Source: an uncultured virus (IMG/VR IMGVR_UViG_3300002835_000038) (taxonomy: Duplodnaviria; Heunggongvirae; Uroviricota; Caudoviricetes). Taken from it: a DNA stretch of 64,000 bases. This document shows, in pieces, positions 1 to 64,000 of the stretch; positions within the stretch are counted from its first letter, which is position 1; the number at the start of each line of letters is the position of its first letter. The notes beneath the pieces are model-generated. The model saw only the letters and a program-made list of their open reading frames with translations. It did not search any database and had not been told where the DNA came from. Both the position numbers and the translations under genes were made by a program. The DNA is taken from IMG/VR virus record IMGVR_UViG_3300002835_000038, positions 1 through 64,000 of that record; one strand, 5' to 3'.

Positions 1-76
1 TGGGTAGAATCAGACGCGTTCTGTCTACCGAGACCTTGTCGTTAACTTTCGTCAGAGCGGAACAAGACACTATTAG

Positions 77-150
77 TGATCCCGAATGGATTCGAACCAT
101 TGACCTACTGCTTAGAAGGCAGTTGCTCTATCCAGCTGAGCTACGGGACC
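77..150 (-). tRNA. tRNA-Arg(UCU)
   Basis: Cloverleaf on minus strand; anticodon loop CTTCTAA; T-loop GTTCGAATC. Confidence 0.95.
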
Positions 151-155
151 AATTT

Positions 156-320
156 TAAAAGATGATGAATGACTTTATCAGGAATCTCGCCTTCGACTTC
201 ACACACCATTAGAGAGTCGGGAATTACGACAATACAATTAAGAATGTCAACCTATCCTTAGTGTGTACCCTTGCGTCACGTCTCTCCACGCTTATCATTC
301 TACGCTTTGTATCACCTTTT
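156..320 (-). ncRNA. Unknown structured RNA between tRNAs (~165 nt)
   Basis: Terminal stem AAAAGGTGAT/ATCATCTTTT; inner hairpin CGACT/AGTCG; GC-richer than background; no convincing ORF. Confidence 0.5.
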
Positions 321-321
321 G

Positions 322-406
322 TAGTCGGGGCGGGAATCGAACCCGCACGGACGCAATGTCCATTGGATTTTAAGTCCAACGTGTCTACCTATTCCACCAC
401 CCGACC
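322..406 (-). tRNA. tRNA-Leu(UAA)
   Basis: Cloverleaf with long variable arm; loop CTTAAAA. Confidence 0.95.
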
Positions 407-441
407 AAAAGTATTAACCAATAAATTAAAGAACATTCTAG

Positions 442-513
442 TACTGCCACGGGGAATCGAACCCCGCTTTTATGGATGAAAACCATAGGTCCTAACCGAT
501 AGACGATGGCAGC
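442..513 (-). tRNA. tRNA-Glu(UUC)
   Basis: Cloverleaf; loop TTTTCAT. Confidence 0.93.
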
Positions 514-519
514 GGTTTG

Positions 520-594
520 CGGTGCGTATGGGATTCGAACCCATGACCTCTGCCGTGACAGGGCAGCATTCTAACCAGGCTAAACTAACGCACC
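520..594 (-). tRNA. tRNA-Asp(GUC)
   Basis: Cloverleaf; loop CTGTCAC. Confidence 0.95.
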
Positions 595-597
595 ATA

Positions 598-735
598 CCC
601 CCTTTATTAACCCCATTCTGATTATCTTTATACTACAATCAGACGTTACTAATGTAGTCCTTATCGTATTGTCTGACACCACTATCATATTACCCTAGTG
701 ACTTAGGCATCCACAGTGAGGAGTTAGGGGGACTA
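598..735 (-). ncRNA. Unknown structured RNA (~140 nt)
   Basis: Closing stem CCCCC-TAACTCC/GGGGTTA-GGGGG; internal complementary pairs TCAGAC/GTCTGA, ACTACA/TGTAGT, TCTGATT/AATCAGA. Confidence 0.4.
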
Positions 736-743
736 GTATTATA

Positions 744-965
744 AAACCAACAGGACTATCAAACACCTTTACTCCGTAGTCTTAGTATTTTATCGACTTT
801 AAGAGATCTGTACTCGATTCTTTTCGATTAGACTTTTAATCCTTATCGATTATACCTTTCCTCCCAGACTTCGTATTCTTTGCGCAAACCTATCCGAAGT
901 TCAAAGGGTCAGGTCCTTTAGTGATGAAAAATTAGTCATCTTATTTGATAGAACACTGTTGGTTT
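744..965 (-). ncRNA. Unknown structured RNA (~220 nt, long closing stem)
   Basis: AAACCAACAG/CTGTTGGTTT (744-753 with 956-965) stacked on CTATCAAA/TTTGATAG (756-763 with 944-951); follows a boxA-like motif. Confidence 0.5.
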
Positions 966-974
966 AAATATGTT

Positions 975-983
975 TCAAAGAAC
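975..983 (-). promoter_or_regulatory. boxA-like antitermination motif GTTCTTTGA
   Basis: Same 9-mer precedes or lies within five stable-RNA loci in the window. Confidence 0.55.
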
Positions 984-1045
984 GCTTTCTTTTTTTCTTT
1001 TACAATTATAACTACTATTTTTTAAAAAAACAATAGATATGACAA

Positions 1046-1462
1046 TTATTTTTCAGATATTTTATCTAAGATTTTAGACAAAGAATGGACTATCTGAGAT
1101 TTAATCTCATTCTCATAACCCATTCTAAGATCTTCAGTCTTTTCGTTATAACTACGAATAAGTTTATTCCAATCTCTGTCAGATAATTTGACATCATAAT
1201 GGTAAACATGATTAGTGATACTAACCTGACGATCCTCTAAAACGACAAACAAATTAAGTGTTGCGTTTTTGATGTACCTTTTTTCAGATAGAGGTGCAAT
1301 CATAAATTTAGAATCTTTGTGAGATATCATCTTTCTACAGATGGCATTACAAATAGCCTCATTCTGAGTTTTTTCCTCTTTAGGTTTTAGGGCTCTGTAA
1401 TGTATCCATAAAGTATACTTCACATACATTCTTTTCCAAAGTCTTTTAAAAAAATTTTTCAT
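1046..1462 (-). CDS. Hypothetical protein
   Basis: 138-aa ORF with upstream TATCTTTG promoter motif. Confidence 0.8.
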   Translation of the reverse strand: MKNFFKRLWKRMYVKYTLWIHYRALKPKEEKTQNEAICNAICRKMISHKDSKFMIAPLSEKRYIKNATLNLFVVLEDRQVSITNHVYHYDVKLSDRDWNKLIRSYNEKTEDLRMGYENEIKSQIVHSLSKILDKISEK

Positions 1463-1542
1463 AGTTATTTGTTTTATTTAGACAAAGATACAAATAATTT
1501 TCAATCTACCAAATTTTTTTTTATTTTTTTTAGTTTAGTACG

Positions 1543-2211
1543 TTATCCCCTATTATCAATAAAAATTAATATCTCACTATAATAGTTAATAAAATCATCA
1601 CTCCAACAATAATTGGTGATGTCTATATCATCTAAACTATATATTTTAAAGTCTGTAAACACTCTTAGGTATACGTCTCTAAACACTTTAAACTTATCTT
1701 TTAAGTCTTGTGTATTTAAGTGCCACTCACCAGATATTTTTCTTACATTTTCTTTAATCCAAAATAAATTCTCTACAGTAAATATATCATATTCACCACC
1801 TTCACAGTCTGTCTTAAGAAAATCTATTTGTTTAATATTATGATCCTTAATGACTTTAGAGAATGTTGTGGAATATGATTTATTATTAGTGGTGTCCTCA
1901 AACAGATATTCAAATTCCATCTTACCAACTTTGTCCGTTATACCTTTATTGATGTAGGTTACAGGACCGTGATTAGTATTTAAAACTAAATAAGGGAATT
2001 CGGATAAACTAGGTTCAAAACAAAAAATATGTGATGGGTTCTTTTCAATTATATTAAATGTGAACGGTCCGATACTGGCACCAATGTCAAACACGACATC
2101 TCCTTCTTCAACATCAAATACTCTAGTGTAGATACTTCTATCAAACAATTCATTAGTGATGTGTTCTTTAAACACTTCATTCGTTTTACCCCAATTAAAA
2201 ATTTTATCCAT
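1543..2211 (-). CDS. FkbM-family SAM methyltransferase
   Basis: VVFDIGASIG, CFEP, IDFLKTDCEGGEY motifs. Confidence 0.88.
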   Translation of the reverse strand: MDKIFNWGKTNEVFKEHITNELFDRSIYTRVFDVEEGDVVFDIGASIGPFTFNIIEKNPSHIFCFEPSLSEFPYLVLNTNHGPVTYINKGITDKVGKMEFEYLFEDTTNNKSYSTTFSKVIKDHNIKQIDFLKTDCEGGEYDIFTVENLFWIKENVRKISGEWHLNTQDLKDKFKVFRDVYLRVFTDFKIYSLDDIDITNYCWSDDFINYYSEILIFIDNRG

Positions 2212-2822
2212 TATATTTTTTCTTCTTTAAACATTTTTTTTATTTCATCAGATAGTTTGTCATAATCCATATCAAATTTATCTGACATAGAGTTAAGTAT
2301 TCTTTTATTACCGTATGGTGAATTTCCAGGAACTGACCAATTCCTACTAGTCTTTAAATGGTTATAAAATAATACATATGCATTTGCCTTTTTAGTATAT
2401 GTGGGTACATCAATGGGTAGATTCCATTTTTTAATCATCTCCACACTCCTCTTCTCATTATCCAATTCCAAATCTCTGGCAATATCAATGTGTGATCTAA
2501 TACCCACAATTTTTTTATCTTTGTTACCTAACCATTCCCACATTTTTTCTAAGGAAACACTTGCCCTATCCCACAACTCTATTTTATCTAACCACTGTGT
2601 CATATGACAGAACTCGTGAACTAAAAGTTCTAAATAATCTTCCCTACCTTTGGCATACGCCAGTGTTGGCGGTTTGGTATTATCATCAAAAAAACCTGCA
2701 CATTTAATATTGTCAGTTAACTTGATATATCTCCTTTTGTATTCTTTTACTTTCACACCATGTTTCTTACATTCACTCTCTACATACTTAATGAAATTTT
2801 CCACATTAGTGTTTTTACTCAT
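2211..2822 (-). CDS. Hypothetical protein with HEXXH (possible zinc metalloprotease)
   Basis: LLVHEFCH plus downstream ELDNE; start moved to MSKNTN, overlapping the stop of the upstream small ORF. Confidence 0.6.
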   Translation of the reverse strand: MSKNTNVENFIKYVESECKKHGVKVKEYKRRYIKLTDNIKCAGFFDDNTKPPTLAYAKGREDYLELLVHEFCHMTQWLDKIELWDRASVSLEKMWEWLGNKDKKIVGIRSHIDIARDLELDNEKRSVEMIKKWNLPIDVPTYTKKANAYVLFYNHLKTSRNWSVPGNSPYGNKRILNSMSDKFDMDYDKLSDEIKKMFKEEKI

Positions 2823-2973
2823 CTTTGTCTTTGTTTTTATGTTTACTCTTTCTATTATATAAATTTTTAGGGGTTTCTGATCTAGCCACAAAACGACCAT
2901 CAAAGAAACCATCCTCTATTTGTTGGTGTCTTTCTTGAGTTCTTTTCATTTTATGTTGATCATACTTTTTCAT
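2815..2973 (-). CDS. ArfA-like ribosome rescue small protein (52 aa, not in ORF track)
   Basis: Hand translation MKKYDQHKMKRTQERHQQIEDGFFDGRFVARSETPKNLYNRKSKHKNKDKDE; YxRKxKH basic motif as in ArfA; fills an operon gap. Confidence 0.55.
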   Translation of the reverse strand: MKKYDQHKMKRTQERHQQIEDGFFDGRFVARSETPKNLYNRKSKHKNKDKDE

Positions 2974-2977
2974 AACC

Positions 2978-3604
2978 TTAAAATTCTTTGTCTAACTTTT
3001 CAATCTTTTCAACTTCTGGTTTATCCATCACACATTTAATTTTTGTGGATGAGTCATCTTTTCTATGTGAAAAATGAATATGAGAATCAACAGTCATATC
3101 TGATCTATGCGGATTTCTTTTCCACCTTTCATTTCGTATTACTTGTACAATATCAAATGACATTCTACAACTATCATCCACATTTTCATTATAGATACCC
3201 CAAGAACCATTTCTAGTCATTAATGGATCATTAATCAACATGTTACGAGGTTGCACTAACATCTCATCAACATTATCTCTAATATTATGATACCTACCAT
3301 AATCAGTACTCAATTTCACATCTTTTAGTTTCTTCCATTCCTTTTCCTTACACCAATGTCCAGTTTCTTTACTAACAGAACCATTTATTAACGCCTTACC
3401 ATCTTTAATCTCTAATATTTCACCTTGTGGAGTTCTATCCCCAACCTCTGGTTGTCTTTTAGGTCTACAAACTTCCTCTAAATATACTTCAAAGGTTGGG
3501 TGATCTTTGATAACCTCAAATTGCCCAATACCTACTCTAGAGTAAAAGTCTAATGCCTTTTCTACTAACCAAAGTTGTTCGTCAGTTAATTCTAAATTAT
3601 TCAT
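2978..3604 (-). CDS. Hypothetical protein
   Basis: 208-aa ORF in tightly packed operon. Confidence 0.8.
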   Translation of the reverse strand: MNNLELTDEQLWLVEKALDFYSRVGIGQFEVIKDHPTFEVYLEEVCRPKRQPEVGDRTPQGEILEIKDGKALINGSVSKETGHWCKEKEWKKLKDVKLSTDYGRYHNIRDNVDEMLVQPRNMLINDPLMTRNGSWGIYNENVDDSCRMSFDIVQVIRNERWKRNPHRSDMTVDSHIHFSHRKDDSSTKIKCVMDKPEVEKIEKLDKEF

Positions 3605-3983
3605 TTGTTTTGTCTTTTAAATATTGTTTTACATATTCATACGTTGATTCAAATGAGAAACAAATAGGGTTACCATTTTCATCGTGTGCACCATAAGATT
3701 TCACAGGATCACTTTCGATTACTTTACCAGACACACTATCTATTGTTGGGTATTTAGACCAATCTTTTTGTCCCCAATCATTTTCAAAAATAAACCAATT
3801 TATCCAATCAATCCCTTCTTCAGTATAATGTGATTCTAAACAGGACTCAAACATAATATATACGTTATCCGACATACGGTACTTACCCTCTAAAAGATCG
3901 AAACCAATATCATATAATTCACTAATGTCCTCACTAATTTTTTTATATGACATTAATATTTTTAAAAATTCTTCGTAAGTCAT
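3597..3983 (-). CDS. Hypothetical protein
   Basis: 128-aa ORF overlapping its neighbours. Confidence 0.8.
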   Translation of the reverse strand: MTYEEFLKILMSYKKISEDISELYDIGFDLLEGKYRMSDNVYIMFESCLESHYTEEGIDWINWFIFENDWGQKDWSKYPTIDSVSGKVIESDPVKSYGAHDENGNPICFSFESTYEYVKQYLKDKTNE

Positions 3984-4252
3984 AATCTTTTAGTATTTAA
4001 AATTATTTTATCGTCTATTTTTTCAATAGACTCTACAATTAAACCTTTTAAGTCATCATGTATATAACCCATATCCATACCTAGTCCAATATATGGTCCA
4101 CCCATAGGATCAACTGCAGTATATTTTGGATTACCATTTTCATCTAAATTAAATAGAGATCTGTAAAAATCCCCACCTTTCATTTCAAATGATTCACCTT
4201 CACCAATGAAACTAATAGTTTCATCATGTCTATTTTTAAAATTATATTCCAT
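3980..4252 (-). CDS. Hypothetical protein
   Basis: 90-aa ORF, ATGA overlap. Confidence 0.75.
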   Translation of the reverse strand: MEYNFKNRHDETISFIGEGESFEMKGGDFYRSLFNLDENGNPKYTAVDPMGGPYIGLGMDMGYIHDDLKGLIVESIEKIDDKIILNTKRL

Positions 4253-4631
4253 CTTTCTTATTTTTTATTTTCATATATTCCCCATCACAAAGAGTTCTAT
4301 ACCAACCTATGTCAGTTCTTAAAGTTCCTGGTTCGCCAGTTACTTCACAAATTTCATAACTCTTATTTTCTGCCTCTGTTATTCTTTTGAATATTTCATC
4401 ACTACCACCATTAATATAGAACCTTAGTCCTCCGAACTTTTCTTTAACTTGAGTTACTTGTTTATCCCAACCCAATTTAATTAAATCTTCTATAAGTTCT
4501 TTGATGAGTTTTAACCACCCATTGTCCACTTCAAAATAACCACAATCTTTAATTGGTGGTTTTTCAGTTCTCCAACCGTTTTCTAATCCACCTATAGAAA
4601 TTAGAAAATCATTCATTTCTTCTTCTGTCAT
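4242..4631 (-). CDS. Conserved phage hypothetical protein
   Basis: QVKEKFGGLRFY...CEVTG motif of a common phage family. Confidence 0.8.
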   Translation of the reverse strand: MTEEEMNDFLISIGGLENGWRTEKPPIKDCGYFEVDNGWLKLIKELIEDLIKLGWDKQVTQVKEKFGGLRFYINGGSDEIFKRITEAENKSYEICEVTGEPGTLRTDIGWYRTLCDGEYMKIKNKKDGI

Positions 4632-4641
4632 ATATTTTATT

Positions 4642-4902
4642 TTAAACTATAAGTCTATCGATATCAATACCTCTTTCAGATAATTGTTCATTCAATTTTT
4701 CAAAAACTGAATCTATTCCATCATATACTGTAAGTTCCTCACCTTTTTCTTCTCTCCCTTCGAATTCATAATATAATCTTTTTTTAATATTATAAACCAT
4801 TTCAAATAGGACCAAAGACATATCAGTAGACTTAGTACATCTTTCGAATTCCATTTTATCGTCAAAATCTGTTAAATCAAATTCCAATTTTGCTTTACTC
4901 AT
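4642..4902 (-). CDS. Hypothetical protein
   Basis: 86-aa ORF in operon. Confidence 0.75.
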   Translation of the reverse strand: MSKAKLEFDLTDFDDKMEFERCTKSTDMSLVLFEMVYNIKKRLYYEFEGREEKGEELTVYDGIDSVFEKLNEQLSERGIDIDRLIV

Positions 4903-4915
4903 AATAATTTAATTT

Positions 4916-5266
4916 TTATTTCCAAAATAATTGTATCATTAATATTAAAAATGATAAAAATAAACAGACATATGTTTTTGTTGTCAAAGGCTCATCAAAT
5001 ACTTTCCAACTTAATAATGTAAATACCATTGCCCCAATACTGAACCCTATCAATCTGGACGGCCACATTTCACCATTAAATGCGGTTATCATATTTTTTA
5101 CTGAATACATAAATAACATTGAAATTGGGATACCTGCCAATACTGTTAACCAGTAATTATCTCTAATCCAATTATATTTAAGTTGTCCTTGTAGTTGGAA
5201 GAAAGTTAATATTTGCGCAAAAAACCCAACCAACATACCAACTAAAAGATTATTTTTATTTATCAT
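4916..5266 (-). CDS. Small 4-TM membrane protein (DMT/SMR-like topology)
   Basis: Four hydrophobic segments; EPLT motif before last helix. Confidence 0.6.
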   Translation of the reverse strand: MINKNNLLVGMLVGFFAQILTFFQLQGQLKYNWIRDNYWLTVLAGIPISMLFMYSVKNMITAFNGEMWPSRLIGFSIGAMVFTLLSWKVFDEPLTTKTYVCLFLSFLILMIQLFWK

Positions 5267-5422
5267 TTATTTTTTTATTATTTAAAAATATTATGTTTTT
5301 CAAATTCATCGTCTAATTCTTTTTGTATCTTTTTATCGTTAATGAATTTAGAATCTTCCCACGCCTCTTTAATATCACCCCATTTTATCCACAACCTAAA
5401 AAAGTCATATATTAGTTTAATT

Positions 5423-5629
5423 TTATTCACCCTTTAATAATTTTTCTTTACAATAATTATAAATTTCTTTAGCCCTATCATACTTATCCACTCTTTCATT
5501 CCAAATCACAGTAACAATATAATAAGCCTCCCAATAACTACAATTTTCAATTACATTTATATACTCCTCAACAGGAACACCCAACTCTTGTGCAATTCCC
5601 TGATCCACCATATTAAATACACCTATCAT
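5423..5629 (-). CDS. Hypothetical protein
   Basis: 68-aa ORF in operon. Confidence 0.65.
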   Translation of the reverse strand: MIGVFNMVDQGIAQELGVPVEEYINVIENCSYWEAYYIVTVIWNERVDKYDRAKEIYNYCKEKLLKGE

Positions 5630-5630
5630 A

Positions 5631-6203
5631 TTATTTTAAAAATTTAAGTATTTTATCTTTAATCCCTGATTGTTTAATACCTTCATGTCCTCTTGGCGTT
5701 AAAACAAAATTATCCAATCCCCAATCTTTCCAATCTTCACCATTCTTACCCATATCTAGATCATCAACCGCAACCCAATGTGTAATCTCAGGATGATCGT
5801 GTAGATATTGTTTTATCTCAATAACTCTAGTCATTTCTAAATCCCATCTCGGTGACCATATCCAAACCATATCATTGTACCAATTACACTGTCCTAAGTT
5901 TGGTGTTAAATCTATTGGCTTTTTAATAATACCCTGAGATTCGTAATACTCACCCATCTCTTCTAAGTTTGCCCATCGTTTCCAATCGGATGAGGTGACA
6001 ATCTCAGTACCAGTTTCTTCTATAATTTTATTAAGAATCTTAATTGCTTTTTGATTGAAGTTATCAAATCGGTACTCCAAAGGGAAATCCCCCATAGACA
6101 TAGATAACTTACGACCATCCCATTTTTCTTGTTTCTTACGTCTCCCACCCCATTCTGAAGATAAACAAATTACCCCATCATGATCTAAAAATATAACTTT
6201 CAT
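5631..6203 (-). CDS. HAD phosphatase (RNA-repair-associated HAD_SAK-like)
   Basis: KVIFLDHDGV, IVTSSDW, WVAVDD motifs. Confidence 0.75.
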   Translation of the reverse strand: MKVIFLDHDGVICLSSEWGGRRKKQEKWDGRKLSMSMGDFPLEYRFDNFNQKAIKILNKIIEETGTEIVTSSDWKRWANLEEMGEYYESQGIIKKPIDLTPNLGQCNWYNDMVWIWSPRWDLEMTRVIEIKQYLHDHPEITHWVAVDDLDMGKNGEDWKDWGLDNFVLTPRGHEGIKQSGIKDKILKFLK

Positions 6204-6508
6204 ATATAAATTTTATTATCTAAACAATATTTTACAATATAGTTTTTTAAATTGATTATTGTTTCTTTAAAATCCACTCTTTTGAATTCATTCTCCCATC
6301 TTTCACCTTCATTATCCTCTTGTAATAAATCGGAACAACTTTTACTAATCTCAGAAATAAGTTGTTTAAGTGCTACAGTCTGATCAACTACTTGATTATT
6401 CTCAATAACCAAATCTTCCAATTCTCTACAATACTCAACTAACTCCATAACTTCAGGTTCATCCATTAGTGTGGTGTTATTTTTGAATATTTGGTTGATT
6501 GACTTCAT
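6200..6508 (-). CDS. Hypothetical protein
   Basis: 102-aa ORF. Confidence 0.7.
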   Translation of the reverse strand: MKSINQIFKNNTTLMDEPEVMELVEYCRELEDLVIENNQVVDQTVALKQLISEISKSCSDLLQEDNEGERWENEFKRVDFKETIINLKNYIVKYCLDNKIYI

Positions 6509-7197
6509 ACGAATTCCATTTCATTTGTTTCAGTATCCCAAATCACATTAACAGGTTTGTTTCGATATTCGTATCTATCATTTAACACTGACGCATTAAT
6601 ATAATGCGTATTACCATCAAACACATACCCATAACCCTCATGTATGTGCCCAAATACGTGAATTTTTGGTTTTATTTCTTCAACACGTTTCATAAGTTCT
6701 TCACACCCAACGTTCTCATTTCCATAACGGACATAATCTAACTTCCCAAAAGGTGGACCGTGAGTGATAAGAATATCCGTATCCACAGGAATCATATCCC
6801 ATTTCTCTTTTAACTTTTCACCTCTAGGTAAATTAAATGCCCAATTAAAAAACTCTGGTTGCCAAGGTGTACCATAAATTACTAACTGTTGATCTTCATC
6901 GTCCCAAAGATCCATTCTTTCGTCCTGAAGATATTCAACGTTCTTATATCCTGTTAATAAACCTATTAGTTTTTCATAATCGTTCTCAAACCCAAAATCG
7001 TGATTCCCCGCAATAAAAACTTTAAAGTCGTAATTGTCTATACTATCAAACCACTTTAAAAAGTTTTCAATCTCAGTAATATACCCTCGACTAGATATGT
7101 CACCCGCACAAATAAGAATATCTCCACCAGTTAAAAAACTGTTTAGTTTTTCGTGTTTGGTGTGTGTATCACTTATAAATGTTATTTTCTTTTTCAT
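6505..7197 (-). CDS. Calcineurin-like metallophosphoesterase
   Basis: SDTH, AGD, GNHD, THGPP, FGHIHE motifs. Confidence 0.92.
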   Translation of the reverse strand: MKKKITFISDTHTKHEKLNSFLTGGDILICAGDISSRGYITEIENFLKWFDSIDNYDFKVFIAGNHDFGFENDYEKLIGLLTGYKNVEYLQDERMDLWDDEDQQLVIYGTPWQPEFFNWAFNLPRGEKLKEKWDMIPVDTDILITHGPPFGKLDYVRYGNENVGCEELMKRVEEIKPKIHVFGHIHEGYGYVFDGNTHYINASVLNDRYEYRNKPVNVIWDTETNEMEFV

Positions 7198-7199
7198 AA

Positions 7200-7364
7200 T
7201 TAATCAAAAAAACCACCAAAATATAATAATGTTAGATGTATTGTTACACCTATCATAGTAACAAAGACACTGTGATTCCCTTCTTTTGGTTTACCGTGTA
7301 AATAAGAAGAAATCATTAAGTTAAGTCCAATAAGACTTAGTAAGATAATTTGTGGAACCCCCAT
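7200..7364 (-). CDS. Small membrane protein
   Basis: Two hydrophobic helices; start taken at MGVPQ, downstream of promoter motif. Confidence 0.6.
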   Translation of the reverse strand: MGVPQIILLSLIGLNLMISSYLHGKPKEGNHSVFVTMIGVTIHLTLLYFGGFFD

Positions 7365-7433
7365 AATATATAATTTAGTAAACAAATATAGTTATTATTT
7401 CCCATAAAAACAAATGTTTTAACATTTTTATAG

Positions 7434-7508
7434 TACCAAAGGTGAGATTCGAACTCACAAACCTTTGTTTCTAAGACAAAGAGGTATACCTATTCCCGTC
7501 ACTTTGGT
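7434..7508 (-). tRNA. tRNA-Leu(UAG), short variable loop
   Basis: Cloverleaf; loop CTTAGAA; 75 nt. Confidence 0.85.
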
Positions 7509-7514
7509 ATTTTG

Positions 7515-7587
7515 AGCAGGTGGAGAGAATCGAACTCTCGTCCTCTGATTGGAAGTCAGACATAATAAGCCACTATACGACACCTGC
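7515..7587 (-). tRNA. tRNA-Gly(UCC)
   Basis: Cloverleaf; loop CTTCCAA. Confidence 0.95.
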
Positions 7588-7737
7588 ATAATTAGTTTAC
7601 CTAATTTTTAATTTTTTAAAGATATTGATTATCTTTTTGAGATTGAGATTACTTCTCCTACTCAAAAGAAAGTTCACATTTTCTTTTGATGATTTAAACG
7701 TTCCTTTTACTACTACTTTCATATTATTTATTTTTTG

Positions 7738-7811
7738 TGGATACATCTCGGCTTCGAACCGAGGACTCCTGAGTGCAAATCAGGTATGATAGCCAGCTTC
7801 ATCAATGACCC
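7738..7811 (-). tRNA. tRNA-Ala(UGC)
   Basis: Loop TTTGCAC; G3-U pair; one-nt bulge in acceptor stem. Confidence 0.85.
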
Positions 7812-7816
7812 ATTAG

Positions 7817-7891
7817 TTGCGGGGGAGGGACTCGAACCCACGTAGTTCGGCTTATGAGACCGAGCTGGAACCACCTCCAGTCTACCCCGCA
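7817..7891 (-). tRNA. tRNA-Met(CAU), initiator-like
   Basis: Loop CTCATAA; GCGGGG/CCCCGC acceptor stem and TCGG anticodon stem resemble tRNA-fMet. Confidence 0.85.
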
Positions 7892-7923
7892 ATTTTTAAT
7901 TACACCGAATTCGGTATATTTAG

Positions 7924-7998
7924 TTCTCCCGACAGGATTCGAACCTGTGACTCCCTCATTAAAAGTGAGGTGCTCTAAACCAACTGAGCTACGAGAGA
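7924..7998 (-). tRNA. tRNA-Lys(UUU)
   Basis: Cloverleaf; loop CTTTTAA. Confidence 0.95.
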
Positions 7999-8004
7999 TT
8001 GTTG

Positions 8005-8076
8005 AGGTTCCGCTCAGATTCGAACTGAGGACACATGATTACAAATCAAGCGTTTTACCAACTAAACTACAGAACC
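8005..8076 (-). tRNA. tRNA-Thr(UGU)
   Basis: Cloverleaf; loop TTTGTAA. Confidence 0.9.
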
Positions 8077-8123
8077 TTATTATCACCCGTATGGTAACCG
8101 CTTGATTAACGGGCGAAAAATAG

Positions 8124-8196
8124 TAGTCTCTGTAGGGTTCGAACCTACGACATCTTGCATGTAAAACAAGCACTCTACCAACTGAGTTAAGAGACT
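8124..8196 (-). tRNA. tRNA-Val(UAC)
   Basis: Cloverleaf; loop TTTACAT. Confidence 0.93.
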
Positions 8197-8200
8197 GTTG

Positions 8201-8284
8201 CGGAAGAGTGAGGTATCGATCCCCATACCCGAAGGTACCACTAGTTTTCAAGACTAGGTCCAGCGCCAGCTGAATTACTCTTCC
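8201..8284 (-). tRNA. tRNA-Ser(UGA)
   Basis: Long variable arm; loop CTTGAAA; G73. Confidence 0.92.
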
Positions 8285-8300
8285 AGTTTTTTTCAATACG

Positions 8301-8309
8301 TCAAAGAAC
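8301..8309 (-). promoter_or_regulatory. boxA-like motif GTTCTTTGA
   Basis: Between attenuator terminator 1 and the first tRNA. Confidence 0.55.
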
Positions 8310-8310
8310 T

Positions 8311-8344
8311 AAAAACAAAAAACCCTAAGTTTTCACTTAGGGTT
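8311..8344 (-). terminator. Attenuator intrinsic terminator 1
   Basis: AACCCTAAGT-GAAA-ACTTAGGGTT followed by TTTTGTTTTT. Confidence 0.9.
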
Positions 8345-8371
8345 CCCATTTATAGTATTAAAATTTTACGA

Positions 8372-8470
8372 TTAACTAATGTGACATACCCTAAGTATTG
8401 GATGAAGCGAATCCGCCCCTTCCATTTTCGTCTTAACGACCTCTAGTCTGTATGTGAATGTAGTTAACAT
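8372..8470 (-). CDS. Leader (attenuator) peptide 1, 32 aa: MLTTFTYRLEVVKTKMEGADSLHPILRVCHIS
   Basis: ATG to TAA between promoter and terminator; contains ACTTAGGGT complementary to the terminator 5' arm; core codons match downstream tRNAs. Confidence 0.8.
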   Translation of the reverse strand: MLTTFTYRLEVVKTKMEGADSLHPILRVCHIS

Positions 8471-8482
8471 TGAATTTTTATT

Positions 8483-8537
8483 TGTTTTTAATTAAATATA
8501 CACAAATATACAAAAGTTTAAACAAAAAGTCAAATAT
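8483..8537 (-). promoter_or_regulatory. Promoter of tRNA operon 2 (TTGACT-17 nt-TATATTTG)
   Basis: Near-identical 55-bp copy at 10326-10380; matches Bacteroidota -33 TTTG / -7 TAnnTTTG consensus. Confidence 0.8.
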
Positions 8538-8553
8538 TTTTAAAAAAATATTT

Positions 8554-8928
8554 TTATTTCATATTATCCATAGTAAGTTTATCTGCAATATAAACGTGTT
8601 TTAATTCCATTTTGAATTTATTTTCGAACCACTCCTTAAAAAAATAAAGGAATGATTTGTTAGATTCAAATTCTGGTGATTCTTTAATAAAGTTTTTATA
8701 AACTTCATATCTTATTTCAAGAAAACCCCCAAACGCAAAATATGTCATAATAACATTAGGTAGTGTTAATTCAATTGAATTAGGTTTTGTCCAAATTCTT
8801 TTTCTAATCGATTTACCGTTAAAAACATGTATCACATTTTTTTCCTTTTTAAACCTAACTTCTTTAAATAAAGAATTAAATGTATCCTCACCAATTTTTT
8901 TTTCTGTAATTACCATATCTTTTCCCAT
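8554..8928 (-). CDS. Hypothetical protein
   Basis: 124-aa ORF with its own TATCTTTG promoter motif. Confidence 0.7.
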   Translation of the reverse strand: MGKDMVITEKKIGEDTFNSLFKEVRFKKEKNVIHVFNGKSIRKRIWTKPNSIELTLPNVIMTYFAFGGFLEIRYEVYKNFIKESPEFESNKSFLYFFKEWFENKFKMELKHVYIADKLTMDNMK

Positions 8929-9001
8929 AGTTTTTGATTTATTTAGACAAAGATATGAATAATTTTCATTCTACCAAATTTTTTAACGTTATTTTTATTT
9001 G

Positions 9002-9075
9002 AGGTCAGAGTGAGATTCGAACTCACGAAAAGTAGTTTTGCAGACTACCCCTTTAAACCACTCAGGCATCTGACC
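9002..9075 (-). tRNA. tRNA-Cys(GCA)
   Basis: Loop CTGCAAA; U73. Confidence 0.95.
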
Positions 9076-9144
9076 GTTAGTTCACTAAACTATATTTTGC
9101 TTAATAAATTACATTTGTTTATTGTTGCAAAAATAAGTTTATCG

Positions 9145-9217
9145 TACACTCTGAGAGATTCGAACTCCCATCTTATGATCCGTAGTCATAGGTTCTGATC
9201 CATTGAACTAAGAGTGT
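9145..9217 (-). tRNA. tRNA-Arg(ACG)
   Basis: Loop CTACGGA. Confidence 0.93.
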
Positions 9218-9219
9218 AT

Positions 9220-9294
9220 TGGTAGGGATGGGTGGAGTCGAACCACCGAGACTACTGTATAAGAGTAGCATGTTCACCGTTACATCACATCCCC
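9220..9294 (-). tRNA. tRNA-Ile(UAU)
   Basis: CTACT-CTTATAC-AGTAG anticodon arm; encoded CCA. Confidence 0.85.
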
Positions 9295-9302
9295 ATATTT
9301 TG

Positions 9303-9389
9303 CGGAAAGAATAGGATTCGAACCTACGGTACCCTTTCAAGTACAACACCTTAGCAGGGTGCCACAATAAACCGCTCTGTCATCTTTCC
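9303..9389 (-). tRNA. tRNA-Ser(GCU)
   Basis: Long variable arm; loop CTGCTAA. Confidence 0.95.
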
Positions 9390-9393
9390 ATTA

Positions 9394-9467
9394 GGTGTAC
9401 GATGGGACTCGAACCCACTATTGACGGAATCACAACCCGACGCCTCGACCACTTTGGCTTCATACAC
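9394..9467 (-). tRNA. tRNA-His(GUG)
   Basis: Loop TTGTGAT; C73. Confidence 0.9.
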
Positions 9468-9469
9468 AG

Positions 9470-9540
9470 TTGTCTCCCAAGGATTCGAACCTCGATTAAG
9501 TGGACCAAAACCACTTGTCCTGCCATTAGACGAGGAGACA
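9470..9540 (-). tRNA. tRNA-Gln(UUG)
   Basis: Loop TTTTGGT; U1-A72. Confidence 0.93.
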
Positions 9541-9547
9541 TTATTTG

Positions 9548-9636
9548 TCTAAGTGATGGGACTCGAACCCACATAGAACTGTTACATTCATTCCTGATCC
9601 CAAATCAGGTCGGCGACCAATTGCCTACACACCTAG
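9548..9636 (-). tRNA. tRNA-Pro(UGG), extended variable region
   Basis: Loop TTTGGGA; C1-G72, A73; ~19-nt variable region. Confidence 0.85.
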
Positions 9637-9642
9637 TTATTG

Positions 9643-9715
9643 TGGAACAGGTAGGAATCGAACCTACATTGTCGGATTTTCAGTCCGATGCCTTGACCAA
9701 CTTGGCAACTATTCC
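9643..9715 (-). tRNA. tRNA-Phe(GAA)
   Basis: Loop CTGAAAA. Confidence 0.93.
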
Positions 9716-9720
9716 ATTTG

Positions 9721-9791
9721 CACACCCCCAAAGATTCGAACTCTGACCAAACGGGTTGGAGCCGTTTATGCTACCGTTACACTAGAGATGT
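9721..9791 (-). tRNA. tRNA-Trp(CCA)
   Basis: Loop CTCCAAC. Confidence 0.9.
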
Positions 9792-9795
9792 GTAT

Positions 9796-9870
9796 AAATG
9801 TTCAGGAAGACTTTTTTTACATTTCCAAATTAGTAGTTTTTTATTTGCTGAAATCTTCCTTTTAACATTT
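9796..9870 (-). ncRNA. Small stem-closed RNA (candidate Y-like RNA, copy A)
   Basis: AAATGTT/AACATTT and AGGAAGAT/GTCTTCCT stems; loop begins TTCAGCAA..AAAAACTAC, as in the RNAs beside the TROVE gene. Confidence 0.55.
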
Positions 9871-9871
9871 G

Positions 9872-9954
9872 TGAGGGTAGTAGGATTCGAACCTACTCAG
9901 TCATAGACAACAGATTTACAGTCTGCCCCAACTCTCCAACTTTGGCGTACCCCC
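9872..9954 (-). tRNA. tRNA-Tyr(GUA)
   Basis: Long variable arm; loop CTGTAAA. Confidence 0.95.
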
Positions 9955-9966
9955 ATTAATTATTTG

Positions 9967-10040
9967 CGATTCAGGCAGGACTCGAACCTGCGACAACTTG
10001 ATTAACAGTCAAGGGCTCTAACCAACTGAGCTACTGAATC
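9967..10040 (-). tRNA. tRNA-Asn(GUU)
   Basis: Loop CTGTTAA. Confidence 0.95.
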
Positions 10041-10058
10041 ATTTAATTTTACATTATA

Positions 10059-10067
10059 TCAAAGAAC
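10059..10067 (-). promoter_or_regulatory. boxA-like motif GTTCTTTGA
   Basis: Spacer after the first tRNA of operon 3. Confidence 0.55.
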
Positions 10068-10077
10068 TTATGTTCTG

Positions 10078-10153
10078 TCGGTATGGTAGGGATCGAACCT
10101 ACGAATCTTCTCGATATCAGCGAGATGCCTTAAACCTACTTGGCCACATACCG
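10078..10153 (-). tRNA. tRNA-Ile(GAU)
   Basis: Loop CTGATAT. Confidence 0.92.
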
Positions 10154-10162
10154 TAATAAATT

Positions 10163-10193
10163 AAAAAACCCCAACTCATTTCTGAATTGGGGT
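10163..10193 (-). terminator. Attenuator intrinsic terminator 2
   Basis: ACCCCAATTCA-GAAA-TGAGTTGGGGT followed by TTTTT. Confidence 0.9.
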
Positions 10194-10219
10194 ACTTTAA
10201 TCCTTTATTTATTTATCTA

Positions 10220-10318
10220 TCAAAATTTAAATAACGACATAACATACCCCATCCTTCCGTAAATATAAAACGGTTGACACCACTGTATCGGATTACTATG
10301 TATGTTATTCATTATCAT
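10220..10318 (-). CDS. Leader (attenuator) peptide 2, 32 aa: MIMNNIHSNPIQWCQPFYIYGRMGYVMSLFKF
   Basis: ATG to TGA between promoter and terminator; TGGGGTAT complementary to GTACCCCA of the terminator 5' arm; core codons match downstream tRNAs. Confidence 0.8.
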   Translation of the reverse strand: MIMNNIHSNPIQWCQPFYIYGRMGYVMSLFKF

Positions 10319-10325
10319 TTTTTAC

Positions 10326-10380
10326 TGTTTTTAATTAAATATACACAAATATACAAAAGTTTAATTAAAAAGTCAAATAT
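10326..10380 (-). promoter_or_regulatory. Promoter of tRNA operon 3 (TTGACT-17 nt-TATATTTG)
   Basis: Near-identical to 8483-8537. Confidence 0.8.
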
Positions 10381-10454
10381 ATTTTTAAAATTATTTTTTT
10401 TAAAATAAAAAACCCCTAAAAATAGGGGCTTAACAAAAATTTATTTTTTGTTTT

Positions 10455-10637
10455 TTACTTCACCTCCACCGATGTGCTATCTACATTTTCGGTTCCTGCG
10501 GTATCATCAGAAGCAGTACCTGCATCTGTTGCCACACCATTTGTAGTTGCATCATTAGTTGTTGAATCTGATTGTGTGTTTCCACCACAAGACACTAAAA
10601 GTGTCATAACTGTCAATACCAAAAAAACTTTTTTCAT
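10455..10637 (-). CDS. Small lipoprotein
   Basis: MKK-hydrophobic-LVSC lipobox; low-complexity acidic and Thr-rich tail. Confidence 0.75.
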   Translation of the reverse strand: MKKVFLVLTVMTLLVSCGGNTQSDSTTNDATTNGVATDAGTASDDTAGTENVDSTSVEVK

Positions 10638-10766
10638 TTTTAAAAAAATTATTTAATTATTAGTTAGGCTTTTCACCCATCGGAGATTATAAGTGTCTCT
10701 AACTATACAAAACAAAATTATAAAAAAAATATGTGAAAGTAAAACTTTTTAACATTTGATAACAAT

Positions 10767-11072
10767 TTATTTATTGTCACCATATTTTTCCTTCAAATAC
10801 TTTACCCACTCTTCTTGCTTCCTACCATTAATAAAAAACCAACCCAAATTAATCTCAAACCATTTATTAAAACTGTATAATATATTTCTTATAATGAAAA
10901 AAATTGTAATAAAAAAAACTATTATTATCGGTGCAAAAGGTACCCAACCCATAAAATTTTGAAATTTAGATATGTCTTTTCTAACCACACCAGCACACAT
11001 TAAAAAATATTGAACGAATAGTGTGAACGTAATCACAAAAAATACTGTAAATTTACCTATAATCTCAAACAT
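10767..11072 (-). CDS. Membrane protein
   Basis: Two TM segments. Confidence 0.65.
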   Translation of the reverse strand: MFEIIGKFTVFFVITFTLFVQYFLMCAGVVRKDISKFQNFMGWVPFAPIIIVFFITIFFIIRNILYSFNKWFEINLGWFFINGRKQEEWVKYLKEKYGDNK

Positions 11073-11075
11073 AAC

Positions 11076-11480
11076 TTAATCTTTTATTATTCTTTTATGT
11101 GTCTTAGTGGATACCTCTTTAATTTTTTTCTGCGATGATGGTGATTCGCCTAAACCATTTGCCATCCAAGATTTAATCTCCATTTCCTGTAAAAAATCAG
11201 ATACATTAGGTATAAACTTTTTACCATAATCCTCTAATATATGGTATTCACATATATCTTTAACTGATACAGTTTTACCATCAGAGTTTGTTATATATTC
11301 CCCAAATATAGGTATCATTACTTCAAATATGAAAAACATATTATGGGTTAACGCCCTATGTCTATTATCACTAAAGTATTTTTTAGAGACATCCATTTTA
11401 TTATGAAGTGGTAAGTAATCTTCTACATTACCACCCCACAGTTTTATGGAAGATTTGGAATGTACTAAAGGATTAGCCAT
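11076..11480 (-). CDS. DUF6915-like protein
   Basis: MANPLVHSKSS..WGG..DYLPLH..RHRALTH..EYHILED pattern. Confidence 0.65.
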   Translation of the reverse strand: MANPLVHSKSSIKLWGGNVEDYLPLHNKMDVSKKYFSDNRHRALTHNMFFIFEVMIPIFGEYITNSDGKTVSVKDICEYHILEDYGKKFIPNVSDFLQEMEIKSWMANGLGESPSSQKKIKEVSTKTHKRIIKD

Positions 11481-11895
11481 TAGTTTCTTCTATATTAGAA
11501 TCATTAGTTTCATCATCTAAACCATCACCAACCGTTACATCCCAAATTTTAGATTCCTCTACATCCTCTTCATAGATTTCACCCCAATACTCCTCACTAA
11601 CAATTGTACTAACAGTAATCTCTTGTTCAGAATTCATATTATATTCTATTTTACCCGATGTACCAGCATTATTCCAATTATACTCTACACCTGATTCATC
11701 TAATATCTGAAATAGAAAACTCCAATGATCATCTAAATTTAAAACACCTTCTCTTTGCGGGTATATCCCTACATATGAAAATGAACCGAAGGAATCTCCT
11801 CCTCCCTCAAATTCAATTTCAACTGTGTCATTTTGTGGATCAAAATCAGGGTACCCACTTTTAATCATCTCAATAAAACTTTTTTTAATTCCCAT
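11473..11895 (-). CDS. Acidic hypothetical protein (DUF6878-like)
   Basis: EFEGGGDS..WNNAGTSG pattern; next to DUF6915-like gene. Confidence 0.5.
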   Translation of the reverse strand: MGIKKSFIEMIKSGYPDFDPQNDTVEIEFEGGGDSFGSFSYVGIYPQREGVLNLDDHWSFLFQILDESGVEYNWNNAGTSGKIEYNMNSEQEITVSTIVSEEYWGEIYEEDVEESKIWDVTVGDGLDDETNDSNIEETNG

Positions 11896-12121
11896 TTTTT
11901 TATTTTCTAAATTTTTCGGAAAACTCAGTATCCTCTAATTCTGGTGGGCAAACATCAATAATGTGTTTTCTCCACCAACTCTTTAATTTTATTTTAATTA
12001 TTTTTAACATAAATCTCTACAGTATAAGTTTGCCAAAATTAATCTAGCAAATTTTAATTCTTTAGACCTATTTAAACGCAAACCATATGCGCGAGCAATA
12101 ACATTTAAATGAGGGTATGCC

Positions 12122-12304
12122 TCACTTATCGTCATTTGTCCTATCGTTTTTTGATTCATAATCATTTTTATTTACACATACATAAACTTCTTGAAACCAC
12201 CCAAAAACACATTCACCTGAAAATTTAACTGGTATAAATTCATCCCAATTGAAATTCGGTATTACGTCATAATATGTTTCATTTGGAAAAATTACTCTAA
12301 CCAT
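12122..12304 (-). CDS. Hypothetical protein
   Basis: 60-aa ORF. Confidence 0.5.
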   Translation of the reverse strand: MVRVIFPNETYYDVIPNFNWDEFIPVKFSGECVFGWFQEVYVCVNKNDYESKNDRTNDDK

Positions 12305-12613
12305 TTAGTTGGGGTATTTATTAACATAGTCTAATGCAGATAATGATAAATATTTAATTAACCTTTCGTTATCTAATTTTTTAACTTTTCCTAAATCTGA
12401 CATCATCTCTAAATAAGACTCAACAATCTTATCAAACTTTCTTTTGTAATAATCTTCAGGTGGCATATAATTATTTTTTTTACAAATATAGTAAATATTT
12501 TTTAATTAGTCACAAAATATGCAATAATTCCGATAAAAATAAACCAACCTATTACGATAATAGTCCATTTGTAATCTTCTTTAATATTTCTCATATTATT
12601 ATTTTTAAAAATT

Positions 12614-13249
12614 TTAGTCCCACCAACCCTTAAGTCCTGAACCATCAAACCATTTATAATATTGATCAGTTTCTTTTTTCTCTTCCTCAGTTAAAGTCTT
12701 CTTAAACTTTTTATAATCTTTATAATCCTGACCTTTTAAAATTTTGAATAGTTCTTTCCATTCTTTTTCCTCAATTTTACGGGACAGTTCAAAAACTTTA
12801 CTATTATGATTCTCTTCTTCTTCAGTATTCTTTTCTACTAATCTAGAATATCCTGGTTTATCAGGTACTTCCTCAAACTCCCAATCATGAAGGTGTAACG
12901 GTCCTAACTCAGATTCAGCCATTTCAATGTAGTTACTCTCATTATAATTTTTAATGATTTCTACTGCACGTTTCATTGCGGCAACTTTTTTCAATCTTGA
13001 TATGTCAATCTCCAACCCTTTTTTTTCTAAGTTTTCTGACATATGAGTTAAACCAACCTCCAGAAACATTAAAGTTCCGTGATGATCCCACCAATAGTGG
13101 TTTGCCAATGGTTTCCTAAATCTCCATACGTTTTTTATGAAACGCATTATATCATACCTAAAAAAAGAATAAAATTTATAAATCTTACTCTGATGCCACG
13201 ATAATTTTTTTAAACTTTCCGCAAAAGTGTCCGCAAATTTTATTTCCAT
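12614..13249 (-). CDS. Hypothetical protein
   Basis: 211-aa ORF ending GWWD. Confidence 0.8.
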   Translation of the reverse strand: MEIKFADTFAESLKKLSWHQSKIYKFYSFFRYDIMRFIKNVWRFRKPLANHYWWDHHGTLMFLEVGLTHMSENLEKKGLEIDISRLKKVAAMKRAVEIIKNYNESNYIEMAESELGPLHLHDWEFEEVPDKPGYSRLVEKNTEEEENHNSKVFELSRKIEEKEWKELFKILKGQDYKDYKKFKKTLTEEEKKETDQYYKWFDGSGLKGWWD

Positions 13250-13250
13250 A

Positions 13251-13589
13251 TTACCTAAATAGTCTTTCTAATATATTCAAATTTAATTTATCTATAAGGG
13301 ATAAGTCATCACCCCAAATATTTTTTTCACACAAGTCCTCATATAATGAAAATAAGGGAGTTCTTAAAAATAAAAAATCCCACTTAGATATTCTGAACTT
13401 AGGAATGTTAGTTTTGTTGGGTAATTTAAACTCAAAAGAAAGTAATGAGTAAGCATTATGATTTTTACTAATAGTAAAAAAATTAACACCCCAATTACTA
13501 TGATAATCATTTATCTTTAATGTGATTAAATTAAAAATCAAATGAAACTTTCTAGTTTCCCAACTTATTTTTTCTAAATGTCTTCTCAT
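13251..13589 (-). CDS. Hypothetical protein
   Basis: 112-aa ORF. Confidence 0.65.
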   Translation of the reverse strand: MRRHLEKISWETRKFHLIFNLITLKINDYHSNWGVNFFTISKNHNAYSLLSFEFKLPNKTNIPKFRISKWDFLFLRTPLFSLYEDLCEKNIWGDDLSLIDKLNLNILERLFR

Positions 13590-13791
13590 TTTAATACTTA
13601 TATGGTTTTAGAAAACTTATCACATACCCAAAAAAATAAATATATTTTTTAAAGCCATATTTTTGACTAAATGTGAATCTTTTTGTGAAGGATATTCCGT
13701 AACCGAATAACCTAAACCAAAAAATATCTTTACTTTTATGACAATAAAAAAACTTACCCATATTACAATTATAACGTTTTTAAACTGAAAG

Positions 13792-14286
13792 TCAAATCAT
13801 TAGATAAGGTTTCCATTCTTCATTGATGTTTCCGTTCATTCTTTCTATGAATTCTATATATGTTGGTGCATATGGTTTCCTAATCATTTCCATATTAGAC
13901 TCTTCAGGTGTTTTATCACCTTTATTAAGATTACACTCACCACAACAAGTTACTAAATTTTTCCAACTATTCCCACCACCTCTTGATTTTGGTAGTACGT
14001 GATCTAATGTCAGATTCTTATTTGTACCACAATAGACACACTTATGACCATCCCTCCTAAATATGTTATACCTACTTAATGGTACTTTTTTATAAGGTAA
14101 GAAAATGTATCTCATTAATCTAATAATTGTTGGTCTCTTAAAAGTTTTTACGGTAGATACAATAGGGTTATTATCGTCAGAAAAAATAATTTCTGCCTTA
14201 CCCTTGTAGACTAATTTAAACCCCCTTTTCAGTGTTGTAACATTCAATGGGGTGTAGTCATTATTTAGAACTAGTACCTTTTCCAT
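13792..14286 (-). CDS. HNH endonuclease
   Basis: RDGHKCVYCG..LTLDHVLPKSRGG..WKNLVTCCGECNLNK. Confidence 0.93.
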   Translation of the reverse strand: MEKVLVLNNDYTPLNVTTLKRGFKLVYKGKAEIIFSDDNNPIVSTVKTFKRPTIIRLMRYIFLPYKKVPLSRYNIFRRDGHKCVYCGTNKNLTLDHVLPKSRGGGNSWKNLVTCCGECNLNKGDKTPEESNMEMIRKPYAPTYIEFIERMNGNINEEWKPYLMI

Positions 14287-14311
14287 ATCATTTATAAATA
14301 TTTTATTAAAA

Positions 14312-14337
14312 TAAAAACCCCCAAATAAATGGGGGTC
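14312..14337 (-). terminator. Intrinsic terminator after tmRNA
   Basis: ACCCCCATTTATTTGGGGGT followed by TTTT on minus strand. Confidence 0.75.
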
Positions 14338-14347
14338 TTATAAAATT

Positions 14348-14410
14348 GGGGCCGATAGGATCTCTATCTGGCGAATCCACCACTTTGTTTTTAAGGAACA
14401 AAGAAACCTT
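14348..14410 (-). ncRNA. Pseudoknot plus hairpin element 3' of tmRNA
   Basis: AAGG/CCTT crossed with CTTTGTT/AACAAAG, then GCC-A-GATAG/CTATC-GGC hairpin. Confidence 0.4.
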
Positions 14411-14413
14411 TAG

Positions 14414-14781
14414 TGGAGGTGGAGGGTTTCGAACCCTCGTCCTTCCCATGTCCAAATGGATTTCTACGTGTGTAGTCAGTTTTTCTAAACTAACAAAATA
14501 GACAGTTCCCTTATTACACTGTTCGGTTTACTGACAACTAATCCTCAGTCTTCTTATTTATAAAGGTTCAAAAAGATAATAACCTGTATGTATTACTCGA
14601 TTAGGCGAATACAACCTCTTCTTTTGCAATTGTACCTACAGTACCATTCAAAAGAATGTTTTCGTTTAGGGCTAAGCCCATGTTTGTATCGTTGCCGACT
14701 ATTGTTTTTTTTAGATTAACGCTCTACCACGACACGCTTACGCCTACTCTTCTTACGCGAAGTCAAATCCAATACACCCCC
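14414..14781 (-). ncRNA. ssrA: tmRNA
   Basis: 5' GGGGGTG..GGATTTGAC; 3' GGTTCGAAACCCTCCACCTCCA; G3-U70 alanine determinant; internal tag ORF 14601-14696. Confidence 0.93.
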
Positions 14782-14786
14782 ATTTT

Positions 14787-14795
14787 TCAAAGAAC
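14787..14795 (-). promoter_or_regulatory. boxA-like motif GTTCTTTGA
   Basis: Immediately 5' of tmRNA. Confidence 0.55.
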
Positions 14796-14954
14796 TTTTC
14801 TTTAATGATTTATCGTAACCTTTGTTATAAGAAATAATATCATAACAATCAATTTCATGATCATCGTACATCTTACTCTTCTCAAATAACTGTTTCGTTA
14901 AACTCATATATAAGTATAGTGATATTTATTTATAAAATCAAATATTTATTACAT

Positions 14955-15302
14955 ATGTCATTAAAATTATTAGATATTTTAAACGAAGAAAAAGAAAGAT
15001 GTGAATATCAAGTTAGAGATATCGGTGGTTCCGTATACTACAAAAAATGTGGTAAGGGTAAAAAATGGTTATTTACTGATGAAATAGATTTCTTAAAAAA
15101 TTCAAAAAAATCTAACACTGAAGAGTGGGAAAAACCAAAAGATAAAAAATCTAAAATAAGACAACTAAATGTTCCACAAAAAAAAGGAGACAAGTTAGAA
15201 GATTTAAAAATCTATTATACTAACTTATCTCCAGATAATTATAAAATCGAAGTGGAAGGAGATGCTATAGTTATTAAACCATCTCCTCTAAAATACCAAT
15301 AA
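14955..15302 (+). CDS. Hypothetical protein (possible virion-internal)
   Basis: Start MSLKLLDILNEE after a TATTTAT motif. Confidence 0.65.
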   Translation: MSLKLLDILNEEKERCEYQVRDIGGSVYYKKCGKGKKWLFTDEIDFLKNSKKSNTEEWEKPKDKKSKIRQLNVPQKKGDKLEDLKIYYTNLSPDNYKIEVEGDAIVIKPSPLKYQ

Positions 15303-15714
15303 TTTCACTTAATACTAAAAGTATTGTGGCAATAATTAAATTAAACGGTATAAAACAATATCCAATAATCCTTACACCACTTTTAATGAAAGATACTATT
15401 TGATGCCATTTTTGGTTAGGCATTTTATCGATATCAATTTTTTTAAAATCTTCTCTCACATATCTCGGTGGTACATCGATAACTAAATTAGTATCAACTT
15501 CAATTTTCTCACTCTCATTTACTACCCAACCTAATGATTCATCATCTTTTAAATCAGAGGCAATCTCAATATTACTCAATAAAGTATTAACATTTTCATA
15601 ATTACCATAAACAGACATATTTAAAACGTCATTTGGTAAACTTTCAATTAAACGTTTAACATCTTCATTGATGAACTTTAATCTCTGTTGAAATTCTTTC
15701 TTTTTAGTACCCAT
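15274..15714 (-). CDS. Hypothetical membrane protein
   Basis: 146 aa; hydrophobic C-terminus. Confidence 0.7.
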   Translation of the reverse strand: MGTKKKEFQQRLKFINEDVKRLIESLPNDVLNMSVYGNYENVNTLLSNIEIASDLKDDESLGWVVNESEKIEVDTNLVIDVPPRYVREDFKKIDIDKMPNQKWHQIVSFIKSGVRIIGYCFIPFNLIIATILLVLSEIIGILEEMV

Positions 15715-16118
15715 TATATGTTGTTTTTAATTATTTTTTTAATAGTTTCTTTATGCGTATTTATCCTTTCTTCTTCTTTTTGAAGGTACTCTATAAAAGA
15801 TTTAATAATCCAATATATTGTAGATTCATCAGTAACTCTATTACTATCGTTTGGTTCGGATTCAGTATGAATTAAAAATGTGTTTGAATCAATAAAATAT
15901 TTTTCTCTATCTTGTAGATGACACTCTAATACAATAATATCTTTACCTATAACAGTATTGATGTATTGTAAACTAAAAGGTTTTTTATGTCTACTTAAAT
16001 AATCATTTTCCAAAATGTTCTCTTTATCATTAAATGTATTATAGATAGTTAGAATTTTTCGATCTTTGGACATTATTTTTTGATGTAACTCCCAATTTAT
16101 GATTGATAAATTTTCCAT
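15714..16118 (-). CDS. Hypothetical protein
   Basis: 134-aa ORF. Confidence 0.7.
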   Translation of the reverse strand: MENLSIINWELHQKIMSKDRKILTIYNTFNDKENILENDYLSRHKKPFSLQYINTVIGKDIIVLECHLQDREKYFIDSNTFLIHTESEPNDSNRVTDESTIYWIIKSFIEYLQKEEERINTHKETIKKIIKNNI

Positions 16119-16119
16119 A

Positions 16120-16515
16120 TTATTTAAATGGTTTTTTCATTTGTATTTTAAACATCATTTCAGTCACCTCTTCAGGTGACAACCAACCAGCAACATCAAT
16201 ACTATCATCAGGTAAAGGATAACCTACCTCAAAGGTATTTACGCCATCACCATAAAACCCAACACTTCCCCCAATAACAGATACATAATGTCCGTTATCA
16301 AAATTAAGTAGGGCTTGTACCCCTTTGTCGGTATCAAAAAAATTGATTTTGTGTGGATTAAATTTTAAATCTTGAAACGTTTTAAGTTCGTTTGGGTAAA
16401 GATTTTTAATAAAATCTAATTCATAAGACATCTCATTGTAAAGAATATCAAACTTTTCGTAGTTTGGCTTTTCATCTAAATAATCTTTAAGTTTCTTAAT
16501 TAACGTCTCACTCAT
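16120..16515 (-). CDS. Hypothetical protein
   Basis: 131-aa ORF with upstream promoter motif. Confidence 0.75.
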   Translation of the reverse strand: MSETLIKKLKDYLDEKPNYEKFDILYNEMSYELDFIKNLYPNELKTFQDLKFNPHKINFFDTDKGVQALLNFDNGHYVSVIGGSVGFYGDGVNTFEVGYPLPDDSIDVAGWLSPEEVTEMMFKIQMKKPFK

Positions 16516-16564
16516 TTATTATGATTTGTTACAAAGTTAAAATAAAAATATTGAAAAACAAAAT

Positions 16565-17479
16565 TTATTTATTTCTTTCTTCATAAAGTTTTAACATACG
16601 ATTTCTGGCGTAATCGCAGTAGTCCTCAACTAAATCAATACCAATATACTGTCTACCCATTTTAGAAGACGCATATGGTGTGGTACCAGTACCTGAAAAA
16701 TTATCGAGAACAATATCGTTTGGTTCAGAGTATAAGTCAATAAAGTACTTAGCAAATTCAGATGAGAATGTTGCCTCATGACCCTCAACCTTTCCATCAT
16801 TATTTTTTGCCTCAATGAAGTTATAGTAGGTTTTGAAATATCTTTGTCCTGTTTTAGAAATAGACATAACTTTTTTATTTGCATTGAAGTTGGGTGTCTT
16901 AGCGAATATGTACACCATCTCAACAATTCTAGTCATTCTATTTGGGTGACCACTTAATGGTACACAGGATTTCTTTTTCCAAGATGCAGTATCATATATC
17001 TCTAATCCCGTATTTTCAAAAACTTCATTAATCAAAATGTAAGGTAACGAAGGATTAAAGGTGGTATAACTATAATTGAATACAATGACACCATCATCAG
17101 TTAATATTCTCTCATATTGTTTAAATACGTCCACCAACCAACTTAAATACTCCTTAACAGGTTGATTATCTTTAATGACATCTTTTGCACCAGGATATTT
17201 ATGATTATCTTTCCTAATAGACGCTAAGTATGGTGGTGAAGTTAGAATAAGGTTAATTGATTTATCATTAATCAACTTCATAGTCTCAACTGTATCCCCA
17301 CAATATATATCATTTGTAAGTATCCCTACATCTGTAGGACTTGTGGGATCATATATATCTTCTAAGTCATTAAAAACTTCATCATATACCTCAACTTCAG
17401 TACTACCAGTAGTATACTCTTTAACATCGAACAAAACTCCTTGTACGACATCTAATTTTCTTTTTGGTCTTTTTGCCAT
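16565..17479 (-). CDS. DNA methyltransferase, N4-C/N6-A, beta class
   Basis: TSPPY catalytic motif before VLDNFSGTGTT SAM motif. Confidence 0.92.
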   Translation of the reverse strand: MAKRPKRKLDVVQGVLFDVKEYTTGSTEVEVYDEVFNDLEDIYDPTSPTDVGILTNDIYCGDTVETMKLINDKSINLILTSPPYLASIRKDNHKYPGAKDVIKDNQPVKEYLSWLVDVFKQYERILTDDGVIVFNYSYTTFNPSLPYILINEVFENTGLEIYDTASWKKKSCVPLSGHPNRMTRIVEMVYIFAKTPNFNANKKVMSISKTGQRYFKTYYNFIEAKNNDGKVEGHEATFSSEFAKYFIDLYSEPNDIVLDNFSGTGTTPYASSKMGRQYIGIDLVEDYCDYARNRMLKLYEERNK

Positions 17480-17480
17480 A

Positions 17481-18392
17481 TTATAATAAAAATGAATGTT
17501 TAAATAAATCTAACTGTTCACCGAACACAGGTAATATATTTTGGTTTTCTCCGTAGTTCATAACTAACAGTTCTTCCCCCATATTTTGTTTTACACCACT
17601 TTTTGCTGCCGCGGCTTTAGCGAATTCTTTCATTTCCCACACATATTCGTGTTTAGGAAACCAAACCCTTAATAAAGGAAAGTCATAATAACTAAGTGAA
17701 AATTTACCACTAATAGATTTTAATGAATCAGCCAATCTTTCGTGATCATTTCTATCGAAGTCGTGATTAGAATAATAATTTTCTGTTTTCCAATATGGGG
17801 GATCCACATAAAAATATGTTTTCTCAGAATCATATTTTTCTATGACTTCCTGAAAATCCATATTTTCTACAAATGTAATTTTATCAAAATGAGAACGATA
17901 TTTTTTATCCTTCAGTTTATCCATAAAAATTAAAACCTTACATCTATATTTACCTTTATAGTCCATATAGGACGATGTTTCAGGTTTAGAACCTGAGAAT
18001 ATTTGAGTTAATACATATACATATTTTGCCGCAACCTCAAATCTATTATCATCGGTAATTGTAACACCACTATGAAAAACTTCTTTCTGATATTCATTGA
18101 ACATTTCTTCATATGTAGTTGGTGTATCCTCAACACCTAATTGTTGACAGGGGTATTTGGACATTTCGTCCCACATTCTATCATAATCTTTACAACAACT
18201 AAATAAGTTTGCATTAAGTCCGTTAAAATCGTTATACACTACCGTCTTTAAATTAGGGTAATGATTTAAATCCATTTTAAAAAATACCCAAAACATACCA
18301 CTGAATGGTTCAACGTATGTTTCTATATCTCTCGGTATGTACGGAACTATCCATTTAGATATTCTAGCCTTACCACCAATATAACTAATCAT
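17481..18392 (-). CDS. Dam-like (D12 class) DNA adenine methyltransferase
   Basis: YIGGK, YVEPFSG, YNDFN, FYVDPPY motifs. Confidence 0.92.
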   Translation of the reverse strand: MISYIGGKARISKWIVPYIPRDIETYVEPFSGMFWVFFKMDLNHYPNLKTVVYNDFNGLNANLFSCCKDYDRMWDEMSKYPCQQLGVEDTPTTYEEMFNEYQKEVFHSGVTITDDNRFEVAAKYVYVLTQIFSGSKPETSSYMDYKGKYRCKVLIFMDKLKDKKYRSHFDKITFVENMDFQEVIEKYDSEKTYFYVDPPYWKTENYYSNHDFDRNDHERLADSLKSISGKFSLSYYDFPLLRVWFPKHEYVWEMKEFAKAAAAKSGVKQNMGEELLVMNYGENQNILPVFGEQLDLFKHSFLL

Positions 18393-18436
18393 CTATTTTT
18401 TCTTTAATAATAATTATTTTTTTTTGAATTGTCAAC

Positions 18437-19024
18437 TCACCCTTTAAGTTTAACTATAATACTTATTCTATGATAATTATCGAATATAGTCCCATATTCA
18501 CCTTTATTTATTACCCATTTATATTCTAACATATCATTTGGGATTGCACCGTCTTTAGTAAATAACCCACAATTGGATTTACATATATTCTCTAAAATCT
18601 TTTTATTGTATTTCTTCCACCATTTAGAGTTAAAAATACTAACAATAAAATTATTATATTCTTCTGAGCCATTAAAATTGTCAAAAAAAGAATTTCCTTT
18701 ACCCCACTTACTTCTAGTTGGGGATACTTTTATAATAGGTTCAGAATAAAGTCTAAATTTTTTCAAATCTTTTTTAGAATATTTCTTTATTTCATAAAGA
18801 TTACCCTCTTTATCTTTAGCGTCTGCCTTTATGAATCTTGACTCTTCCATAATTGGTTTAAAGAGTTCAGGATCTTTATTTAGACTTAATATCTTTTCCA
18901 CATTGTTTCTTCCGTTACCAGTCCATTTTATGCGGGGAGATTTTATATACCTATCGAAATTGTATTTTTTTCGTACTTCCTTTTCAAAACTATAGCCCGC
19001 ATTAACTCGTATGCGTCCATTCAT
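18437..19024 (-). CDS. Hypothetical protein, possible PD-(D/E)XK endonuclease
   Basis: GYSFE...KADAK..LYEIKK pattern; directly upstream of two MTases. Confidence 0.45.
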   Translation of the reverse strand: MNGRIRVNAGYSFEKEVRKKYNFDRYIKSPRIKWTGNGRNNVEKILSLNKDPELFKPIMEESRFIKADAKDKEGNLYEIKKYSKKDLKKFRLYSEPIIKVSPTRSKWGKGNSFFDNFNGSEEYNNFIVSIFNSKWWKKYNKKILENICKSNCGLFTKDGAIPNDMLEYKWVINKGEYGTIFDNYHRISIIVKLKG

Positions 19025-19043
19025 AACTATTGTTTTAGAAATT

Positions 19044-19067
19044 AAGGGGTATCAGCTGATACCCCTT
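19044..19067. terminator. Hairpin, possible terminator
   Basis: Palindrome AAGGGGTATCAGCTGATACCCCTT. Confidence 0.55.
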
Positions 19068-19078
19068 TTAATTTAAGA

Positions 19079-19270
19079 TTAAGAATTCATCGATAAGGAT
19101 TGTGACCTCATCTGTTCTTTAATCTGTTCTACCTTACTCAGAAGAAAAGTTTTATCTTCTTCTGAAAGTTCATTAGTTTCTGACCATTTCATTCCTAAAA
19201 CACTCATCAACTCCCAATTCTTTTCTTGTTCAGTTAGGTTTGGGTCCGTTGCGTTTTTGTTAATACTCAT
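19079..19270 (-). CDS. Hypothetical protein
   Basis: 63-aa ORF. Confidence 0.6.
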   Translation of the reverse strand: MSINKNATDPNLTEQEKNWELMSVLGMKWSETNELSEEDKTFLLSKVEQIKEQMRSQSLSMNS

Positions 19271-19273
19271 ATT

Positions 19274-19699
19274 TTATTTTTTTGAATCTTCTTCTATTTG
19301 TTTTTGCTCTAATAGAGTTATTATACTTTCTTTGATAGAAAGGTATGTGTCGATGTCAAAGTTTCTTAAAACCCCACTAAACGTAGTGATATCGTGTGAC
19401 ACAATGCTGATTTTGTCTTTTTCCATATCATAAACAATTTGTGCTAACAAATCCCTCACAACATATTCTTTTTGTTTGTCATCTAACTGATCGAAAATCG
19501 GTTCATTGACTTGAATCACTACATCGTAATCCGTCATAAACTTAACAATGTCATTAGTTTTAGAAACTTTACCAAACTCCTTCTTAATTGCATCGTTAGA
19601 TAAAATTTTAATTTTCACCATTCTAGGAATAGATGTCTGATCAATGTGTTTTTGAAATAACGATAATGTGTCTTCGTAAACTTCTTCAAATTTTGCCAT
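19274..19699 (-). CDS. Hypothetical protein (phage metallopeptidase-like fold, no intact HEXXH)
   Basis: GKVSK..YDVVIQVN..FDQL..HD pattern. Confidence 0.5.
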   Translation of the reverse strand: MAKFEEVYEDTLSLFQKHIDQTSIPRMVKIKILSNDAIKKEFGKVSKTNDIVKFMTDYDVVIQVNEPIFDQLDDKQKEYVVRDLLAQIVYDMEKDKISIVSHDITTFSGVLRNFDIDTYLSIKESIITLLEQKQIEEDSKK

Positions 19700-19753
19700 A
19701 AATTATAATTTTTTAATATTAATGTTTAATGATAGGTATTATTTTTACAAAAA

Positions 19754-20746
19754 TCAAATTTTTAAGTCTTTTATTTTTTCTTTTTCCTCCTCACTAATAT
19801 TTTCTGGTATATCTAACCAAATCTCAATTAACATATCACCCTTTTCATTTTTTCTAAACAATCCTCTATTTGGTATTCTTAACATACTCCCTACTTTAGT
19901 ACCTTCTTTTATTTTAAATTTTATTTTACCTTCTAAAGTATCTACTTGAACATCATCATTACCTATTACTAAATCTTTATATGGTAGGTTAATTCTTTGG
20001 TGTATGTCATTTCCAACCCTTCTATATTTTTCATGAGGTACCTCAACTATATTTAATATTAAATCACCGTCCATACCTTTTCTGATAGAATTACCCATAC
20101 CATTAACTTTGAATGATTCACCATCCATAATACCCTTTGGTATATCGAATTCGAATTCTACTTCACCCGTATTAGTACCCACACCAAAACAGGTTTCACA
20201 TTTTTTAATTATGACTTCACCCGAACCCGAACAATTCAGACAACTAGTCGCATTAGACATTCTACCGAATGGTGTATCCTGTACCTGAGTTACCACACCT
20301 GTACCCCCACATACGTTACACTGAGTTGACTCCCCTCCAGTATTATTACAGGTGTTACATTTATTTGATTTACGGTATTTTATTTTTTTGTGAGTACCCT
20401 CAAATATTTCTTCCAAACTTACTTTTACATTTACTCTAATATCTGCACCTTTTCTTCTCCTATTTTGATTCCCAAAGAAGGATGAAAACATATCATTCAT
20501 ATTCATACCACCAAAAGGGTTAGTTTTACCATCTGCAGTCCCAAACCTATCATAGTTTGTCTTTTTTTCTTTGTCAGACAGTATTGAGTATGCTTCCGCA
20601 ATGTCTTTAAATTTTTCTTCAGCCTCTTTATTGTTAGGATTAAGGTCAGGATGATACTGTTTAGACAGTCTTCTATACGATTTTTTTATATCGTTTTCTG
20701 TAGCGTTTCTCTCTACCTCTAATATTTTATAATAATCTTTATTCAT
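19754..20746 (-). CDS. dnaJ: DnaJ chaperone
   Basis: J-domain with HPD; four CxxCxGxG-type zinc repeats; C-terminal domain. Confidence 0.95.
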
Positions 20747-20799
20747 TACTTCTATTTATATATTACAAATAATAAGTATTTTTTATAAAAAATAAAGAT

Positions 20800-21450
20800 A
20801 TGCGTTACAGAATTATTATCACCCAAAATGGTAAAAAGAAAAAAATACTATATGAGGGTAATAGTGAAGATATCGGAAAACAAAACTATTTCAAAATTAG
20901 GGATAACAATAAAGTATTATTCCCTAAAAAAAGTAATGCATATAAGAAAATAAAATCTGTAACATATGAAATTCTTTTCTTAAAAGAAAAAGAAGAAAGA
21001 GATACTGATTATTTTGAAAGAGATGATTTAGGTAGAGTCATACCTATATCTATAAAAAGTGATAGATGGACTATAGTACACAAAGATGAATATTTTTACG
21101 AAGAAAAATTTACTGTTTTTGGTTTTAATTATAGAATGGAAACCAAAGAAATAATTAAAAAGATTCTTTTGAAGAAGTCTAAGGATGATAATATTAAAAT
21201 GATAAATTATGTCACCAATAAAGTTTTAATACATCAGAATGGTGACTTTGATATTATAACCTGTAAAAATACTAATGACTCAAAAAGGTTATACTTAACT
21301 ATTAAGGAATTTTGTGATCATAACAAAATTAGTAATGTTGTCTTTACTGGTTTGGTTGGTATTAAAAGTAGAGTTAAATTATACAAAAGAATTTCAGAAA
21401 AGACTGGGTGGAGTATGAATAAGACTTATCGTACATCCACCCGTCCTTAA
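20800..21450 (+). CDS. Hypothetical protein
   Basis: 216-aa basic ORF. Confidence 0.75.
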   Translation: MRYRIIITQNGKKKKILYEGNSEDIGKQNYFKIRDNNKVLFPKKSNAYKKIKSVTYEILFLKEKEERDTDYFERDDLGRVIPISIKSDRWTIVHKDEYFYEEKFTVFGFNYRMETKEIIKKILLKKSKDDNIKMINYVTNKVLIHQNGDFDIITCKNTNDSKRLYLTIKEFCDHNKISNVVFTGLVGIKSRVKLYKRISEKTGWSMNKTYRTSTRP

Positions 21451-21924
21451 TTACTCAACCCCTACTTGAAATTTGTTTTCTAAATCAGATATTAAATCAT
21501 TTAATTTTTGAATATCGTCAGATTCGTCAATGTAGACTGGATTAATACATTTAATCTCTTCTTTTCCTTCTGTTGGCATAAAGAATAATCTAACGTCATC
21601 ACCTCTATTTTCTAAGTATTCTTTAACATTTTCACCGTAAATTCTAATCATATCTGTATTAGTGAATAATGATTTTTCTAAATAAAATACTAAAATTAAT
21701 GGTGTGTAATCCCTATTTTCTGATCTAAATTTTTCTAATGAAACGTACTCAACATCATCAGTTGTGATATCATATTTTTGACTGAACTCATTCTCTTTTG
21801 ACGTTCTTTCTTCTTCACCTATAGCATCAACACACTCAATAGGATTATTATTATCATCAACTAAATAAACTAAATAATGTCTAACACCTTTCTCTAAACG
21901 ATTATTTTTAGTAATTATCTTCAT
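21451..21924 (-). CDS. Hypothetical protein
   Basis: 157-aa ORF. Confidence 0.75.
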   Translation of the reverse strand: MKIITKNNRLEKGVRHYLVYLVDDNNNPIECVDAIGEEERTSKENEFSQKYDITTDDVEYVSLEKFRSENRDYTPLILVFYLEKSLFTNTDMIRIYGENVKEYLENRGDDVRLFFMPTEGKEEIKCINPVYIDESDDIQKLNDLISDLENKFQVGVE

Positions 21925-21998
21925 AACTTTTTATATTACCTTTTGTTATTATTTAACAATGTTAATGAAAATATAATTAACTGTAAATGTTATAAAAC

Positions 21999-22027
21999 AA
22001 AAAAGGGAAGATTTCTCTTCCCTCTTT
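21999..22027 (-). terminator. Intrinsic terminator ending the TROVE-ncRNA transcript
   Basis: AGGGAAGA/TCTTCCCT stem followed by T-tract on minus strand. Confidence 0.75.
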
Positions 22028-22033
22028 AATTTC

Positions 22034-22313
22034 GGTGTCGGAATGGTGATCCTCTTTTATTTTCGGTGGTAGACTAACCACCCCTACATTATTACCCGTT
22101 TTGGTTCGGATGTCTTTTTTTTAATTGAGACAAACTCAACTATCTTTTTCACATGAGATAAACAAGAGGTATGTTTTACGACCTAGAGTGTGGGTCAACC
22201 CCACTTTAACTCACCTATGGTCGCCACTTTATACTTTAATCTGAAGTAAAGTGGTAAAACCCCGTCTGATCAACTTGTTTTTTTGTAGTTTTTAAAGTTG
22301 CAGAAACCATTCG
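22034..22313 (-). ncRNA. Candidate Y-like RNA, copy B (~280 nt)
   Basis: 5' CGAATGGT-TTCTGCAA..AAAAACTAC pairs with 3' ACCATTCCGA; several internal hairpins; no ORF. Confidence 0.55.
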
Positions 22314-22368
22314 TTTATTGGACTTAAAGGGAGTACGTTAACCCCCAATCCTTTACACCTAATGACAT

Positions 22369-22530
22369 TGTGGTATCGGAATCGTCTGACACTTTTACAT
22401 AACCTTGAGTGGTCCCTCCGCTTTCACGGTTTACACCCTTATAGTTATGTGGGTTATCAAAGCCCTCTTCCTGATTGTAGCTTAATTTATAGGTTTAAAA
22501 TTTTGCTGCAATGATTCGTTAACTACCACA
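22369..22530 (-). ncRNA. Candidate Y-like RNA, copy C (~160 nt)
   Basis: TGTGGTA/TACCACA outer stem; CGAATCAT-TGCAGCAA pairs with ACGATTCCGA. Confidence 0.55.
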
Positions 22531-22537
22531 AATATCT

Positions 22538-22546
22538 TCAAAGAAC
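22538..22546 (-). promoter_or_regulatory. boxA-like motif GTTCTTTGA
   Basis: Between the TROVE stop codon and the ncRNAs. Confidence 0.55.
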
Positions 22547-22549
22547 GTT

Positions 22550-23971
22550 TTATATAGTAACTAAACTATATCTAATATCATTAATAGTCTCCATCAGTAT
22601 TGATTCTGGTGTCATATTCTTTCCACCTAATATAGATTTAAGAATTGACGGACTGAATCCCGATACTAACGCAGTACCATTTTTATCAAACTCAACTGGG
22701 AAATTCCCACCTTTAGCATTTAAATTCCAGTAAATGATATCAGGAATTTTATATCCCGCTTCATTATACATTTCCTCAATCATAGATTGTGCTCCCAAAC
22801 TATCTCTTCTGTTAGCCTGATTGAATTGCATATCTGACAAAATTAATATCTTAGTCGGCATAAATTCCTCCGTAATATTATTATTTTTTGCCTGTGTTAA
22901 AATTAGGTTAAACACTTTTTCTAAATTAGTGCTCATACCCCAATCAGCGTTTCTCAACTGTGATAGTCTTTGTTTTAGACTACCTCTTAGGTATTGTAAT
23001 TCAGGATCTTCAGAGAATGTAATGAACGCATCTTTAAAGTTACCTGAATTTCTTTCTGAAATATACATACCTAACGATATTGCAATATCCATACAAGTTA
23101 GGTTAGGATTCCCTCCCACCTCACAAGCCATAGATCCTGAAACATCTACAACTGGTAAAATTCTTTCTTCAGAACCTTCCATCCAATTAGGTAGTGACTC
23201 CCATTGTTTATCATTAACAACATCATCACCACCCATATTCATAGATTTTATGATATCATATGGGTATACTGCACCAGCATTAACTTTCGCAGTTCCATCA
23301 ACTAAGGCAGTTTTATATTCCTCATACCTTGTCGAATCGTTTCTTTTGAATGACTTCTGATACCTTGATGATGCGAGAGAAGGAAGTTTAGAATAATCAA
23401 TTGCCTCCCAATCTCTAGCACACATCTTAGTCTCCACAACGTTAGTTAGTTCCACTAACATCTTTCGATATTGTTTCGGTGTAAACTTAAACAATTTTCT
23501 AAGTCCGTTAGCGATAATACCTTTTCTCGGCATCCATTTAGCACATAGACCGTCTCCGTTTGTTAAAGCCGTTCTAATAAGTGAATACATATCGTCCTCT
23601 AACTCTGTACCAAATAAAACTAAAACATCATCCCATCTACCAAATTCTGGTATCAAAGCAATGTTCTTTCTAACAGTTTGTGGTGAGTTGGTGGTTAGGT
23701 GTGAAATAACGTCTCTAAAGACTTTTCTTTCTCCTGACCCACCTCTAACGTCTCTAGCCCAAAATAAGACTTTAGACGCCACCAAAGGATTTTCATTAAA
23801 GGCTTCTTCGAAAACTTTAACTACTTTATCTTTTGATTTCCCTCTCATCGATCCGATAGAGAAAAACAAATCAACACATTTATTCAATGTGGTGTTGTTT
23901 GTAACCATACCATTATCAGTTAATGTTACGTTACTTTTATTTTCTACCAAAATTGTTTGAGAGTCGCTCAT
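22550..23971 (-). CDS. Ro60/TROVE-like protein with vWA domain (DUF2828 family)
   Basis: ARDVRGGSGERKVF, FGRWDD, AKWMPR, VVDVSGSM (MIDAS), ILSDMQF, VSGFSP motifs. Confidence 0.88.
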   Translation of the reverse strand: MSDSQTILVENKSNVTLTDNGMVTNNTTLNKCVDLFFSIGSMRGKSKDKVVKVFEEAFNENPLVASKVLFWARDVRGGSGERKVFRDVISHLTTNSPQTVRKNIALIPEFGRWDDVLVLFGTELEDDMYSLIRTALTNGDGLCAKWMPRKGIIANGLRKLFKFTPKQYRKMLVELTNVVETKMCARDWEAIDYSKLPSLASSRYQKSFKRNDSTRYEEYKTALVDGTAKVNAGAVYPYDIIKSMNMGGDDVVNDKQWESLPNWMEGSEERILPVVDVSGSMACEVGGNPNLTCMDIAISLGMYISERNSGNFKDAFITFSEDPELQYLRGSLKQRLSQLRNADWGMSTNLEKVFNLILTQAKNNNITEEFMPTKILILSDMQFNQANRRDSLGAQSMIEEMYNEAGYKIPDIIYWNLNAKGGNFPVEFDKNGTALVSGFSPSILKSILGGKNMTPESILMETINDIRYSLVTI

Positions 23972-24052
23972 AATAAAACTTTTTTAATTTCTGAATACAA
24001 ATATAGTTACAATTTTCTTAAAAGTCAAATATTTTAGAAAAAAAATATTTTT

Positions 24053-24688
24053 TTAATTATCAAACCAAAAAACTAATCTTACATCTTTAGGGTTACCTAT
24101 ATCTAACAATGCATCCACAACATCTCTGAAAAAGTAAGTACCCACACCAACTTCATGTAAGTCACTGTCAGACATCTTATAGTAAGAACTATTCATTATC
24201 TCATCTAAATAAAGATAGTTCGCAGAATGTGCGTCCATACCCCATTCATCAAATATATTACATAGTTCATCAGAAACATCGTCAGGTAAACCCCTATCCA
24301 TATCCGCAATTAATTCCATAGATCCGTCTCTAACACCTGCAAGTGCCCCAAATAAACTATAATTTCTTCCACCATATGGTTGATCTGTATATGGGTATGG
24401 GAATTTACTTTCATCTTTCCAGTATGGGAAATTTGGGTCGTCCGTAATAGACGGTTTCAAAAATTTATTCATTATATAATCCTCTATTTTGTTTTTAGGA
24501 TTATTTTTACCACTCAAATATCTATAGATAATATCTGTCGCTTCTTTATCTGTTAAACCAAAATTATGTGTTATTTTATCTCTCATAACGTCTATCGCGT
24601 ATGAGTTATAAAACTTATCACTTACTTTTTCCCACTTTCTATTTTTAGGATTAAATTTTTCTGCGTACATATGAACATCACATCCCAT
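24053..24688 (-). CDS. Conserved phage hypothetical protein
   Basis: MGCDVH..RNYSLFGALAGVR..RLVFWFDN family pattern. Confidence 0.8.
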   Translation of the reverse strand: MGCDVHMYAEKFNPKNRKWEKVSDKFYNSYAIDVMRDKITHNFGLTDKEATDIIYRYLSGKNNPKNKIEDYIMNKFLKPSITDDPNFPYWKDESKFPYPYTDQPYGGRNYSLFGALAGVRDGSMELIADMDRGLPDDVSDELCNIFDEWGMDAHSANYLYLDEIMNSSYYKMSDSDLHEVGVGTYFFRDVVDALLDIGNPKDVRLVFWFDN

Positions 24689-24738
24689 ATTCTTTTTTTT
24701 TACAAATATATTATTTTATTTATAAATATACAAATTTT

Positions 24739-25752
24739 TTACTTATATCTTGTTTTCAGATACTCCAAATTACTTTTGAGTACATCTTTTCCGAAAAATC
24801 TTTCTTTGAAATCGTCTTCTCTATAATATAAGTTAATACCATTTAAATCTTTGGATTGTCCGACAAATATATCAATATATCTGTATTGTCTTTTAGTGGA
24901 ACTTAATAACGCCGCCTTAGATTTACTCTTTACCTGTACTAAAGATATTTCACCTTCTTTTTCTACAATGAAATCTATACCATACATCATATCAATAAAG
25001 TTACCATTTTGTCCCTCAAATATAATACTAAAACCATCTTTAATTAACAAGTCCTTAGTTAAAGATTCTACAAAGTCACCAACTTTAGTATTGTTTCTGG
25101 TATTATATGTAAAATCTTTATACTCATCGATAGTAAAATATTTCTTTAATAACTTATAGATACTATCACCTTTCTTAAGTGTTAGTAAATAATTTTTAAT
25201 TTCAGTTACATTAAGTTTAGATAACATTTCTATTTGTCCACCTTTCAGAAACAAAGTGGTTAGTAGTTCAGAAATGTCACTGTAGTTGGAGTTCAGTTTA
25301 TTGACATAATCCCATTCTCCGTTTTCATCCTTTACTAAACAACAGTTTTTCAATTTGTCACTGAAGTATGTACCATCGGTTTTTTTGATGATGTCTTCTA
25401 TCTTTTTAGTTTTATATAAATAGGATAGTGGTTCTTGATAGGCAGGATTTAAATCCTCACATTCTCGAATCTCATCTAAGATTTTGTTAATAACATCTTT
25501 CATGTTTAACCCATCTCTTTCACACACCCAAGAACCTAATTTTTTAATGTTATCACATACTAGTTTTTCATTACCATAGAATCTACCACAACAGTAATAA
25601 TCAATTAACCTCTCTTCTAGTATTGTGTCAGCAACCTTACGTTCTTTTTCTTCGAATTCGACACTAGGGTGACTTAACCCATTATCAAAAACTTCTTTTT
25701 CATCATTTAAGATGAAATCAATAAAATCATTATGTATATCTTTATTTTCCAT
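24739..25752 (-). CDS. Hypothetical protein with C-terminal PD-(D/E)XK-like motif
   Basis: GDFVE..IDMMYGIDF..LVQVKS. Confidence 0.55.
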   Translation of the reverse strand: MENKDIHNDFIDFILNDEKEVFDNGLSHPSVEFEEKERKVADTILEERLIDYYCCGRFYGNEKLVCDNIKKLGSWVCERDGLNMKDVINKILDEIRECEDLNPAYQEPLSYLYKTKKIEDIIKKTDGTYFSDKLKNCCLVKDENGEWDYVNKLNSNYSDISELLTTLFLKGGQIEMLSKLNVTEIKNYLLTLKKGDSIYKLLKKYFTIDEYKDFTYNTRNNTKVGDFVESLTKDLLIKDGFSIIFEGQNGNFIDMMYGIDFIVEKEGEISLVQVKSKSKAALLSSTKRQYRYIDIFVGQSKDLNGINLYYREDDFKERFFGKDVLKSNLEYLKTRYK

Positions 25753-25783
25753 ATAACAATTATATGGATTATAGATTAAAATG

Positions 25784-26011
25784 TCAAACTCTATCTATTT
25801 CAAAAACAAATGTAATACCTGCGATGTTGATTTCAATCAAATCGTTATGTGTAAAATTATTTAGATTATTGTTGGTATTATAAAACAATTCTTCATCTAA
25901 TTTTTTATGTGTTTTCTCATCTAATTTATACATAATAGTTAGTCCATTGGTTTCTATTACTTCATTTTCAACACATTCATTCGCAATATCTAATACCTTT
26001 TCTAAATTCAT
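25784..26011 (-). CDS. Hypothetical protein
   Basis: Small ORF; start taken at MNLEK. Confidence 0.65.
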   Translation of the reverse strand: MNLEKVLDIANECVENEVIETNGLTIMYKLDEKTHKKLDEELFYNTNNNLNNFTHNDLIEINIAGITFVFEIDRV

Positions 26012-26012
26012 A

Positions 26013-26204
26013 CTAAAAAACATTTATTAATCTTTCCCAAAACCTCCTCAAAAAAGATTTTTTTATTTTTTTGACTTTACTACCATTGGTTTTTATGTGA
26101 TCACCAAGACCAGATTTTATCTGTTTTATAAATTGTTCTTTCTTAAGTTGGGTTCTTATTCTTTCCGCCTCAATGTCACCATTTACTTTTTCAAACTCAT
26201 TCAT
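26013..26204 (-). CDS. Hypothetical protein
   Basis: 63-aa ORF. Confidence 0.6.
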   Translation of the reverse strand: MNEFEKVNGDIEAERIRTQLKKEQFIKQIKSGLGDHIKTNGSKVKKIKKSFLRRFWERLINVF

Positions 26205-26218
26205 AAAAACAAATATAA

Positions 26219-26605
26219 CTATAAAATCCTAACAAGTGAAGAAAATAAGGTAGGAAATAATGGTTTAGGTAAATTATTCATATCAAACCACCCCCAATTT
26301 TGATTCTCCTCATTCAAATCACATTCATATTCTTCTTTACAGTAACCAATATAAAAATGATAAGGGTAACCCATTTCCCATTGTTTTTCAAATAATTCAT
26401 ATCGTATATTATCCGATTCTATTTTAGTTTCCTCAAAAAGTTCTCTTTTAATACCTTCTAAAATGGTTTCCCCCTTTTCAATCTTACCTCCGAATAAACT
26501 CCAAGTGTTAGAAAAATTTACATTTTCCCCTCTCTGACCTAATAAAAATTTATTGGTTGTGGTACATAATAATAATACACCACCATACTTTTTTAAATTT
26601 TTCAT
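26219..26605 (-). CDS. NUDIX hydrolase
   Basis: GGKIEKGETILEGIKRELFEETKI Nudix box. Confidence 0.92.
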   Translation of the reverse strand: MKNLKKYGGVLLLCTTTNKFLLGQRGENVNFSNTWSLFGGKIEKGETILEGIKRELFEETKIESDNIRYELFEKQWEMGYPYHFYIGYCKEEYECDLNEENQNWGWFDMNNLPKPLFPTLFSSLVRIL

Positions 26606-26611
26606 AAAACA

Positions 26612-28855
26612 TTATTTAATTTTTCCTGTATCTAAATTAAGTAAACTATTTAGATTAACACCATAAGGTAATCCTACGTGAACGTGAGAACCTTTCGGAC
26701 TAGTTTCCCATAAAGATATTTCCGCTAACGGAGTACCTAATGTTACTTCTTGACCCTTAACTACTTTTATTTTTTGTAGGTGAGTATAGAATATATCAGT
26801 GTAACCATCTTTACCTTTTACTGTGATAGAACCACCGTATATTTTACCTGTATGATCTTCATCATTACCACCTATTTTGGAAACAGTCCCTTTAGTGATG
26901 GAATATACTGTAGTACCAGGTGTACCAAATATATCCGTAGCGTTATCCGATTGCCAATTACCTAATGCTCTAGAGGCATGATTTTTAGGTCCATTTTTAT
27001 CTACAACAATTGATTTACCCAATATATAACTATTGTTACCTACGATAGTTGGTGCATCTACAGTTTTTTTAGGTTCCTCAGTTTTTTTAGGTTCCTCAGT
27101 TTTTACTTTTTTTTTACAAAACTTTGGTTTGTTGACTACACCTGAACCACAAAAAGTAAAATGCCACGACTCACTTCTCGCCTCACCCCAATACCAACCA
27201 TATTTTTCACCATTTGTTCTAATCCAATCCTTTCCGTTTGCAATATCTATCGCATTACCAAAACCATGATTAGATGTACAATACCCACCACCTTGATCAA
27301 CCCATTTGGATTTGGTGTTAGGTACGGGTGATGCAGCATCTGGACCATTATGAAATTTTTTGTCTTCCCAAGCATACCATTGACTCCATTGATTTCTTTC
27401 ATAATCACCAGGATTACCACAAATTCTATATCCATCTGTCAATGTTATTTTAACGCCATCATTCTTCGCATCTGCCACCATTTTTTTAAATTGGATTGCC
27501 GCTGCATTAGATAGGTATTCCGTTTTACCATTAACGTCATTCATTACTTGAGTTAATTCGCTCGATAACAACTTACCATTTTTATTATAATCTCTACCAC
27601 TATCGTCAGAACCATCTACACTTTCTTCAGGTTTTTTTGGTTTACCAGCATTTACCCAATCTTTACCCAATAATGCAAATGCATTTCTTAAATGTTCGTT
27701 TATACTACCATTAGAATCTAATTTAGGGTCTGGTAATCCACATTCAGATAATCTTTTATTAACTTTTTCCAATCTAGAAGAATCCTGATTAACCCAATAT
27801 CTAAAATTTAAATTATCCTCATTATTAGTAATGTTTTGATTAAAATATCTAACATCACTAGAAGTTAAGGTACAACCAGCGGTTGAGGTTTGGGTATCGT
27901 ATTTATTTAAATTATATCGTTCAATAATACTAATTAGAGTTTTAGCGTATGTACTACTAGTTGCATATCCCGCTCTTTGTAACCCCTGAGCCCAACCTTT
28001 GTAGTCTGTAGTCCCTAAATCAAATAAACTATCATATCTAGAATTATCTTTTAAGAACTTTGAGTGATCATCAAACGATAGAGAAATGTTAGGATATTTT
28101 CTAAAACAAGCCTTTTTTTCTGTACGACTAGATCCATCATTATTTTCTTCTCTCGTATCCAAATATATTTTTTCACCCGACCAACTACTATGACATTTTA
28201 TCCCAAAATGATTTTTACCTTTTCTAGCCAAACCTGAATTACCATCGCCAGACTCTAAAATTGCCTGAGCAATAGTTATAGATGCAGGTATTTTATGTTT
28301 TTTCATCTGACTAATTGCAATATCTTTAATTAATGCAATATATTCAGTTCTTGAATATTTTTTATTTGGATCATAATCTATTTCAGCAGTACCTTCATCT
28401 TCTAAATCAACATCATCTGTCGCACCATCATTTTCTAAATCAACATCATCAGTAGCACTATTGTTATTCTTATCTACAACTGCAATATCTTGATTTGGGT
28501 GTAAATCTTCCCAGTCGGTATCCGTACCAAAATCATAGGTTAAATCTTTAGTTCTTTTATCATTAGAAATATTTGTAAAACTAACCCATCTATCAATCTC
28601 ACCATTTATTAAATCTTTTTCTTCCTTAGTATATTTCGTTGAATCTATATAAATTATACCATTTTCAACCTTATCAATATATAAAGATTTATTTGCAATA
28701 CTATCTATATAAAATTTTAAATGTATTAATAATTGCATCATTTTGTTTGTAATATCAAATTCATCTTTCGGATCATTAAATACTACTTCTTGTTCGTTTA
28801 ATCTTTTTTTAACTAAACGTTTATATTGACTTTCTGTTAAAATTATTCTTTTCAT
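26612..28855 (-). CDS. Three-catalytic-domain peptidoglycan hydrolase (GH73 + M15B + M23)
   Basis: AQAILESG..NHFGIK..GYAT (GH73); SNHGFGNAID..ESWHF (VanY/M15B); ATDIF..YTHL..HVH (M23). Confidence 0.85.
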   Translation of the reverse strand: MKRIILTESQYKRLVKKRLNEQEVVFNDPKDEFDITNKMMQLLIHLKFYIDSIANKSLYIDKVENGIIYIDSTKYTKEEKDLINGEIDRWVSFTNISNDKRTKDLTYDFGTDTDWEDLHPNQDIAVVDKNNNSATDDVDLENDGATDDVDLEDEGTAEIDYDPNKKYSRTEYIALIKDIAISQMKKHKIPASITIAQAILESGDGNSGLARKGKNHFGIKCHSSWSGEKIYLDTREENNDGSSRTEKKACFRKYPNISLSFDDHSKFLKDNSRYDSLFDLGTTDYKGWAQGLQRAGYATSSTYAKTLISIIERYNLNKYDTQTSTAGCTLTSSDVRYFNQNITNNEDNLNFRYWVNQDSSRLEKVNKRLSECGLPDPKLDSNGSINEHLRNAFALLGKDWVNAGKPKKPEESVDGSDDSGRDYNKNGKLLSSELTQVMNDVNGKTEYLSNAAAIQFKKMVADAKNDGVKITLTDGYRICGNPGDYERNQWSQWYAWEDKKFHNGPDAASPVPNTKSKWVDQGGGYCTSNHGFGNAIDIANGKDWIRTNGEKYGWYWGEARSESWHFTFCGSGVVNKPKFCKKKVKTEEPKKTEEPKKTVDAPTIVGNNSYILGKSIVVDKNGPKNHASRALGNWQSDNATDIFGTPGTTVYSITKGTVSKIGGNDEDHTGKIYGGSITVKGKDGYTDIFYTHLQKIKVVKGQEVTLGTPLAEISLWETSPKGSHVHVGLPYGVNLNSLLNLDTGKIK

Positions 28856-29763
28856 ATTACAGTAACTAATCTTAGTAATTTCTTTTTTAAATATTCTCCT
28901 CTTATTTTAAATCTCTTTTCCACATCACTTAAAAACTTATCAAAAGATTTAATTTTAGGTAATTTATCTTCTTCACTATAAAAACATAATATTATTTGAG
29001 ATAGTTCACTAACCCTATCTTTTGATAGTGTTTCAATCTCTTTTAAATAAATATCCTTATTGAAGTTAATCATTGTCTCCGCAAAATTATAAAAAGGTAA
29101 TTCCTTTAAATAAACCATAAATTCATTATGATCCTTTGGAGTTCTTTTTGTTATCATAGTTGCCGCCTGTTGTATAAACGCATTTAATTCATATGACTGA
29201 CTAACATATAACATATAGGCAATCCGATCAACCGCATCCCCATCTATATTACCATTACTGTATATACTTTCACATCCCTTAATTTCTTTTGGTGTTTGTA
29301 AATATCTACTCACCCATTCATATAAGTGCATAAATTCATGAGATAAAAAAGAAGAAAAATAGTAATAGAATGTGTTAGTATCGATATCTTCCCTGTCTTT
29401 AGGTATAGTTAACATAATATTAAACTCCGCATCTAATATATTATACGTCCCATTATCATTTTCAATTATCTGTGTGTAGTACGGAGAATACTCCATATCT
29501 ATAGAAGCATCATCATCATCAACTTCATTTATTATAACCGTTAATATCACACTATCAACTGGGAACTCTTCATAAAAACTTTTACCTTTCAGTTTTTTAG
29601 ATAATTTAGTTACCGTATATACATCTTCTTTAACATCCTGTTTCAATATTTTAGACAACATTTCATCTGTGATAAAATCTGCCCAATTTTCAACTACTTT
29701 TGAGTACCCTCTAGTTTCATTAATCACTTTATTATATTGTTTTCTATTTACAATAACCTTCAT
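28852..29763 (-). CDS. Hypothetical protein with HEXXH (zincin-like)
   Basis: LSHEFMHLYE plus downstream ELNAF. Confidence 0.6.
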   Translation of the reverse strand: MKVIVNRKQYNKVINETRGYSKVVENWADFITDEMLSKILKQDVKEDVYTVTKLSKKLKGKSFYEEFPVDSVILTVIINEVDDDDASIDMEYSPYYTQIIENDNGTYNILDAEFNIMLTIPKDREDIDTNTFYYYFSSFLSHEFMHLYEWVSRYLQTPKEIKGCESIYSNGNIDGDAVDRIAYMLYVSQSYELNAFIQQAATMITKRTPKDHNEFMVYLKELPFYNFAETMINFNKDIYLKEIETLSKDRVSELSQIILCFYSEEDKLPKIKSFDKFLSDVEKRFKIRGEYLKKKLLRLVTVI

Positions 29764-29817
29764 TACTACTATATTTTATATATAAATATTATAAAATAAA
29801 TTAAAAAAGAAAGTATT

Positions 29818-30141
29818 ATGGAATTATTATTAATTATTTTACTAACTTATGGTATCTCAAACATTATTGTTTTCGGTTCCATATTTGACGGTTTAAGAGA
29901 AACTGCAGAAGTTTACAGTCCTAATTTTTTCGGTAAGTTAATTAACTGTATGATGTGTACTCCGTGGTGGGTTGGTTTATCCATCTCTACTACCGCACAA
30001 ATTACTGGTTATACCTTACTATCACCGATGTACAATTACTTAGGTGTTGAGTTAGTTCCCTTAGCCTTGTTTTTAGATTCTTGTTTATTGTCAGGAACCA
30101 CTTGGTTACTACACACAATTCAAGAAAAGTTAGAAGTATAA
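29818..30141 (+). CDS. Membrane protein (DUF1360-like)
   Basis: GKLINCMMCTPWW and hydrophobic helices. Confidence 0.6.
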   Translation: MELLLIILLTYGISNIIVFGSIFDGLRETAEVYSPNFFGKLINCMMCTPWWVGLSISTTAQITGYTLLSPMYNYLGVELVPLALFLDSCLLSGTTWLLHTIQEKLEV

Positions 30142-30170
30142 AAAAAGGGAGTTAATTAACTCCCTCTTTT
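30141..30170. terminator. Bidirectional terminator between convergent genes
   Basis: Palindrome AGGGAGTTAATTAACTCCCT flanked by A and T tracts. Confidence 0.7.
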
Positions 30171-30625
30171 TCTTTTTCAAATGATTTACCATTACTATTC
30201 GTTGGTGGTAATTCAATTCCATTATGTACCTTTTTATTAGTATCTATTTTAATATCTCTTAGTGTTGGTTCATCAATCGATTCGATTACAAACTTTAGTC
30301 TTTCTAATTCCTTTAACGATTTTTCACTAAATAAGAACTTAAGTTCTTCGATTTTAGCCTTCAAAAGAGTAAGTTTATTCTCTTTCTCAACATTAAATTC
30401 TATCACATACTCAACATGATCTAAGACACTATCAATAGAGTCTTCAGGATTTTTTGGGAAAACCATAAAGTAGTTAATGTTATTAGTACTAGGTTTATAT
30501 GTTACTGAATCTGATTCAAACATATCCCAATTCTCCAATAATAAAACGTCAACTACTGGTAAGTCTTTAACAAATCTAATTCCCGTTACATAAGGTCTTA
30601 ATTGATTTAATTTATCTTGAAACAT
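30152..30625 (-). CDS. Hypothetical protein
   Basis: 157-aa ORF. Confidence 0.75.
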   Translation of the reverse strand: MFQDKLNQLRPYVTGIRFVKDLPVVDVLLLENWDMFESDSVTYKPSTNNINYFMVFPKNPEDSIDSVLDHVEYVIEFNVEKENKLTLLKAKIEELKFLFSEKSLKELERLKFVIESIDEPTLRDIKIDTNKKVHNGIELPPTNSNGKSFEKEKEGVN

Positions 30626-30629
30626 TTTT

Positions 30630-30821
30630 TTACCTTAAAAACGATATTATTGTCGTTATGAAAAATGATATAGAAACCGCTAGTGTTATCAAAGATACAT
30701 TATTCACTACAAACCGTTCATTCATCCTTACACTTCTTATTAAAAAAAACGTATTTCTAACTATCACTAATAGTGATAAAACGAATAGAAATAAATATGT
30801 ATCTTTTACTATGTCAATCAT
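30630..30821 (-). CDS. Small membrane protein
   Basis: Two TM helices. Confidence 0.6.
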   Translation of the reverse strand: MIDIVKDTYLFLFVLSLLVIVRNTFFLIRSVRMNERFVVNNVSLITLAVSISFFITTIISFLR

Positions 30822-30833
30822 AACTTTATTGTA

Positions 30834-31007
30834 TTAGACATTTTTTTTATCAGAAACATTAACTCTAATTTCTTGACAAAGGTTTTTGATATCTTGACAA
30901 CCTTTTCTAACTCTAGTACCAGCCGCTTTGTTATTTTTCTCATAGAATTTAGAAAAATCACCTTCTAATTCTGCTACTAAATTTTTTAATTGTTCGTACA
31001 ATTCCAT
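30834..31007 (-). CDS. Histone H1-like Hc1 family protein (57 aa, not in ORF track)
   Basis: Hand translation MELYEQLKNLVAELEGDFSKFYEKNNKAAGTRVRKGCQDIKNLCQEIRVNVSDKKNV; NKAAGTRxRK signature. Confidence 0.8.
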   Translation of the reverse strand: MELYEQLKNLVAELEGDFSKFYEKNNKAAGTRVRKGCQDIKNLCQEIRVNVSDKKNV

Positions 31008-31019
31008 TTTAATTTATTT

Positions 31020-31256
31020 TTATTCATTGTTATTATTAGTATCCACATTGTTAAATGCAGACATATATTCACTCAACATTTGTATTTTGTTGTTGGTTAC
31101 CGTTATAGAAGATAGTAATAAATCGAAATCGGTTTTCTTATCCTCGGTTCGTAAATTATCATCATTTAAAACTCTATTTAAGTCTAACTCTAATGTATCT
31201 CTTTTAGAAATTAAATCTGATAAAACTATCTGTAAAAATTTTATTTTATTATTCAT
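31020..31256 (-). CDS. Hypothetical protein
   Basis: 78-aa ORF. Confidence 0.65.
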   Translation of the reverse strand: MNNKIKFLQIVLSDLISKRDTLELDLNRVLNDDNLRTEDKKTDFDLLLSSITVTNNKIQMLSEYMSAFNNVDTNNNNE

Positions 31257-31300
31257 ATAAACAACTATAACATAAAAAAACTATAAAATCAATAGTAAAG

Positions 31301-31762
31301 TCACTTTTTTGTCTTAAAATAGATACTTTTTTCAAATAACTTATACAATTCTATCATAATATCTATATCAGATCTAGATTTTATACGATGAAAGTCAAAT
31401 GAAAATTCTGCCAAATTATCTAATTTATTAAGTAATTTATCACTATCCTTATAGAATAATTCATCATAAAAGTAGAAAAAATACTCTTTCAATTTTTCTA
31501 CATCATCAAATAAAATTTGTTCTTCTTTAAAATTAGACACAACTTTATTGAAACACCATAGATAGTGTTCCTTAACCTCTCTCTCAGTAGATATGTATTC
31601 TGACCCTAAATATGTATCAACAATGACTTTATTAAGTGATTTTATGAAATCATAATAAAGATTACATCTATCAAACTTAATGTCATTTGCCTTATATAAC
31701 AAATTCATCTGATCAGATGTCAGTGGATTTGTAATATAGTTCATGAATTCTGAATTTTCCAT
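31301..31762 (-). CDS. Hypothetical protein
   Basis: 153-aa ORF. Confidence 0.75.
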   Translation of the reverse strand: MENSEFMNYITNPLTSDQMNLLYKANDIKFDRCNLYYDFIKSLNKVIVDTYLGSEYISTEREVKEHYLWCFNKVVSNFKEEQILFDDVEKLKEYFFYFYDELFYKDSDKLLNKLDNLAEFSFDFHRIKSRSDIDIMIELYKLFEKSIYFKTKK

Positions 31763-31790
31763 AAACTAAATATAATATATAATTATTTTT

Positions 31791-32681
31791 TTATAAAGAT
31801 AATAACATATCTAAAAGTTCTGGTTGTGGGAACATATCGACCTTATCTTTTCTAGTGTTAGTGTGTGTCCACATACCCTTAACCCTTCCATAATATGCGT
31901 TTTCATTGAAGTCGAACCCTTTGGCACCGTTCTTTCTTACTTCCTCTACCAAACCTTTTCTCACATCGATATTATCTCTTTCCGCAATGAAAAGTATCCA
32001 TTGTTTAAGCACTTCTATTTGTTTATTAGAATAACGATGCCAATCTTTATGACCCCTAAATGGTTGTGGTAATGTAACAATCTGTGATTTATCTACAATT
32101 GTATTTGCATATGTTTTACCTTTTACTACATAACCAAAATTACATACCTCAATACCTACAGAATGTGAATGCATACGTTGTGAACCATTATCACCTAAAT
32201 GCCAACCGTATGCACCATTTGGTAAGCATTGGATTAGTTTACCGTCAAATTTATCATTATTACCAGAAGCACTTTGTCCACCTAATACGAATTCAGTGGC
32301 AATTTTACCTCTTGTGTCTCTTCCCCACATATCAACTACTTGATATGGGTTATGTCCACCCGCAGTATGGTGTAAGAAAAGATATTCTTTATTAGTTGGT
32401 CCAACTAAGTACTCACCTTTAGGTAAAAAGTATTGTTCAATTATTAAACCACTATTCGACTCAACCAATCTTTCACTATTATCTGTAGTTACTAATTGAT
32501 CTAACCCCATCATCTCCCAAGTTTTTGGTCCAACTATACCATCATCTTTTAATTTATTTTCTTTTTGCCATTTTTTAACTGCCAATTCTGTTTTTGGGCC
32601 GAATGAACCGTCATCTTTTAATTTTAAAAATCTTTGTAAGATTTTAACATCTTCACTTTTACTACCTAATTTTAATAACAT
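31791..32681 (-). CDS. Endolysin: PG-binding domain plus N-acetylmuramoyl-L-alanine amidase
   Basis: DGSFGPKT..DGIVGPKT; FLHHTAG, SVGIEVCN, WTH..RKDKVD motifs. Confidence 0.9.
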   Translation of the reverse strand: MLLKLGSKSEDVKILQRFLKLKDDGSFGPKTELAVKKWQKENKLKDDGIVGPKTWEMMGLDQLVTTDNSERLVESNSGLIIEQYFLPKGEYLVGPTNKEYLFLHHTAGGHNPYQVVDMWGRDTRGKIATEFVLGGQSASGNNDKFDGKLIQCLPNGAYGWHLGDNGSQRMHSHSVGIEVCNFGYVVKGKTYANTIVDKSQIVTLPQPFRGHKDWHRYSNKQIEVLKQWILFIAERDNIDVRKGLVEEVRKNGAKGFDFNENAYYGRVKGMWTHTNTRKDKVDMFPQPELLDMLLSL

Positions 32682-32714
32682 AAACTAATTTTTTATTTAT
32701 TTTTTATTTATTTT

Positions 32715-33485
32715 TTATTGTTGATTCATAAATTCTAAAAATTCATCAAACTTATAGTCATTTGGTTTGATAACTTTGTTAACTACTTTATTAAATAATT
32801 GTTCGAAATATTTTCTAAGTGTTTCGTCTTTTAAATCTTTTGGGTAATTAAAGTCTATCCATTCACTATCTATCATTTCATCATATCCACCATCTTTATA
32901 TTTTTCACCATTAAATTCCGCAAATTCATCATCCTGAATAACAAAATCTGCCCCAATTTTATTCGTACTTTTGTTTGGTAGTGAGTCAAAATATATTGAA
33001 CAAGGAGGATAAACTTCACTATTGTTTTGAATAAGTAATCCAAATGATTCCTCTAAAGATGCCTCAAAAGGTGTGAGAATTGTGTCTAAAACCCAAGAAT
33101 TACCCCTATAATTATAGATTACTTTATTTCTATAATTTTTATAAAAGAATGTAAATAAAATACCCTCTATCACTTCACGATCTTCTACAAAATTTATATC
33201 TATATCCTCAATTATGTCAGGCACCACATCGTTAAATAAAATATTACCATATTTTTCATAAAATTTAGATATTGAGTATAATCTTTGGTAGTCACCAGTG
33301 TTTAACATTTCTTCTACCTTCATTATTTTATCCGCAACAGTTAAATTAAATTCTTTCCCACTAGGTAAATAATTTTTTTCACCCCTTAATAAATGGAACG
33401 ACTTAAGTATTGCCTTATCCATTTTAGATATGTTTAAGTTATCGATTACCGCTTCAGTTAATAAAGAATTTAAAGATATTTTCAT
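32715..33485 (-). CDS. Hypothetical protein (possible virion-internal)
   Basis: Start taken at MKISLNSLLTE, after a TATTTAT motif. Confidence 0.7.
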   Translation of the reverse strand: MKISLNSLLTEAVIDNLNISKMDKAILKSFHLLRGEKNYLPSGKEFNLTVADKIMKVEEMLNTGDYQRLYSISKFYEKYGNILFNDVVPDIIEDIDINFVEDREVIEGILFTFFYKNYRNKVIYNYRGNSWVLDTILTPFEASLEESFGLLIQNNSEVYPPCSIYFDSLPNKSTNKIGADFVIQDDEFAEFNGEKYKDGGYDEMIDSEWIDFNYPKDLKDETLRKYFEQLFNKVVNKVIKPNDYKFDEFLEFMNQQ

Positions 33486-33507
33486 ATTAATAAATATGTT
33501 ATAAAAC

Positions 33508-33534
33508 AAAAAAGGTACCGTTTGGTACCTTTTT
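33508..33534. terminator. Intrinsic terminator
   Basis: AAAAAGGTACC-GTTT-GGTACCTTTTT. Confidence 0.75.
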
Positions 33535-33555
33535 ATAATGTAGTTTTTGTTAATA

Positions 33556-34389
33556 TTAAATCAATTTTTTACCTTTTGCAGATTCAAATAGTTTAGAAAA
33601 TGTTTTTGTCTCTGTACCGTAATCATTGGTTTTACCCATAGAGTCTGAATGTTTATAGTTGAATAATTTTTTCATTTTATCCATATCTTCATTTATCATA
33701 GATTTATTTCTATAACCTAGTACAGTACCTTCATTAATTGACTCATCCCATCTTACTTTATAAGTTTGATTACCATCTGTCATTAAAAATGTGTTACCAT
33801 CAAATTTATAACTTTCAGGTACCAAATTAAGTACTTCTTTTTCTGAAGTGAATTCGTTTTTAAAGTTTAATCTTTTCATTTTACCGTTGTTTGATTCATT
33901 TGTTACTCTAACTTTAGGAGTTTGTCTATACTCATCAGGTTTATCGTATTTATGTTTTATATATTTCTCACTATTATCTTTTAATTTCTTATAAGTAGAA
34001 TCTTTTTTCTTACCCTCTCCGAAACCATCTATTGTTCCAAATATATCATCATACTCTGAAGTATCATTTAAATTATCCATTCTTTCAGAAAAAGATTTAA
34101 AAACTTCAGTATCTTCGTTATCATATTTTAAACCTGACATTTTACCAGCACCTAAATCTTCTATTTCATATGCCTCTTCATAGTCACTTCTATTATATTT
34201 TGGTGTGGTGAAGTCCTCATCATTATCAAATTCATAATACTTAGACATTCTTTTCTCAAAATCAGTGGTAGCCTCTTTATTGAATTCACCACTTTTAGTA
34301 CGTGCACCCAAAGCAGTTCTTAAACCAATAGGTTCTTTTTCCTCTTTGATGGTTATTTTTGTTTTTTTAGTTAGAAATCTATTACTCAT
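33556..34389 (-). CDS. Hypothetical protein
   Basis: 277-aa charged ORF. Confidence 0.75.
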   Translation of the reverse strand: MSNRFLTKKTKITIKEEKEPIGLRTALGARTKSGEFNKEATTDFEKRMSKYYEFDNDEDFTTPKYNRSDYEEAYEIEDLGAGKMSGLKYDNEDTEVFKSFSERMDNLNDTSEYDDIFGTIDGFGEGKKKDSTYKKLKDNSEKYIKHKYDKPDEYRQTPKVRVTNESNNGKMKRLNFKNEFTSEKEVLNLVPESYKFDGNTFLMTDGNQTYKVRWDESINEGTVLGYRNKSMINEDMDKMKKLFNYKHSDSMGKTNDYGTETKTFSKLFESAKGKKLI

Positions 34390-34462
34390 TTTCTTTTTTA
34401 TTATAAATATCTATTTTTTTAAAAAAGATTTGGTGTGATGAAATATTATATTATAATTGTTA

Positions 34463-34621
34463 TTATAAAATAGGATTCACATCAACGTTACCGTCTTCAT
34501 CAATTGTATTCGTAGTTTCGTATGTTTGACTCTCATCATTATTTAGTGGTTCAGTTTCGTTAAGTAACCTTCTATTTGCCTCTGCAATCATTTCTCTTTT
34601 TAATTTATCAAGTCTTCCCAT
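34463..34621 (-). CDS. Small hypothetical protein (52 aa, not in ORF track)
   Basis: MGRLDKLKREMIAEANRRLLNE...; starts just after the upstream stop codon. Confidence 0.55.
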   Translation of the reverse strand: MGRLDKLKREMIAEANRRLLNETEPLNNDESQTYETTNTIDEDGNVDVNPIL

Positions 34622-34622
34622 T

Positions 34623-35927
34623 TTATTTTTTAATTTTTAAATCTCCTTTTTTTATTGTTTTTATAATTTTACTCTCATTGTAAAATTCTATCGCTTCAGG
34701 ACTTTGATTACAATATGGGAATGTTTTACATTTTTCTTTAACTCTAACTTTTTGATACCCTAAGTTGTCTAATGATGGTTGTTCTTTTTTAACTCTAGCC
34801 TTACCTTTTTTACCTGCAGTACCCATAAAGGCACTAGGTGGGAAACCAGGTGTTGCGTATTCTCCCCCAACTACTGCGGCAGAAGATGCCTCCACTAATT
34901 CCTCTTCTCCTAACATAGTCATATTTCCAATAGGTCTATTTATACCACCTACAGAGACAGGTATATCTGTTTTTATTTTTCTCCTAATAGGTTTACGGGA
35001 TAACGCCCCAACATACGAACCACCTACTGAACCAGCAGATGAAGCCTCTTCAACAGGTTCCTCAGTCTCTTCTTCATCAGTAAAATTATCTTCAATGAAT
35101 TTTCTATATTCCTCAGCTTCTTTTTTTCTTAGGTCCATTTCTTCTTCACGTCTCCTTCTAATTTCATCAAATATCTCATCTTTAGAAAATCTTTTACTTG
35201 ATTTGTTTCTTAATTGATCTCTAAGTTTTTGTGCAATTTCATTACTATCTAAATCTTCACTTAAATCCTCCCTATAAGATAATGATACCCCATCTAAATC
35301 AAGTTTACCTGTTTTATGTAATCTTTCCATTTCTTTTTTAGATATTCTTATAGACTTTTTATGCCCTTTCATATCTTCTACTGCCAAAATACCATAATCA
35401 GGATTAGTATAATAATCTGAAATTTCGGATATGTGATCGATTGCAATTTCTTTAGCAACATTTTTAGATTTGGTGTGTTCCATTTCTATTTTAGTTCCAA
35501 CTTCAATTTCCCTTTTGATTTTTTTTACATCTTCTTTGTGATAATCTGCAATATCTTTAATAGACATATCATCACCTTCACCACCAATTAAATCTTCTTC
35601 TTCAGAAAACATAATTTTTTGTAATTCTGGATTTCCTGAGGTTACTGCAGCCTTTTTAAAGTCTTTACCAATATTTGACATACCCTCATACATATCATGA
35701 ACACCACATTTTATTTTCATTAACTCTACTACGTTATCTAACTTATCCACATATTGGGTAGGTAAATTATGTAATTTAGTTAATTGGTTATACATTTTTA
35801 TACCAACTTTTAATTGTTCTGGTGTCTTACAAGAAAGAATAACATCTTTAGTTCTTTCATAATCACCCATCATTTTTTCTCTACTCATCATTTTATTGCA
35901 GTTAACCACATATTTCTTCTCATCCAT
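34623..35927 (-). CDS. Hypothetical protein with DUF5661-like segment
   Basis: GTKIEMEHTK..AKEIAIDHISEISDYYT; real start probably MMSREK near 35891. Confidence 0.65.
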   Translation of the reverse strand: MDEKKYVVNCNKMMSREKMMGDYERTKDVILSCKTPEQLKVGIKMYNQLTKLHNLPTQYVDKLDNVVELMKIKCGVHDMYEGMSNIGKDFKKAAVTSGNPELQKIMFSEEEDLIGGEGDDMSIKDIADYHKEDVKKIKREIEVGTKIEMEHTKSKNVAKEIAIDHISEISDYYTNPDYGILAVEDMKGHKKSIRISKKEMERLHKTGKLDLDGVSLSYREDLSEDLDSNEIAQKLRDQLRNKSSKRFSKDEIFDEIRRRREEEMDLRKKEAEEYRKFIEDNFTDEEETEEPVEEASSAGSVGGSYVGALSRKPIRRKIKTDIPVSVGGINRPIGNMTMLGEEELVEASSAAVVGGEYATPGFPPSAFMGTAGKKGKARVKKEQPSLDNLGYQKVRVKEKCKTFPYCNQSPEAIEFYNESKIIKTIKKGDLKIKK

Positions 35928-36148
35928 AATTCTTTATAGAGTTGGACGAGAACTTCTTTATTAATTTCTACGATATGTTTTTTTAATTTAGAATTCTTAA
36001 GTTCTTTTTCTAAAATCTTCAATACTTTAGATTCTAAATCTTCACCAAAAGACTTTTTAATTTCCTTTCGAATCATAGCACCAATTTGATTTTCATCAGT
36101 TTGGGTTAATGATTCTCTGATAATTTTTCTAAGTTTTTGATTGTCCAT
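35888..36148 (-). CDS. Hypothetical protein
   Basis: 86-aa ORF. Confidence 0.7.
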   Translation of the reverse strand: MDNQKLRKIIRESLTQTDENQIGAMIRKEIKKSFGEDLESKVLKILEKELKNSKLKKHIVEINKEVLVQLYKELWMRRNMWLTAIK

Positions 36149-36191
36149 ATCCTATTTATATATAATAAATATTAGGTTTATGGTAAAAATT

Positions 36192-36650
36192 TTATAGTGC
36201 AATAATTAAAGTGATAATGGGTAATACTACACAACCAACAAATCCTAAGTTTCTTAGTAATTTTTGTTTTTTTATCTCTTTTTCCTGTTGTTCTATCGTC
36301 TTATCTTTAAATAAAATAATTTGATCTTTATTGTTAACCACAGTTTCTAAATTAATAACTATTTTTTTGTAGTTTTCGTTCTGTAAATTTAATTTTAAAA
36401 TTAATTCGTCTTTTAAGAATATCTTCTCACTATTTAGACTGTCTCTTTCCACATAAACGTTTAATAAACTATCGGTTACTTCATAATGAAGTAAGTCAGT
36501 GAGTATTTTTTTTGCATCATTTAAATGCATTACTACTAATGTATCACCTTTTTGGTTTACAATAGTTTTAATTTCTCCTTTTGAGATAGTCTGAGATGCC
36601 ACTGGCAACACCATCAGCATCCATAACATTAACGTTAGTAAGTATTTCAC
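36192..36650 (-). CDS. Signal-peptide, coiled-coil, C-terminal TM protein (spanin-like candidate)
   Basis: N-terminal signal, heptads, C-terminal TM; overlaps upstream gene. Confidence 0.5.
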   Translation of the reverse strand: MKYLLTLMLWMLMVLPVASQTISKGEIKTIVNQKGDTLVVMHLNDAKKILTDLLHYEVTDSLLNVYVERDSLNSEKIFLKDELILKLNLQNENYKKIVINLETVVNNKDQIILFKDKTIEQQEKEIKKQKLLRNLGFVGCVVLPIITLIIAL

Positions 36651-36969
36651 CTTTTTTATTTTTTAATCTTCTAATTAAACCTTCGTTAGATATTAATTTT
36701 AAATTAATGTCATCTATTTTATTATTTAAATTAGTAACATCATTAGATAAAAGTAAATTAAGGTTTTCTAAACTATCATTATATAATAACAATTCTTTGT
36801 TTTTAGTATTAAGATTAGTTATTTCTTGTTGGTATTTTTCTATCTCCTTATCTGAGTTATTGAAAAATATTAAACCTGAAACTAATATTAATAATAAAAT
36901 TATTACAATAGTTTTAATATCTATGATTATATTTTTTTTATTGTTGTCCACCTTCTTGTTCAATGTCAA
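36568..36969 (-). CDS. N-terminal TM coiled-coil protein (spanin-like candidate)
   Basis: Single TM followed by coiled coil. Confidence 0.5.
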   Translation of the reverse strand: MTLNKKVDNNKKNIIIDIKTIVIILLLILVSGLIFFNNSDKEIEKYQQEITNLNTKNKELLLYNDSLENLNLLLSNDVTNLNNKIDDINLKLISNEGLIRRLKNKKGEILTNVNVMDADGVASGISDYLKRRN

Positions 36970-37453
36970 ATTCTGTTGATTCTACACTTTCAGGTCCTTC
37001 TTCAGCATTTTCCTCATCTTTTACTTCATTGGAATATTCCTCAGCAATTTTGGTTGCCCATTCATTAGACCATGTTTCATAATATGCAACTAACTTTTGG
37101 ATTTGTTTTAATGTTGTATCACTTAATTGTAATAAATCTGCCGTAATATAAACACCTCTAGAATCATCTAACGAGTAGAACCATTCTACATTATTATCAG
37201 TAAATTTACCACTAAACTCAACGTTTTGTGCTTTAGGGTATAGTTTAAATCTATTAAATGCTACTCTAGGAGAAACAGTATCTCTGAATTTTTTTTCTTC
37301 TTCTGAAAGTGCGGCAGGATCATCCTCACCTAAATCTTTATCTTCTACATTTCTTTCGTCTGCCTCTCTTATCAATCTAGTGTTTCTATTAGAAACAATT
37401 TTAGATTCTCTGATAAGTTCTAACATTCTTTTTGTTTCATCATGTTGACTCAT
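36938..37453 (-). CDS. Hypothetical protein
   Basis: 171-aa acidic ORF. Confidence 0.75.
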   Translation of the reverse strand: MSQHDETKRMLELIRESKIVSNRNTRLIREADERNVEDKDLGEDDPAALSEEEKKFRDTVSPRVAFNRFKLYPKAQNVEFSGKFTDNNVEWFYSLDDSRGVYITADLLQLSDTTLKQIQKLVAYYETWSNEWATKIAEEYSNEVKDEENAEEGPESVESTEFDIEQEGGQQ

Positions 37454-37473
37454 AGTATATTGTTTTTTGTTTT

Positions 37474-38082
37474 TTATTCTTCTATTAATTTTTTAAACTT
37501 ATTAAAATCCCAACTAGGGTTTAAATCAGTACTTTCTTTAAAATAATTACTCCTATAAACTATACCTTCAAAATATTCGATACCATCTATAAAAGTATTG
37601 TGCCCAACGCATTTTTGTGGGATGTTGTATGTTTCACATAAATGTTTTATTAGATTCACACAAGATTCCATTTGTTTATTAGTATAAGAGTCCCAAAATG
37701 TAAAACCCCTCCACCTTTTTTCAAACACACTTTTCTTCCTCTTATAAATATTACCAACCCAATTAAAATACGATTCATTTAACAAATCTTTTTCTAACCA
37801 CCCTTGATTCTCTAATAAAACAACTATTATTTTTTTATCTACTGATTTATTACCTAAAAAATCTGAGTACTTTGTTGGATCATAGTGTTGATATATGGTA
37901 CCGTCTCTAAAAACAGTAAAGGGTGAGGTTTTTTTATATTCCCCACCCATTCTTTTTTTCCAACCAATAATATGTTTGTCTTTTTCAGAAAAAGTATTTG
38001 CTAATACGATTTGTCTTTTCTCAAATTCAGTAGTGTAATAATTTTTTTCGTTTAAAAGATATTTCTCACTGTCAATTACCAT
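37474..38082 (-). CDS. Amidase_2-like protein, apparently degenerate
   Basis: FTVFRDGTIYQ, LENQG, YTNKQMES, CETYNIP fold cues; HHT replaced by ANT. Confidence 0.6.
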   Translation of the reverse strand: MVIDSEKYLLNEKNYYTTEFEKRQIVLANTFSEKDKHIIGWKKRMGGEYKKTSPFTVFRDGTIYQHYDPTKYSDFLGNKSVDKKIIVVLLENQGWLEKDLLNESYFNWVGNIYKRKKSVFEKRWRGFTFWDSYTNKQMESCVNLIKHLCETYNIPQKCVGHNTFIDGIEYFEGIVYRSNYFKESTDLNPSWDFNKFKKLIEE

Positions 38083-39003
38083 TTAGTCGATTCTCTTTAT
38101 ATTCGTTTTAGTTTGTCTATATGGTTGATTAATTACTGTATTTTCACCTCTAGATTGTTTATATTTTTCTATCGCATTTTTAATGATATCATTAGGTTCT
38201 TTAGGATTTTCTATTTCTTCCATAAATATTTCACTATCTTTTTCACTTAAAGTAATTACTTCATCTGTTTGGGGAATTGTCTCATCTATACTACCTTCGA
38301 TTTCATCCACTACATCATCTACACTACCTTCGATTTCATCCTCTACTTCATATGGTGTGAAAGCCAATGCGGTTGGTTCATTTTCTAAATCCTCTTCAGT
38401 AATTTCAGGTAACTTACCCTCTTCTCTCAACTCATTAACTTTTTCCCAAACTTTATCCGCAACTTTTTCTGTTTCAGTTTTTGGTGTGTCAGTTATTTCA
38501 ACATCAATTTTTGGGGAATTATCTTCCGTTTTTGGGGAATTTGCTGATTCATATTTAACAAAGAAGTGTAACGATGTTAATGATATAATCGGTAATAATC
38601 CACCTTCCAAAAACGCCAACCACCTTTTCATTGCTGGCACATCTGATGGATCAGATCCAATCATTTCCCATATAGGTCCAGTCAACTCAACCCAAGACTT
38701 AAATAGATCTCCGTTATTATCAATTTCTTTATAAGAAAAGAATATGTTACCTATCATTTGAATTAATGTAATCAATCCGAACATAAACCAAACACCACCT
38801 CTAATTTTATTAGTGGCAGCAACAAGTGCAGTCATAGCACCCACTTCTATCGCAATTGATAAGTATATCGCCCAACTCATAGGGTTTGCGATATCATACC
38901 AAGCCACAACGTGTGAAATAGAGATTCCTGCAACCAATAAGATTGGTATGAGGAACATAGTCCTATTAGGGTTATTCCTAATCCATTTCCAAATAGACAT
39001 CAT
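38083..39003 (-). CDS. Multi-TM membrane protein with acidic tail
   Basis: Four N-terminal hydrophobic segments. Confidence 0.7.
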   Translation of the reverse strand: MMSIWKWIRNNPNRTMFLIPILLVAGISISHVVAWYDIANPMSWAIYLSIAIEVGAMTALVAATNKIRGGVWFMFGLITLIQMIGNIFFSYKEIDNNGDLFKSWVELTGPIWEMIGSDPSDVPAMKRWLAFLEGGLLPIISLTSLHFFVKYESANSPKTEDNSPKIDVEITDTPKTETEKVADKVWEKVNELREEGKLPEITEEDLENEPTALAFTPYEVEDEIEGSVDDVVDEIEGSIDETIPQTDEVITLSEKDSEIFMEEIENPKEPNDIIKNAIEKYKQSRGENTVINQPYRQTKTNIKRID

Positions 39004-39004
39004 A

Positions 39005-39334
39005 TTAATTTTCTAATTTTTTAATATTATTCTTTACCACCATATGTAATTCCATCAACTGTTCACCTCTGTTTTTACCAGAAATATAGTTATCATACTC
39101 AGTATGTACTTTTAATTTCTCATCTTTAATTAGTTGGGGTATACCGTCAATTGTTTTTTTCTGTACACTAATTACATTATTCAAACTATCAACAACAGTA
39201 CTACTTTCGGTGTTGTTTTTACTAATCTTTCTAATTTCACCTGATTTTTGACAAGATCTAAAGAAGAATATTAAACATAATGTTGCCAATATATACACTT
39301 TATATTTTTTTACAAATTCAATCACATTTTTCAT
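39005..39334 (-). CDS. Membrane-anchored or lipoprotein hypothetical protein
   Basis: Hydrophobic N-terminus, FRSC. Confidence 0.6.
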   Translation of the reverse strand: MKNVIEFVKKYKVYILATLCLIFFFRSCQKSGEIRKISKNNTESSTVVDSLNNVISVQKKTIDGIPQLIKDEKLKVHTEYDNYISGKNRGEQLMELHMVVKNNIKKLEN

Positions 39335-39391
39335 AATTATTTTTTTAATAAATATAATAATTTTTTATTTTATAGTAAATAGAAAAGATAA

Positions 39392-39412
39392 TGGGGGACA
39401 AATTGTCCCCCA
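39392..39412. terminator. Hairpin downstream of sigma gene
   Basis: TGGGGGACAA-A-TTGTCCCCCA. Confidence 0.55.
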
Positions 39413-39434
39413 GTAGTCATTAACTTTTTATGGT

Positions 39435-40232
39435 TTATATATCAAAAATACCACCTAAATTATTTCTAACCTTTCTTATCGAAGTTTCTTTTATTTGTCT
39501 AACTCTTTCTTTAGTTAAACCTACCTCCTCACCAATCATTTCTAATGTCATTGGTTCACCGTTGATCCCGAAGTAACAATTAATTATTTCAATCTCTCTC
39601 TCACTTAAACCATTTAATGCCCTCTTCATTTCATTTTTTCTTAACATTTCTTCCTCATCCTCCATTTGATCAGGACGAGTAAATGTTTTATCTTCAACCA
39701 AAGTCAGTAACTCATCACCGTCCTCATTGATGGTAGTATTTAGTGAGGTACAAGATGGTATGTGTATTTGTTCTACCTCATCATCATACGGAGATCTTTG
39801 ATTTTCTTTTTCAAAAATATCAGTTTCCTTTCTGATTTTAGATAATTTATTAATTACACTTCCAGGTAACCTTACCGTTCTAGAATTATCATTCAATGAC
39901 TGCATTATAGATTGTTTAATCCACCATACTGCATATGTGTTAAATCTAAATCCTTTAGTGTGATCGAATTTTTTTGCCGCAGTAATCAAACCATAATTAC
40001 CTTCAGATATTAAATCTGCAACCGCCAACCCTTGATTCTGATACTCCTTAGCAATTTTAATGACAAATCTTAAATTGGCATTTACTAATTCGTCTAAGGC
40101 TTTCTTATCCCCATGCTGAATTTTTTTAGCCAACTCCACTTCTTTTTCTGCAGTAATCACTTCAGATTTCCTTACATCTCTCATGTAGAGGCTAATACAA
40201 TCCTCATTTGGATTTAGATACTTGTTTGACAT
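39435..40232 (-). CDS. RNA polymerase sigma-70 family factor (RpoD/RpoS-like)
   Basis: ANLRFVIKIAK, DLISEGNYGL, FNTYAVWWIKQ, TLEMIGEEVGLTKERVRQI. Confidence 0.95.
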   Translation of the reverse strand: MSNKYLNPNEDCISLYMRDVRKSEVITAEKEVELAKKIQHGDKKALDELVNANLRFVIKIAKEYQNQGLAVADLISEGNYGLITAAKKFDHTKGFRFNTYAVWWIKQSIMQSLNDNSRTVRLPGSVINKLSKIRKETDIFEKENQRSPYDDEVEQIHIPSCTSLNTTINEDGDELLTLVEDKTFTRPDQMEDEEEMLRKNEMKRALNGLSEREIEIINCYFGINGEPMTLEMIGEEVGLTKERVRQIKETSIRKVRNNLGGIFDI

Positions 40233-40236
40233 ATAT

Positions 40237-40713
40237 TTATTTTTGTTTTTTATTTATTAAGTCTCTTAATTTAGCCGCAGTTTCATAATCTTCATTCTCC
40301 AAAGCCTCATCAAGTAATTCCTCATCACTTTTAATTGGTATGTTTTCTATTTCATCAAATTTACCACTAAAAATTTTATCTTTAACTTGTTTCAATGATT
40401 CCTCAATTATATTGTAGGGTACCTTACTATTATCTATATCCCCACCAAATAATGCCACCTGAAATTCTTTATTTGCAATACTAGCAGAATAGAATCCTAA
40501 TGTCATTTCAAATATGATAAAAGAACGTTCATTCATCTTTAACAAATCTTCTAATTCTCCTATTGAAAATGCGGTTTGGAAAGTTGCTATAATTAAACCT
40601 TCACCACTAACAAAATTTACACTACTTTCAGATAATACAGTTAAATCTTCTTTAAGTCCTGAAACGTCTCCCAACCCTATTAAACATACCTTTTTTAAAA
40701 ATGTGCTCTCCAT
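40237..40713 (-). CDS. Hypothetical protein with C-terminal UVR motif
   Basis: ALENEDYETAAKLRD. Confidence 0.7.
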   Translation of the reverse strand: MESTFLKKVCLIGLGDVSGLKEDLTVLSESSVNFVSGEGLIIATFQTAFSIGELEDLLKMNERSFIIFEMTLGFYSASIANKEFQVALFGGDIDNSKVPYNIIEESLKQVKDKIFSGKFDEIENIPIKSDEELLDEALENEDYETAAKLRDLINKKQK

Positions 40714-40779
40714 ATTCTTTTATTATAAATACCCACAAAAATTGTTCTTTTTTTATTATAGTGACAAAGATAGTAAAAA

Positions 40780-43155
40780 TTAATTGATTTGCAAAGAAGA
40801 AATGTCATTATTTTTCTCAACAGTAATAATTTTGTCTGCCCAATCTTGTACAATAGGGTTATGACTAATTAAAAATATGATTTCGTACATCTTCTTAATC
40901 TTATCAAAAAATATCTTAACTTGATCCAAATTAATATTCGCAACTTTACCTAATACCTCATCAAATACTATTACGTTTGGTTTTGGTAAGGTGGATATTC
41001 TACCTAAGACACTTCTCAATGCCAATGAAGCCAACGTAGTTTCTAAACCAGACCCTGTTCTAAGTTTTTTAATGATGTCGTTCTTAATAAGTATAAAGTC
41101 TACTTCATTTTTATCGTTAATCTCTAATTGGATTTCAAAATCACAAACTTCATCCAATAATCTGTTAAGTTCATGATTGATAATTGGTATAACTGAAGAT
41201 AAAACTAATTTAGAAATTCCATTTTTACCAATCATTCTATTATACACTTCAAAAATTTTCAGTACCTCATCTTCTTTCTTAATCTGTTCAATCAAAGAAT
41301 TGTTTTCATTTATTTTTTCTTCTTTATTCTTACTATCATTTTCTATAGTCTGTATGTTAGATTTAATAGTGTCTTTTTCTACATCTAATGTCTCAATTAA
41401 CTGATTGTAACCTAAAATTTTACTTTCTAACTTTCTATTTTCCTCAATAAAATCTGAATTTCTTTCATAGTCTTTAAGTAAAGATGTTTTTTCTCTATAA
41501 TCAACTCTCATTCTGTCGATGTCTATTTCAGTTTTATCTTTAGAAAGACTTAATTTATCGTATGAATCAGAGTTCTTTTTTTCCTCACTAATTTTAGTTA
41601 GTTTGTCACAAATCTTATCTATTTTTGTGACAATACCCTTCAGTTCCTTTTCCTTAACTTTTAAAAGTTTTTCATTATCCTTTATTTCTGAACTATGATC
41701 AACCTCGTCTAACGCTCTTTTACATGTGGGACAGATTTCCCCCTCCTTCAAATCCTTAATTAATTTTTCTATTGATTTAATTGAGGATTCAATACCATTT
41801 TTTTCTACCAGTAAGTTTTTCTCTTCTGTACGATACTCTTCATGTGTATCTTCATCGTATGAAAATTTAGGTATAACTTTTATTTGTTCATTAATACCAT
41901 CTAATGTTTCTTTAAGTGTTACTCCCCTTTTAGTTAAAGAGTCAATCTCTTTTTTTAACGTATCAGGATTTACTTTTTTAATCTCATCATCAATACTATA
42001 TCTCTTTCCTAATAAGTCTTCTTTCTTATCCTTAGCCGTCTTTATTTTTCCTAAAACCTCATTTAATTTTGTATCGTTTTCTTTATTTGCAATTCTATTA
42101 TCACTAATATTTCTTTTATATTCTTCAATATCTAATTCTAACTGTTTGGTGTTAAATAGGTTCGATTTCATTTTACTTTTAAATTCTGACATCAACCCTT
42201 TGTTTATATCCTCCTTCTTTTCTATAATTTCTAAACCAATAAATTTAGTTAACAACCTACCCCTTTGTGTAGGTTTAGTTTCCATTAAATCTTCTAAATT
42301 TTTTGAGGTAGCAACTATGGTTAACATGAAATCATCGTAAGAACCTATAGTATCTTCAATTAACTTATCAGTCTCTCTTCTTTGTTCACCTTCTAAATTT
42401 TCTTTAGTACCATCAGATAAAATCCGATAAAACTCTAATGATGTGGAAATTTTATATTCACCATTTTTAGATAACTTTCTATTAAGTGTTCTCTCAATAA
42501 TATACTCATCACCATCGATTTCTATATGTCCCCCAACTAAAACATCGTCCTTGTTAGAAAACGTATTAAACACTTCTGAGTTAACTTCGGTTTTAGTTGT
42601 CTTACCAAAAAATAAGAATAGTAATGAATCGATAGTAAAAATAGTTTTACCTCCTTGATTTGCAGGAATAGAATTTACAACTGTTAACCCATCTAAATTT
42701 TTATACTCAATCTCATTATTATCTCCAAAAGAAAGAAAATTATTTAACCACAATTTCTTAATACTCCATCTTCGATATCTAATGTCTTCTTCTTCATTAT
42801 TAATAAGAATTTCGTTAATCTTATCATCTAACCTACAAAGTCTTTCGTAATCAACCGTAACCTCATTTAACTTTAACCATTCAACAAACAACCCCCTCTG
42901 ATAGGCAGTGTCCATAATGTTATCTATCAAACCCTCAGTAATGTCTATAACTTTTCCCGCACTATTTTTAAGTATTGGGATGAAGTTTATCTTAATAGAA
43001 GATTTGTGTACACTATATTTTTCTGAAAAATACGTTTTAACCTTATTTACTGTTTCTATAGTTCTATTTTCAGGGTAATCTTGCCAATCAACTCTTATCT
43101 GCGCCTTTTCTGGTACATCAACCAATTTTGTTCTTTTTACTACTGTCTTTTCCAT
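40780..43155 (-). CDS. SbcC/Rad50/gp46-like ATPase
   Basis: Walker A NQGGKT; CPTC zinc hook; coiled coils; GSGLE signature; FDEV; ISH. Confidence 0.92.
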   Translation of the reverse strand: MEKTVVKRTKLVDVPEKAQIRVDWQDYPENRTIETVNKVKTYFSEKYSVHKSSIKINFIPILKNSAGKVIDITEGLIDNIMDTAYQRGLFVEWLKLNEVTVDYERLCRLDDKINEILINNEEEDIRYRRWSIKKLWLNNFLSFGDNNEIEYKNLDGLTVVNSIPANQGGKTIFTIDSLLFLFFGKTTKTEVNSEVFNTFSNKDDVLVGGHIEIDGDEYIIERTLNRKLSKNGEYKISTSLEFYRILSDGTKENLEGEQRRETDKLIEDTIGSYDDFMLTIVATSKNLEDLMETKPTQRGRLLTKFIGLEIIEKKEDINKGLMSEFKSKMKSNLFNTKQLELDIEEYKRNISDNRIANKENDTKLNEVLGKIKTAKDKKEDLLGKRYSIDDEIKKVNPDTLKKEIDSLTKRGVTLKETLDGINEQIKVIPKFSYDEDTHEEYRTEEKNLLVEKNGIESSIKSIEKLIKDLKEGEICPTCKRALDEVDHSSEIKDNEKLLKVKEKELKGIVTKIDKICDKLTKISEEKKNSDSYDKLSLSKDKTEIDIDRMRVDYREKTSLLKDYERNSDFIEENRKLESKILGYNQLIETLDVEKDTIKSNIQTIENDSKNKEEKINENNSLIEQIKKEDEVLKIFEVYNRMIGKNGISKLVLSSVIPIINHELNRLLDEVCDFEIQLEINDKNEVDFILIKNDIIKKLRTGSGLETTLASLALRSVLGRISTLPKPNVIVFDEVLGKVANINLDQVKIFFDKIKKMYEIIFLISHNPIVQDWADKIITVEKNNDISSLQIN

Positions 43156-43158
43156 ATA

Positions 43159-43710
43159 TTATTTTTTTAAAATATTTGATCCAAACCAACCACCTCTTTT
43201 TTCATCACCATATATATCAGTTTCTTTTTTAGTTTTTTTCTTTTCAGATTCTAATTCTGATTTAAGTTTTTCCAATTCAATATCCTTTAAAGATAACTTA
43301 TCTTGGAAAATATTTTCCATTTCTATTACTTTAGTGGAAAATTTTTGTAACTCAGACTCATTTTCTATTAGTTTAGTGGAAAATATTTTCTTTTCCTCTT
43401 CCAACTGAGTTAGTTTATTACTCAATTCGGTAATCTGTATATCATCAGTTATTATAACTTCTTTTTCAATAATCTTTTCAACGGGTACTTCCCTAATTAC
43501 TTCAATAATCTTTTCAACAGGTATTTCTTTAATTACCTCAACGATTTTTTCTACTTCCTTAACTTCGGTAGACCCTAAAGGTGTTGAACCAAATTTTTCA
43601 ACTGTATACCCTTGACGAACCATTTTAATTATGAATTCATCTATATTGGATATATCATTTAATCGACAATATTCCCATATTTCATCTTTTAAATTTTTAG
43701 GTATTTCCAT
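43159..43710 (-). CDS. Hypothetical protein with (V/I)EKI(V/I)E repeats and coiled coil
   Basis: EVEKIVEVIKEIPVEKIIEVIREVPVEKIIEKEV. Confidence 0.75.
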   Translation of the reverse strand: MEIPKNLKDEIWEYCRLNDISNIDEFIIKMVRQGYTVEKFGSTPLGSTEVKEVEKIVEVIKEIPVEKIIEVIREVPVEKIIEKEVIITDDIQITELSNKLTQLEEEKKIFSTKLIENESELQKFSTKVIEMENIFQDKLSLKDIELEKLKSELESEKKKTKKETDIYGDEKRGGWFGSNILKK

Positions 43711-44531
43711 TATGAATTTGTTAGGTATTCTCTTTCATTGTCAATATCATCCAATGAATTTATTTTAAATACATAGTACCCATAATCAGTTTTTATGTCG
43801 TGTTCAGTATAGTCTAAATGTTCCACATCCCACACAAGGTATCCGTGACCGCTCACTCTTTCACCAAAATCTTGTTGTATTAAACTACCACAATATGTGA
43901 TATTAGTACCCTTCCTCACAAAATTTTGTCTGTGATGAATGTCTCCCATTAATACGGCATCACAACCATCGAACTGTTCTAATTCAGAATGATCTTCAAA
44001 TTCAAACCCTATAGAGGTGATTGCCCCATTAACAGGTGCGTGAAATAATCCAATATATTTTTTATCCTTACCATATAGTTTTTTAGCCTCTTTAATATTC
44101 GGTCTCACATTTTCTTCAAAAATAGAATAAACACACCATACAATATTATCATCTAAATAACACTTACTTTCTTTAAAGTATGAAACATTTTCACTGAATG
44201 TTCTTTTTTCAATAACAGGTGTTAGTGAATCCACTCTTTCTTTATTATTCTCTAATAAATCGTGATTACCTGCAATTACTATAACAGGACAAAGTTTTGT
44301 GCATTCATCTAAAAACCAAGTTACTAAAACAGATAACTCATTAGAAATCGTAATTTTTTGATGTACAATGTCCCCCGCAATTACAATTCTAACCTCATTG
44401 TGAATTAAATTATTATCTTCAATGTATTTAGATACCTCCTCTAAAAATTTTTGACAGACTAACTCTGACTCATCTAATCTTTTAAACGTCCTAAAGTGTA
44501 AGTCCGCAATATGGAATAACTTTTTTACCAT
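43710..44531 (-). CDS. SbcD/Mre11/gp47-like nuclease
   Basis: ADLH, AGD, GNHD, GDIH, YCGSLIQQDFGE. Confidence 0.92.
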   Translation of the reverse strand: MVKKLFHIADLHFRTFKRLDESELVCQKFLEEVSKYIEDNNLIHNEVRIVIAGDIVHQKITISNELSVLVTWFLDECTKLCPVIVIAGNHDLLENNKERVDSLTPVIEKRTFSENVSYFKESKCYLDDNIVWCVYSIFEENVRPNIKEAKKLYGKDKKYIGLFHAPVNGAITSIGFEFEDHSELEQFDGCDAVLMGDIHHRQNFVRKGTNITYCGSLIQQDFGERVSGHGYLVWDVEHLDYTEHDIKTDYGYYVFKINSLDDIDNEREYLTNS

Positions 44532-44570
44532 TTTACAAATATAATATATTTTTTTTATTATTACAAATAA

Positions 44571-45482
44571 TTAATCGAGTGATGTTTTGTTAGTTTTTAA
44601 CACTTCGAACATATTATCTACATGATGTGAAAAATCATCACAGTTAATTATTTTATAGTTATCATTTTCTTCATTGAACCACACTAAGTGACAACTACCC
44701 AATTTTAGGTTAGTGTTCCTTTCAATAATTTTTTTATAGATTGATAATTGGAGTGAGTATGTGTTAAATTCACACTCATCTAACATCCAAAGACAGTCTT
44801 TCATTTTATTTCCGAAGTCGTTCTTCATCCTAAGAGTAGTATTTGTTTTCCAATCCCATATCTGTAAACACTGATGCCTTTCATTCCAAAATAACTGATC
44901 AACCATTCCGCATAATAACAATTCACTATCCCCAATCACTAACTCAGACTTAACAGGTATTAATTTACCCTTTACTACGGTATCCTCATAGAAATTATGG
45001 AAGTGTCCCTTCATAACTTCGAAGGTGTCTTTAATTTCATCAAATTTTAAACCTTCGGGACTAAACTGAGGGTAAGGTTTTATTTTATTACTCAAATAGT
45101 TTTCAATGTAGTCATGTAGTGTAGAACCCTCATAAGTTGCATGATGATTTTTGTATTTCCATAGTTTATCTATATCTGATTCGGTAACCCATTCAGATTC
45201 AGGTTTTGGTTTTGAGTAATCTGGTCTACCATAAGGATCATCTTCCATTGGAAAGAAGTTTTGTTTATGGGCGTATTTATCTGCCATACTTTTGGCTTCA
45301 TATATATGACCCTGTCTCTCCGCCCATTTATCTACCTTACCTACATTATCTTCAAAATGATGTTCAAATTTACCGATAAACCCAGTACAGGATAGTGTTT
45401 GAACCCCATCTATGTAATATTTATGGGGTTCATCGTAGTATTTTATATGGTTAAATTTTGATAGTTCCTTAATTATATCCAT
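44571..45482 (-). CDS. PD-(D/E)XK exonuclease
   Basis: GSTLHDYIE, SE, CGMVD, IWDWKT, YSLQLSIY. Confidence 0.85.
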   Translation of the reverse strand: MDIIKELSKFNHIKYYDEPHKYYIDGVQTLSCTGFIGKFEHHFEDNVGKVDKWAERQGHIYEAKSMADKYAHKQNFFPMEDDPYGRPDYSKPKPESEWVTESDIDKLWKYKNHHATYEGSTLHDYIENYLSNKIKPYPQFSPEGLKFDEIKDTFEVMKGHFHNFYEDTVVKGKLIPVKSELVIGDSELLLCGMVDQLFWNERHQCLQIWDWKTNTTLRMKNDFGNKMKDCLWMLDECEFNTYSLQLSIYKKIIERNTNLKLGSCHLVWFNEENDNYKIINCDDFSHHVDNMFEVLKTNKTSLD

Positions 45483-45537
45483 TAGCACAATATTTATTAT
45501 TAACAATTATACTGAAATTTAATTAGAAAGACAAATT

Positions 45538-45987
45538 ATGACTCATTTAACAGACAATTATTTAAAAAAAATATTTAAGATAATCTATAACTATATAGTA
45601 GGATCAGACCCAAATTTCGATATCTCCGATTTATTTGATGATTCAAATGTATATGAAGACATTTATATGTTCATACAAGATAAATTGTCTCATACTGACT
45701 CAGATGAGGTTGACTTCATTTACGCTAGTTTTAGTCGTAATTGGGAAATGTATGGTAGTTCATTTCCTGAAATATACGGTGAGGTTATTAAACCTGAATT
45801 AAAAATGTATGAGGGTGTTAGAAATTACGGGGCTACTGTAGTATACAATGAATATTATCACCATAACACATACTTACCAGTAATGTTAGAATATATGATA
45901 AATGAATATCAAATAGATGAGGATAACGTAGAGACAGATATTCGAGACACTTGGGATCACCAAATAAATATAAACGAAAAGAAGTAA
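45538..45987 (+). CDS. Hypothetical protein
   Basis: 149-aa ORF. Confidence 0.7.
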   Translation: MTHLTDNYLKKIFKIIYNYIVGSDPNFDISDLFDDSNVYEDIYMFIQDKLSHTDSDEVDFIYASFSRNWEMYGSSFPEIYGEVIKPELKMYEGVRNYGATVVYNEYYHHNTYLPVMLEYMINEYQIDEDNVETDIRDTWDHQININEKK

Positions 45988-45992
45988 TAGTT

Positions 45993-46571
45993 ATGAAATT
46001 CTCAGATATATTAAAAGAAGGTATTCCCATTTATAAAGAATACGAACCATCAACCAACAAAAAAATGTATGATAGGTTGAAAAAGTACTATGGTAGTACA
46101 CCAGAATATGTTTTAAAAGATATATTTTTTAATAATATTGCAGTTAACTCTATGGAAGACATCAACAAAAATTATTATGGTGACCCTATTTTATTTTTAG
46201 CAAGATTTGATGGTGGTTATTGGGATAGATTTCTAAAAGGTCCTTGGAAATTAGAAGTACTTAATGTTAATCCCGAAGACTTTGACAATAGTACTGTTAA
46301 TGCCTTTATAGAAAGGGACTTTGGTAATGTTGACGCTTATTTAGTACCTAACGATGAAGAAAGGATGCAAACTCAAAAAAGAATGGCTTCGTCTACTGGT
46401 ATGAATGAACCAATAATTGTAGAAAGAAATCGCACAGGTAAATACGAATTAATTGAGGGTTGGCACAGAGCAATGTCAATACTATTATTAGGTAATAACG
46501 GTGAGGATTTAAAAAATTGGAATAGAGTAAAGATAAGAGCCTTTGTAAGAGACCCTTATCAACAAATGTAA
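45993..46571 (+). CDS. ParB/Srx-like domain protein
   Basis: EPIIV..YELIEGWHRAM; start taken at MKFSDILKE. Confidence 0.65.
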   Translation: MKFSDILKEGIPIYKEYEPSTNKKMYDRLKKYYGSTPEYVLKDIFFNNIAVNSMEDINKNYYGDPILFLARFDGGYWDRFLKGPWKLEVLNVNPEDFDNSTVNAFIERDFGNVDAYLVPNDEERMQTQKRMASSTGMNEPIIVERNRTGKYELIEGWHRAMSILLLGNNGEDLKNWNRVKIRAFVRDPYQQM

Positions 46572-46979
46572 TTAAACAGTGTGTTCTATCTGAACTCTCA
46601 CACAATTTTGTGGTAATCTATTTATATGTCTGTAGTTATTAATGTAACCCATCATATTAGCACTACCTATTGCATTAGCAGAGTGGATAACTACTTCGAC
46701 AACAGTTTTTCCGTCCAACCATTGTTCTACTAACCATTTAGTACAATCCATACCAGTTTTTTCTGTAATGTTATCATAATTTAATTCGTAATTATAATAA
46801 ACATTTTTATGCCATTCATTCATCGCACTATCTCCCAAATCATGATCTAACGAAATAAGTTCGATGTTATCTAAACCGATTTCTTCTACTTTTTTCACAA
46901 ACTCATCATAATTTCGAACTACAACCCAATCGCCCTGTATTGGTGTTCTTACATCATCCAAATAGATTTTACTTTTCAT
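46572..46979 (-). CDS. Cyclic-phosphate-processing receiver-like domain protein
   Basis: IYLDDVR, ISLDHDLG, TGMDCTKWL, IHSANAIG. Confidence 0.8.
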   Translation of the reverse strand: MKSKIYLDDVRTPIQGDWVVVRNYDEFVKKVEEIGLDNIELISLDHDLGDSAMNEWHKNVYYNYELNYDNITEKTGMDCTKWLVEQWLDGKTVVEVVIHSANAIGSANMMGYINNYRHINRLPQNCVRVQIEHTV

Positions 46980-46984
46980 ATTTA

Positions 46985-47935
46985 TTATATTAAACTTTCT
47001 TTTATTTTTTTTGCGGTTGATAGTATATCTATCACACCTTTCTTCCCAATCCTTTGGTTTATGTCAGATATGTCATAACCATCAGGTAATTTAACTATTA
47101 AAACTCTACCGTGTAATTTAGTAGAGTTTAATTTTTTATAGAGGTTTATCGCATCCTTATATGCGTCAGAGTCTAATAATATTATTACTTTACATTCCGC
47201 CCTCTTTACTAATTTAGTGAATAGTTCATCACTTATAACTTTACCTAACATAGGGATACTGTTGGGTACCACTATATGATCGAAAACACCTTCAACAATG
47301 TATATATTCGAATCCCAATTAACCTTTCCCTCATTAAAAACAATTTCACTTTTAGGTATGTCAGGGTTCTTATACTTTAGTTTGGTGTACTTATCATAAC
47401 TTCTACCTAAGAAGTAGTTTATGTCACCGTGAATGTCGTATGAAGGGAATATTACCCTATTAGAGTATTCACCAGTTTTACAAAATCCTATATTATATTT
47501 TTTAATAGTGTCTAAACTAATATTCCTTTTAACTAAATAGTCCATTGCAAGTTTATAGTCCTCACTACTATCTTCTAAACTTAACGGTATAAATTCTTTA
47601 GGTAACCCTTTTAAAACAACCTTTTCTTTAACTTTCTTATCCTTTATAGATTCAGGATTAATTAATTTATATTGTTTTAAATCGTTTTTGTTTCCGTAAT
47701 TTTTAATTAACTTATATAAACTACCGTGTGTATCGTTGGTTTCTGAACAAGCCCAGCATTTATATACATTATGTCCATAGTTTACCTCTAAATTACCTTT
47801 ACCGTCACCTTTACTTAAACCTTTAATTTCATAAGAACAAACAGGACAGTCAAAGGACATTTGTCCCTTATCTTTGTGATGATTTTTAGGTTTCCCTAAA
47901 ATACCTTCTAATATTTCAACTATTAGTTCTGACAT
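46985..47935 (-). CDS. DNA primase (zinc finger plus TOPRIM)
   Basis: CPVC..CWAC; RVIFP; KYKNP; IVEGVFD; LLDSDA. Confidence 0.9.
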   Translation of the reverse strand: MSELIVEILEGILGKPKNHHKDKGQMSFDCPVCSYEIKGLSKGDGKGNLEVNYGHNVYKCWACSETNDTHGSLYKLIKNYGNKNDLKQYKLINPESIKDKKVKEKVVLKGLPKEFIPLSLEDSSEDYKLAMDYLVKRNISLDTIKKYNIGFCKTGEYSNRVIFPSYDIHGDINYFLGRSYDKYTKLKYKNPDIPKSEIVFNEGKVNWDSNIYIVEGVFDHIVVPNSIPMLGKVISDELFTKLVKRAECKVIILLDSDAYKDAINLYKKLNSTKLHGRVLIVKLPDGYDISDINQRIGKKGVIDILSTAKKIKESLI

Positions 47936-47983
47936 AACTTTTACAAATATAGTAATTTTTTTAACATAAACAAAAAAAAAGGC

Positions 47984-48013
47984 AAAAAAAATATCGGTTA
48001 AAGAACCGATATT
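47984..48013 (-). terminator. Intrinsic terminator
   Basis: AATATCGGTT-CTTT-AACCGATATT followed by T-tract. Confidence 0.65.
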
Positions 48014-48039
48014 AATATTTATAGGTTAATAGACCGATA

Positions 48040-48672
48040 TTATTTCCACTTACCTTCTTTTCTCATCTGTCCTAAAACACATGTATAAGCATCCGTCATA
48101 TCATAATTTTCTTTAGTTAATTTTTGGTGTCTATCATACATCCACACAATTTGAGGCTCTCTTTCGTTTACTTTTTCCCAAACTACTACTTTTTTATCGA
48201 TTTCCCAATCATAGTTACCGAAAAGAACTGGTTGTTTACCACTAATTTCTTTTTCACTATAATTTTCACCTTTTTTATTAGTTTTTCTTATTTGCATAAG
48301 TTCTGGATAAGCAAATTTTCTTGCATCATAAGAAGAAATAAATTCAGGTATTATGTTAAGTACTTCATAAACTGATCTACATATCATACCGTTAAATCTA
48401 AGTAGTGTTGCAACTGTATTTACATTGTTTGACCTAACTAACGGTTCTTCGATTATAACTCTACTAATATCGATATCACTATACTTTTCTAAAAACTCAA
48501 ATTGAAATATTTGTGCTTTTTTAATCAATAATTCAATATTGTCTTTAGGATTTGGTTTCACTTTAGGTGTGATGTGTGTCAATAATTGTAATTTACCACT
48601 CTCCCCTCCATCTTCAAAAAGTGAAATACCTATTGTTTTGGTAGACACGTCTAACCCCAATATTCTACTCAT
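48040..48672 (-). CDS. RuvC-like Holliday junction resolvase
   Basis: ILGLDVSTKTIG, VIIEEP, DMTDA. Confidence 0.8.
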   Translation of the reverse strand: MSRILGLDVSTKTIGISLFEDGGESGKLQLLTHITPKVKPNPKDNIELLIKKAQIFQFEFLEKYSDIDISRVIIEEPLVRSNNVNTVATLLRFNGMICRSVYEVLNIIPEFISSYDARKFAYPELMQIRKTNKKGENYSEKEISGKQPVLFGNYDWEIDKKVVVWEKVNEREPQIVWMYDRHQKLTKENYDMTDAYTCVLGQMRKEGKWK

Positions 48673-48691
48673 AAAAAACTTTTTTTTTAAC

Positions 48692-49987
48692 TTATATAAT
48701 TATCTGTACGTCAAATACAACAAAATCATTTTTCTTTTTAACTATTTGTCGATCTGTCTTACCGATAGCCAAAATATTTCCCGCCACATCTGTTATTGCG
48801 ATTTCACTTATCCTTACATCATCATTAACAGTTAATGTAGCATTTTGTGAGTTATAGAATTCTCCTCTAGCCGCAATACACACTATGTTTTGTACAAAAT
48901 CATTTTGTATACTATCTATTGTCGTATTATATGTACTAGCACTATAATAGTAAAGTCCTAAACCATTATTAAGAATATTTGTATTACTATTACCACTAAA
49001 ATCTAAAGCGATGTTTTCTACAATATATTCGTCAGTTATTGCAAATATACCTTTATCTAAATACATTACACCCGCTATCTTATCAGAATATATTTGTGTA
49101 TCGGCAACTGTTTGTACATTTATTAATTCTTTACCATTTAAACTAAATGGTTTAAATGAATCGTATCCAGTTGACCAACTTTTATTAGAATCGTTATTTG
49201 GTTTCTGTACACTATCTGACACCAAATATGAAACGTTAATATCATTTGTAAATAATGCTTTAGGGTATGAACTAATATCTCTGTACTGAGTATCTAATGT
49301 CGCCTTTGGTATAGTGGTTTTTGGGAATGTACTATAAATTTCATATGTCGTCATACCTGTAGGTACTCCACCAGTAGTAAATCCAGTATATACTGGTAAT
49401 TTTATTTTTATACTTTTACCGTCAATTATTTCACCATACTGACTGTTATCAATTACACCCAATAATATATTATTAACACCTAAACCACTAAATGGTGTGT
49501 CTGACCAACCACCGTTTTTAGAAGTAGTACCAGTAAATACATTACTATCAACACTTCTTATTGGTAAAGATAAACTTTTAAATAGGTTGGTGAATTTATC
49601 GGATGTATCACTTTTATCTAAAGATACATAAGTTAAATTAGTACCACTTACCGTAGTCTCACCAACGTTAAATGCATTCATACTTATAGAAGATGAGTTT
49701 GGTTCAACTTGTTTTTTAGTGTTAGGTGAAACGGTAACGTATAATTTACTATTAACAAATACATTTTCAGAAATGTTATCATTAGTATTTAAGTTATACC
49801 CTATATCACCACTATTAGTCGGTATTAAACCAGATGTTAGTTTTTCACTAGTGTTGTAATTAGCATCAGAGTCACCTAATGTGAAATGTGAAAAAATTTT
49901 ATTATTATTCAATAATATTTTCTCTCTACCAACCTTAGTTAATCTAGCCTTTACAGTTATTGTTGATGCACTATTTATAAATCCCAT
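48692..49987 (-). CDS. Virion structural protein (tail/baseplate-associated)
   Basis: N-terminal ARLTKVGRE..GDSDANY and C-terminal ISEIAI..ILAIGK shared with next gene; Thr/Ser/Asn-rich. Confidence 0.6.
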   Translation of the reverse strand: MGFINSASTITVKARLTKVGREKILLNNNKIFSHFTLGDSDANYNTSEKLTSGLIPTNSGDIGYNLNTNDNISENVFVNSKLYVTVSPNTKKQVEPNSSSISMNAFNVGETTVSGTNLTYVSLDKSDTSDKFTNLFKSLSLPIRSVDSNVFTGTTSKNGGWSDTPFSGLGVNNILLGVIDNSQYGEIIDGKSIKIKLPVYTGFTTGGVPTGMTTYEIYSTFPKTTIPKATLDTQYRDISSYPKALFTNDINVSYLVSDSVQKPNNDSNKSWSTGYDSFKPFSLNGKELINVQTVADTQIYSDKIAGVMYLDKGIFAITDEYIVENIALDFSGNSNTNILNNGLGLYYYSASTYNTTIDSIQNDFVQNIVCIAARGEFYNSQNATLTVNDDVRISEIAITDVAGNILAIGKTDRQIVKKKNDFVVFDVQIII

Positions 49988-49999
49988 TTTATTATTTTT

Positions 50000-52228
50000 T
50001 TAAAAGTCTATTGTTAATTCTATGGATGCAGTTGTAGAGTCAGAAATTTTTATAGGTCTCGACAATTTACCAACTAAAACCAAATTCTGATTATTATCTA
50101 ATATACCTATCTCACTAACATATCTATCATTACCGAATTCAAATGTTGAATTACTAGTTGATGCGATACTCGCACCATCAATAGTAATATTAAATAATGA
50201 TTTATATATTGTTGCCGATATGTGAGTTCTTAAGTTACCATAGAATAACCTTTCATCACCTAATGTCATTTTACCATAATAACTAGCAGAAGACATATCT
50301 AATTCACTACCTAAATTGAAAATGGTTCCACCCGTATATAAATTACCTGTTAAAATAAATCCAGTAATATTTGGGTTTTGATTCTCAAATAGTGTCGGAC
50401 TTATTGTTTCACCACTGTTAACCGTAATATTTGTGGACGTAAAATCAATTACTTTCCAATTAGATGGTAAAGGTCTAGATTGTGTTGTTTTATCAACCAC
50501 CTGTGCCAATACTTTAAAAGTATCTGCAAAAAATCCATATCCATCATAATTAACGTCTTCCCTTTTTCTCATATAAGGTAATTCATTAAGATTACCTATT
50601 CTAAACTGTACGTCTTTATCCGTATTAGTTTTATTATCGATTACTGTATATCTTTGACAAGGTAATATAGGTGTAGTGACTGTGGTAGTACCAGTTGATC
50701 CAGTACCTAAATTCTCTAACCAATATGTTAAATATAGGGATTCACCAGCCTTTAAAACACCAGTACAGTTACCACTCAAAGGTGAAACTAACTCTGCCGC
50801 TAAATCAGGTAGTGTATAATTTCTATTAGATTTGTATGACATTCCAGCAATTAACTCTTCGTTATCAATAACTACAATTTTTAATTGTGGGAAAACTTTA
50901 CCTACTGCCAACGGTAATGTAGGACTAACTGACATACCACTATATTCAATTAAATCATAATATTCAATGTCATTATTACTAGATAATGTTTTTCTAATTG
51001 TATCCGAAGTAAATCTCATACCTAATGTAGTTCCACTACCAGTACCTAAATCATTTCTTCTATGCCACATAACAGGTATATCTAAGTTAAGTAGTTTTCC
51101 TGTCTCCTCATCAATATAGAATTGTTCTCCGTAAAAATTAGAAATACAACTATTTGTGTAGTGAAGTATTGATATGGATTTATTATATGTATCCATATAA
51201 CTCTTACTATCCATCATAGAATTTGTGTTAGTAACAGTTAATTGTCTATTATAACCTAAGTATTGTTTCGTACCAACAAATTGTTCTGAACCAAATAAAT
51301 TGTTTTCATGATAATTAACTGGCGAATCTTTATATAATCCCGCAGGATTTTCTGTCCAAACATTATTCATATTCCAAACAGGAATATTATCTACACATAT
51401 ATCACAACTGTTCTGAAATGACAATGTTCCTGAATTCCAATATGCCGAAAGACTACTTGCCCCATAATATGTGTCCATAGGATCATCACCTCCAGGTAAT
51501 GTATAATAAGTTATGATAGTTCCTGAATATGCACTAAGTGTTGGTAATGCCCTATCCACTTTAATGGTTGACCCTGCAATGTTAGTTATGTTATAAACCG
51601 TATTTATTGTTGCAGAAGTCATTGTTGATCCCGTAACATTACCCAATGTGGGGTTACTAAATCTAAAAATAATATAATCATTTACACTTGTTGCAGTTAA
51701 AGCGGTGTCTAATGTTAAAACACCTTGTGTAAATGTAGTATAATCAGTAGTACCACTAAATTTACTTAAATTAATAGTACCTTGTTCTAAAATAAATGTA
51801 GAATTTGTTTGTGCCACTAATCCAGTATCTACAGTAGAACCTGAGAAAAATCCTCTATCATCCGCTTCATTTGTAATAATACCTTTTATTAATTGTATAT
51901 TACTTTGTTGATTAAGTGGGAAAATAAATTGATTGGCTTGATCAAGTAAAAAAGAAGAAAAGAATGGGTTATCATCTTTAGGTCGTAAAACTTTAGAATA
52001 TATATTTTTTACAATATTACCATCTGCTTCAGGAAACCAAAATTCCCCAGTCGCTGCACCTATACTTGGTACGAACTCACTCCAACCTTTTACATAGTTA
52101 TAATCAACCTCAGAATCACCAATCATATAGTTGGCAAAAGTTAATTGTCCTTTCGCTAATTGTTCCCTACCTATATCAGTTAATTTTACTCTTACTAAGG
52201 TAGTACTCTGTTTATTTATGTAACTCAT
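50000..52228 (-). CDS. Virion structural protein (tail/baseplate-associated)
   Basis: VKLTDIGRE..GDSEVDY and VSEIGI..LVLVGK; paralogous termini. Confidence 0.6.
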   Translation of the reverse strand: MSYINKQSTTLVRVKLTDIGREQLAKGQLTFANYMIGDSEVDYNYVKGWSEFVPSIGAATGEFWFPEADGNIVKNIYSKVLRPKDDNPFFSSFLLDQANQFIFPLNQQSNIQLIKGIITNEADDRGFFSGSTVDTGLVAQTNSTFILEQGTINLSKFSGTTDYTTFTQGVLTLDTALTATSVNDYIIFRFSNPTLGNVTGSTMTSATINTVYNITNIAGSTIKVDRALPTLSAYSGTIITYYTLPGGDDPMDTYYGASSLSAYWNSGTLSFQNSCDICVDNIPVWNMNNVWTENPAGLYKDSPVNYHENNLFGSEQFVGTKQYLGYNRQLTVTNTNSMMDSKSYMDTYNKSISILHYTNSCISNFYGEQFYIDEETGKLLNLDIPVMWHRRNDLGTGSGTTLGMRFTSDTIRKTLSSNNDIEYYDLIEYSGMSVSPTLPLAVGKVFPQLKIVVIDNEELIAGMSYKSNRNYTLPDLAAELVSPLSGNCTGVLKAGESLYLTYWLENLGTGSTGTTTVTTPILPCQRYTVIDNKTNTDKDVQFRIGNLNELPYMRKREDVNYDGYGFFADTFKVLAQVVDKTTQSRPLPSNWKVIDFTSTNITVNSGETISPTLFENQNPNITGFILTGNLYTGGTIFNLGSELDMSSASYYGKMTLGDERLFYGNLRTHISATIYKSLFNITIDGASIASTSNSTFEFGNDRYVSEIGILDNNQNLVLVGKLSRPIKISDSTTASIELTIDF

Positions 52229-52273
52229 TTTCCTTTTTTATTTATTTAATAAATATATTGAATGTTATTATTT

Positions 52274-55180
52274 TTAATATGCATCACCACTATTATATTG
52301 TATTACTATCTCACTAACATCACTATATGCATAACTATATATTACTTCACCCATAATAGGTGTGTAAAACTTTTCGTTTTTTATTCTATATATAAATTTA
52401 TCACCAGCCAAAGCATTTGTCAATGTTACTAAAATTTTATATGTTTTTTCACCAATAACATAATCTGTTACTCCACTATATAGTATGTTTTGGAAATAAA
52501 TGTCTGATGGATCAGTAAACTCTAAAGTAAATTTACCATTTACACTTAAAGGTGCAGAATTTATTGACCAATTTATATCTGGTGTATTTGTTGGCACTAA
52601 TCCATTTATACCTGAATTCGGTACATAAAATCCCTCAATTATGTCACCAACATTTAATGTTTCTTCTAATATAATTCTTCTATCGTTAGATGTTGATAAA
52701 TAATATTCAATATCTTTAGATAGGATAGAACCATTTATTGATAATACAATATCACTTGCAGGTGATGAAAGTAAATAAAATTCATATTTATTATGTGTTG
52801 TATTATAAAATACCCTATCATTTGTAGTTTCAGTACCAGTCGCACCACTAGTTATCGGTGTTGTAATATTATATACATCTCCATATAAATTATTTGATGT
52901 TCCGTTATCTACATACGCATATGTAAGAACTTGTCTATCCAATGGTGTAAATAATAATTGTATATATGGTGTAGATGCAGTTGTATTTGCACTATACTCT
53001 ATTCCCTTTGCCAAAACTGAACCATTATAACTAACTATTGGATCAGATAACCCATTAACTACATATTGCGTTGTCCCTGTGTTAGTAAATACCGTTTGTA
53101 CTACTAAACTATCTATACTAGGAGGTGCGGGTGCAGTTGAGTTATTGAATAATGGTTTTTCTGCCTCAAACATACTGATAAAATACCAATCAGTTTCTGG
53201 ATAATATATACCATATAACGTACCCCTTTTGTAGGTATCTAAAGTATTTTTTCTAAGTTGTTGTTGTTTTGCTAAAAATGTATTAACGTCATAAGTCCAA
53301 TATGATTTAATAAGAAACTCACCTTCACCTAAATTTACCGTTGGTAAATAAACAGTATTTCCAGTATTTCCTGTTAAATTTTCATAACCAATACTAAAAT
53401 TATATAGTGCTGAATTACTAAATCCACTATTGATTTGATCATACTTATAAACCTCACCATAATATGATAGTTTTTTAGGTTCCACCACATTATTAACATT
53501 ATTCACTAAGACATTAAATAGGTATCCTAATCTACCACTATTGATAAGATATACAAACCTATCTGGTGATAATGTTTTGTTTGTAATAACATTAGGTAAT
53601 CCCCAATAAGAGGTAGTTCCCGTTACACCTGATGTGGTTAAATTAAACCCATTTTTTTCAAAATTACATAATACACCTAAACCATTAGGTCGGTGAATCA
53701 TATGTAAGAATCCAACTCCGTAATCCGCAACATATATTTTTTCATCAGGACCCATCTGTAATGCACCTAAACTACTACCACTTAATGAAGCAATTTCTAT
53801 AACATTTTCAGTCATTTCAGTTGCTGAAGTATATGATAAATTAAACTGATAAATTTCTTCACCAGCACCTTCTGAAACATAGAATTTTGATGAATCTGAA
53901 GAAAACTCTATTCCGTAAGGTCCTACATTAAAAGTAAAACCTGTAATCGTAATAAGGTTACTTAAGGTACCTGCAGATGATTCAAAATCAAATATATCGA
54001 TAATATCTTCATCGTATATTAAAGAAACTAATTTAGTACCATCAGGAGATGTTTTCATATAACCTCTTGCAGTATTATGTGTACTACCAATACTTGTTAT
54101 CACAGGACCACTTAAACCAGTCTGAGAAACTAAAAATGAATAATAATTAGTATCACCACTAGTATGTGCTAACACCCAATAGTCTTCTCCATTACTATGT
54201 GAACAAGATGTAACTTTTTCTGTTATAGGGGTATTAATAATTTTATTATTTTTTACCTCTACTTCACCATTACCATTTTGTAAATCCATATTAACTACTG
54301 AATACTCAAATCCATTTGGTGATCCATTGTAATCAGTTGTAAATACATAGTACTTATTTGAATTAGGTTTGGGTACTATAATTGACGATTGTGTCGATGT
54401 ACCAGAACTAGATAATCCTGTTCCGTTAACCATAATAGTATTACCACTAGTATAAATTGTTTCTCCATTAGTATAGAACAATAGTTTACCCTCTACGTTT
54501 GATATAGATGAAACTCCCTCCTGTGAAATTACTGATCCAGTTATTGAAACTGGTGTTCCACCAGATTGTATTGGATTAAATGAAATACCTGCGTTACTAC
54601 CAAAGAACCAATTATAATTTAATCTATCATATGTATAACCAGTATATGTGACAGGACCACAAAGTGTGTCTGCAGTAGTTGTTGGTATTTTCCTAGTACC
54701 ACTTATACTAACTTGTGGGAAATCAAAACTATCAAAATCAGTTCTCTCTATGTGTGAATACTGATACCTATTACTAACTGGCTCCCACCCAAAATTTTTA
54801 CTTTCATTTCTACTGGAAAGTAATTTATATTTTTTACCGCCATCAATATATAATAATTCATTATTAGGTTCTACCTTAATAGACATATTACTATCACTAC
54901 TATTACCCGATAAAGAAAATATAATAAATTTTTCTGTTAATAAATTAGAAAAAATTGTGTTACCGTAATTTTGTGGATTACTTAAAACATATAAATTTTT
55001 TGCATTAGATAAATCAGTTGGTAAAAATAATGCGGTTTCTGTTTCTATGAAAGTAGATAAAGATGAGGCATTATAATGTACGTCAGTAGATATATTCACA
55101 TTTACAGGTGATTCTATTTCACTTATCACATTTGCCGAAATAGACACTGGATTTTCTATTTTACCTCTTATACTAGCCAT
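52274..55180 (-). CDS. Virion structural protein with beta-propeller-like region
   Basis: NWFFG..LLFYTNG..STQSSIIVP..SPDGTK..EFSSD..LQMGPD blade-like repeats; NGS(V/I)LxKxIEY repeats. Confidence 0.6.
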   Translation of the reverse strand: MASIRGKIENPVSISANVISEIESPVNVNISTDVHYNASSLSTFIETETALFLPTDLSNAKNLYVLSNPQNYGNTIFSNLLTEKFIIFSLSGNSSDSNMSIKVEPNNELLYIDGGKKYKLLSSRNESKNFGWEPVSNRYQYSHIERTDFDSFDFPQVSISGTRKIPTTTADTLCGPVTYTGYTYDRLNYNWFFGSNAGISFNPIQSGGTPVSITGSVISQEGVSSISNVEGKLLFYTNGETIYTSGNTIMVNGTGLSSSGTSTQSSIIVPKPNSNKYYVFTTDYNGSPNGFEYSVVNMDLQNGNGEVEVKNNKIINTPITEKVTSCSHSNGEDYWVLAHTSGDTNYYSFLVSQTGLSGPVITSIGSTHNTARGYMKTSPDGTKLVSLIYDEDIIDIFDFESSAGTLSNLITITGFTFNVGPYGIEFSSDSSKFYVSEGAGEEIYQFNLSYTSATEMTENVIEIASLSGSSLGALQMGPDEKIYVADYGVGFLHMIHRPNGLGVLCNFEKNGFNLTTSGVTGTTSYWGLPNVITNKTLSPDRFVYLINSGRLGYLFNVLVNNVNNVVEPKKLSYYGEVYKYDQINSGFSNSALYNFSIGYENLTGNTGNTVYLPTVNLGEGEFLIKSYWTYDVNTFLAKQQQLRKNTLDTYKRGTLYGIYYPETDWYFISMFEAEKPLFNNSTAPAPPSIDSLVVQTVFTNTGTTQYVVNGLSDPIVSYNGSVLAKGIEYSANTTASTPYIQLLFTPLDRQVLTYAYVDNGTSNNLYGDVYNITTPITSGATGTETTNDRVFYNTTHNKYEFYLLSSPASDIVLSINGSILSKDIEYYLSTSNDRRIILEETLNVGDIIEGFYVPNSGINGLVPTNTPDINWSINSAPLSVNGKFTLEFTDPSDIYFQNILYSGVTDYVIGEKTYKILVTLTNALAGDKFIYRIKNEKFYTPIMGEVIYSYAYSDVSEIVIQYNSGDAY

Positions 55181-55203
55181 TTACCTATAAATACTATTTA
55201 ATT

Positions 55204-58200
55204 TTATTCTGTTGTACAATTATGTATTAATTCTTGATTATAAAAATACCCACCTTCTTCCCAGTCAGGATCACCAAGTATTGTTACATTACCCTCATAT
55301 TCATTTGTATCATAAATTTGAGTTATAAATACCTTATTATAATCACTAATTAAAGTGTTAGAAACTCTAACACATTTATTAACTTTATCTCTTAAAATAG
55401 AAATATAATTTCTTTGTCTTTCGTACAGTGTAGTTCCTGGTATAAAATTAACCAAATTATTTTCTGCCTGTACTAAAGTTTCTGTAAGTCCACTACAACT
55501 CATAAAATTACTATAATAATTTTGTTGTTGTAATAAATATTGGGTTTCCTCATTACTTAAATTAGTAAGTAAATTACTTAATTGTGTTTCTAAATTAGTA
55601 AGGTTACCAGTCAATAATTGTATTTGTGCCGTCACCACATCAATCTGAGATTGTAGGTTAGGTGTATCTAAATCTTGTAAGTTTAACGAACACAATATTT
55701 TATTTTGTGCAGCGATATTATCCTTAACTAATTCTATTTGAATGTTTTTTATTTTTATTTGATTTTTAATATTGTTTATCACATCATTAGTAGGGTAAAT
55801 TGGTATTTGTTCTACTAATGAATAAACGTCTTCCGAACCAATACTAAAATCTGTATACGCACTTAACGTACAACCTGTTGTCGTTTCAATAAAGTTTAAA
55901 CTATATTTTTTATACTGAAATTTGTTTTGATCGAAAATCGTGTTTCTATATACTTTACCTGAATTATCACAACCTTCCCAAATCGTAGTTGCTGGGACAA
56001 CTTGTTCTAATAAATTTAACCAATAGTCCCCAATTTTATCCATAAATTCAAACATAGTATTATATGTGAATTTACCTGACAATTCTTTACCACAATTATT
56101 GGCGTTTAGATATAGTTCATAGAATAACCTTAGTAATGGATAATCACTAATAGTTTGTCTACTTTTTACATCAATTAGATTTGATTGTACTAATTGGTCA
56201 AACATATCTTTTACATTGATTTCTGATGGTTGTACATCTAAATAATCTAATGGGTTAATACAGATATTATATGTATTACCTGTGTAGTATCCGTTAGAAC
56301 ATTCATTTAAAGTTCCACAGTATTCACAATCACCTTCACATACACTACATCCATCAATTGGTTTCCATACACAATATCCGTTGTTACTGTCCCACTGGTA
56401 GTTTTTACCCAATCCTAACCCATCTAAACCTTCACCGTTTAAAATACTGTTTAATGTTTTACAACAGTTTTCATCCACAAAAGTGGTTTGATTAAATGTT
56501 TGTGCAGTTACACCACTTAAAACTTCAACTAAAGTACCACCAGTATAAGGTGTACTACCACTATAGATATATGTCTCATAAACAGATAAAGTACCATCAT
56601 AATTTTCAGTTATTAAACCAAATAAATTATCTGTTTGTTGATTGTTATTAATAACCAACGTATCTGTACCACAATTATTATTTTGTATTTCAAAACCTGA
56701 AAGACTTGATCCTAAATTTAATAAATCATAGTATGATGCATTTAAGGAATTTGTATAATCTGAGGTTAATGCATAGTATTCATTTTTTAACTCAGTAACT
56801 TGATTTACCAAAGTATTTGTAAATGTCGAACAACTAAATGTTAATCCTGTTGTGGATGCGGACAAATCTAATGAATAATCAAATAGTGTTGTAGAACTAT
56901 ATACCTGCCCACTATAAACTACAGTACTAGCAGATGTACAATTTGTAGGACAACTACCACTACAATCTATATTTTTCCAAAAATTAAATACGTCACATTC
57001 TATAGCCTTCGCAGGATCTATACTAAATGTGGTGTTTTTAACATTAATAATTAAATCTGAATGATTAACGTCATAATTCGTATATCTATATTCTAAGTCA
57101 GTCCACAATCTTTCTTCAGGTGTACCTAATTTTACTACCTGATAATTACTTGTTGATGCCGTATTACAAGGTCCATCAGGATATATAGTTTCTGTAATTA
57201 TTCCCTGATCAGTGTAAACCCAAGATTTTTTATTGTCAATAACACAACTCAATTGTGGAATTAAACAATTATTCAATGAAACTAATCGTTCTGTTTTACA
57301 ATCAGAAACATTAATTATAATGTTATCAATTAATAAACATACTGAACAGTTATAGTTTTCTATCTCAACTGAAAAGAAAAATTCTTTTTCGGGATATAAT
57401 CTCCTTAAATCATCACACACACATTCTGGTATAGTGAAATTAAAGGTATTCCAATTAGGTTGGAATAAGTTTGAGTTATATGGTGTGTTTGAGTTAGATA
57501 ATTCTGTGAAAACAGAATCCTCTATTAAGGCAATATCTTGTTCAGAACCTTCCAATATAATACCACTATATCCAACTGAAGGGTTAAATACCCAAAATGG
57601 GTTAACTGACTGTGTATACGGTAAATAAGTTAAATTAGAGTCAACTTGACTAGTATAAACTAAATTATTATTATCCACAAACAATTTAAAATTAAGTTTT
57701 AAATCATCAATTAATGTTAAATAACTTTCAGTACTATTAATATAGTCGTTATATTGTGTTAGTATTTCAGAATACCATTCATCATAAACAGACTCTGTAA
57801 TATTTTCTATCTCTATTAATTTTGTTTGTAGTGTTTCTAATGTATTATTTAGATAATTAAATAATTCTTGACTACAACAAGGGTTAGGTAATGTTGGATC
57901 ACATGGACTAGGTATTTCTGCCTGTGCTTCCGCTATAACATCTACAATTTCATCTATAGTAATTGTAGTTTTTAAGGTTGAATTATCGTTTTGTACGATA
58001 TCATATGTTATATCTTCCTTTTGTTTTTCTAATGCACTAACCTGTGTTTTATTTTTTTGTAGTTCAATATTTAACGTAACCTTTTGACTATCATTTAATA
58101 CAATTTGACCTTCAGCATTAGTAATCGATTTAGGTGTAACACCTAATATTATTGCAGTTTTATTAATGGTATTAATATAATCATTATTATCTAAAGTAGA

Positions 58201-61200
58201 TTTTTGAGTTGTTTCATCACCAATTACTAAATAATTTTTAGATAATGTGTTGATGTTCTCTTTTACTACATTAATATCTTTTACTAAAGTATTTTCTACT
58301 TCTTTTTGGTTTTCAAATTTTGCAACAACTAATTGTTCTTCTAAATAATTATTTTGTTGACAATTATATAATAAATTTGAGTAGACTGTTTTTTCAGAAC
58401 TTAATCTAGCATTTTCAGTTTTAACACAATTATTATATAATTCTCTATCTCTTGTATTAATTGTTTTAGTATTACCATAAACTTGTGCTTTACAATAAGA
58501 TTCAACGTCAAAGGTATTTATTTCATTAATCTTATCTTCATAAATTTTACAATCTAATGGTAATGTAGCATTAGATAATGCCTTATTAATTACCTCAATT
58601 TGACTATTTTTTTCTGTAATCTGAGAATCAATTAATGTCTCAGTAATTTTTAACTTATTATTTTCAGTAGTTAATATATCTACTTGAGTTTCTTTACTTG
58701 AGATTAATGTATTCTTTTGTTTTTCAGAATTTATAATTTCATTAGATAACACAGACTTAGTTGGTTGATTTTCGGGTACCTCCTCTAAATTACAGTTAAA
58801 TTCGTATTGTGATATTACCCCAATAATTCCTTCTATAGTATTCTTATAATCCATATATAGATTAGTCCAAAGTCCATATTCTAATGGTATTTCTAACATA
58901 CAAATATTTGTAGTAGTTATATATTCATTAAAGTCTATAAAACATCCTGGTTGAACTATGTTTAAAGTGAAACAATCACCTATTGATATGTCTACCTCTT
59001 TTTTAATGTTATTTAAATCTGTACCATATGTAATCAATTCACTATAATCAAAATCAAATGAACCTAATAACTCACTATTTGGTGTTGTAACTATTTCTTC
59101 ATATGTATCAGAAATATTTTTAACCCAATTAGCATTAACTGAATACGAATCCTTCAATGATGCGATGTTTCCACCTACCGCATTACAACATTCAACAATT
59201 GGTTCGTTTTGTTGTGTGTTTTGCCATATAACATATTCTTCAGTTACATCCTCACTATCATTAAAGTTATTTTCTAAAATAGAACTTTCTTCCGAACTGT
59301 TAGTAAAAGAAACAAAGTTCATACATAATAAACTATTTAATGAATTATCATGAATAATTGCTGGATAACAATCTATTCTTGTTACACACTCTTTTAAATT
59401 TTCTGTCTGATATTTTACCATATAGTCAAAAGAAAAGTCTACTTTACAAGAACAATCTGTAACTTCAGGTAATTTAAATCCTGACCAAGCCTCACTCGCA
59501 AATACAATTGATACGTTATCTAAACTACCACACCCTATATGATTTGGATCAACAACCGCATTACTTATTGAGTTAGGGTTTTCTACATATAGATTACCAT
59601 TATCAACATACGGTATTAAATTATTTGTTGTTGTATCAATATAAAAAGAACCATATGTATACTGAGTAAACAGTTCTCCAACTGACTGATACAATTCTGC
59701 CAATTGTCCTGTTGCGTTCCAATCTAAAATGAAATCATTATAATATTCGATAGGAGTAAAACTTACTCTACCATATTCGTCTATTACGTGAACAACCCAA
59801 TTTGCTGGATTCATAAAATCAGGATCTTCAAACAAAGAATTTAAAATAACTTCAAAACAATCAATACAATCTTCACCAACACCTTTAACTATTATAGCCT
59901 CTTCTAAACAATCATCATATATTGTTGTCGAATAATATTGTGGTACTTCACCGATTGGGTTTTGTAATTCTACATAACCAATAGATGTATCAAATAACGA
60001 TGGTGGTATAACATACGTTGTTCCACCAGTTACAGTTGATAATTGATTACTATATGTCTCAATTTGTGTCTGTATTGTTGATTTTTCTATTTCAGTATTT
60101 AATGACTTATATGTTGTACCACCTATTGGTGTCTCTACAGTTTCTTTACCACTACCAGTCATACCTATAGGGTTTACATTAGGAACTGTAACACCACCTA
60201 AACCAATAACTGGTGAAGAAGGTAACGCAGGTACTGACGTGTTAGTAGTATTACCAACTGTCCCATTTGTTCCTGAAGTAGATGAGGTACCATTTAGTTC
60301 CCCCTCTAATCCCCCAATGTAATTTTGAATATCGTTTGTATTCGATGTTGGTGTAGTTAATGAACTACCTGAAATACATACAATATAACTTATATCATCT
60401 TCTTCAATAATTTGAAAATTGTATCCGTACCACGCACAACATTCAGGACTACTAATTATTGTTGTTAATTCACAATCAACTTCAACAAACCACTTAAAGA
60501 AATTAGACGGTAGACTGTTTGGGTTCAATCCGTTTAAATAAGTCTGTGGTGGAATTGTAGAGGTGTTTGATGATGGGGATGTCGAAAACTGTGTTACACC
60601 ATTAGGTGTTAACTGATAACATTTATTATTAAATGAATATATGTTATTTGGCATAGTATTATTAGTCAATTCAAACACTATAATACCATTAGGTAAAGTA
60701 TCAACTGGCTCACCAACACAAGGTGCAGTTTTAGAACAGTATTCAACTATTCTACATTCTTCATTAGTATATGTAACATATTGTCCACCTTCAGAAATAC
60801 AACAACTAGCAAATTCATTAAATGAAACCTTAGTACCACCAGAATTAACAAAGTATATATAAGGGTCACAAGTCACCGCACTTAAGGATGAACAATCTAT
60901 TTGGAAATTATCCTGTGGTATCTCATCAACACATATTTGTAATGTTTGATTAATGTCACAATTTTCAGAAGAAACTTCTAAAAGTGCATTGTTTTGTGCC
61001 ACCATATAGTTATTTTGTATTACATACCATTCTGGTGAATACGCCAAATAACTATTTTGTTGTATTTGTTGTTGGAAATTTAAATATGCTTCTTCAGCCG
61101 CCTCAAATTGTTGTTGGAATGTTGTCTTACCATCATTCTGTAGTGGCGTTTCAATAATACTATAATTAACGTTTACACAATCCTCTATGAATTGGTATGT

Positions 61201-63222
61201 ATTAATTGCGGGATTAAATGTTAATTGTGTTGTAAAAAATTCACTCGTCCCTGAAGGTACGCTATTAAATAATCCATGATTATAATTTAAAAAGTAATTT
61301 TCACCTAAAGTTGTTGCCGTAACAGTAACTGTGGGTTCTGAATTAAAGTTAGGGATAAAACACCTACTAAAATATTGTAGATATTCACTACCACCATCAT
61401 ATGCACCAACGTGTGGGTTGTTACCCTCTAAATTAGTTACTACATTAGAACCGTAAGTCTCCCTATACCAACCTCCCGCTTTTTGGAAATACATTTCGGT
61501 ATAATCATTCTCCACTAACTCACCCGTATTAGGATCAATAAAATTTGTAATTACTATATCACCATTTATTGGTGGTAGTGGGTACCCATTTTCATCGTAT
61601 GGGATATTTTGGAAGTTTACTTCTCCTGTATATATGTATAATAATCTTTTTATTTCCTCTACATCTAAAGGTTTGTCTAATATTACAATGTATTCATTGA
61701 AATTAACTAAGGATTCAGGTGCACCAATAAATCTGAATAAGAACTCAACTGCCTTCCTACTACCCTTACTTTTCCACAACCAAGCAATGTTCAATATTAA
61801 TCTTCTGTAAAGTTCAATATCAATCTCACTTTGAGTCATATTAGTTGATGTACCGCTAAACTCTCCACCACCGTTACTAGGTAAAAATAATTTACTAAAT
61901 GTATTATCCGTAACAAAAGTTATAGGGTCTAAACCTAACATATAAGCCAAATCTTTGACTAATACATCTGGTACGTTGTTTTTCTTATCGTATGTAACAA
62001 CGTGTGCGAATTTTATACCATTAATATATTTTTTAATGAAATCAAATTCTACTCCATATATTCTTAATAGTTTAGATGCTTTCTCACCATTTAATACATA
62101 ATCATTACCATCCCCTCTAGGTATGGTATCAAAACTACTTATTGCTTCCGTAGTATATTTTCTTATAATGATATCCGTTCTAGAATTATCTAAATCCTCA
62201 CCCAATTGATTCATCTTATCTAAAAAGGCAATATAATAACTATCAAAAAAGTTTAGGTTATAACCGTCTTCTAATAAAGGGAAATTAAATATCTTTTTAG
62301 ATGTGAGTAATACACCATTATCTGTATATTTCGTACTATAGAATTGTGATGTATATTTTGGATAAATATTTCTATCTAATAAGTTTAATTGTAAGTCATT
62401 TAATCCCGTAAAGAATTTCTCAATCTCCGATTCGTTTGGTTTTATGAAATACGGTATTGACGAATCTATTGGTGTCGTTAAGAATGATATTTGTGGTAAA
62501 ATTAAACCAGTTAATTCTGGAAAAGGATTTCCCTCAACAACTAATTCTACCTCAGAGTTAGTTTTTTGTGTTGCAGGTGCGATACTTTTTATTTTTTTCG
62601 AAATACCGTTATGTTCAATTGTATATGAACCATATTTTAACGTAAAATTTCTTAAAGGATTTTCTGTTTGTTCTGTAGGTGTAAATTGTGCATCTACAGT
62701 ATATTTTATATTGTATGGGTTAACAAAGAAATTACTATTTACCTTAAATGTTGATTCGTCCGCAGATAAATTATACACATAATTAGTAATATTATTACCT
62801 GTAACACTACCAACTTTATTATCCACATAAATTGCTGCAGGATAATTATTTTGTATGTCTATTAGGGAAGCCCTAATCAATTCTTTTGCAGAACCATACC
62901 AAACATAACTTAATGGATTTGTAATATCTAAATTAAGTTTTGTTTTTAAATTTTTTTGTATCTCTAATTGAGGTGTGTCCGCATCTACAATATCGTCTAA
63001 GGTAAAAAATTTAGATTTTGTACCCTGAGTAAATAAAACATTTGGTTTGGGATCTAAATTTACTGATATTGAAAAATTACCATTAGTAAATAACGTAGTC
63101 CCTCCCTCACTAGTAAGTTGGAACCCTACTAAGTCAGGACTAAAATTCCTATACTCAATGTTGTCATTGAAAAATATTCTTTTAGCGTATCCCGCAATTT
63201 TTATTCTCTTATTGTTAGCCAT
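55204..63222 (-). CDS. Giant structural protein (baseplate wedge-like, 2672 aa)
   Basis: LWKSKGSRKAVEFLFRFIG motif typical of baseplate/tail proteins; Cys-rich and coiled-coil inserts. Confidence 0.6.
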   Translation of the reverse strand: MANNKRIKIAGYAKRIFFNDNIEYRNFSPDLVGFQLTSEGGTTLFTNGNFSISVNLDPKPNVLFTQGTKSKFFTLDDIVDADTPQLEIQKNLKTKLNLDITNPLSYVWYGSAKELIRASLIDIQNNYPAAIYVDNKVGSVTGNNITNYVYNLSADESTFKVNSNFFVNPYNIKYTVDAQFTPTEQTENPLRNFTLKYGSYTIEHNGISKKIKSIAPATQKTNSEVELVVEGNPFPELTGLILPQISFLTTPIDSSIPYFIKPNESEIEKFFTGLNDLQLNLLDRNIYPKYTSQFYSTKYTDNGVLLTSKKIFNFPLLEDGYNLNFFDSYYIAFLDKMNQLGEDLDNSRTDIIIRKYTTEAISSFDTIPRGDGNDYVLNGEKASKLLRIYGVEFDFIKKYINGIKFAHVVTYDKKNNVPDVLVKDLAYMLGLDPITFVTDNTFSKLFLPSNGGGEFSGTSTNMTQSEIDIELYRRLILNIAWLWKSKGSRKAVEFLFRFIGAPESLVNFNEYIVILDKPLDVEEIKRLLYIYTGEVNFQNIPYDENGYPLPPINGDIVITNFIDPNTGELVENDYTEMYFQKAGGWYRETYGSNVVTNLEGNNPHVGAYDGGSEYLQYFSRCFIPNFNSEPTVTVTATTLGENYFLNYNHGLFNSVPSGTSEFFTTQLTFNPAINTYQFIEDCVNVNYSIIETPLQNDGKTTFQQQFEAAEEAYLNFQQQIQQNSYLAYSPEWYVIQNNYMVAQNNALLEVSSENCDINQTLQICVDEIPQDNFQIDCSSLSAVTCDPYIYFVNSGGTKVSFNEFASCCISEGGQYVTYTNEECRIVEYCSKTAPCVGEPVDTLPNGIIVFELTNNTMPNNIYSFNNKCYQLTPNGVTQFSTSPSSNTSTIPPQTYLNGLNPNSLPSNFFKWFVEVDCELTTIISSPECCAWYGYNFQIIEEDDISYIVCISGSSLTTPTSNTNDIQNYIGGLEGELNGTSSTSGTNGTVGNTTNTSVPALPSSPVIGLGGVTVPNVNPIGMTGSGKETVETPIGGTTYKSLNTEIEKSTIQTQIETYSNQLSTVTGGTTYVIPPSLFDTSIGYVELQNPIGEVPQYYSTTIYDDCLEEAIIVKGVGEDCIDCFEVILNSLFEDPDFMNPANWVVHVIDEYGRVSFTPIEYYNDFILDWNATGQLAELYQSVGELFTQYTYGSFYIDTTTNNLIPYVDNGNLYVENPNSISNAVVDPNHIGCGSLDNVSIVFASEAWSGFKLPEVTDCSCKVDFSFDYMVKYQTENLKECVTRIDCYPAIIHDNSLNSLLCMNFVSFTNSSEESSILENNFNDSEDVTEEYVIWQNTQQNEPIVECCNAVGGNIASLKDSYSVNANWVKNISDTYEEIVTTPNSELLGSFDFDYSELITYGTDLNNIKKEVDISIGDCFTLNIVQPGCFIDFNEYITTTNICMLEIPLEYGLWTNLYMDYKNTIEGIIGVISQYEFNCNLEEVPENQPTKSVLSNEIINSEKQKNTLISSKETQVDILTTENNKLKITETLIDSQITEKNSQIEVINKALSNATLPLDCKIYEDKINEINTFDVESYCKAQVYGNTKTINTRDRELYNNCVKTENARLSSEKTVYSNLLYNCQQNNYLEEQLVVAKFENQKEVENTLVKDINVVKENINTLSKNYLVIGDETTQKSTLDNNDYINTINKTAIILGVTPKSITNAEGQIVLNDSQKVTLNIELQKNKTQVSALEKQKEDITYDIVQNDNSTLKTTITIDEIVDVIAEAQAEIPSPCDPTLPNPCCSQELFNYLNNTLETLQTKLIEIENITESVYDEWYSEILTQYNDYINSTESYLTLIDDLKLNFKLFVDNNNLVYTSQVDSNLTYLPYTQSVNPFWVFNPSVGYSGIILEGSEQDIALIEDSVFTELSNSNTPYNSNLFQPNWNTFNFTIPECVCDDLRRLYPEKEFFFSVEIENYNCSVCLLIDNIIINVSDCKTERLVSLNNCLIPQLSCVIDNKKSWVYTDQGIITETIYPDGPCNTASTSNYQVVKLGTPEERLWTDLEYRYTNYDVNHSDLIINVKNTTFSIDPAKAIECDVFNFWKNIDCSGSCPTNCTSASTVVYSGQVYSSTTLFDYSLDLSASTTGLTFSCSTFTNTLVNQVTELKNEYYALTSDYTNSLNASYYDLLNLGSSLSGFEIQNNNCGTDTLVINNNQQTDNLFGLITENYDGTLSVYETYIYSGSTPYTGGTLVEVLSGVTAQTFNQTTFVDENCCKTLNSILNGEGLDGLGLGKNYQWDSNNGYCVWKPIDGCSVCEGDCEYCGTLNECSNGYYTGNTYNICINPLDYLDVQPSEINVKDMFDQLVQSNLIDVKSRQTISDYPLLRLFYELYLNANNCGKELSGKFTYNTMFEFMDKIGDYWLNLLEQVVPATTIWEGCDNSGKVYRNTIFDQNKFQYKKYSLNFIETTTGCTLSAYTDFSIGSEDVYSLVEQIPIYPTNDVINNIKNQIKIKNIQIELVKDNIAAQNKILCSLNLQDLDTPNLQSQIDVVTAQIQLLTGNLTNLETQLSNLLTNLSNEETQYLLQQQNYYSNFMSCSGLTETLVQAENNLVNFIPGTTLYERQRNYISILRDKVNKCVRVSNTLISDYNKVFITQIYDTNEYEGNVTILGDPDWEEGGYFYNQELIHNCTTE

Positions 63223-63229
63223 TTACGTT

Positions 63230-63997
63230 TTAAAAATTAGTTATATCATCAAAATCTTTTGTTGGGTCGATAGTAAATTTCTGTTCCCTAACTTCATACA
63301 ACGGTTTACCAGTAAACTGATCTTTAACTTCATATAAGTTATATTGTCTGTAAATCTGATTACCAAAATTGTATATAGTATAAATACCATCTTCCAAAGA
63401 TTTTGTTTGGTTAGAGAATAGTGCATATGCCAATGTTTCTTCATCGAATTCCACCATTTCTATTTCCAACATAACTGGATTAAAAAACGTATTTGTTATA
63501 ATTACATCCTGAAGAGGATTACCTATAAAAGGTATTGCGTTTGGTTTAACTGATGGTGCCGAAGAAGGGGATACAGTACAAAATACACTAGTCGAATTAT
63601 CATTAAATGTGTATGCCTGTGACGCATTTGAATTACCTTGATTTTGTGAAATAGGTAATGCCCTATTATTAGACGTTACAATCCTAAATAAATTTTGGAT
63701 TTTATCTTGTCCAGTACCAGTCTGTTCTTTTATATATTCTATTCTATAACCAACAAGATTACCATTCTCAAATCTATTTTGTAATTCAAGTGGTATTTGA
63801 TTGATATCGAAAACGATTCCTTTCACATCTTGATTATCCACCAAAACTGCACAATCTTGTATCGTAGTTCTAATTTGTTTAGGTCTTATTACAATACTAT
63901 AAAATCCTTTAGAACCAAATACTGATGTAGGTAATTTTAATGTATATAATCCACCAAAAATTTCATTTACATTGTTTGGGTTGTTTGCAGGAATCAA
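63230..63997 (-). CDS. Probable structural protein (5' end beyond window)
   Basis: Open frame reaches window edge; in structural operon. Confidence 0.65.
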   Translation of the reverse strand: MIPANNPNNVNEIFGGLYTLKLPTSVFGSKGFYSIVIRPKQIRTTIQDCAVLVDNQDVKGIVFDINQIPLELQNRFENGNLVGYRIEYIKEQTGTGQDKIQNLFRIVTSNNRALPISQNQGNSNASQAYTFNDNSTSVFCTVSPSSAPSVKPNAIPFIGNPLQDVIITNTFFNPVMLEIEMVEFDEETLAYALFSNQTKSLEDGIYTIYNFGNQIYRQYNLYEVKDQFTGKPLYEVREQKFTIDPTKDFDDITNF

Positions 63998-64000
63998 TAC

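What the first reader, a model, noticed from the sequence alone, without database searches (positions are those of the whole stretch)
7434..10380. Twin leader-peptide attenuators controlling phage tRNA operons (codon-matched tRNA-shortage sensors)
Seen: two tRNA operons share one layout on the minus strand. Each has a near-identical 55-bp promoter, then a 99-nt (32-aa) leader ORF, then a GAAA-capped intrinsic terminator, then tRNAs. Each leader's 3' half holds a sequence complementary to the terminator 5' arm (antiterminator), and its 5' end is complementary to that same region (protector ACATAC/GTATGT). The two leader cores divide the amino acids between them in step with the tRNAs. Leader 1 core is R L E V V K T K M E G A D S L. 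Leader 2 core is N N I H S N P I Q W C Q P F Y I Y. Together they cover all 20 amino acids, and Ser is split by codon box (TCG before tRNA-Ser UGA, AGT before tRNA-Ser GCU). Known: the trp, his, leu and ilv operons use ribosome-stalling attenuation to sense charged tRNA, and host anticodon nucleases such as PrrC deplete tRNAs during infection. Inference: the phage senses stalling on any of about 10 codon types and transcribes the tRNA set that fixes the shortage. I know of no described attenuator of this kind for tRNA genes, but I cannot search the literature here.
Basis: partly seen in the sequence, partly recalled or inferred. Interest (0 to 1): 0.95.

Follow-up and report, generated by a model that had tools for sequence, protein, structure and literature searches.

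The report
Codon-matched attenuators gating phage tRNA operons
Two short translated leaders sit in front of this phage's tRNA gene arrays and contain test codons for the very tRNAs that follow, a layout repeated in dozens of unrelated phages, which suggests the phage makes tRNAs only when decoding runs short.

Summary
On the minus strand there are two units, each with a promoter, a 32-codon ORF, an intrinsic terminator and then a tRNA array.

- The leaders stay in frame in relatives.
- The same layout occurs in a distant cultured phage, Cellulophaga phage phi4:1, which has three units.
- It also occurs in 32 non-redundant units from viral contigs and 14 new units from metagenome contigs.

Leader codons track the downstream tRNAs:
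- The leader covers 0.96 of array amino-acid types, against 0.73 when leaders and arrays are re-paired (0 of 20000 permutations reach it).
- The replicate set gives 1.00 against 0.69.
- The signal is frame-specific: 0.92 against 0.52-0.56.
- It peaks at codons 8-19.
- It favours wobble-read synonymous codons.

The last 48 nt of each ORF pair specifically with its own terminator's 5' arm (z -10).

After the terminator lies a motif that also flanks 16S and 23S rRNA genes in two Bacteroidota genomes. I read it as a boxA-like antitermination site.

Best reading: ribosome-stalling attenuators that gate phage tRNA transcription. No expression data could be obtained. Nine paper searches found no description of this.

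The parts
10410..10431 (-). Terminator of the upstream gene. It insulates unit 2.
10346..10377 (-). Unit 2 promoter, of the two-box Bacteroidota type.
10220..10318 (-). Leader ORF 2: 32 codons plus stop.
10259..10309 (-). Leader 2 sensor, codons 4-20. It uses 10 amino-acid types, all with a tRNA in array 2.
10300..10316 (-). Unit 2 region 1, the 5' strand of the 1:2 protector helix. It includes the start-codon region.
   Evidence: full-length MFE
10241..10255 (-). Unit 2 region 2. It pairs either with region 1 or with the terminator's 5' arm.
10160..10193 (-). Unit 2 attenuator terminator: 11-bp stem, 4-nt loop and U tract.
9001..10153 (-). tRNA array 2: Ile(gat), Asn, Tyr, Trp, Phe, Pro, Gln, His, Ser(gct), Ile(tat), Arg(acg), Cys.
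10047..10068 (-). boxA-like motif between tRNA-Ile and tRNA-Asn.
8503..8534 (-). Unit 1 promoter, near-identical to that of unit 2.
8372..8470 (-). Leader ORF 1: 32 codons plus stop.
8405..8449 (-). Leader 1 sensor, codons 8-22, using 11 amino-acid types. It contains two small hairpins that show compensatory changes in relatives.
8450..8455 (-). Unit 1 region 1 core. The full 1:2 helix also uses ORF nt 3-10.
8382..8397 (-). Unit 1 region 2, the 5' strand of the antiterminator.
8311..8347 (-). Unit 1 attenuator terminator: 13-bp stem, 4-nt loop and U tract.
8289..8310 (-). boxA-like motif directly after the attenuator.
8200..8284 (-). tRNA-Ser(tga), first gene of array 1, with an unusual T loop.
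7433..8196 (-). Rest of array 1: Val, Thr, Lys, Met, Ala, Gly, Leu(tag).
76..594 (-). Distal tRNAs Asp, Glu, Leu(taa), Arg(tct). Their codons sit in leader 1. In relatives, Asp and Glu lie inside operon 1.

Best explanation
Each unit is a ribosome-mediated transcription attenuator of the trp/his/thr/ilv kind. What it controls is a tRNA operon rather than biosynthetic genes.

Proposed mechanism:
1. Transcription starts at the promoter. A ribosome loads on the A-rich leader and translates a roughly 30-codon ORF.
2. Codons about 8-20 form the sensor. They hold at least one test codon for nearly every tRNA encoded downstream, and that codon is preferentially the wobble-read synonym.
3. If all test codons are decoded promptly, the ribosome runs over region 2, which lies in the last 10-30 nt of the ORF. 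The terminator hairpin forms 17-38 nt after the stop codon, and transcription ends.
4. If any test codon is decoded slowly, the ribosome stalls upstream. Slow decoding could come from a scarce or cleaved tRNA, from amino-acid starvation, or from a mismatch between the phage's codons and the host's tRNA pool.
5. Region 2 then stays free and pairs with the terminator's 5' arm, and RNA polymerase reads through.
6. RNA polymerase next meets a boxA-like site of the kind found in host rRNA operons and transcribes the untranslated tRNA array.
7. As phage tRNAs accumulate, leader translation speeds up and the unit shuts off. The whole is a demand-driven feedback loop.
8. With no ribosome loaded, region 1 pairs with region 2 and termination is the default.

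Shown here: the anatomy, the codon-to-tRNA match, the frame and position specificity, the wobble-codon bias, the unit-specific antiterminator complementarity, and the rRNA-operon identity of the downstream motif.

Inferred: that the leader is translated, the direction of control, the coupling kinetics, binding of Nus factors, and the physiological trigger.
For: ANATOMY IN THE WINDOW.

CONSERVATION IN FRAME. Leader ORFs persist in relatives at 74-100% identity of a neighbouring protein. In leader 2 the same 10 amino-acid types appear in a different order. One relative has GTG in place of ATG.

TRACKING OF tRNA LOSS. A relative whose operon lacks Glu and Met tRNAs has a leader core without Glu and Met.

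DISTANT LINEAGES.
- Contig G003: a leader with 4 Thr, 4 Arg and 3 Glu codons stands before tRNAs Glu, Arg, Thr.
- Cellulophaga phage phi4:1: three units whose leaders cover 6 of 6, 8 of 8 (Met aside) and 5 of 5 amino-acid types of their own arrays.

UNBIASED SAMPLE. A DNA pattern made of terminator end plus motif gave 82 matches in 80 viral loci, and 48 had tRNAs directly downstream. That yielded 48 units (46 from loci, 2 from the window), reduced to 32 non-redundant units.

RE-PAIRING TEST, 20000 permutations of leader and array.
| Measure | Observed | Permuted | z |
| array types covered by the leader | 0.959 | 0.727 | 6.1 |
| leader residues with a tRNA in the array | 0.463 | 0.316 | 9.0 |
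| strict-wobble codon match | 0.405 | 0.254 | 9.9 |
None of the 20000 permutations reached the observed value on any measure. Coverage was complete in 27 of 32 units.

OTHER CONTROLS.
- Frame: anticodon-level coverage is 0.918 in frame, against 0.52-0.56 in the other five frames.
- Position: the match is 0.55-0.67 at codons 8-19 and 0.30-0.34 from codon 23 on.
- Same-locus genes: 0.532 in the sensor against 0.270; the sensor is higher in 40 of 42 units.
- Within-phage swaps, 9 units in 4 records: 119 residues of types specific to the unit's own array, against 27 specific to the other array (the single-unit L004 row is dropped).
- Six-fold amino acids: in 19 of 21 cases at least one codon lies in the box read by the array's tRNA.

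WOBBLE BIAS. In boxes read by U34 tRNAs, 67 of 125 sensor codons end in G (54%), against 19-21% in genes of the same loci (p about 1e-15). In boxes read by G34 tRNAs, C endings are not enriched (15% against 24%). So the bias is not a G+C effect.

ANTITERMINATOR. The last 48 nt of each ORF pair with its own terminator's 5' arm at -11.33 kcal/mol, against -7.85 when re-paired (z -10.1, 0 of 20000). The unit's own arm is the best of 32 in 17 units and in the top three in 23. The first 51 nt of the ORF, used as a control, give z 0.4.

REPLICATION. Metagenome contigs yielded 14 new non-redundant units. Coverage is 1.000 against 0.693 (z 4.2). The residue match has z 5.4 and the codon match z 5.7.

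SPECIFICITY TO PHAGE DNA. The same pattern in bacterial and archaeal genomes gave 80 matches, only 1 with a tRNA downstream, and that one had no leader.

DOWNSTREAM MOTIF. It lies a median of 18 nt before the first tRNA. Near-identical copies stand 188 nt upstream of 16S, in the spacer, and 125 nt and 78 nt upstream of 23S, in two Bacteroidota genomes.
Against: - No evidence of expression or translation.
- The match is one-sided. Nearly every tRNA has a test codon, but only about half of the sensor codons have a tRNA in the operon.
- One relative, L020, keeps a full leader-1-like ORF in front of only two tRNAs, Glu and Met.
- In the window, five leader-1 codons (Arg, Glu twice, Asp, and the second-codon Leu) correspond to tRNAs 7 kb away. 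Arg(acg) has no codon in leader 2.
- Taken one unit at a time, the antiterminator beats shuffles clearly in only 15 of 32 units.
- The region 1:2 helix is barely unit-specific across the family: z -1.8, with 855 of 20000 permutations reaching it.
- Hairpins inside the leader-1 sensor show compensatory changes. RNA structure therefore also shapes some of the codons.
- In 3 of 46 units a promoter-like box lies between the terminator and the first tRNA.
- Five other phages with tRNA genes have no such unit: a crAss-like phage with 24 tRNAs, Merlin, Cr30, SP-058 and immuto.
Confidence: 0.75

Rival explanations
1. The control runs the other way or acts at another step. Leader translation might license tRNA output, so that efficient decoding gives read-through. 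Or it might act after transcription, on the stability or processing of the tRNA precursor, rather than on termination.
For: The codon match shows only that leader translation and the array are linked. It does not show the direction of control. The terminator is always the most stable fold at equilibrium, and I have no kinetic data.
Against: The strand that pairs with the terminator's 5' arm lies inside the ORF's last 10-30 nt in 30 of 32 units. A translating ribosome would therefore remove the antiterminator, not the terminator. The stop codon lies 17-38 nt before the hairpin, which is too far for a terminating ribosome to melt it. The preference for weakly decoded wobble codons fits a shortage sensor.
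Confidence: 0.1
2. The short ORFs are not translated. The element would be an RNA-only or protein-dependent attenuator, for example one that contacts tRNA anticodons directly in the manner of a T-box. The ORFs would then be incidental.
For: There is no direct evidence of translation. Conserved hairpins with compensatory changes lie inside the 'sensor' of leader 1.
Against: - The codon match exists only in the ORF's frame: 0.918 against at most 0.56.
- The start is ATG or GTG at a fixed place.
- ORF length and the distance from stop codon to hairpin are tightly bounded.
- The third-position bias follows the wobble rules of the array's tRNAs.
- No T-box or other Rfam family matches at E up to 1.
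Confidence: 0.07
3. The resemblance is a by-product of composition. Phage genes and phage tRNAs both reflect the phage's codon usage, so any short ORF would match the arrays.
For: Re-paired leaders still cover 0.69-0.73 of array types. Baseline overlap is therefore high.
Against: - Sensor codons match their array twice as well as long ORFs of the same locus do: 0.532 against 0.270, higher in 40 of 42 units.
- Leaders match their own array, not the other array of the same phage: 119 against 27.
- The other five frames of the same DNA do not match.
- No permutation reached the observed values.
Confidence: 0.01

Closest known systems
Multivalent leader-peptide attenuators of the enterobacterial thr, ilvGMEDA and ilvBN operons, and the trp, his, leu and pheA attenuators (recalled from textbook knowledge; no paper was read here for this)
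   Same: All have a short translated leader with regulatory codons and an intrinsic terminator. All have an antiterminator that uses the terminator's 5' arm and a 1:2 hairpin. Read-through occurs when charged tRNA is short. In thr and ilv, several amino acids are sensed by one leader.
   Different: - The output is tRNA genes, not biosynthetic enzymes.
- The sensor holds single or few test codons for up to 10-12 different tRNAs, not runs of one to three amino acids.
- Sensor codons favour wobble-read synonyms.
- The unit is phage-encoded.
- A boxA-like site follows the terminator.
The pheM leader attenuator of pheST, which encodes phenylalanyl-tRNA synthetase (recalled)
   Same: A leader-peptide attenuator controls a component of the translation apparatus according to the supply of the matching charged tRNA.
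   Different: It has one amino acid and one enzyme as its target. Here the tRNA genes themselves are the target and the sensor is multi-codon.
T-box riboswitches
   Same: They sense tRNA status and gate an intrinsic terminator through an antiterminator.
   Different: A T-box binds uncharged tRNA directly through one specifier codon, with no translation. Here there is an in-frame ORF carrying many codons, and there is no Rfam T-box match.
The rrn boxA / Nus-factor antitermination system and the phage lambda nut boxA (consensus and role recalled)
   Same: The motif after the attenuator recurs upstream of 16S and 23S genes in two Bacteroidota genomes. Those are the places where rrn boxA elements sit.
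   Different: Here the motif is placed downstream of a regulated terminator and in front of phage tRNA arrays. Binding by NusB and NusE was not tested.
Phage tRNAs as a counter to tRNA-targeting host defences: PMC10264068 and PMC11464382 (only search listings and the starts of the abstracts were seen)
   Same: Both concern phage-encoded tRNAs that replace depleted host tRNAs.
   Different: As far as the listings show, those papers deal with the tRNAs themselves. Neither listing mentions a regulatory leader.

Membership tests
Ribosome-mediated (leader-peptide) transcription attenuator | A short ORF with start and stop codons in the 5' leader of the regulated operon, conserved in frame | tested here: met
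   Leaders have a median of 31 codons (range 19-42) in 46 units. ATG and GTG interchange at the start.
Ribosome-mediated (leader-peptide) transcription attenuator | Regulatory codons in the ORF that match what the operon supplies | tested here: met
   The match is to the tRNAs encoded downstream. It is frame-specific and position-specific.
Ribosome-mediated (leader-peptide) transcription attenuator | An intrinsic terminator between the ORF and the first regulated gene | tested here: met
   The gap from stop codon to hairpin has a median of 25 nt.
Ribosome-mediated (leader-peptide) transcription attenuator | An antiterminator helix that shares the terminator's 5' arm and whose other strand is reachable by the translating ribosome | tested here: met
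   own against re-paired, z -10.1; that strand lies in the ORF's 3' end in 30 of 32 units.
Ribosome-mediated (leader-peptide) transcription attenuator | A 1:2 anti-antiterminator or pause hairpin | tested here: inconclusive
   It is present in both window units and in the leader-1 family consensus. Across the family, specificity is weak (z -1.8).
Ribosome-mediated (leader-peptide) transcription attenuator | Leader translation, and read-through that depends on ribosome stalling | not testable with these tools
No raw RNA reads were available.
Ribosome-mediated (leader-peptide) transcription attenuator | Regulated genes are amino-acid biosynthesis or aminoacyl-tRNA synthetase genes, as in all described members I can recall | tested here: not met
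   The regulated genes are tRNA genes. This is the point of novelty, so I file the finding as a variant of the family.
T-box riboswitch | Stem I with a specifier loop, plus the conserved T-box antiterminator sequence | tested here: not met
   No Rfam match at the leaders at E up to 1.
rrn-type boxA antitermination site | A conserved motif found in the rRNA operon leader and in the 16S-23S spacer of the host phylum | tested here: met
   The motif lies 188 nt before 16S, after the spacer tRNAs, and 125 nt and 78 nt before 23S, in two Bacteroidota genomes.
rrn-type boxA antitermination site | Binding of NusB and NusE, and resistance of RNA polymerase to termination | not testable with these tools
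   This needs biochemistry.

The most novel reading that the evidence does not exclude
Phage tRNA arrays are run by a modular test-codon homeostat. Every tRNA gene has its own weakly decoded test codon in a translated leader. A stall on any one of them opens the attenuator. A borrowed rRNA-operon boxA then carries RNA polymerase through the array.

In its boldest form, this device is the phage's alarm against host immunity that cleaves or depletes tRNAs. Phage tRNA synthesis would switch on exactly when, and for which set, the host attacks.
Probability: 0.3. Interest if true: 0.95.

Novelty: new variant of a known kind. Interest (0 to 1): 0.9.

Why it matters
- **An open question.** Phage tRNA genes have been known for over fifty years, and why phages carry them is still debated. 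I know of no regulatory logic described for them, and nine full-text searches found none.
- **What it would show.** A leader that tests the decoding of exactly the codons served by the downstream tRNAs would mean that tRNA supply is demand-regulated. It would tie phage tRNAs to decoding shortage during infection.
- **Directly testable.** Cultured phage-host pairs carry the units. Cellulophaga phage phi4:1 has three.
- **Natural reporters.** The units are compact natural reporters of codon-specific decoding capacity in Bacteroidota, and building blocks for synthetic tRNA or amino-acid sensors.
- **Annotation.** Short 'hypothetical proteins' inside tRNA arrays can be re-read as leaders. In phi4:1 one is annotated from a start codon that lies inside the promoter. 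Another annotated 'protein' there looks like a tRNA-Ser gene.

Tried and rejected
- **Whole genome.** The window's genome is not held.
- **Read laying.** No expression evidence was obtained.
- **Strand folding.** A batch call was rejected for length. The folds were done with ViennaRNA in scripts instead.
- **Pattern with too few bases.** A pattern with too few specified bases was rejected.
- **A 15-nt pattern.** A pattern from the conserved start of leader 1 gave mostly chance hits. Only 2 of 80 matches had a tRNA within 450 nt downstream: one locus already known, and one chance hit beside a tRNA-Thr.
- **Flavobacterium phage immuto.** This cultured relative has four tRNAs and no leader-plus-terminator unit.
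- **Host of contig L105.** Its unit has a different, sigma-70-like promoter. A tblastn of a neighbouring protein against cultured phages found nothing, so I make no claim about hosts outside Bacteroidota.
- **Literature search for the motif letters with 'boxA'.** It returned only primer coincidences.
- **First generic scanner.** It had two bugs and missed the positive controls. It was fixed.
- **Typed peptide strings.** The comparison was redone from stored objects.
- **L015-type leader.** An antiterminator could not be shown for it (z -0.1).

Full report
**1. What is in the window**

The region lies on the minus strand of what is clearly a large phage genome. It has 23 tRNA genes called by ARAGORN plus a tmRNA, and long runs of same-strand ORFs. 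The nearest relatives are uncultured viral contigs of 48-326 kb. DNA runs labelled lake water metagenome hold 92-98% of the stretch's sampled words.

There are two units with the same layout.

| Element | Unit 2 | Unit 1 |
|---|---|---|
| Promoter | 10346-10377 | 8503-8534 |
| 32-codon ORF | 10220-10318 | 8372-8470 |
| Terminator | 10168-10193 | 8318-8347 |
| tRNAs | twelve, down to 9001 | Ser(tga) at 8200-8284, then seven down to 7433 |

- The promoters match a two-box pattern that I recalled as the Bacteroidota consensus. It is over-represented in the window: 13 matches against 3.9 expected.
- The two promoters are copies of each other. The repeat is 85 nt at 88% identity. A 50-nt pattern from it is found twice, against 0 expected.
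- Both terminators have the same 4-nt loop.
- Unit 2 is insulated from the upstream gene by a separate terminator at 10410-10431.
- No Rfam family matches either leader at E up to 1.

**2. The alternative helices in the window**

| Pairing (duplex energy) | Unit 1 | Unit 2 |
|---|---|---|
| Region 2 with the terminator's 5' arm (2:3) | -14.0 kcal/mol | -11.9 kcal/mol |
| Terminator itself (3:4) | -15.7 | -16.5 |
| ORF 5' end with region 2 (1:2) | -12.4 | -10.5 |

- Region 2 is ORF nt 74-89 in unit 1 and nt 64-78 in unit 2.
- Against 200 shuffles of the leader, only 2 (unit 1) and 4 (unit 2) reach the observed 2:3 energy.
- When the 3' arm is left out, the minimum-energy fold shows the 2:3 helix.
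- In the full-length fold the ORF's 5' end, start codon region included, pairs with region 2 and its flank. In unit 2 this helix is about 17 bp.

**3. The codon-to-tRNA match in the window**

- Leader 2, codons 4-20, use ten amino-acid types. Every one has a tRNA in array 2. Among 158 ATG ORFs of 25-40 codons in the six frames of the window, this ORF ranks first.
- Leader 1, codons 8-22, use eleven types. Eight have tRNAs in operon 1.
- The tRNAs for Asp, Glu and Arg(tct), and the Leu(taa) tRNA that would read codon 2, lie in a separate cluster at 76-594.
- Leader 1 ranks first of 158 against the combined set, but only 13th against operon 1 alone.
- In six related contigs, tRNA-Asp and tRNA-Glu sit inside operon 1. 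The window's arrangement therefore looks like a later relocation.
- Arg(acg) of array 2 has no matching codon in leader 2. A homologous leader in contig L115 does carry one.
- The Ser codon in each core falls in the box read by that unit's Ser tRNA. tRNA-Ser(tga) has an unusual T loop and needs a relaxed ARAGORN threshold to be called.

**4. Relatives keep the ORFs**

I fetched 41 loci through a neighbouring phosphoesterase gene. They carry leader-1 and leader-2 homologues in frame.

- Leader 2 in L004, L007 and L014 has the same ten amino-acid types as the window's, in a different order. This is what selection on codon content, rather than on a peptide, would produce.
- In L004 the start is GTG where the others have ATG.
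- The L015 group has lost tRNA-Glu and tRNA-Met from the operon, and its leader core has lost Glu and Met. It also lacks Ala, although tRNA-Ala is still present.
- L020 is a counter-example to strict tracking: a full leader stands before only Glu and Met tRNAs.
- An RNAalifold consensus of six leader-1 variants shows the terminator, a closing 1:2 helix, and two small hairpins inside the sensor. Seven pairs changed on both sides, six of them in those hairpins and one in the terminator.
- Part of the sensor is therefore under RNA-structure constraint as well.

**5. The same device in unrelated phages**

- In contig G003, a 24-codon leader with four Thr, four Arg and three Glu codons precedes a terminator and the tRNAs Glu, Arg(tct) and Thr.
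- In cultured Cellulophaga phage phi4:1, the roughly 22 tRNAs fall into three units.
  - Each unit has its own promoter, leader and terminator. Two of the promoters are identical copies.
  - The leaders cover 6 of 6, 8 of 8 (Met aside) and 5 of 5 amino-acid types of their own arrays.
  - They also have the right codon boxes for the two Leu and the two Arg tRNAs.
  - One leader is annotated as gp075, from a start inside the promoter. gp076 looks like a tRNA-Ser gene.

**6. An unbiased sample and its statistics**

I scanned viral contigs for a pattern that says nothing about leaders or tRNAs: the end of a terminator plus a 9-nt motif seen after the window's unit 1.

- The scan gave 82 matches in the 80 loci with DNA, and 48 had tRNAs directly downstream.
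- Leaders were picked by a blind rule: the longest ATG ORF of 12-48 codons ending at most 95 nt before the hairpin.
- Two loci dropped out: L075 had no hairpin and L079 had no ORF.
- With the two window units this gave 48 units. Clustering at 60% peptide identity left 32. L086 was dropped because it comes from the same contig as L001, whose two leader peptides are identical to the window's.

| Test | Observed | Control |
|---|---|---|
| Array amino-acid types covered by the leader | 0.959 | 0.727 re-paired (z 6.1) |
| Leader residues with a tRNA in the array | 0.463 | 0.316 re-paired (z 9.0) |
| Strict-wobble codon match | 0.405 | 0.254 re-paired (z 9.9) |
| Anticodon-level coverage | 0.918 in frame | 0.52-0.56 in the other five frames |
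| Match by position | 0.55-0.67 at codons 8-19 | 0.30-0.34 from codon 23 on |
| Sensor match against long ORFs of the same locus | 0.532 | 0.270 (higher in 40 of 42; Wilcoxon p 2e-8) |
| Residues of a type specific to the unit's own array | 119 | 27 specific to the other array of the same phage |

- No re-pairing permutation out of 20000 reached the observed value on any of the three measures.
- 27 of 32 units have complete coverage.
- The within-phage comparison uses 9 units in 4 records. I dropped the L004 row, where only one unit was detected.
- For Leu, Arg and Ser, 19 of 21 informative cases have at least one codon in the box read by the array's tRNA.

**7. Synonymous-codon choice**

- In boxes read by the array's U34 tRNAs, sensor codons 8-21 end in G 67 times and in A 58 times (54% G). 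Long ORFs of the same loci give 19-21% G (p about 1e-15).
- In boxes read by G34 tRNAs, C endings are not enriched: 14 of 92 (15%) against 24%. So this is not a G+C or structure effect.
- In both classes the sensor leans towards the codon read by wobble.
- Codons 2-7 show no such bias.
- A bias that follows the wobble rules of the downstream tRNAs is hard to explain unless the ORF is decoded. It fits a sensor tuned to stall easily.

**8. The antiterminator covaries with the terminator**

- The last 48 nt of each ORF pair with its own terminator's 5' arm at a mean of -11.33 kcal/mol. Re-paired among the 32 units, the mean is -7.85 (z -10.1, 0 of 20000).
- A unit's own arm is the best of 32 in 17 units and in the top three in 23.
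- The first 51 nt of the ORF, used as a control, show nothing (z 0.4).
- The pairing strand ends inside the ORF in 30 of 32 units.
- The hairpin starts 17-38 nt after the stop codon.
- A ribosome that finishes the ORF therefore covers the antiterminator strand and does not reach the terminator. This is the classical geometry.
- The 1:2 helix is only weakly unit-specific (z -1.8; 855 of 20000).

**9. Replication and specificity**

- The same pattern in metagenome contigs gave 80 matches, 28 with tRNAs, and 18 units. Fourteen of these are non-redundant and unlike the first set.
- In those 14, coverage is 1.000 against 0.693 (z 4.2), and the residue and codon matches have z 5.4 and 5.7.
- Among the new units, one leader has alternating Lys, His and Phe codons before an array of only His, Phe and Lys tRNAs. 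Another is rich in Pro, Gln and His codons before Pro, His and Gln tRNAs.
- In bacterial and archaeal genomes the same pattern gave 80 matches, and only one had a tRNA within 400 nt downstream. It had no leader.
- Five other phages with tRNA genes have no unit: a crAss-like phage with 24 tRNAs, Merlin, Cr30, SP-058 and immuto. The device is common but not universal.
- 28 of the 46 units have the recalled Bacteroidota -7 box within 90 nt upstream.
- One unit, L105, has a sigma-70-like promoter and higher G+C, and its host is unknown. Each of its 12 tRNAs has a strict-wobble cognate codon in the leader, by my own reading of the ORF printed.

**10. The motif after the terminator**

- The 9-nt motif extends to a 17-nt consensus. 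It lies a median of 18 nt before the first tRNA.
- In the window it follows the unit-1 terminator (8289-8310). It also lies between the first two tRNAs of array 2 (10047-10068), and a copy of its 9-nt core lies at about 965-990, ahead of the distal cluster.
- Near-identical copies occur in a Flavobacteriaceae genome: 188 nt upstream of 16S, after the spacer tRNA-Ile, and 125 nt upstream of 23S. In a Pseudarcicella genome a copy lies 78 nt upstream of 23S.
- These are the positions of rrn boxA elements, and the letters resemble the boxA consensus as I recall it. The literature search for this gave nothing useful.
- I read the motif as a boxA-like loading site. It would let RNA polymerase that has passed the attenuator transcribe the untranslated array without premature termination.
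- Its place after the regulated terminator would keep it from overriding the attenuator.

**11. Mechanism, rivals and limits**

The best-supported reading is a ribosome-stalling attenuator with a polyvalent test-codon sensor. Its output, tRNAs, relieves the stall, which gives negative feedback on decoding capacity.

- I put this at 0.75.
- The main uncertainty is the complete lack of expression data.
- The direction of control is inferred from geometry.
- The trigger is open. It could be codon-usage mismatch, starvation, or host nucleases that cut tRNAs.

**12. Novelty**

- Nine full-text searches returned no paper describing a leader peptide or attenuator in front of tRNA genes. I saw only listings and the starts of abstracts.
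- One survey of viral tRNA genes, PMC6409571, has no occurrence of 'attenuat', 'leader', 'terminator' or 'promoter' in its text (term search only).
- Subscription journals are not covered by the library.
- The mechanism class is classical. The regulated target, the many-codon sensor, the wobble-codon tuning, the boxA coupling and the phage setting appear to be new.

Noticed in passing
window 14411-14781 (-): The phage encodes its own tmRNA (Rfam 110.9 bits; ARAGORN gives an 8-residue tag). A ribosome-rescue RNA is notable in a genome that seems to use ribosome stalling as a signal.
   Followed up: no
window 594-1046 and 150-321 (-): About 450 nt before tRNA-Asp and about 170 nt between tRNA-Leu(taa) and tRNA-Arg(tct) hold no ORF of 60 codons or more on the tRNA strand. 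They have no Rfam match at E up to 1. The first stretch is preceded by a copy of the 9-nt core of the boxA-like motif, at about 965-990. These may be unknown structured RNAs co-transcribed with the tRNAs.
   Followed up: partly
window 9547-9636 (-): tRNA-Pro(tgg) is 90 nt long with an extra arm. It scores below Rfam's tRNA threshold (26.7 against 29 bits).
   Followed up: no
window 8200-8284 (-): tRNA-Ser(tga) has a divergent T loop. Default ARAGORN misses it, and Rfam's best model is tRNA-Sec, although the anticodon reads Ser codons. Relatives have a more canonical copy at the same place.
   Followed up: partly
window 8948-8978 and 1483-1513 (-): A second pair of near-identical promoters stands before the 124-codon and 138-codon ORFs. 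The first follows tRNA array 2 and the second precedes the distal tRNA cluster.
   Followed up: no
window 7597-7746 and 8077-8122 (-): A 49-codon ORF lies between tRNA-Ala and tRNA-Gly. A 46-nt spacer lies between tRNA-Val and tRNA-Thr and, by eye, holds a short inverted repeat (not folded). A spacer of similar size between tRNA-Ala and tRNA-Gly is also seen in relatives.
   Followed up: no
L050 (Cellulophaga phage phi4:1, KC821632.1) 3425-3544 and 5553-5654: gp075 is annotated from a start codon that lies inside the promoter. The likely leader starts at a GTG 36 nt further on. gp076 overlaps what looks like a tRNA-Ser(tga) gene.
   Followed up: partly
L105 around 3000: This unit has a sigma-70-like promoter and higher G+C. 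Each of its 12 downstream tRNAs, including two Leu, two Gln, two Arg and two Ser isoacceptors, has a cognate codon in a 22-codon leader. The host is unknown.
   Followed up: partly
L047 1610-1640 (G003): A promoter-like two-box site lies between the attenuator terminator and tRNA-Glu. Some arrays may therefore also have a constitutive start. A -7-type box lies between terminator and first tRNA in 3 of the 46 sampled units (L047 is not one of them).
   Followed up: partly
window 55204-63222 (-): A single ORF of 2672 codons.
   Followed up: no

Follow-up and report, generated by a model that had tools for sequence, protein, structure and literature searches.

A predicted leader-peptide attenuator ahead of a phage tRNA array, with codons for tRNA genes likely lost from that array

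The window analyzed here, a stretch of 64,000 nucleotides from an uncultured virus, has a G+C content of 30% and is a piece of a large phage-like genome. It contains a tmRNA and 23 tRNAs (ARAGORN, default settings) and encodes a sigma-70 protein, and we read some of its other open reading frames (ORFs) as Mre11/Rad50-like and several long ones as structural-type. No cultured close relative was found: the best matches in the phage collection cover at most 6% of the tRNA region, and the core proteins are less than 40% identical. For sequence beyond the window edge, near-identical records (G001, L001-L006) were consulted. The features considered here comprise a short leader ORF followed by a predicted terminator and an array of tRNA genes (leader 1 and array 1), a second unit of the same build ahead of array 2, and a distant tRNA cluster at the edge of the window (Table 1).

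Table 1. Coordinates of features in the window, with the basis on which each was assigned.
Feature	Coordinates	Strand	Basis or remark
Bacteroidetes-type promoter-like site (TTTG, ~20 nt, TATATTTG)	8503..8534	-	two-box pattern
TATTTAAT, variant of a motif preceding several structural-type genes	8491..8498	-	putative phage late promoter
Leader ORF 1, 32 codons plus TAA	8372..8470	-	31-32 codons in every homolog, frame unchanged
Protector/pause helix, 5' strands: TTAACTA 8467-8461, ACATAC 8455-8450	8450..8467	-	fold
Sensing core, codons 8-22	8405..8449	-	codon-to-tRNA match, fold model
Antiterminator strand ACTTAGGGT (codons 25-28), complementary to 8343-8335	8388..8396	-	9-bp helix
Protector helix, 3' strands: GTATGT 8389-8384, TAGTTAA 8378-8372	8372..8389	-	fold
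Intrinsic terminator hairpin and U-tract (predicted)	8311..8347	-	z = -4.06
boxA-like GTTCTTTGA	8301..8309	-	our label
Array 1: Ser UGA, Val, Thr, Lys, Met, Ala, Gly, Leu UAG	7433..8284	-	ARAGORN, Rfam
Ser-Val junction; relatives have ~236 extra bases with tRNA-Asp and a permuted tRNA-like element	8196..8202	-	Ser-to-Val offset 88 nt in window, 324 nt in L275
Internally deleted array-1 tRNA-Glu remnant, between Val and Thr	8077..8122	-	alignment to relatives' Glu
Promoter-like site for protein genes downstream of array 1	7383..7414	-	promoter pattern
Promoter-like site ahead of ORF 1462-1046	1483..1513	-	promoter pattern
Distant cluster's promoter-like (1034-1003) and boxA-like (983-975) sites	975..1034	-	no leader ORF or terminator before tRNAs
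Distant cluster: Asp, Glu, Leu UAA, Arg UCU	76..594	-	ARAGORN
Sister attenuator 2 (MIMNNIHSNPIQWCQPFYIYGRMGYVMSLFKF plus terminator), ahead of array 2	10168..10318	-	same build as leader 1

A two-box promoter pattern of the Bacteroidetes type, for which TAnnTTTG is given as the consensus (PMC6414381), has 49 matches on the minus strand of the window, 27 of them outside long ORFs, versus 8 on the plus strand. This excess in non-coding parts of the coding strand suggests a Bacteroidetes host for this phage. The instance upstream of leader 1 scores also as a sigma70-like TTGACT-17-TATATT site. The motif TATTTAWW occurs on the minus strand at 8498, 10341, 14300, 24728, 29788, 33496, 34409, 36171, 39354, 40731, 52255 and 55193; it precedes both leaders and many structural-type genes, and is a candidate promoter for the phage's own sigma factor.

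The leader ORF (8470-8372, minus strand) translates as MLTTFTYRLEVVKTKMEGADSLHPILRVCHIS*. An initial annotation of this DNA had read it as the leader of an attenuator whose codons 8-22, together with TTA at codon 2, represent both the eight tRNAs next to it and four tRNAs about 7 kb downstream. The codons it listed are exactly those of the ORF, and its eight adjacent tRNAs are all present, seven being called by ARAGORN under default settings and the eighth being a divergent Ser(UGA) at 8202-8284 that is detected only at a relaxed ARAGORN threshold and by the Rfam tRNA-Sec model (47.9 bits). The excess of G-ending codons that it had remarked upon is also borne out, with 6 of the 14 non-ATG core codons ending in G versus 2.0 expected from the genes of the window (P = 0.008); such codons would heighten the sensitivity of a sensor to U34 tRNAs. 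All 15 core codons fall within the combined adjacent and distant tRNA sets (P = 0.0007). The four that are not matched by an adjacent tRNA all belong to the distant set (P = 0.02), but for three of these four a simpler cause was found, as described below.

The pairings proposed at the outset were recovered as well. The antiterminator helix is present with its 9 bp (-12.3 kcal/mol), and both protector pairings, TTAACTA/TAGTTAA and ACATAC/GTATGT, appear in the predicted fold of the leader (z = -3.37). Among seven homologs the terminator hairpin is paired in 100% of cells. The antiterminator helix is 92% paired in leader-1 homologs and the protector helix 81% paired across the seven, with one compensatory pair in each, this covariation being thin in both helices (it is reached by 20-25 of 500 shuffles). 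In the fold model, which assumes a ribosome footprint, the antiterminator of an untranslated leader is not blocked by the protector; under translation it is free when the A site lies at codons up to 22 and masked when it lies at codons 23-32, a boundary that coincides with the end of the matched codons. A leader with no ribosome on it likewise leaves it free (0.98), and so, for the most part, does a ribosome whose A site has reached the stop codon (0.81). The element following the terminator was labeled boxA-like in part on the basis of the Aquifex boxA (PMC3177189). When the full leader was folded at equilibrium, the terminator formed at every ribosome position (P ≥ 0.97). A switch by equilibrium folding was thus rejected, since the terminator wins throughout, and any switch must therefore be kinetic. 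The same dominance would suit a constitutive terminator or a processing signal, next to which the short ORF is incidental and the codon match a product of chance or base composition; a constitutive terminator directly ahead of a promoterless array, however, would silence that array.

This explanation was confronted with a wider family of leaders. Viral contigs were scanned for a terminator tail followed by a boxA-like motif (54 + 103 stretches), and the tRNA regions of relatives were added via a neighboring gene, for a total of 201 loci. Of the 236 candidate sites in these loci, 211 scored well for start context; the unique leaders accompanied by four or more tRNAs numbered 82 and were clustered at 45% identity into 29 groups, a set that was chosen by the terminator-plus-boxA pattern, that retains apparent false positives and whose groups are not fully independent. 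Across the 29 groups, core codons match the leader's own array in 431 of 546 cases (79%), versus 57% for shuffled pairings, and none of 100,000 permutations reached as high a value. Tail codons show no enrichment (94/187). Between a leader tail and the terminator arm of the same unit the pairing energy is -12.0 kcal/mol, versus -8.0 kcal/mol for shuffled combinations (again 0/100,000), and no preferential pairing with that arm was found for the 5' halves of the leaders. The codon match rate is 0.92-0.96 at four to six codons before the antiterminator and at background from two codons before it, so that the drop sits at the distance that a ribosome would be expected to cover. Two permutation tests without a single exceedance, the lack of enrichment in the tails and a match boundary at ribosome-footprint distance all run against a constitutive terminator beside an incidental ORF, which we regard as extremely unlikely. 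An intrinsic terminator lies 20-37 nt past the leader stop in 28 of the 29 groups. G-ending codons make up CCG 16/31, TCG 14/32, ACG 8/17 and AAG 15/30 across the leader cores, to be compared with shares of 7%, 7%, 8% and 20% in the genes of the window. Codons 7-9 match the arrays weakly across the family (0.66-0.76 versus 0.54-0.64).

The window holds a second member of this family. Array 2 consists of Ile, Asn, Tyr, Trp, Phe, Pro, Gln, His, Ser GCU, Ile UAU, Arg ACG and Cys tRNAs, and codons 4-20 of attenuator 2 all fall in array-2 boxes (P = 8e-8). The boxA-like site of array 2 (10067, minus strand) lies after its first tRNA, Ile GAU, and not before it, an arrangement that is conserved in relatives, and a non-tRNA hairpin element within the array (9795-9870, minus strand) is conserved at 81-85% in relatives. 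Among cultured phages, three predicted leader-terminator units are present in Cellulophaga phage phi4:1 (locus L298, at 3501, 4461 and 6207), and the codons of each largely correspond to the tRNA block that it precedes. One exact terminator-plus-boxA pattern, which by its nature cannot show absence from hosts, was run against 185,579 prokaryote genomes and had two matches, both in short MAG contigs, one with a leader and a tRNA array, probably a piece of phage, and the other without a tRNA. A 3.1-kb contig of that collection, filed under a Saccharibacteria MAG (L285), has a leader, a terminator, a boxA-like site and 13 tRNAs, and is probably a mis-binned piece of phage. The second attenuators of five relatives (L157, L159, L160, L162 and L164) have a host-type promoter-like site directly after the terminator, suggesting that one tRNA block is transcribed both at a basal level and under attenuation. 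Some arrays of relatives include tRNAs with a CUA anticodon (L111 and L112, ~3680-3711) and elsewhere UUA ('Stop') calls, which are possible suppressor tRNAs.

In order to follow the history of array 1, homologs of leader 1 were gathered with peptide and DNA patterns; chance pattern matches were dropped (1 of 11 in metagenomes, L274; 3 of 12 in viral contigs, L286, L287 and L295), and 10 distinct DNA types were obtained. Over codons 8-22, the five close types present three amino-acid changes, all within the amino acids of the array, the other changes being silent. Asp and Glu tRNAs lie inside array 1 in 6 of the 10 types, in the order Ser, Asp, Val, Glu, Thr, Lys, Met, Ala, Gly, Leu(UAG), with one type rearranged after Lys. 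One relative, L275, has the same codons 1-22 as the window, with 0 differences in 66 nt (in the neighboring genes 78 of 219 four-fold sites differ), and an intact Ser-Asp-Val-Glu array. The window itself keeps a remnant of the array-1 tRNA-Glu, with both the 5' and 3' ends preserved and the anticodon and most of the T arm gone. Against the L275 array Glu this remnant has 38 matches and 7 mismatches, and its alignment score is 48.8 to Glu versus at most 17.4 to the other nine array tRNAs. This array layout recurs in two viral records and one metagenome contig, and an assembly slip is therefore unlikely. Since relatives carry Asp and Glu at these places and the window keeps a Glu remnant, three of the four codons that had been assigned to the distant tRNAs correspond to former genes of array 1 itself, and the Glu and Asp codons of leader 1 are likely leftovers of tRNA genes deleted from that array. 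With the array reconstructed to 10 tRNAs, 14 of the 15 core codons fit (P = 0.001).

Other array reductions were compared with their leaders. In L126 and L281, which have cleanly lost the array Glu, GGG stands at both positions where the sister type L270 has GAG, evidence that leaders follow array content. In L269, L273 and L279 the leader is unchanged over an array reduced to Gly and Leu, which reflects either a lag or an assembly artifact. All three Glu and Asp codons are kept in the window; at the divergence of the remnant this has a chance probability of about 0.22, and their retention therefore does not discriminate. Two further observations concern the array-1 region of relatives. In L097, L098 and L101 the Ser-Asp gap holds a permuted tRNA-like element, with the T-arm half before the D-arm half and a long closing stem, which is absent from the window by deletion and which we take to resemble bacterial Y RNAs of the YrlA type. 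The array-1 tRNA-Asp of L097 (at 3319), L101 (at 10421), L271 and L275 has the anticodon loop CTGTCTA instead of CTGTCAC, the kind of change proposed for escape from anticodon nucleases.

The codon for Arg has a different record. Arg(UCU) and Leu(UAA) are found in array 1 in none of the 10 types, two of which are cut by contig ends. Conservation of the Arg, Glu and Asp codons in homologous leaders, on which the initial annotation had let the distant link depend, holds for AGA within the subclade of the window, where it is invariant at codon 8, and gives way to Lys for Arg in the two most distant leader-1 homologs. Leaders of the subclade also always have TTA at codon 2 or 9, and the two types outside it (L270, L281) have neither AGA nor TTA. 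Codon 2 on its own was rejected as a Leu(UAA) sensor, its TTA not being conserved (AAA in three of the five close types). A hand estimate from codon frequencies places the chance that a lone non-array codon is AGR or TTR at about 1 in 5.

The distant cluster itself was confirmed as first described, its Arg UCU, Leu UAA, Glu UUC and Asp GUC tRNAs all being called by ARAGORN under default settings; in the near-identical record G001 it runs on past the window edge with a Met CAU. The long ORFs between the clusters (1046-7385) are all on the minus strand, as had been stated. The RNA-healing enzymes said to lie among them come down to Pfam matches, from 20 proteins scanned: HAD_SAK_2 at 5631-6203 and a calcineurin-like phosphoesterase at 6505-7197. 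In five of five records, the cluster opens with its own promoter-like site followed immediately by a boxA-like site, without a leader, and Arg(UCU) (5/5) and Leu(UAA) (4/5) are its steadiest members. When HNH and ORF 1046-1462 were used as baits, 73 of 80 loci had no tRNA cluster in the flank. One RNA run (0.16 of the words) gave short contigs on 1-8520, mostly tRNA-like stretches and many of them unlike the window, with no contig spanning the two clusters, and was uninformative.

Several non-coding stretches on the minus strand accompany these genes. About 170 nt between Leu(UAA) and Arg(UCU) (151-320) are conserved at 75-89% in at least nine other phage records and fold into a long hairpin with no Rfam match, making them a candidate ncRNA. 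A structured stretch of about 378 nt (598-975; -94.7 kcal/mol) extends from the boxA-like site to tRNA-Asp; it is present only in near-identical records and absent in G003. The 75-nt non-tRNA element after Arg(UCU) (1-75) is 81-88% identical in nine loci from the tRNA regions of other phages. Elsewhere in the window, a non-coding region of about 616 nt (21930-22546) with a boxA-like site at its start directly follows a DUF2828/DUF7788 gene and is 81-83% conserved in L086-L089; its RNAs are possibly Y-RNA-like, beside a Ro-like protein.

Two accounts had been offered for the distant match. The first is that the clusters were formerly one contiguous block, later split by some 7 kb of inserted protein genes. 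In four more distant phages (L160, L162, L163 and L164), Asp, Glu, Arg(UCU) and Leu(UAA) are indeed joined with Gly, Thr, Met, Ala and Leu(UAG) in one attenuated block, and a deep common operon is conceivable from this arrangement. For Glu and Asp, however, the account fails. The distant Glu of the window is 83-95% identical to the distant Glu of G002, G027 and G003 and 52-62% identical to the array-1 Glu, and it was therefore not split off from array 1; both Glu paralogs occur side by side in G002 and G027, where the distant cluster coexists with the Asp and Glu of the array. The distant Asp of the window shares 59-66% identity with each of the other Asp genes in the comparison. The genes in between are syntenic across relatives, and no leader-1 record has Arg(UCU) or Leu(UAA) beside array 1. 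A former contiguous block is thus largely refuted for Glu and Asp, and very unlikely overall.

The second account is a long reach of leader 1, in which read-through also feeds the 76-594 cluster, for example late in infection, and the AGA, the TTA and the retained Glu and Asp codons still sense Arg(UCU), Leu(UAA), Glu and Asp 7.7 kb away. It agrees with the co-orientation of the genes and with the prediction that the minus strand of the window is free of terminator-like hairpins from 7433 to 600, with AGA occupying codon 8 in every type of the subclade, always alongside a TTA at one of codons 2 and 9, and with the steadiness of Arg(UCU) and Leu(UAA) in the cluster. The putative late-promoter motif precedes both leaders and is found nowhere outside coding sequence before the distant cluster, and L126 lost its Glu codons along with the Glu tRNA whereas the window kept them. 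In the sister leader family, moreover, AGA is present at codons 10-16 in five of five complete arrays with Arg(UCU), a gene that may lie up to 4.8 kb downstream of the leader, and in none of three without it (two truncated arrays were set aside). These points are offset by the promoter-like and boxA-like sites of the cluster itself, and by two relatives (G003, whose proteins are mostly 74-94% identical to those of the window, and G004) that retain the cluster at a syntenic place from which both arrays and both leaders are absent. In G002 and G027 the cluster lies 12-15 kb from array 1, with a terminator-like hairpin (-13.1 kcal/mol) about 1.4 kb ahead of it. TTA is the commonest Leu codon (66%), and at codon 2 it takes part in a pairing; codons 7-9 are weakly matched across the family, and the AGA/TTA contrast involves two clades only. 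A long reach is accordingly considered unlikely. A single transcript from 8480 to 77 need not be invoked to account for the Glu and Asp codons, and most transcription of the cluster would start at its own promoter and be free of attenuation. This leaves AGA and a TTA as the sole codons without an explanation, and read-through control of the distant Arg and Leu tRNAs is therefore conceivable as a functional feature, though a minor possibility. Of the initial annotation, then, the attenuator is well supported, and neither account of its distant link is required for Glu and Asp, a long read-through transcript being a minor possibility for AGA and TTA.

Leader 1 and its terminator are probably a real, functional attenuator of the tRNA array, having, apart from the protector helix, the features expected of one at the level of sequence: a short conserved ORF, cognate control codons, an intrinsic terminator and an antiterminator exclusive with it. 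Our favored explanation, which we consider likely, is that a ribosome-dependent transcription attenuator gates array 1 and that its Glu and Asp codons are leftovers of deleted Asp and Glu genes. When tRNAs are plentiful, the ribosome would reach codons 23-32 and cover ACTTAGGGT, and the terminator would halt transcription before the first tRNA. If a Ser(UCN), Val, Thr, Lys, Met, Ala, Gly or Leu(CUN) tRNA were scarce, whether through cleavage by a host defense or because it is uncharged, the ribosome would lag at codons up to 22. ACTTAGGGT could then capture the 5' arm of the terminator as it emerges, allowing the polymerase to pass the U-tract; it would probably load Nus factors at the boxA-like site and go on to transcribe array 1. 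The phage would thus likely make array-1 tRNAs when its ribosomes run short of them. At the level of the family, it is very likely that large phages of the Bacteroidetes type audit decoding as a whole through a set of two or three short test ORFs, every one of which gates a matching tRNA block, and so replace on demand the tRNAs that a host defense destroys. A fuller version, in which leader 1 also reaches the RNA-repair-type genes and the distant Arg, Leu, Glu and Asp tRNAs via a boxA-protected transcript of about 8.4 kb, and in which two leaders therefore cover all 20 amino acids, is doubtful.

It has long been asked why phages encode tRNAs (PMC10264068). A sensor written in the codons that the phage's own tRNAs read implies that phage tRNAs are made in response to slow decoding, which is expected if they replace tRNAs lost to host defense or starvation, and the idea can be tested codon by codon in the cultured phage phi4:1. 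Such a leader would offer a compact readout of tRNA status across many codons. Leader 1 also records the history of its array, spelling two tRNAs whose genes were deleted; the 7-kb link, the weaker part of the finding, is mostly a record of this loss, with a residual possibility for Arg and Leu.

The multivalent leader peptides trpL, hisL, pheL, thrL and ilvL of E. coli are transcription attenuators of amino-acid operons. Like them, the phage unit combines a short leader ORF containing control codons, an antiterminator over the 3' end of the ORF and an intrinsic terminator; a 1:2 helix is predicted in its fold. Unlike them, it controls tRNA genes, uses each codon type once or twice instead of in runs, samples some 8-19 codon boxes and has a boxA-like site after the terminator. 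The fold model further suggests that an untranslated leader, or one with the ribosome on its stop codon, leaves the antiterminator free, in contrast to textbook trp logic, and that an untranslated phage leader would yield read-through and not super-attenuation. Searches of mainly open-access literature returned no paper in which tRNA genes, or the tRNA arrays of phages, are under the control of a leader peptide. In E. coli, pheM-pheST is an attenuator of aminoacyl-tRNA synthetase genes, and it too lets the speed of leader translation set the supply of a component of the translation machinery. In bacilli, histidine leader peptides are described ahead of hisS paralogs (PMC2965389). The output of the phage unit differs from that of synthetase-gene attenuators in being tRNA itself, of many species at once, and its likely trigger would be tRNA loss in infection, not amino-acid starvation. 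T-box riboswitches control some tRNA genes in Firmicutes, and there as well tRNA status chooses between terminator and antiterminator; a T-box binds one uncharged tRNA directly, whereas the phage unit would sense through a translated ORF. A T-box or other Rfam cis-element was rejected at this locus, with no match at gathering or E ≤ 1 thresholds. Finally, phage tRNAs have been described as a counter-defense to host anticodon nucleases (PMC10264068). There the discussion concerns tRNA sequence and not regulated expression ('attenuat' has 0 occurrences), and the attenuator proposed here shares with such counter-defense tRNAs the reason for a phage supply of tRNAs when those of the host are depleted.

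Follow-up and report, generated by a model that had tools for sequence, protein, structure and literature searches.

Why phages carry arrays of tRNA genes is an open question, whose candidate answers are codon supplementation, the replacement of degraded host tRNA and escape from tRNA-cleaving defences; in the literature searched we found no account of how such arrays are switched on. The locus described here poses this second question in a concrete form: twelve tRNA genes lie behind a short open reading frame and a predicted terminator, and a preliminary description, made from the letters alone, had read the arrangement as an attenuator whose leader codons match the tRNAs that follow. The window is the whole stretch of DNA analysed, 64,000 nucleotides from an uncultured virus.

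The window has a GC content of 29.9% and carries its genes mostly on the minus strand, with 23 tRNAs and a tmRNA called by ARAGORN; a 24th tRNA, Ser(UGA) at approximately 8283-8197, was missed by the default setting and seen at a relaxed threshold. The tmRNA (14413-14781, minus strand; tag AKEEVVFA) is adjoined by an HNH endonuclease gene at 13792-14286. PHROGs matches among the window proteins comprise a sigma-70 factor, DnaJ, two DNA methylases, peptidoglycan hydrolases, primase, and SbcC/D-like and exonuclease proteins, and 5 of the 10 window proteins scanned had no PHROGs family. IMG/VR holds near-identical and related contigs (L008, L012) of up to 254 kb, and the nearest virus record has 58% of the sampled window words in common. 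Sixteen lake-water DNA runs, two of which are candidate sources, contain 92-98% of these words, and three RNA runs plus one presumed RNA run contain fractions of 0.42, 0.10, 0.09 and 0.07 (contigs only). From this setting we infer that the source is a large uncultured phage. The pattern TTTG-N19-21-TAnnTTTG, whose upstream TTTG we take to be the second element of a Bacteroidota-type promoter, was found at 12 places in the window, each on the minus strand, where 2.4 would be expected; 0/100 shuffles reached that number. TAnnTTTG is the -7 box of Bacteroidota-type promoters according to the accessible part of PMC9723704. Because of these promoters the host is presumably a member of the Bacteroidota; a search with the sigma factor (best match, 37% identity) pointed to no host.

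Read along the minus strand, the unit begins with a putative Bacteroidota-type promoter at 10346..10377 (TTTG, a 20-nt spacer and a TAnnTTTG box), from which transcription is predicted to start near 10341. The untranslated leader that follows (10319..10345) is A-rich, lacks a Shine-Dalgarno sequence and has an A at -3, a base shared by 7 of the 10 homologues described below and reported as a positive determinant in Bacteroidetes in the available part of PMC6847099. The leader ORF, MIMNNIHSNPIQWCQPFYIYGRMGYVMSLFKF (10220..10318), ends in a stop at 10222-10220; the preliminary description had placed the element correctly and had listed fewer codons than the 32 that the ORF contains. Thus a promoter match closely precedes a short ORF whose start is usable, as would be expected of an attenuator. 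Codons 2-20 (10259..10315), hereafter the sensing window, overlap segment 1 (10300..10308), the 5' arm of a predicted 9-bp protector that is kept in 10/10 homologues. Segment 2 (10239..10254) holds the overlapping protector 3' arm and antiterminator 5' arm, segment 3 (10183..10195) the antiterminator 3' arm and the terminator 5' arm, and the predicted intrinsic terminator occupies 10163..10193 (11-bp stem, GAAA loop, U run; -17.2 kcal/mol). It ends about 10 nt 5' of tRNA-Ile(GAU), the first gene of the array (9001..10153, minus strand; ARAGORN and Rfam), which runs Ile(GAU), Asn, Tyr, Trp, Phe, Pro, Gln, His, Ser(GCU), Ile(UAU), Arg(ACG) and Cys, from 10153 down to 9001, in the order previously given. 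We refer to this array as array 2 and to its leader as leader 2.

The 9-mer GTTCTTTGA, presumably boxA-like, lies 3' of the first tRNA (10059..10067, minus strand). Its pattern has 10 matches in the window against 3.05 expected, and the sites at 983-975, 8309-8301, 10067-10059, 14795-14787 and 22546-22538 (minus strand) put one at every tRNA cluster and one immediately before the tmRNA. A boxA-like 9-mer is found in all ten homologues, after the first tRNA in nine and after the terminator in one. It likely supports Nus-type antitermination across the untranslated tRNA array. Between the site at 983-975 and tRNA-Asp, about 400 nt (595-1000, minus strand) hold no long ORF, and Rfam yielded nothing of note there with E as high as 5; this spacer is possibly an unknown non-coding RNA, and similarly long spacers stand 5' of Leu(UAA) in L069 and L071.

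Do the codons of leader 2 match array 2 more closely than chance would allow? On the minus strand, codons 2-20 of the ORF opening at 10318 read exactly as previously listed, with ATA at codons 2, 6 and 11 and ATT at codon 19. Eighteen of the 19 belong to the set read by the downstream array, the one outside it being ATG at codon 3, and 11 of the 12 tRNAs have a cognate codon, Arg(ACG) being unmatched. ATA makes up 42% of the Ile codons in the window genes, and tRNA-Ile(UAU) lies at 9220-9294 (minus strand). The preliminary description had called the match unlikely by chance, and the probability has now been computed. With standard wobble, and Pro counted as all four codons, array-2 codons are 38.3% of the 17,457 codons in 61 window ORFs, and the binomial probability of at least 18 matches in 19 is 3.9e-7. 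None of 2,000,000 simulated 19-mers had 18 matched codons (46 had 11 distinct tRNAs), no stop-free base shuffle among 200,000 did (83 had 11 distinct tRNAs), and 0/16,237 windows from real genes attained either value; a null that draws 12 of 24 decoding boxes at random gave 5e-5. The first 19 codons of the 61 real genes contain a mean of 7.2 matched codons and a maximum of 11/19. Free of any choice of boundary, the whole leader ORF has 21/31 matched codons (P ~9e-4). When all 1,795 starts followed by 20 open codons were ranked over every frame of the window, the leader came first, and second was its own codon-3 ATG. Under five nulls, the codon match is far beyond chance.

A second unit in the window serves as an internal control. 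This sister attenuator (8316..8470, minus strand), about 1.8 kb further on and with the same promoter type, would consist of a leader ORF at 8470-8372 (MLTTFTYRLEVVKTKMEGADSLHPILRVCHIS) and a terminator at 8345-8316. It precedes Ser(UGA) (~8283-8197) and Val, Thr, Lys, Met, Ala, Gly and Leu(UAG) (8196-7433, minus strand); in L004-L006 the sister array additionally has Asp and Glu tRNAs, and the sister core LEVVKTKMEGADSL samples all 10 types of this fuller array by codon 22. Counted over codons 2-20 as array-2/array-1, leader 2 has 18/1 and the sister leader 2/15 (Fisher 4.9e-7); over the whole ORFs the counts are 21/8 versus 9/19 (Fisher 3.5e-3). Taken alone, the sister leader matches in 17/21 codons (P 0.007), a less extreme value since its codons are common ones, and its antiterminator is weaker against shuffles (2-138/500). 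Because the sister leader is a built-in negative control, we regard the locus as a clean case. On inspection, no comparable leader was noticed at the third tRNA cluster (Asp, Glu, Leu-UAA, Arg-UCU). Within the sister array, a short tRNA-Glu remnant (~8113-8080) separates Val from Thr, in the position that an intact Glu gene occupies in relatives, and a short AT-rich ORF-like stretch starting MKVVVKGTF lies between tRNA-Ala and tRNA-Gly (7590-7735, minus strand), with a similar one in the corresponding position of L072.

Pattern and protein scans returned 181 loci, many on identical contigs. They resolved into 10 distinct versions of leader 2, including the window's own, that are 67-87% identical to it and form two clades of five each. 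Nine of the 10 versions were reached by patterns built on tRNAs only and one (L024) only by leader patterns; of the loci found with the Arg pattern, 13/26 were examined, the others being contigs already in the set. Repeat copies of one contig or sequence were left out, as were L001 and L009 (other arrays) and L014, L017 and L018 (HNH relatives with no tRNA in the DNA retrieved). Also set aside, as chance matches, were 65/86 and 8/22 loose-pattern loci that lacked a tRNA within 450 nt, together with L128, L150 and L171, where the match falls within a tRNA region without leader 2. An exact leader pattern had 0 matches in GTDB genomes, and the only matches that blastn found for 9000-10460 among 50,697 phage records were the size of a tRNA.

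The leader ORF is open in 10/10 homologues (28-36 codons), its sensing-window indels are of 3 and 6 nt, and 7 variants are synonymous, a pattern that points to conservation as a reading frame. All five clade-A leaders cover 11/12 tRNA types, and all five of clade B cover 12/12 through an added CGT for Arg(ACG). The order of residues shifts with the set kept (QWCQPFY versus QWYQPCF); in L004-L006 the Phe codon after Pro is lost by a 6-nt deletion, and a Phe codon stands at codon 10 instead. From codon 4 to the end of the sensing window, every codon of each homologue lies within the array set, and 14/14 alternative residues, counted as distinct states per column and not as tree events, are in the set, against 9.1 expected from single-base changes (P ~0.002). 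At codons 2-3 several alternatives fall outside the set, and beyond the sensing window 15/32 fall inside. Segment 2 is invariant as RNA yet is read in two frames across the clades: GGGTAT(G/A)TTAT encodes G-Y-V/I-M in clade A and K-G-M-L in clade B. Since this stretch is kept as RNA while its frame differs, the 3' part of the leader appears to be structural and the 5' part to be read as codons. The bodies of the tRNAs have diverged strongly between homologues, with gene order kept. Wherever the core motif occurs (85 times in 182 sequences, many from the same contigs), a tRNA lies no more than 500 nt away. As the homologues form only two clades, few independent events underlie these comparisons.

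An invariant feature of the peptide bears on a different reading, in which the leader is a general sensor of translation stress (antibiotics, ribosome damage or a QWxQP arrest motif), of the toiL type, and the codon match has arisen as a side effect or is left over from an earlier state. Q-W-x-Q-P is invariant in 10/10 homologues, with neighbours that reorder and a 3' part that switches frame. The available parts of two reports also lend this reading some weight, one describing a uORF that responds to multiple antibiotics (PMC12121999) and the other a tRNA array of Anabaena that responds to translation inhibitors (PMC8421152), and leaders are unchanged where arrays have decayed. It would, however, leave unexplained that the codon sets of the two leaders are complementary and each suits the array behind it, that residue swaps are confined to the set and that reordering keeps it; moreover, the sister leader shares no peptide motif with leader 2. 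A general stress sensor is in our opinion quite unlikely, and we favour a leader read for its codons.

How closely, then, do leaders follow their arrays? Glu codons are absent from the three clade-B sister leaders, and so are Glu tRNAs from the arrays behind them (the array is full in L069, ended by the contig end in L070 and decayed in L072); in clade A, the sister leaders do contain Glu codons, and 4/6 arrays include a Glu tRNA. This co-variation of Glu codon and tRNA is a single event. Elsewhere the correspondence is looser: Arg(ACG) has no codon in 5/5 clade-A leaders; L002 and L047 have an intact leader but 3 and 2 detectable tRNAs, respectively; the window's sister leader retains Asp and Glu codons for tRNAs that sit in the third cluster; and the sister leader of L069 lacks an Ala codon though an Ala tRNA follows. 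In L062, five array-2 types (Cys, Trp, Asn, Tyr, Gln) stand behind a sister leader. From these cases the codon-array match seems to be of ancestral origin and to be maintained slowly; arrays would recombine faster than leaders.

Several irregularities were seen in these arrays. The L062 genes, at 2537-3073 in array orientation, are second copies in place of Met, Ala, Gly and Leu; they differ in sequence from the tRNAs of its first array and reflect either recombination or a chimeric assembly. In L002 and L047, the interval from the terminator to tRNA-Arg(ACG) holds atypical tRNA-like stretches that ARAGORN did not call; their anticodon-like loop contains TAT or GAT, and their extra arm is long. 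ORFs, some of them HNH-like by eye, are inserted within the array of L002, L006, L019 and L025.

If the leader is read as codons, its RNA should offer a switch on which the position of a ribosome can act. All helices and ribosome effects given here are in silico folds that ignore the bulk of the ribosome. The three helices of the preliminary description were recovered in these folds: a predicted protector (arms 10308-10300 and 10247-10239), a predicted antiterminator (10251-10244 and 10195-10188) and a predicted terminator (10193-10183 and 10178-10168, then a U run), the last two being mutually exclusive, as in known attenuators. The leader fold has a z of -6.1, with 0/200 shuffles as stable. 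The protector keeps its 9 bp in 10/10 homologues, and one pair is changed on both sides in three related sequences. The segment 2/segment 3 duplex (-17.0 kcal/mol) is attained by 5/500 dinucleotide shuffles, and in each of the 10 homologues the antiterminator duplex is reached by 0-5/500. Terminators were folded singly, since RNAalifold on a MAFFT alignment misaligned them between clades; one is predicted in every homologue (-12.9 to -18.6 kcal/mol) with changed stems, and the antiterminator arms differ by clade, tracking these changes. The distance from stop codon to terminator is 25-27 nt in 10/10, despite ORFs of 28-36 codons.

Folding was repeated with a ribosome mask of 7 nt past the A-site codon, an assumed value, on all 10 versions of leader 2 and 7/9 sister leaders. 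In the window the antiterminator is predicted to form with a ribosome at any position through codon 20 and to fail from codon 21. Across the ten homologues, the last A-site codon permitting it is 20, 18, 18, 18, 20, 21, 21, 21, 21 and 21, and the run of matched codons ends at 20, 18, 18, 18, 20, 21, 22, 22, 22 and 22; the antiterminator limit equals the run end in 6/10 and is one codon short in 4/10, and a mask of 4 or 10 nt moves it by one codon. The control codons would therefore be placed, relative to segment 2, within one codon of the predicted limit in 10/10, and the sensing window is one that the modelled RNA geometry sets as well, not only the eye.

The energies of these folds indicate what kind of switch this could be. 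Before segment 3 is made, the window's leader forms a hairpin of -24 kcal/mol, of which the protector is a part. After segment 3 has emerged, the protector (-28.5 kcal/mol) and the antiterminator (-30.2) are 1.7 kcal/mol apart in untranslated RNA, and at full length protector plus terminator (-45.2) is favoured over the antiterminator (-34.4). In 9/10 homologues, no ribosome is needed for the antiterminator to form at the intermediate stage (0.95-1.00). In these models the protector is nearly tied with the antiterminator once the terminator 5' arm is made, and its dominance does not extend to every stage. A ribosome at codons 4-18 reduces the terminator lead from 10.5 to 0.5-2.4 kcal/mol, and in the homologues a stalled ribosome reduces it from 4.3-11.8 to between -2.5 and 5.5. 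Because the terminator is still favoured at equilibrium, the switch would have to be kinetic, decided by the order of folding.

At equilibrium nearly all masked folds favour the terminator, which could also be taken to mean that it is constitutive and leaky, or that the region encodes a small RNA or peptide, with an ORF that has no control over the tRNAs. Such a terminator would give no reason for a conserved antiterminator whose arms follow those of the terminator, for the fixed distance from stop to terminator, or for the coincidence of boundaries and the codon statistics, and on these grounds we rejected it. As to a peptide gene, tblastn of the leader peptide gave no match at E 10 among 50,697 phage records, and it has no PHROGs relative. 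We hold this reading to be highly improbable. The choice between terminator and antiterminator is also the output of T-box RNAs, and the leader contains a UGGN; triplets resembling codons might then bind tRNAs directly, free of ribosomes. This is barely conceivable, and it was rejected, for Rfam found no T-box or leader family on 10163-10345 even at E up to 5, the triplets stay in one frame from ATG to stop, and the indels are multiples of three. With a ribosome-read attenuator retained, the families of amino-acid operon leaders (trp/his/thr/ilv/phe) were considered as well; what lies downstream is 12 tRNAs and not genes for amino-acid synthesis, import or charging. As the target is tRNA genes and Rfam gave no leader match, the unit does not belong to these families.

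The chance tests, the complementary sister leader, the ten homologues and the ribosome-masked folding together support the earlier attenuator reading at the level of sequence and models. The unit is very probably an attenuator of some kind, and probably a leader-peptide attenuator that has tRNA genes as its target and senses slow decoding; the virus likely makes the array tRNAs when ribosomes slow on the leader codons. Which shortage slows them is a separate matter. The natural signal of the same attenuator could be amino-acid starvation, or a general shortage of nutrients in the lake host. Mechanically any stall in the sensing window would do, as the folds and the accessible part of PMC4046918 suggest, and the match is mostly visible at the level of amino acids, with thin evidence at the level of codons. 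What such a signal would turn on, nevertheless, is tRNA genes, which supply no amino acids. Besides, Ser is AGY at all five aligned Ser positions of leader 2 versus TCN in 9/9 sister leaders, and Arg in clade B is CGT, although CGT, CGC and CGA are only 10.6% of Arg codons; the choice of Ser and Arg codons fits the isoacceptor in each array. The Ser contrast is only suggestive of matching at the isoacceptor level, as AGY makes up 35% of Ser codons. We consider an amino-acid or nutrient signal unlikely. More tRNA remedies a loss of tRNA and not a shortage of amino acids, and for this reason loss of functional tRNA during infection seems the most likely signal.

For a leader-peptide attenuator that senses tRNA loss, we propose the following sequence of events. 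A host-type RNA polymerase would start near 10341, where the promoter match places it, and a ribosome would translate the leader ORF, as the conservation of its frame suggests. With fast decoding, the ribosome at codon 21 or later is predicted to cover segment 2, or else to pass it and leave it to be captured by the protector; in both cases the terminator would form and the transcript would stop about 10 nt 5' of tRNA-Ile. If any of the 11-12 sampled tRNAs were scarce, cleaved or uncharged, the ribosome would wait at or before codon 20, segments 2 and 3 would pair ahead of the synthesis of segment 4, and transcription would continue into the tRNAs, with the predicted help of the boxA-like site through the array. 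This outcome would depend on folding kinetics. New tRNA would restore faster decoding and turn the array off, a negative feedback. Untranslated RNA is predicted to terminate, with 10.5 kcal/mol in favour. The sister leader would act likewise for the other ten tRNA types, and the two sensors would hence split most of the genetic code.

In its widest form, the proposal is that large Bacteroidota phages carry two leaders that act as decoding test strips, sensing cut or depleted host tRNAs and transcribing the matching array on demand; we offer it tentatively, as something possible rather than probable. If true, it would represent an RNA-only, feedback-controlled counter-defence at the level of individual tRNA species, for instance against anticodon-nuclease defences. 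A codon-indexed attenuator would state in sequence which shortages the phage expects, would bring tRNA genes, besides enzymes, under attenuation by means of a sensor of unusual breadth (19 codons for 11-12 tRNAs), and would constitute a compact biosensor for tRNA damage.

Two units outside the homologue set resemble this design. In L001, an unrelated AT-rich viral contig, a 40-codon ORF at 522-705 (plus strand) that encodes 19/20 amino acids (no Cys) precedes a 30-tRNA region, with an antiterminator and a terminator. In L009, an element of 68% GC, a 38-codon ORF at 271-460 (plus strand) with 19/20 amino acids (no Tyr), likewise with antiterminator and terminator, heads a large tRNA array; its leader had no match in plasmids. 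The L009 element is a possible route to a culturable host for the same design, and the two units (38-41-codon ORFs) suggest that the design is widespread.

Among known systems, in the open full texts of PubMed Central and bioRxiv, a scope with subscription journals largely outside it, we found no leader-peptide attenuation of tRNA genes. In T-box riboswitches (RF00230), tRNA status sets terminator against antiterminator in a ribosome-free manner, with one tRNA each. The unit is predicted to resemble them in that tRNA status decides between the two structures; a T-box stem I or antiterminator bulge gave no Rfam match at the gathering score or at E up to 5. The pheM-pheST attenuator of E. coli places a component of the decoding machinery under leader-peptide control and, unlike the present unit, concerns one amino acid and a protein-coding target and is chromosomal. 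Antibiotic-sensing uORFs are represented by whiB7 and ermC. As is predicted for the unit, uORFs of the toiL type convert stalls at many positions into one output; as described in the available part of PMC12121999, toiL differs in controlling translation and Rho-dependent termination of a protein gene, with no match between codons and target.

Inducible expression of a tRNA array is known from the Anabaena trn operon under TrcR (available parts of PMC8421152 and PMC10272220). There, as proposed here, a spare tRNA array is silent until translation stress; what those parts describe, in contrast to the unit, is a ribbon-helix-helix repressor with no codon matching, and the main text of PMC8421152 contains 0 occurrences of 'attenuat', 'leader' or 'terminator'. 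On the side of defence, PrrC, PARIS and Schlafen are listed as tRNA-cleaving systems in the accessible part of PMC13056530, and the tRNA-Tyr of a T5-like phage offsets tRNA cleavage by retron-Eco7 in that of PMC11555353, where 'attenuat' and 'leader' have 0 occurrences. In the T5-like case, as given in the same part of PMC11555353, a strong promoter over-produces the tRNA, whereas here supply would be on demand. Rescue from cleavage by a phage tRNA gives a motive for making phage tRNAs when host tRNAs are cut.

The closest likeness is to the leaders of amino-acid operons, of which trpL and pheL are attenuators and the thr and ilvGMEDA leaders are multivalent. As in these, and in the Salmonella his leader (available part of PMC4046918), the unit has a short ORF with control codons and a predicted protector, antiterminator and terminator, and, judged by its sequence and folds, it has the testable structural features of leader-peptide attenuators. 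According to the same part of PMC4046918, many slow codons relieve attenuation at the his leader, and leaders that are not translated terminate; that an extra tRNA (argU) altered its output for 16/20 AGA/AGG pairs is only a lead, because the direction of the change is worded inconsistently there. Leader-peptide attenuation is considered likely in Flavobacterium, and is predicted in Flavobacterium psychrophilum, in the accessible part of PMC9723704. Amino-acid leaders and, by prediction, the unit are alike in that a stall leads to read-through and lack of translation to termination. Amino-acid leaders have enzymes as targets and runs of one to three amino acids; here the target would be a tRNA array, and 11-12 tRNA types are sampled about once each. 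Unlike amino-acid leaders, this system likely belongs to a phage, in which two sensors would divide the code and the product would directly reset its own sensor.
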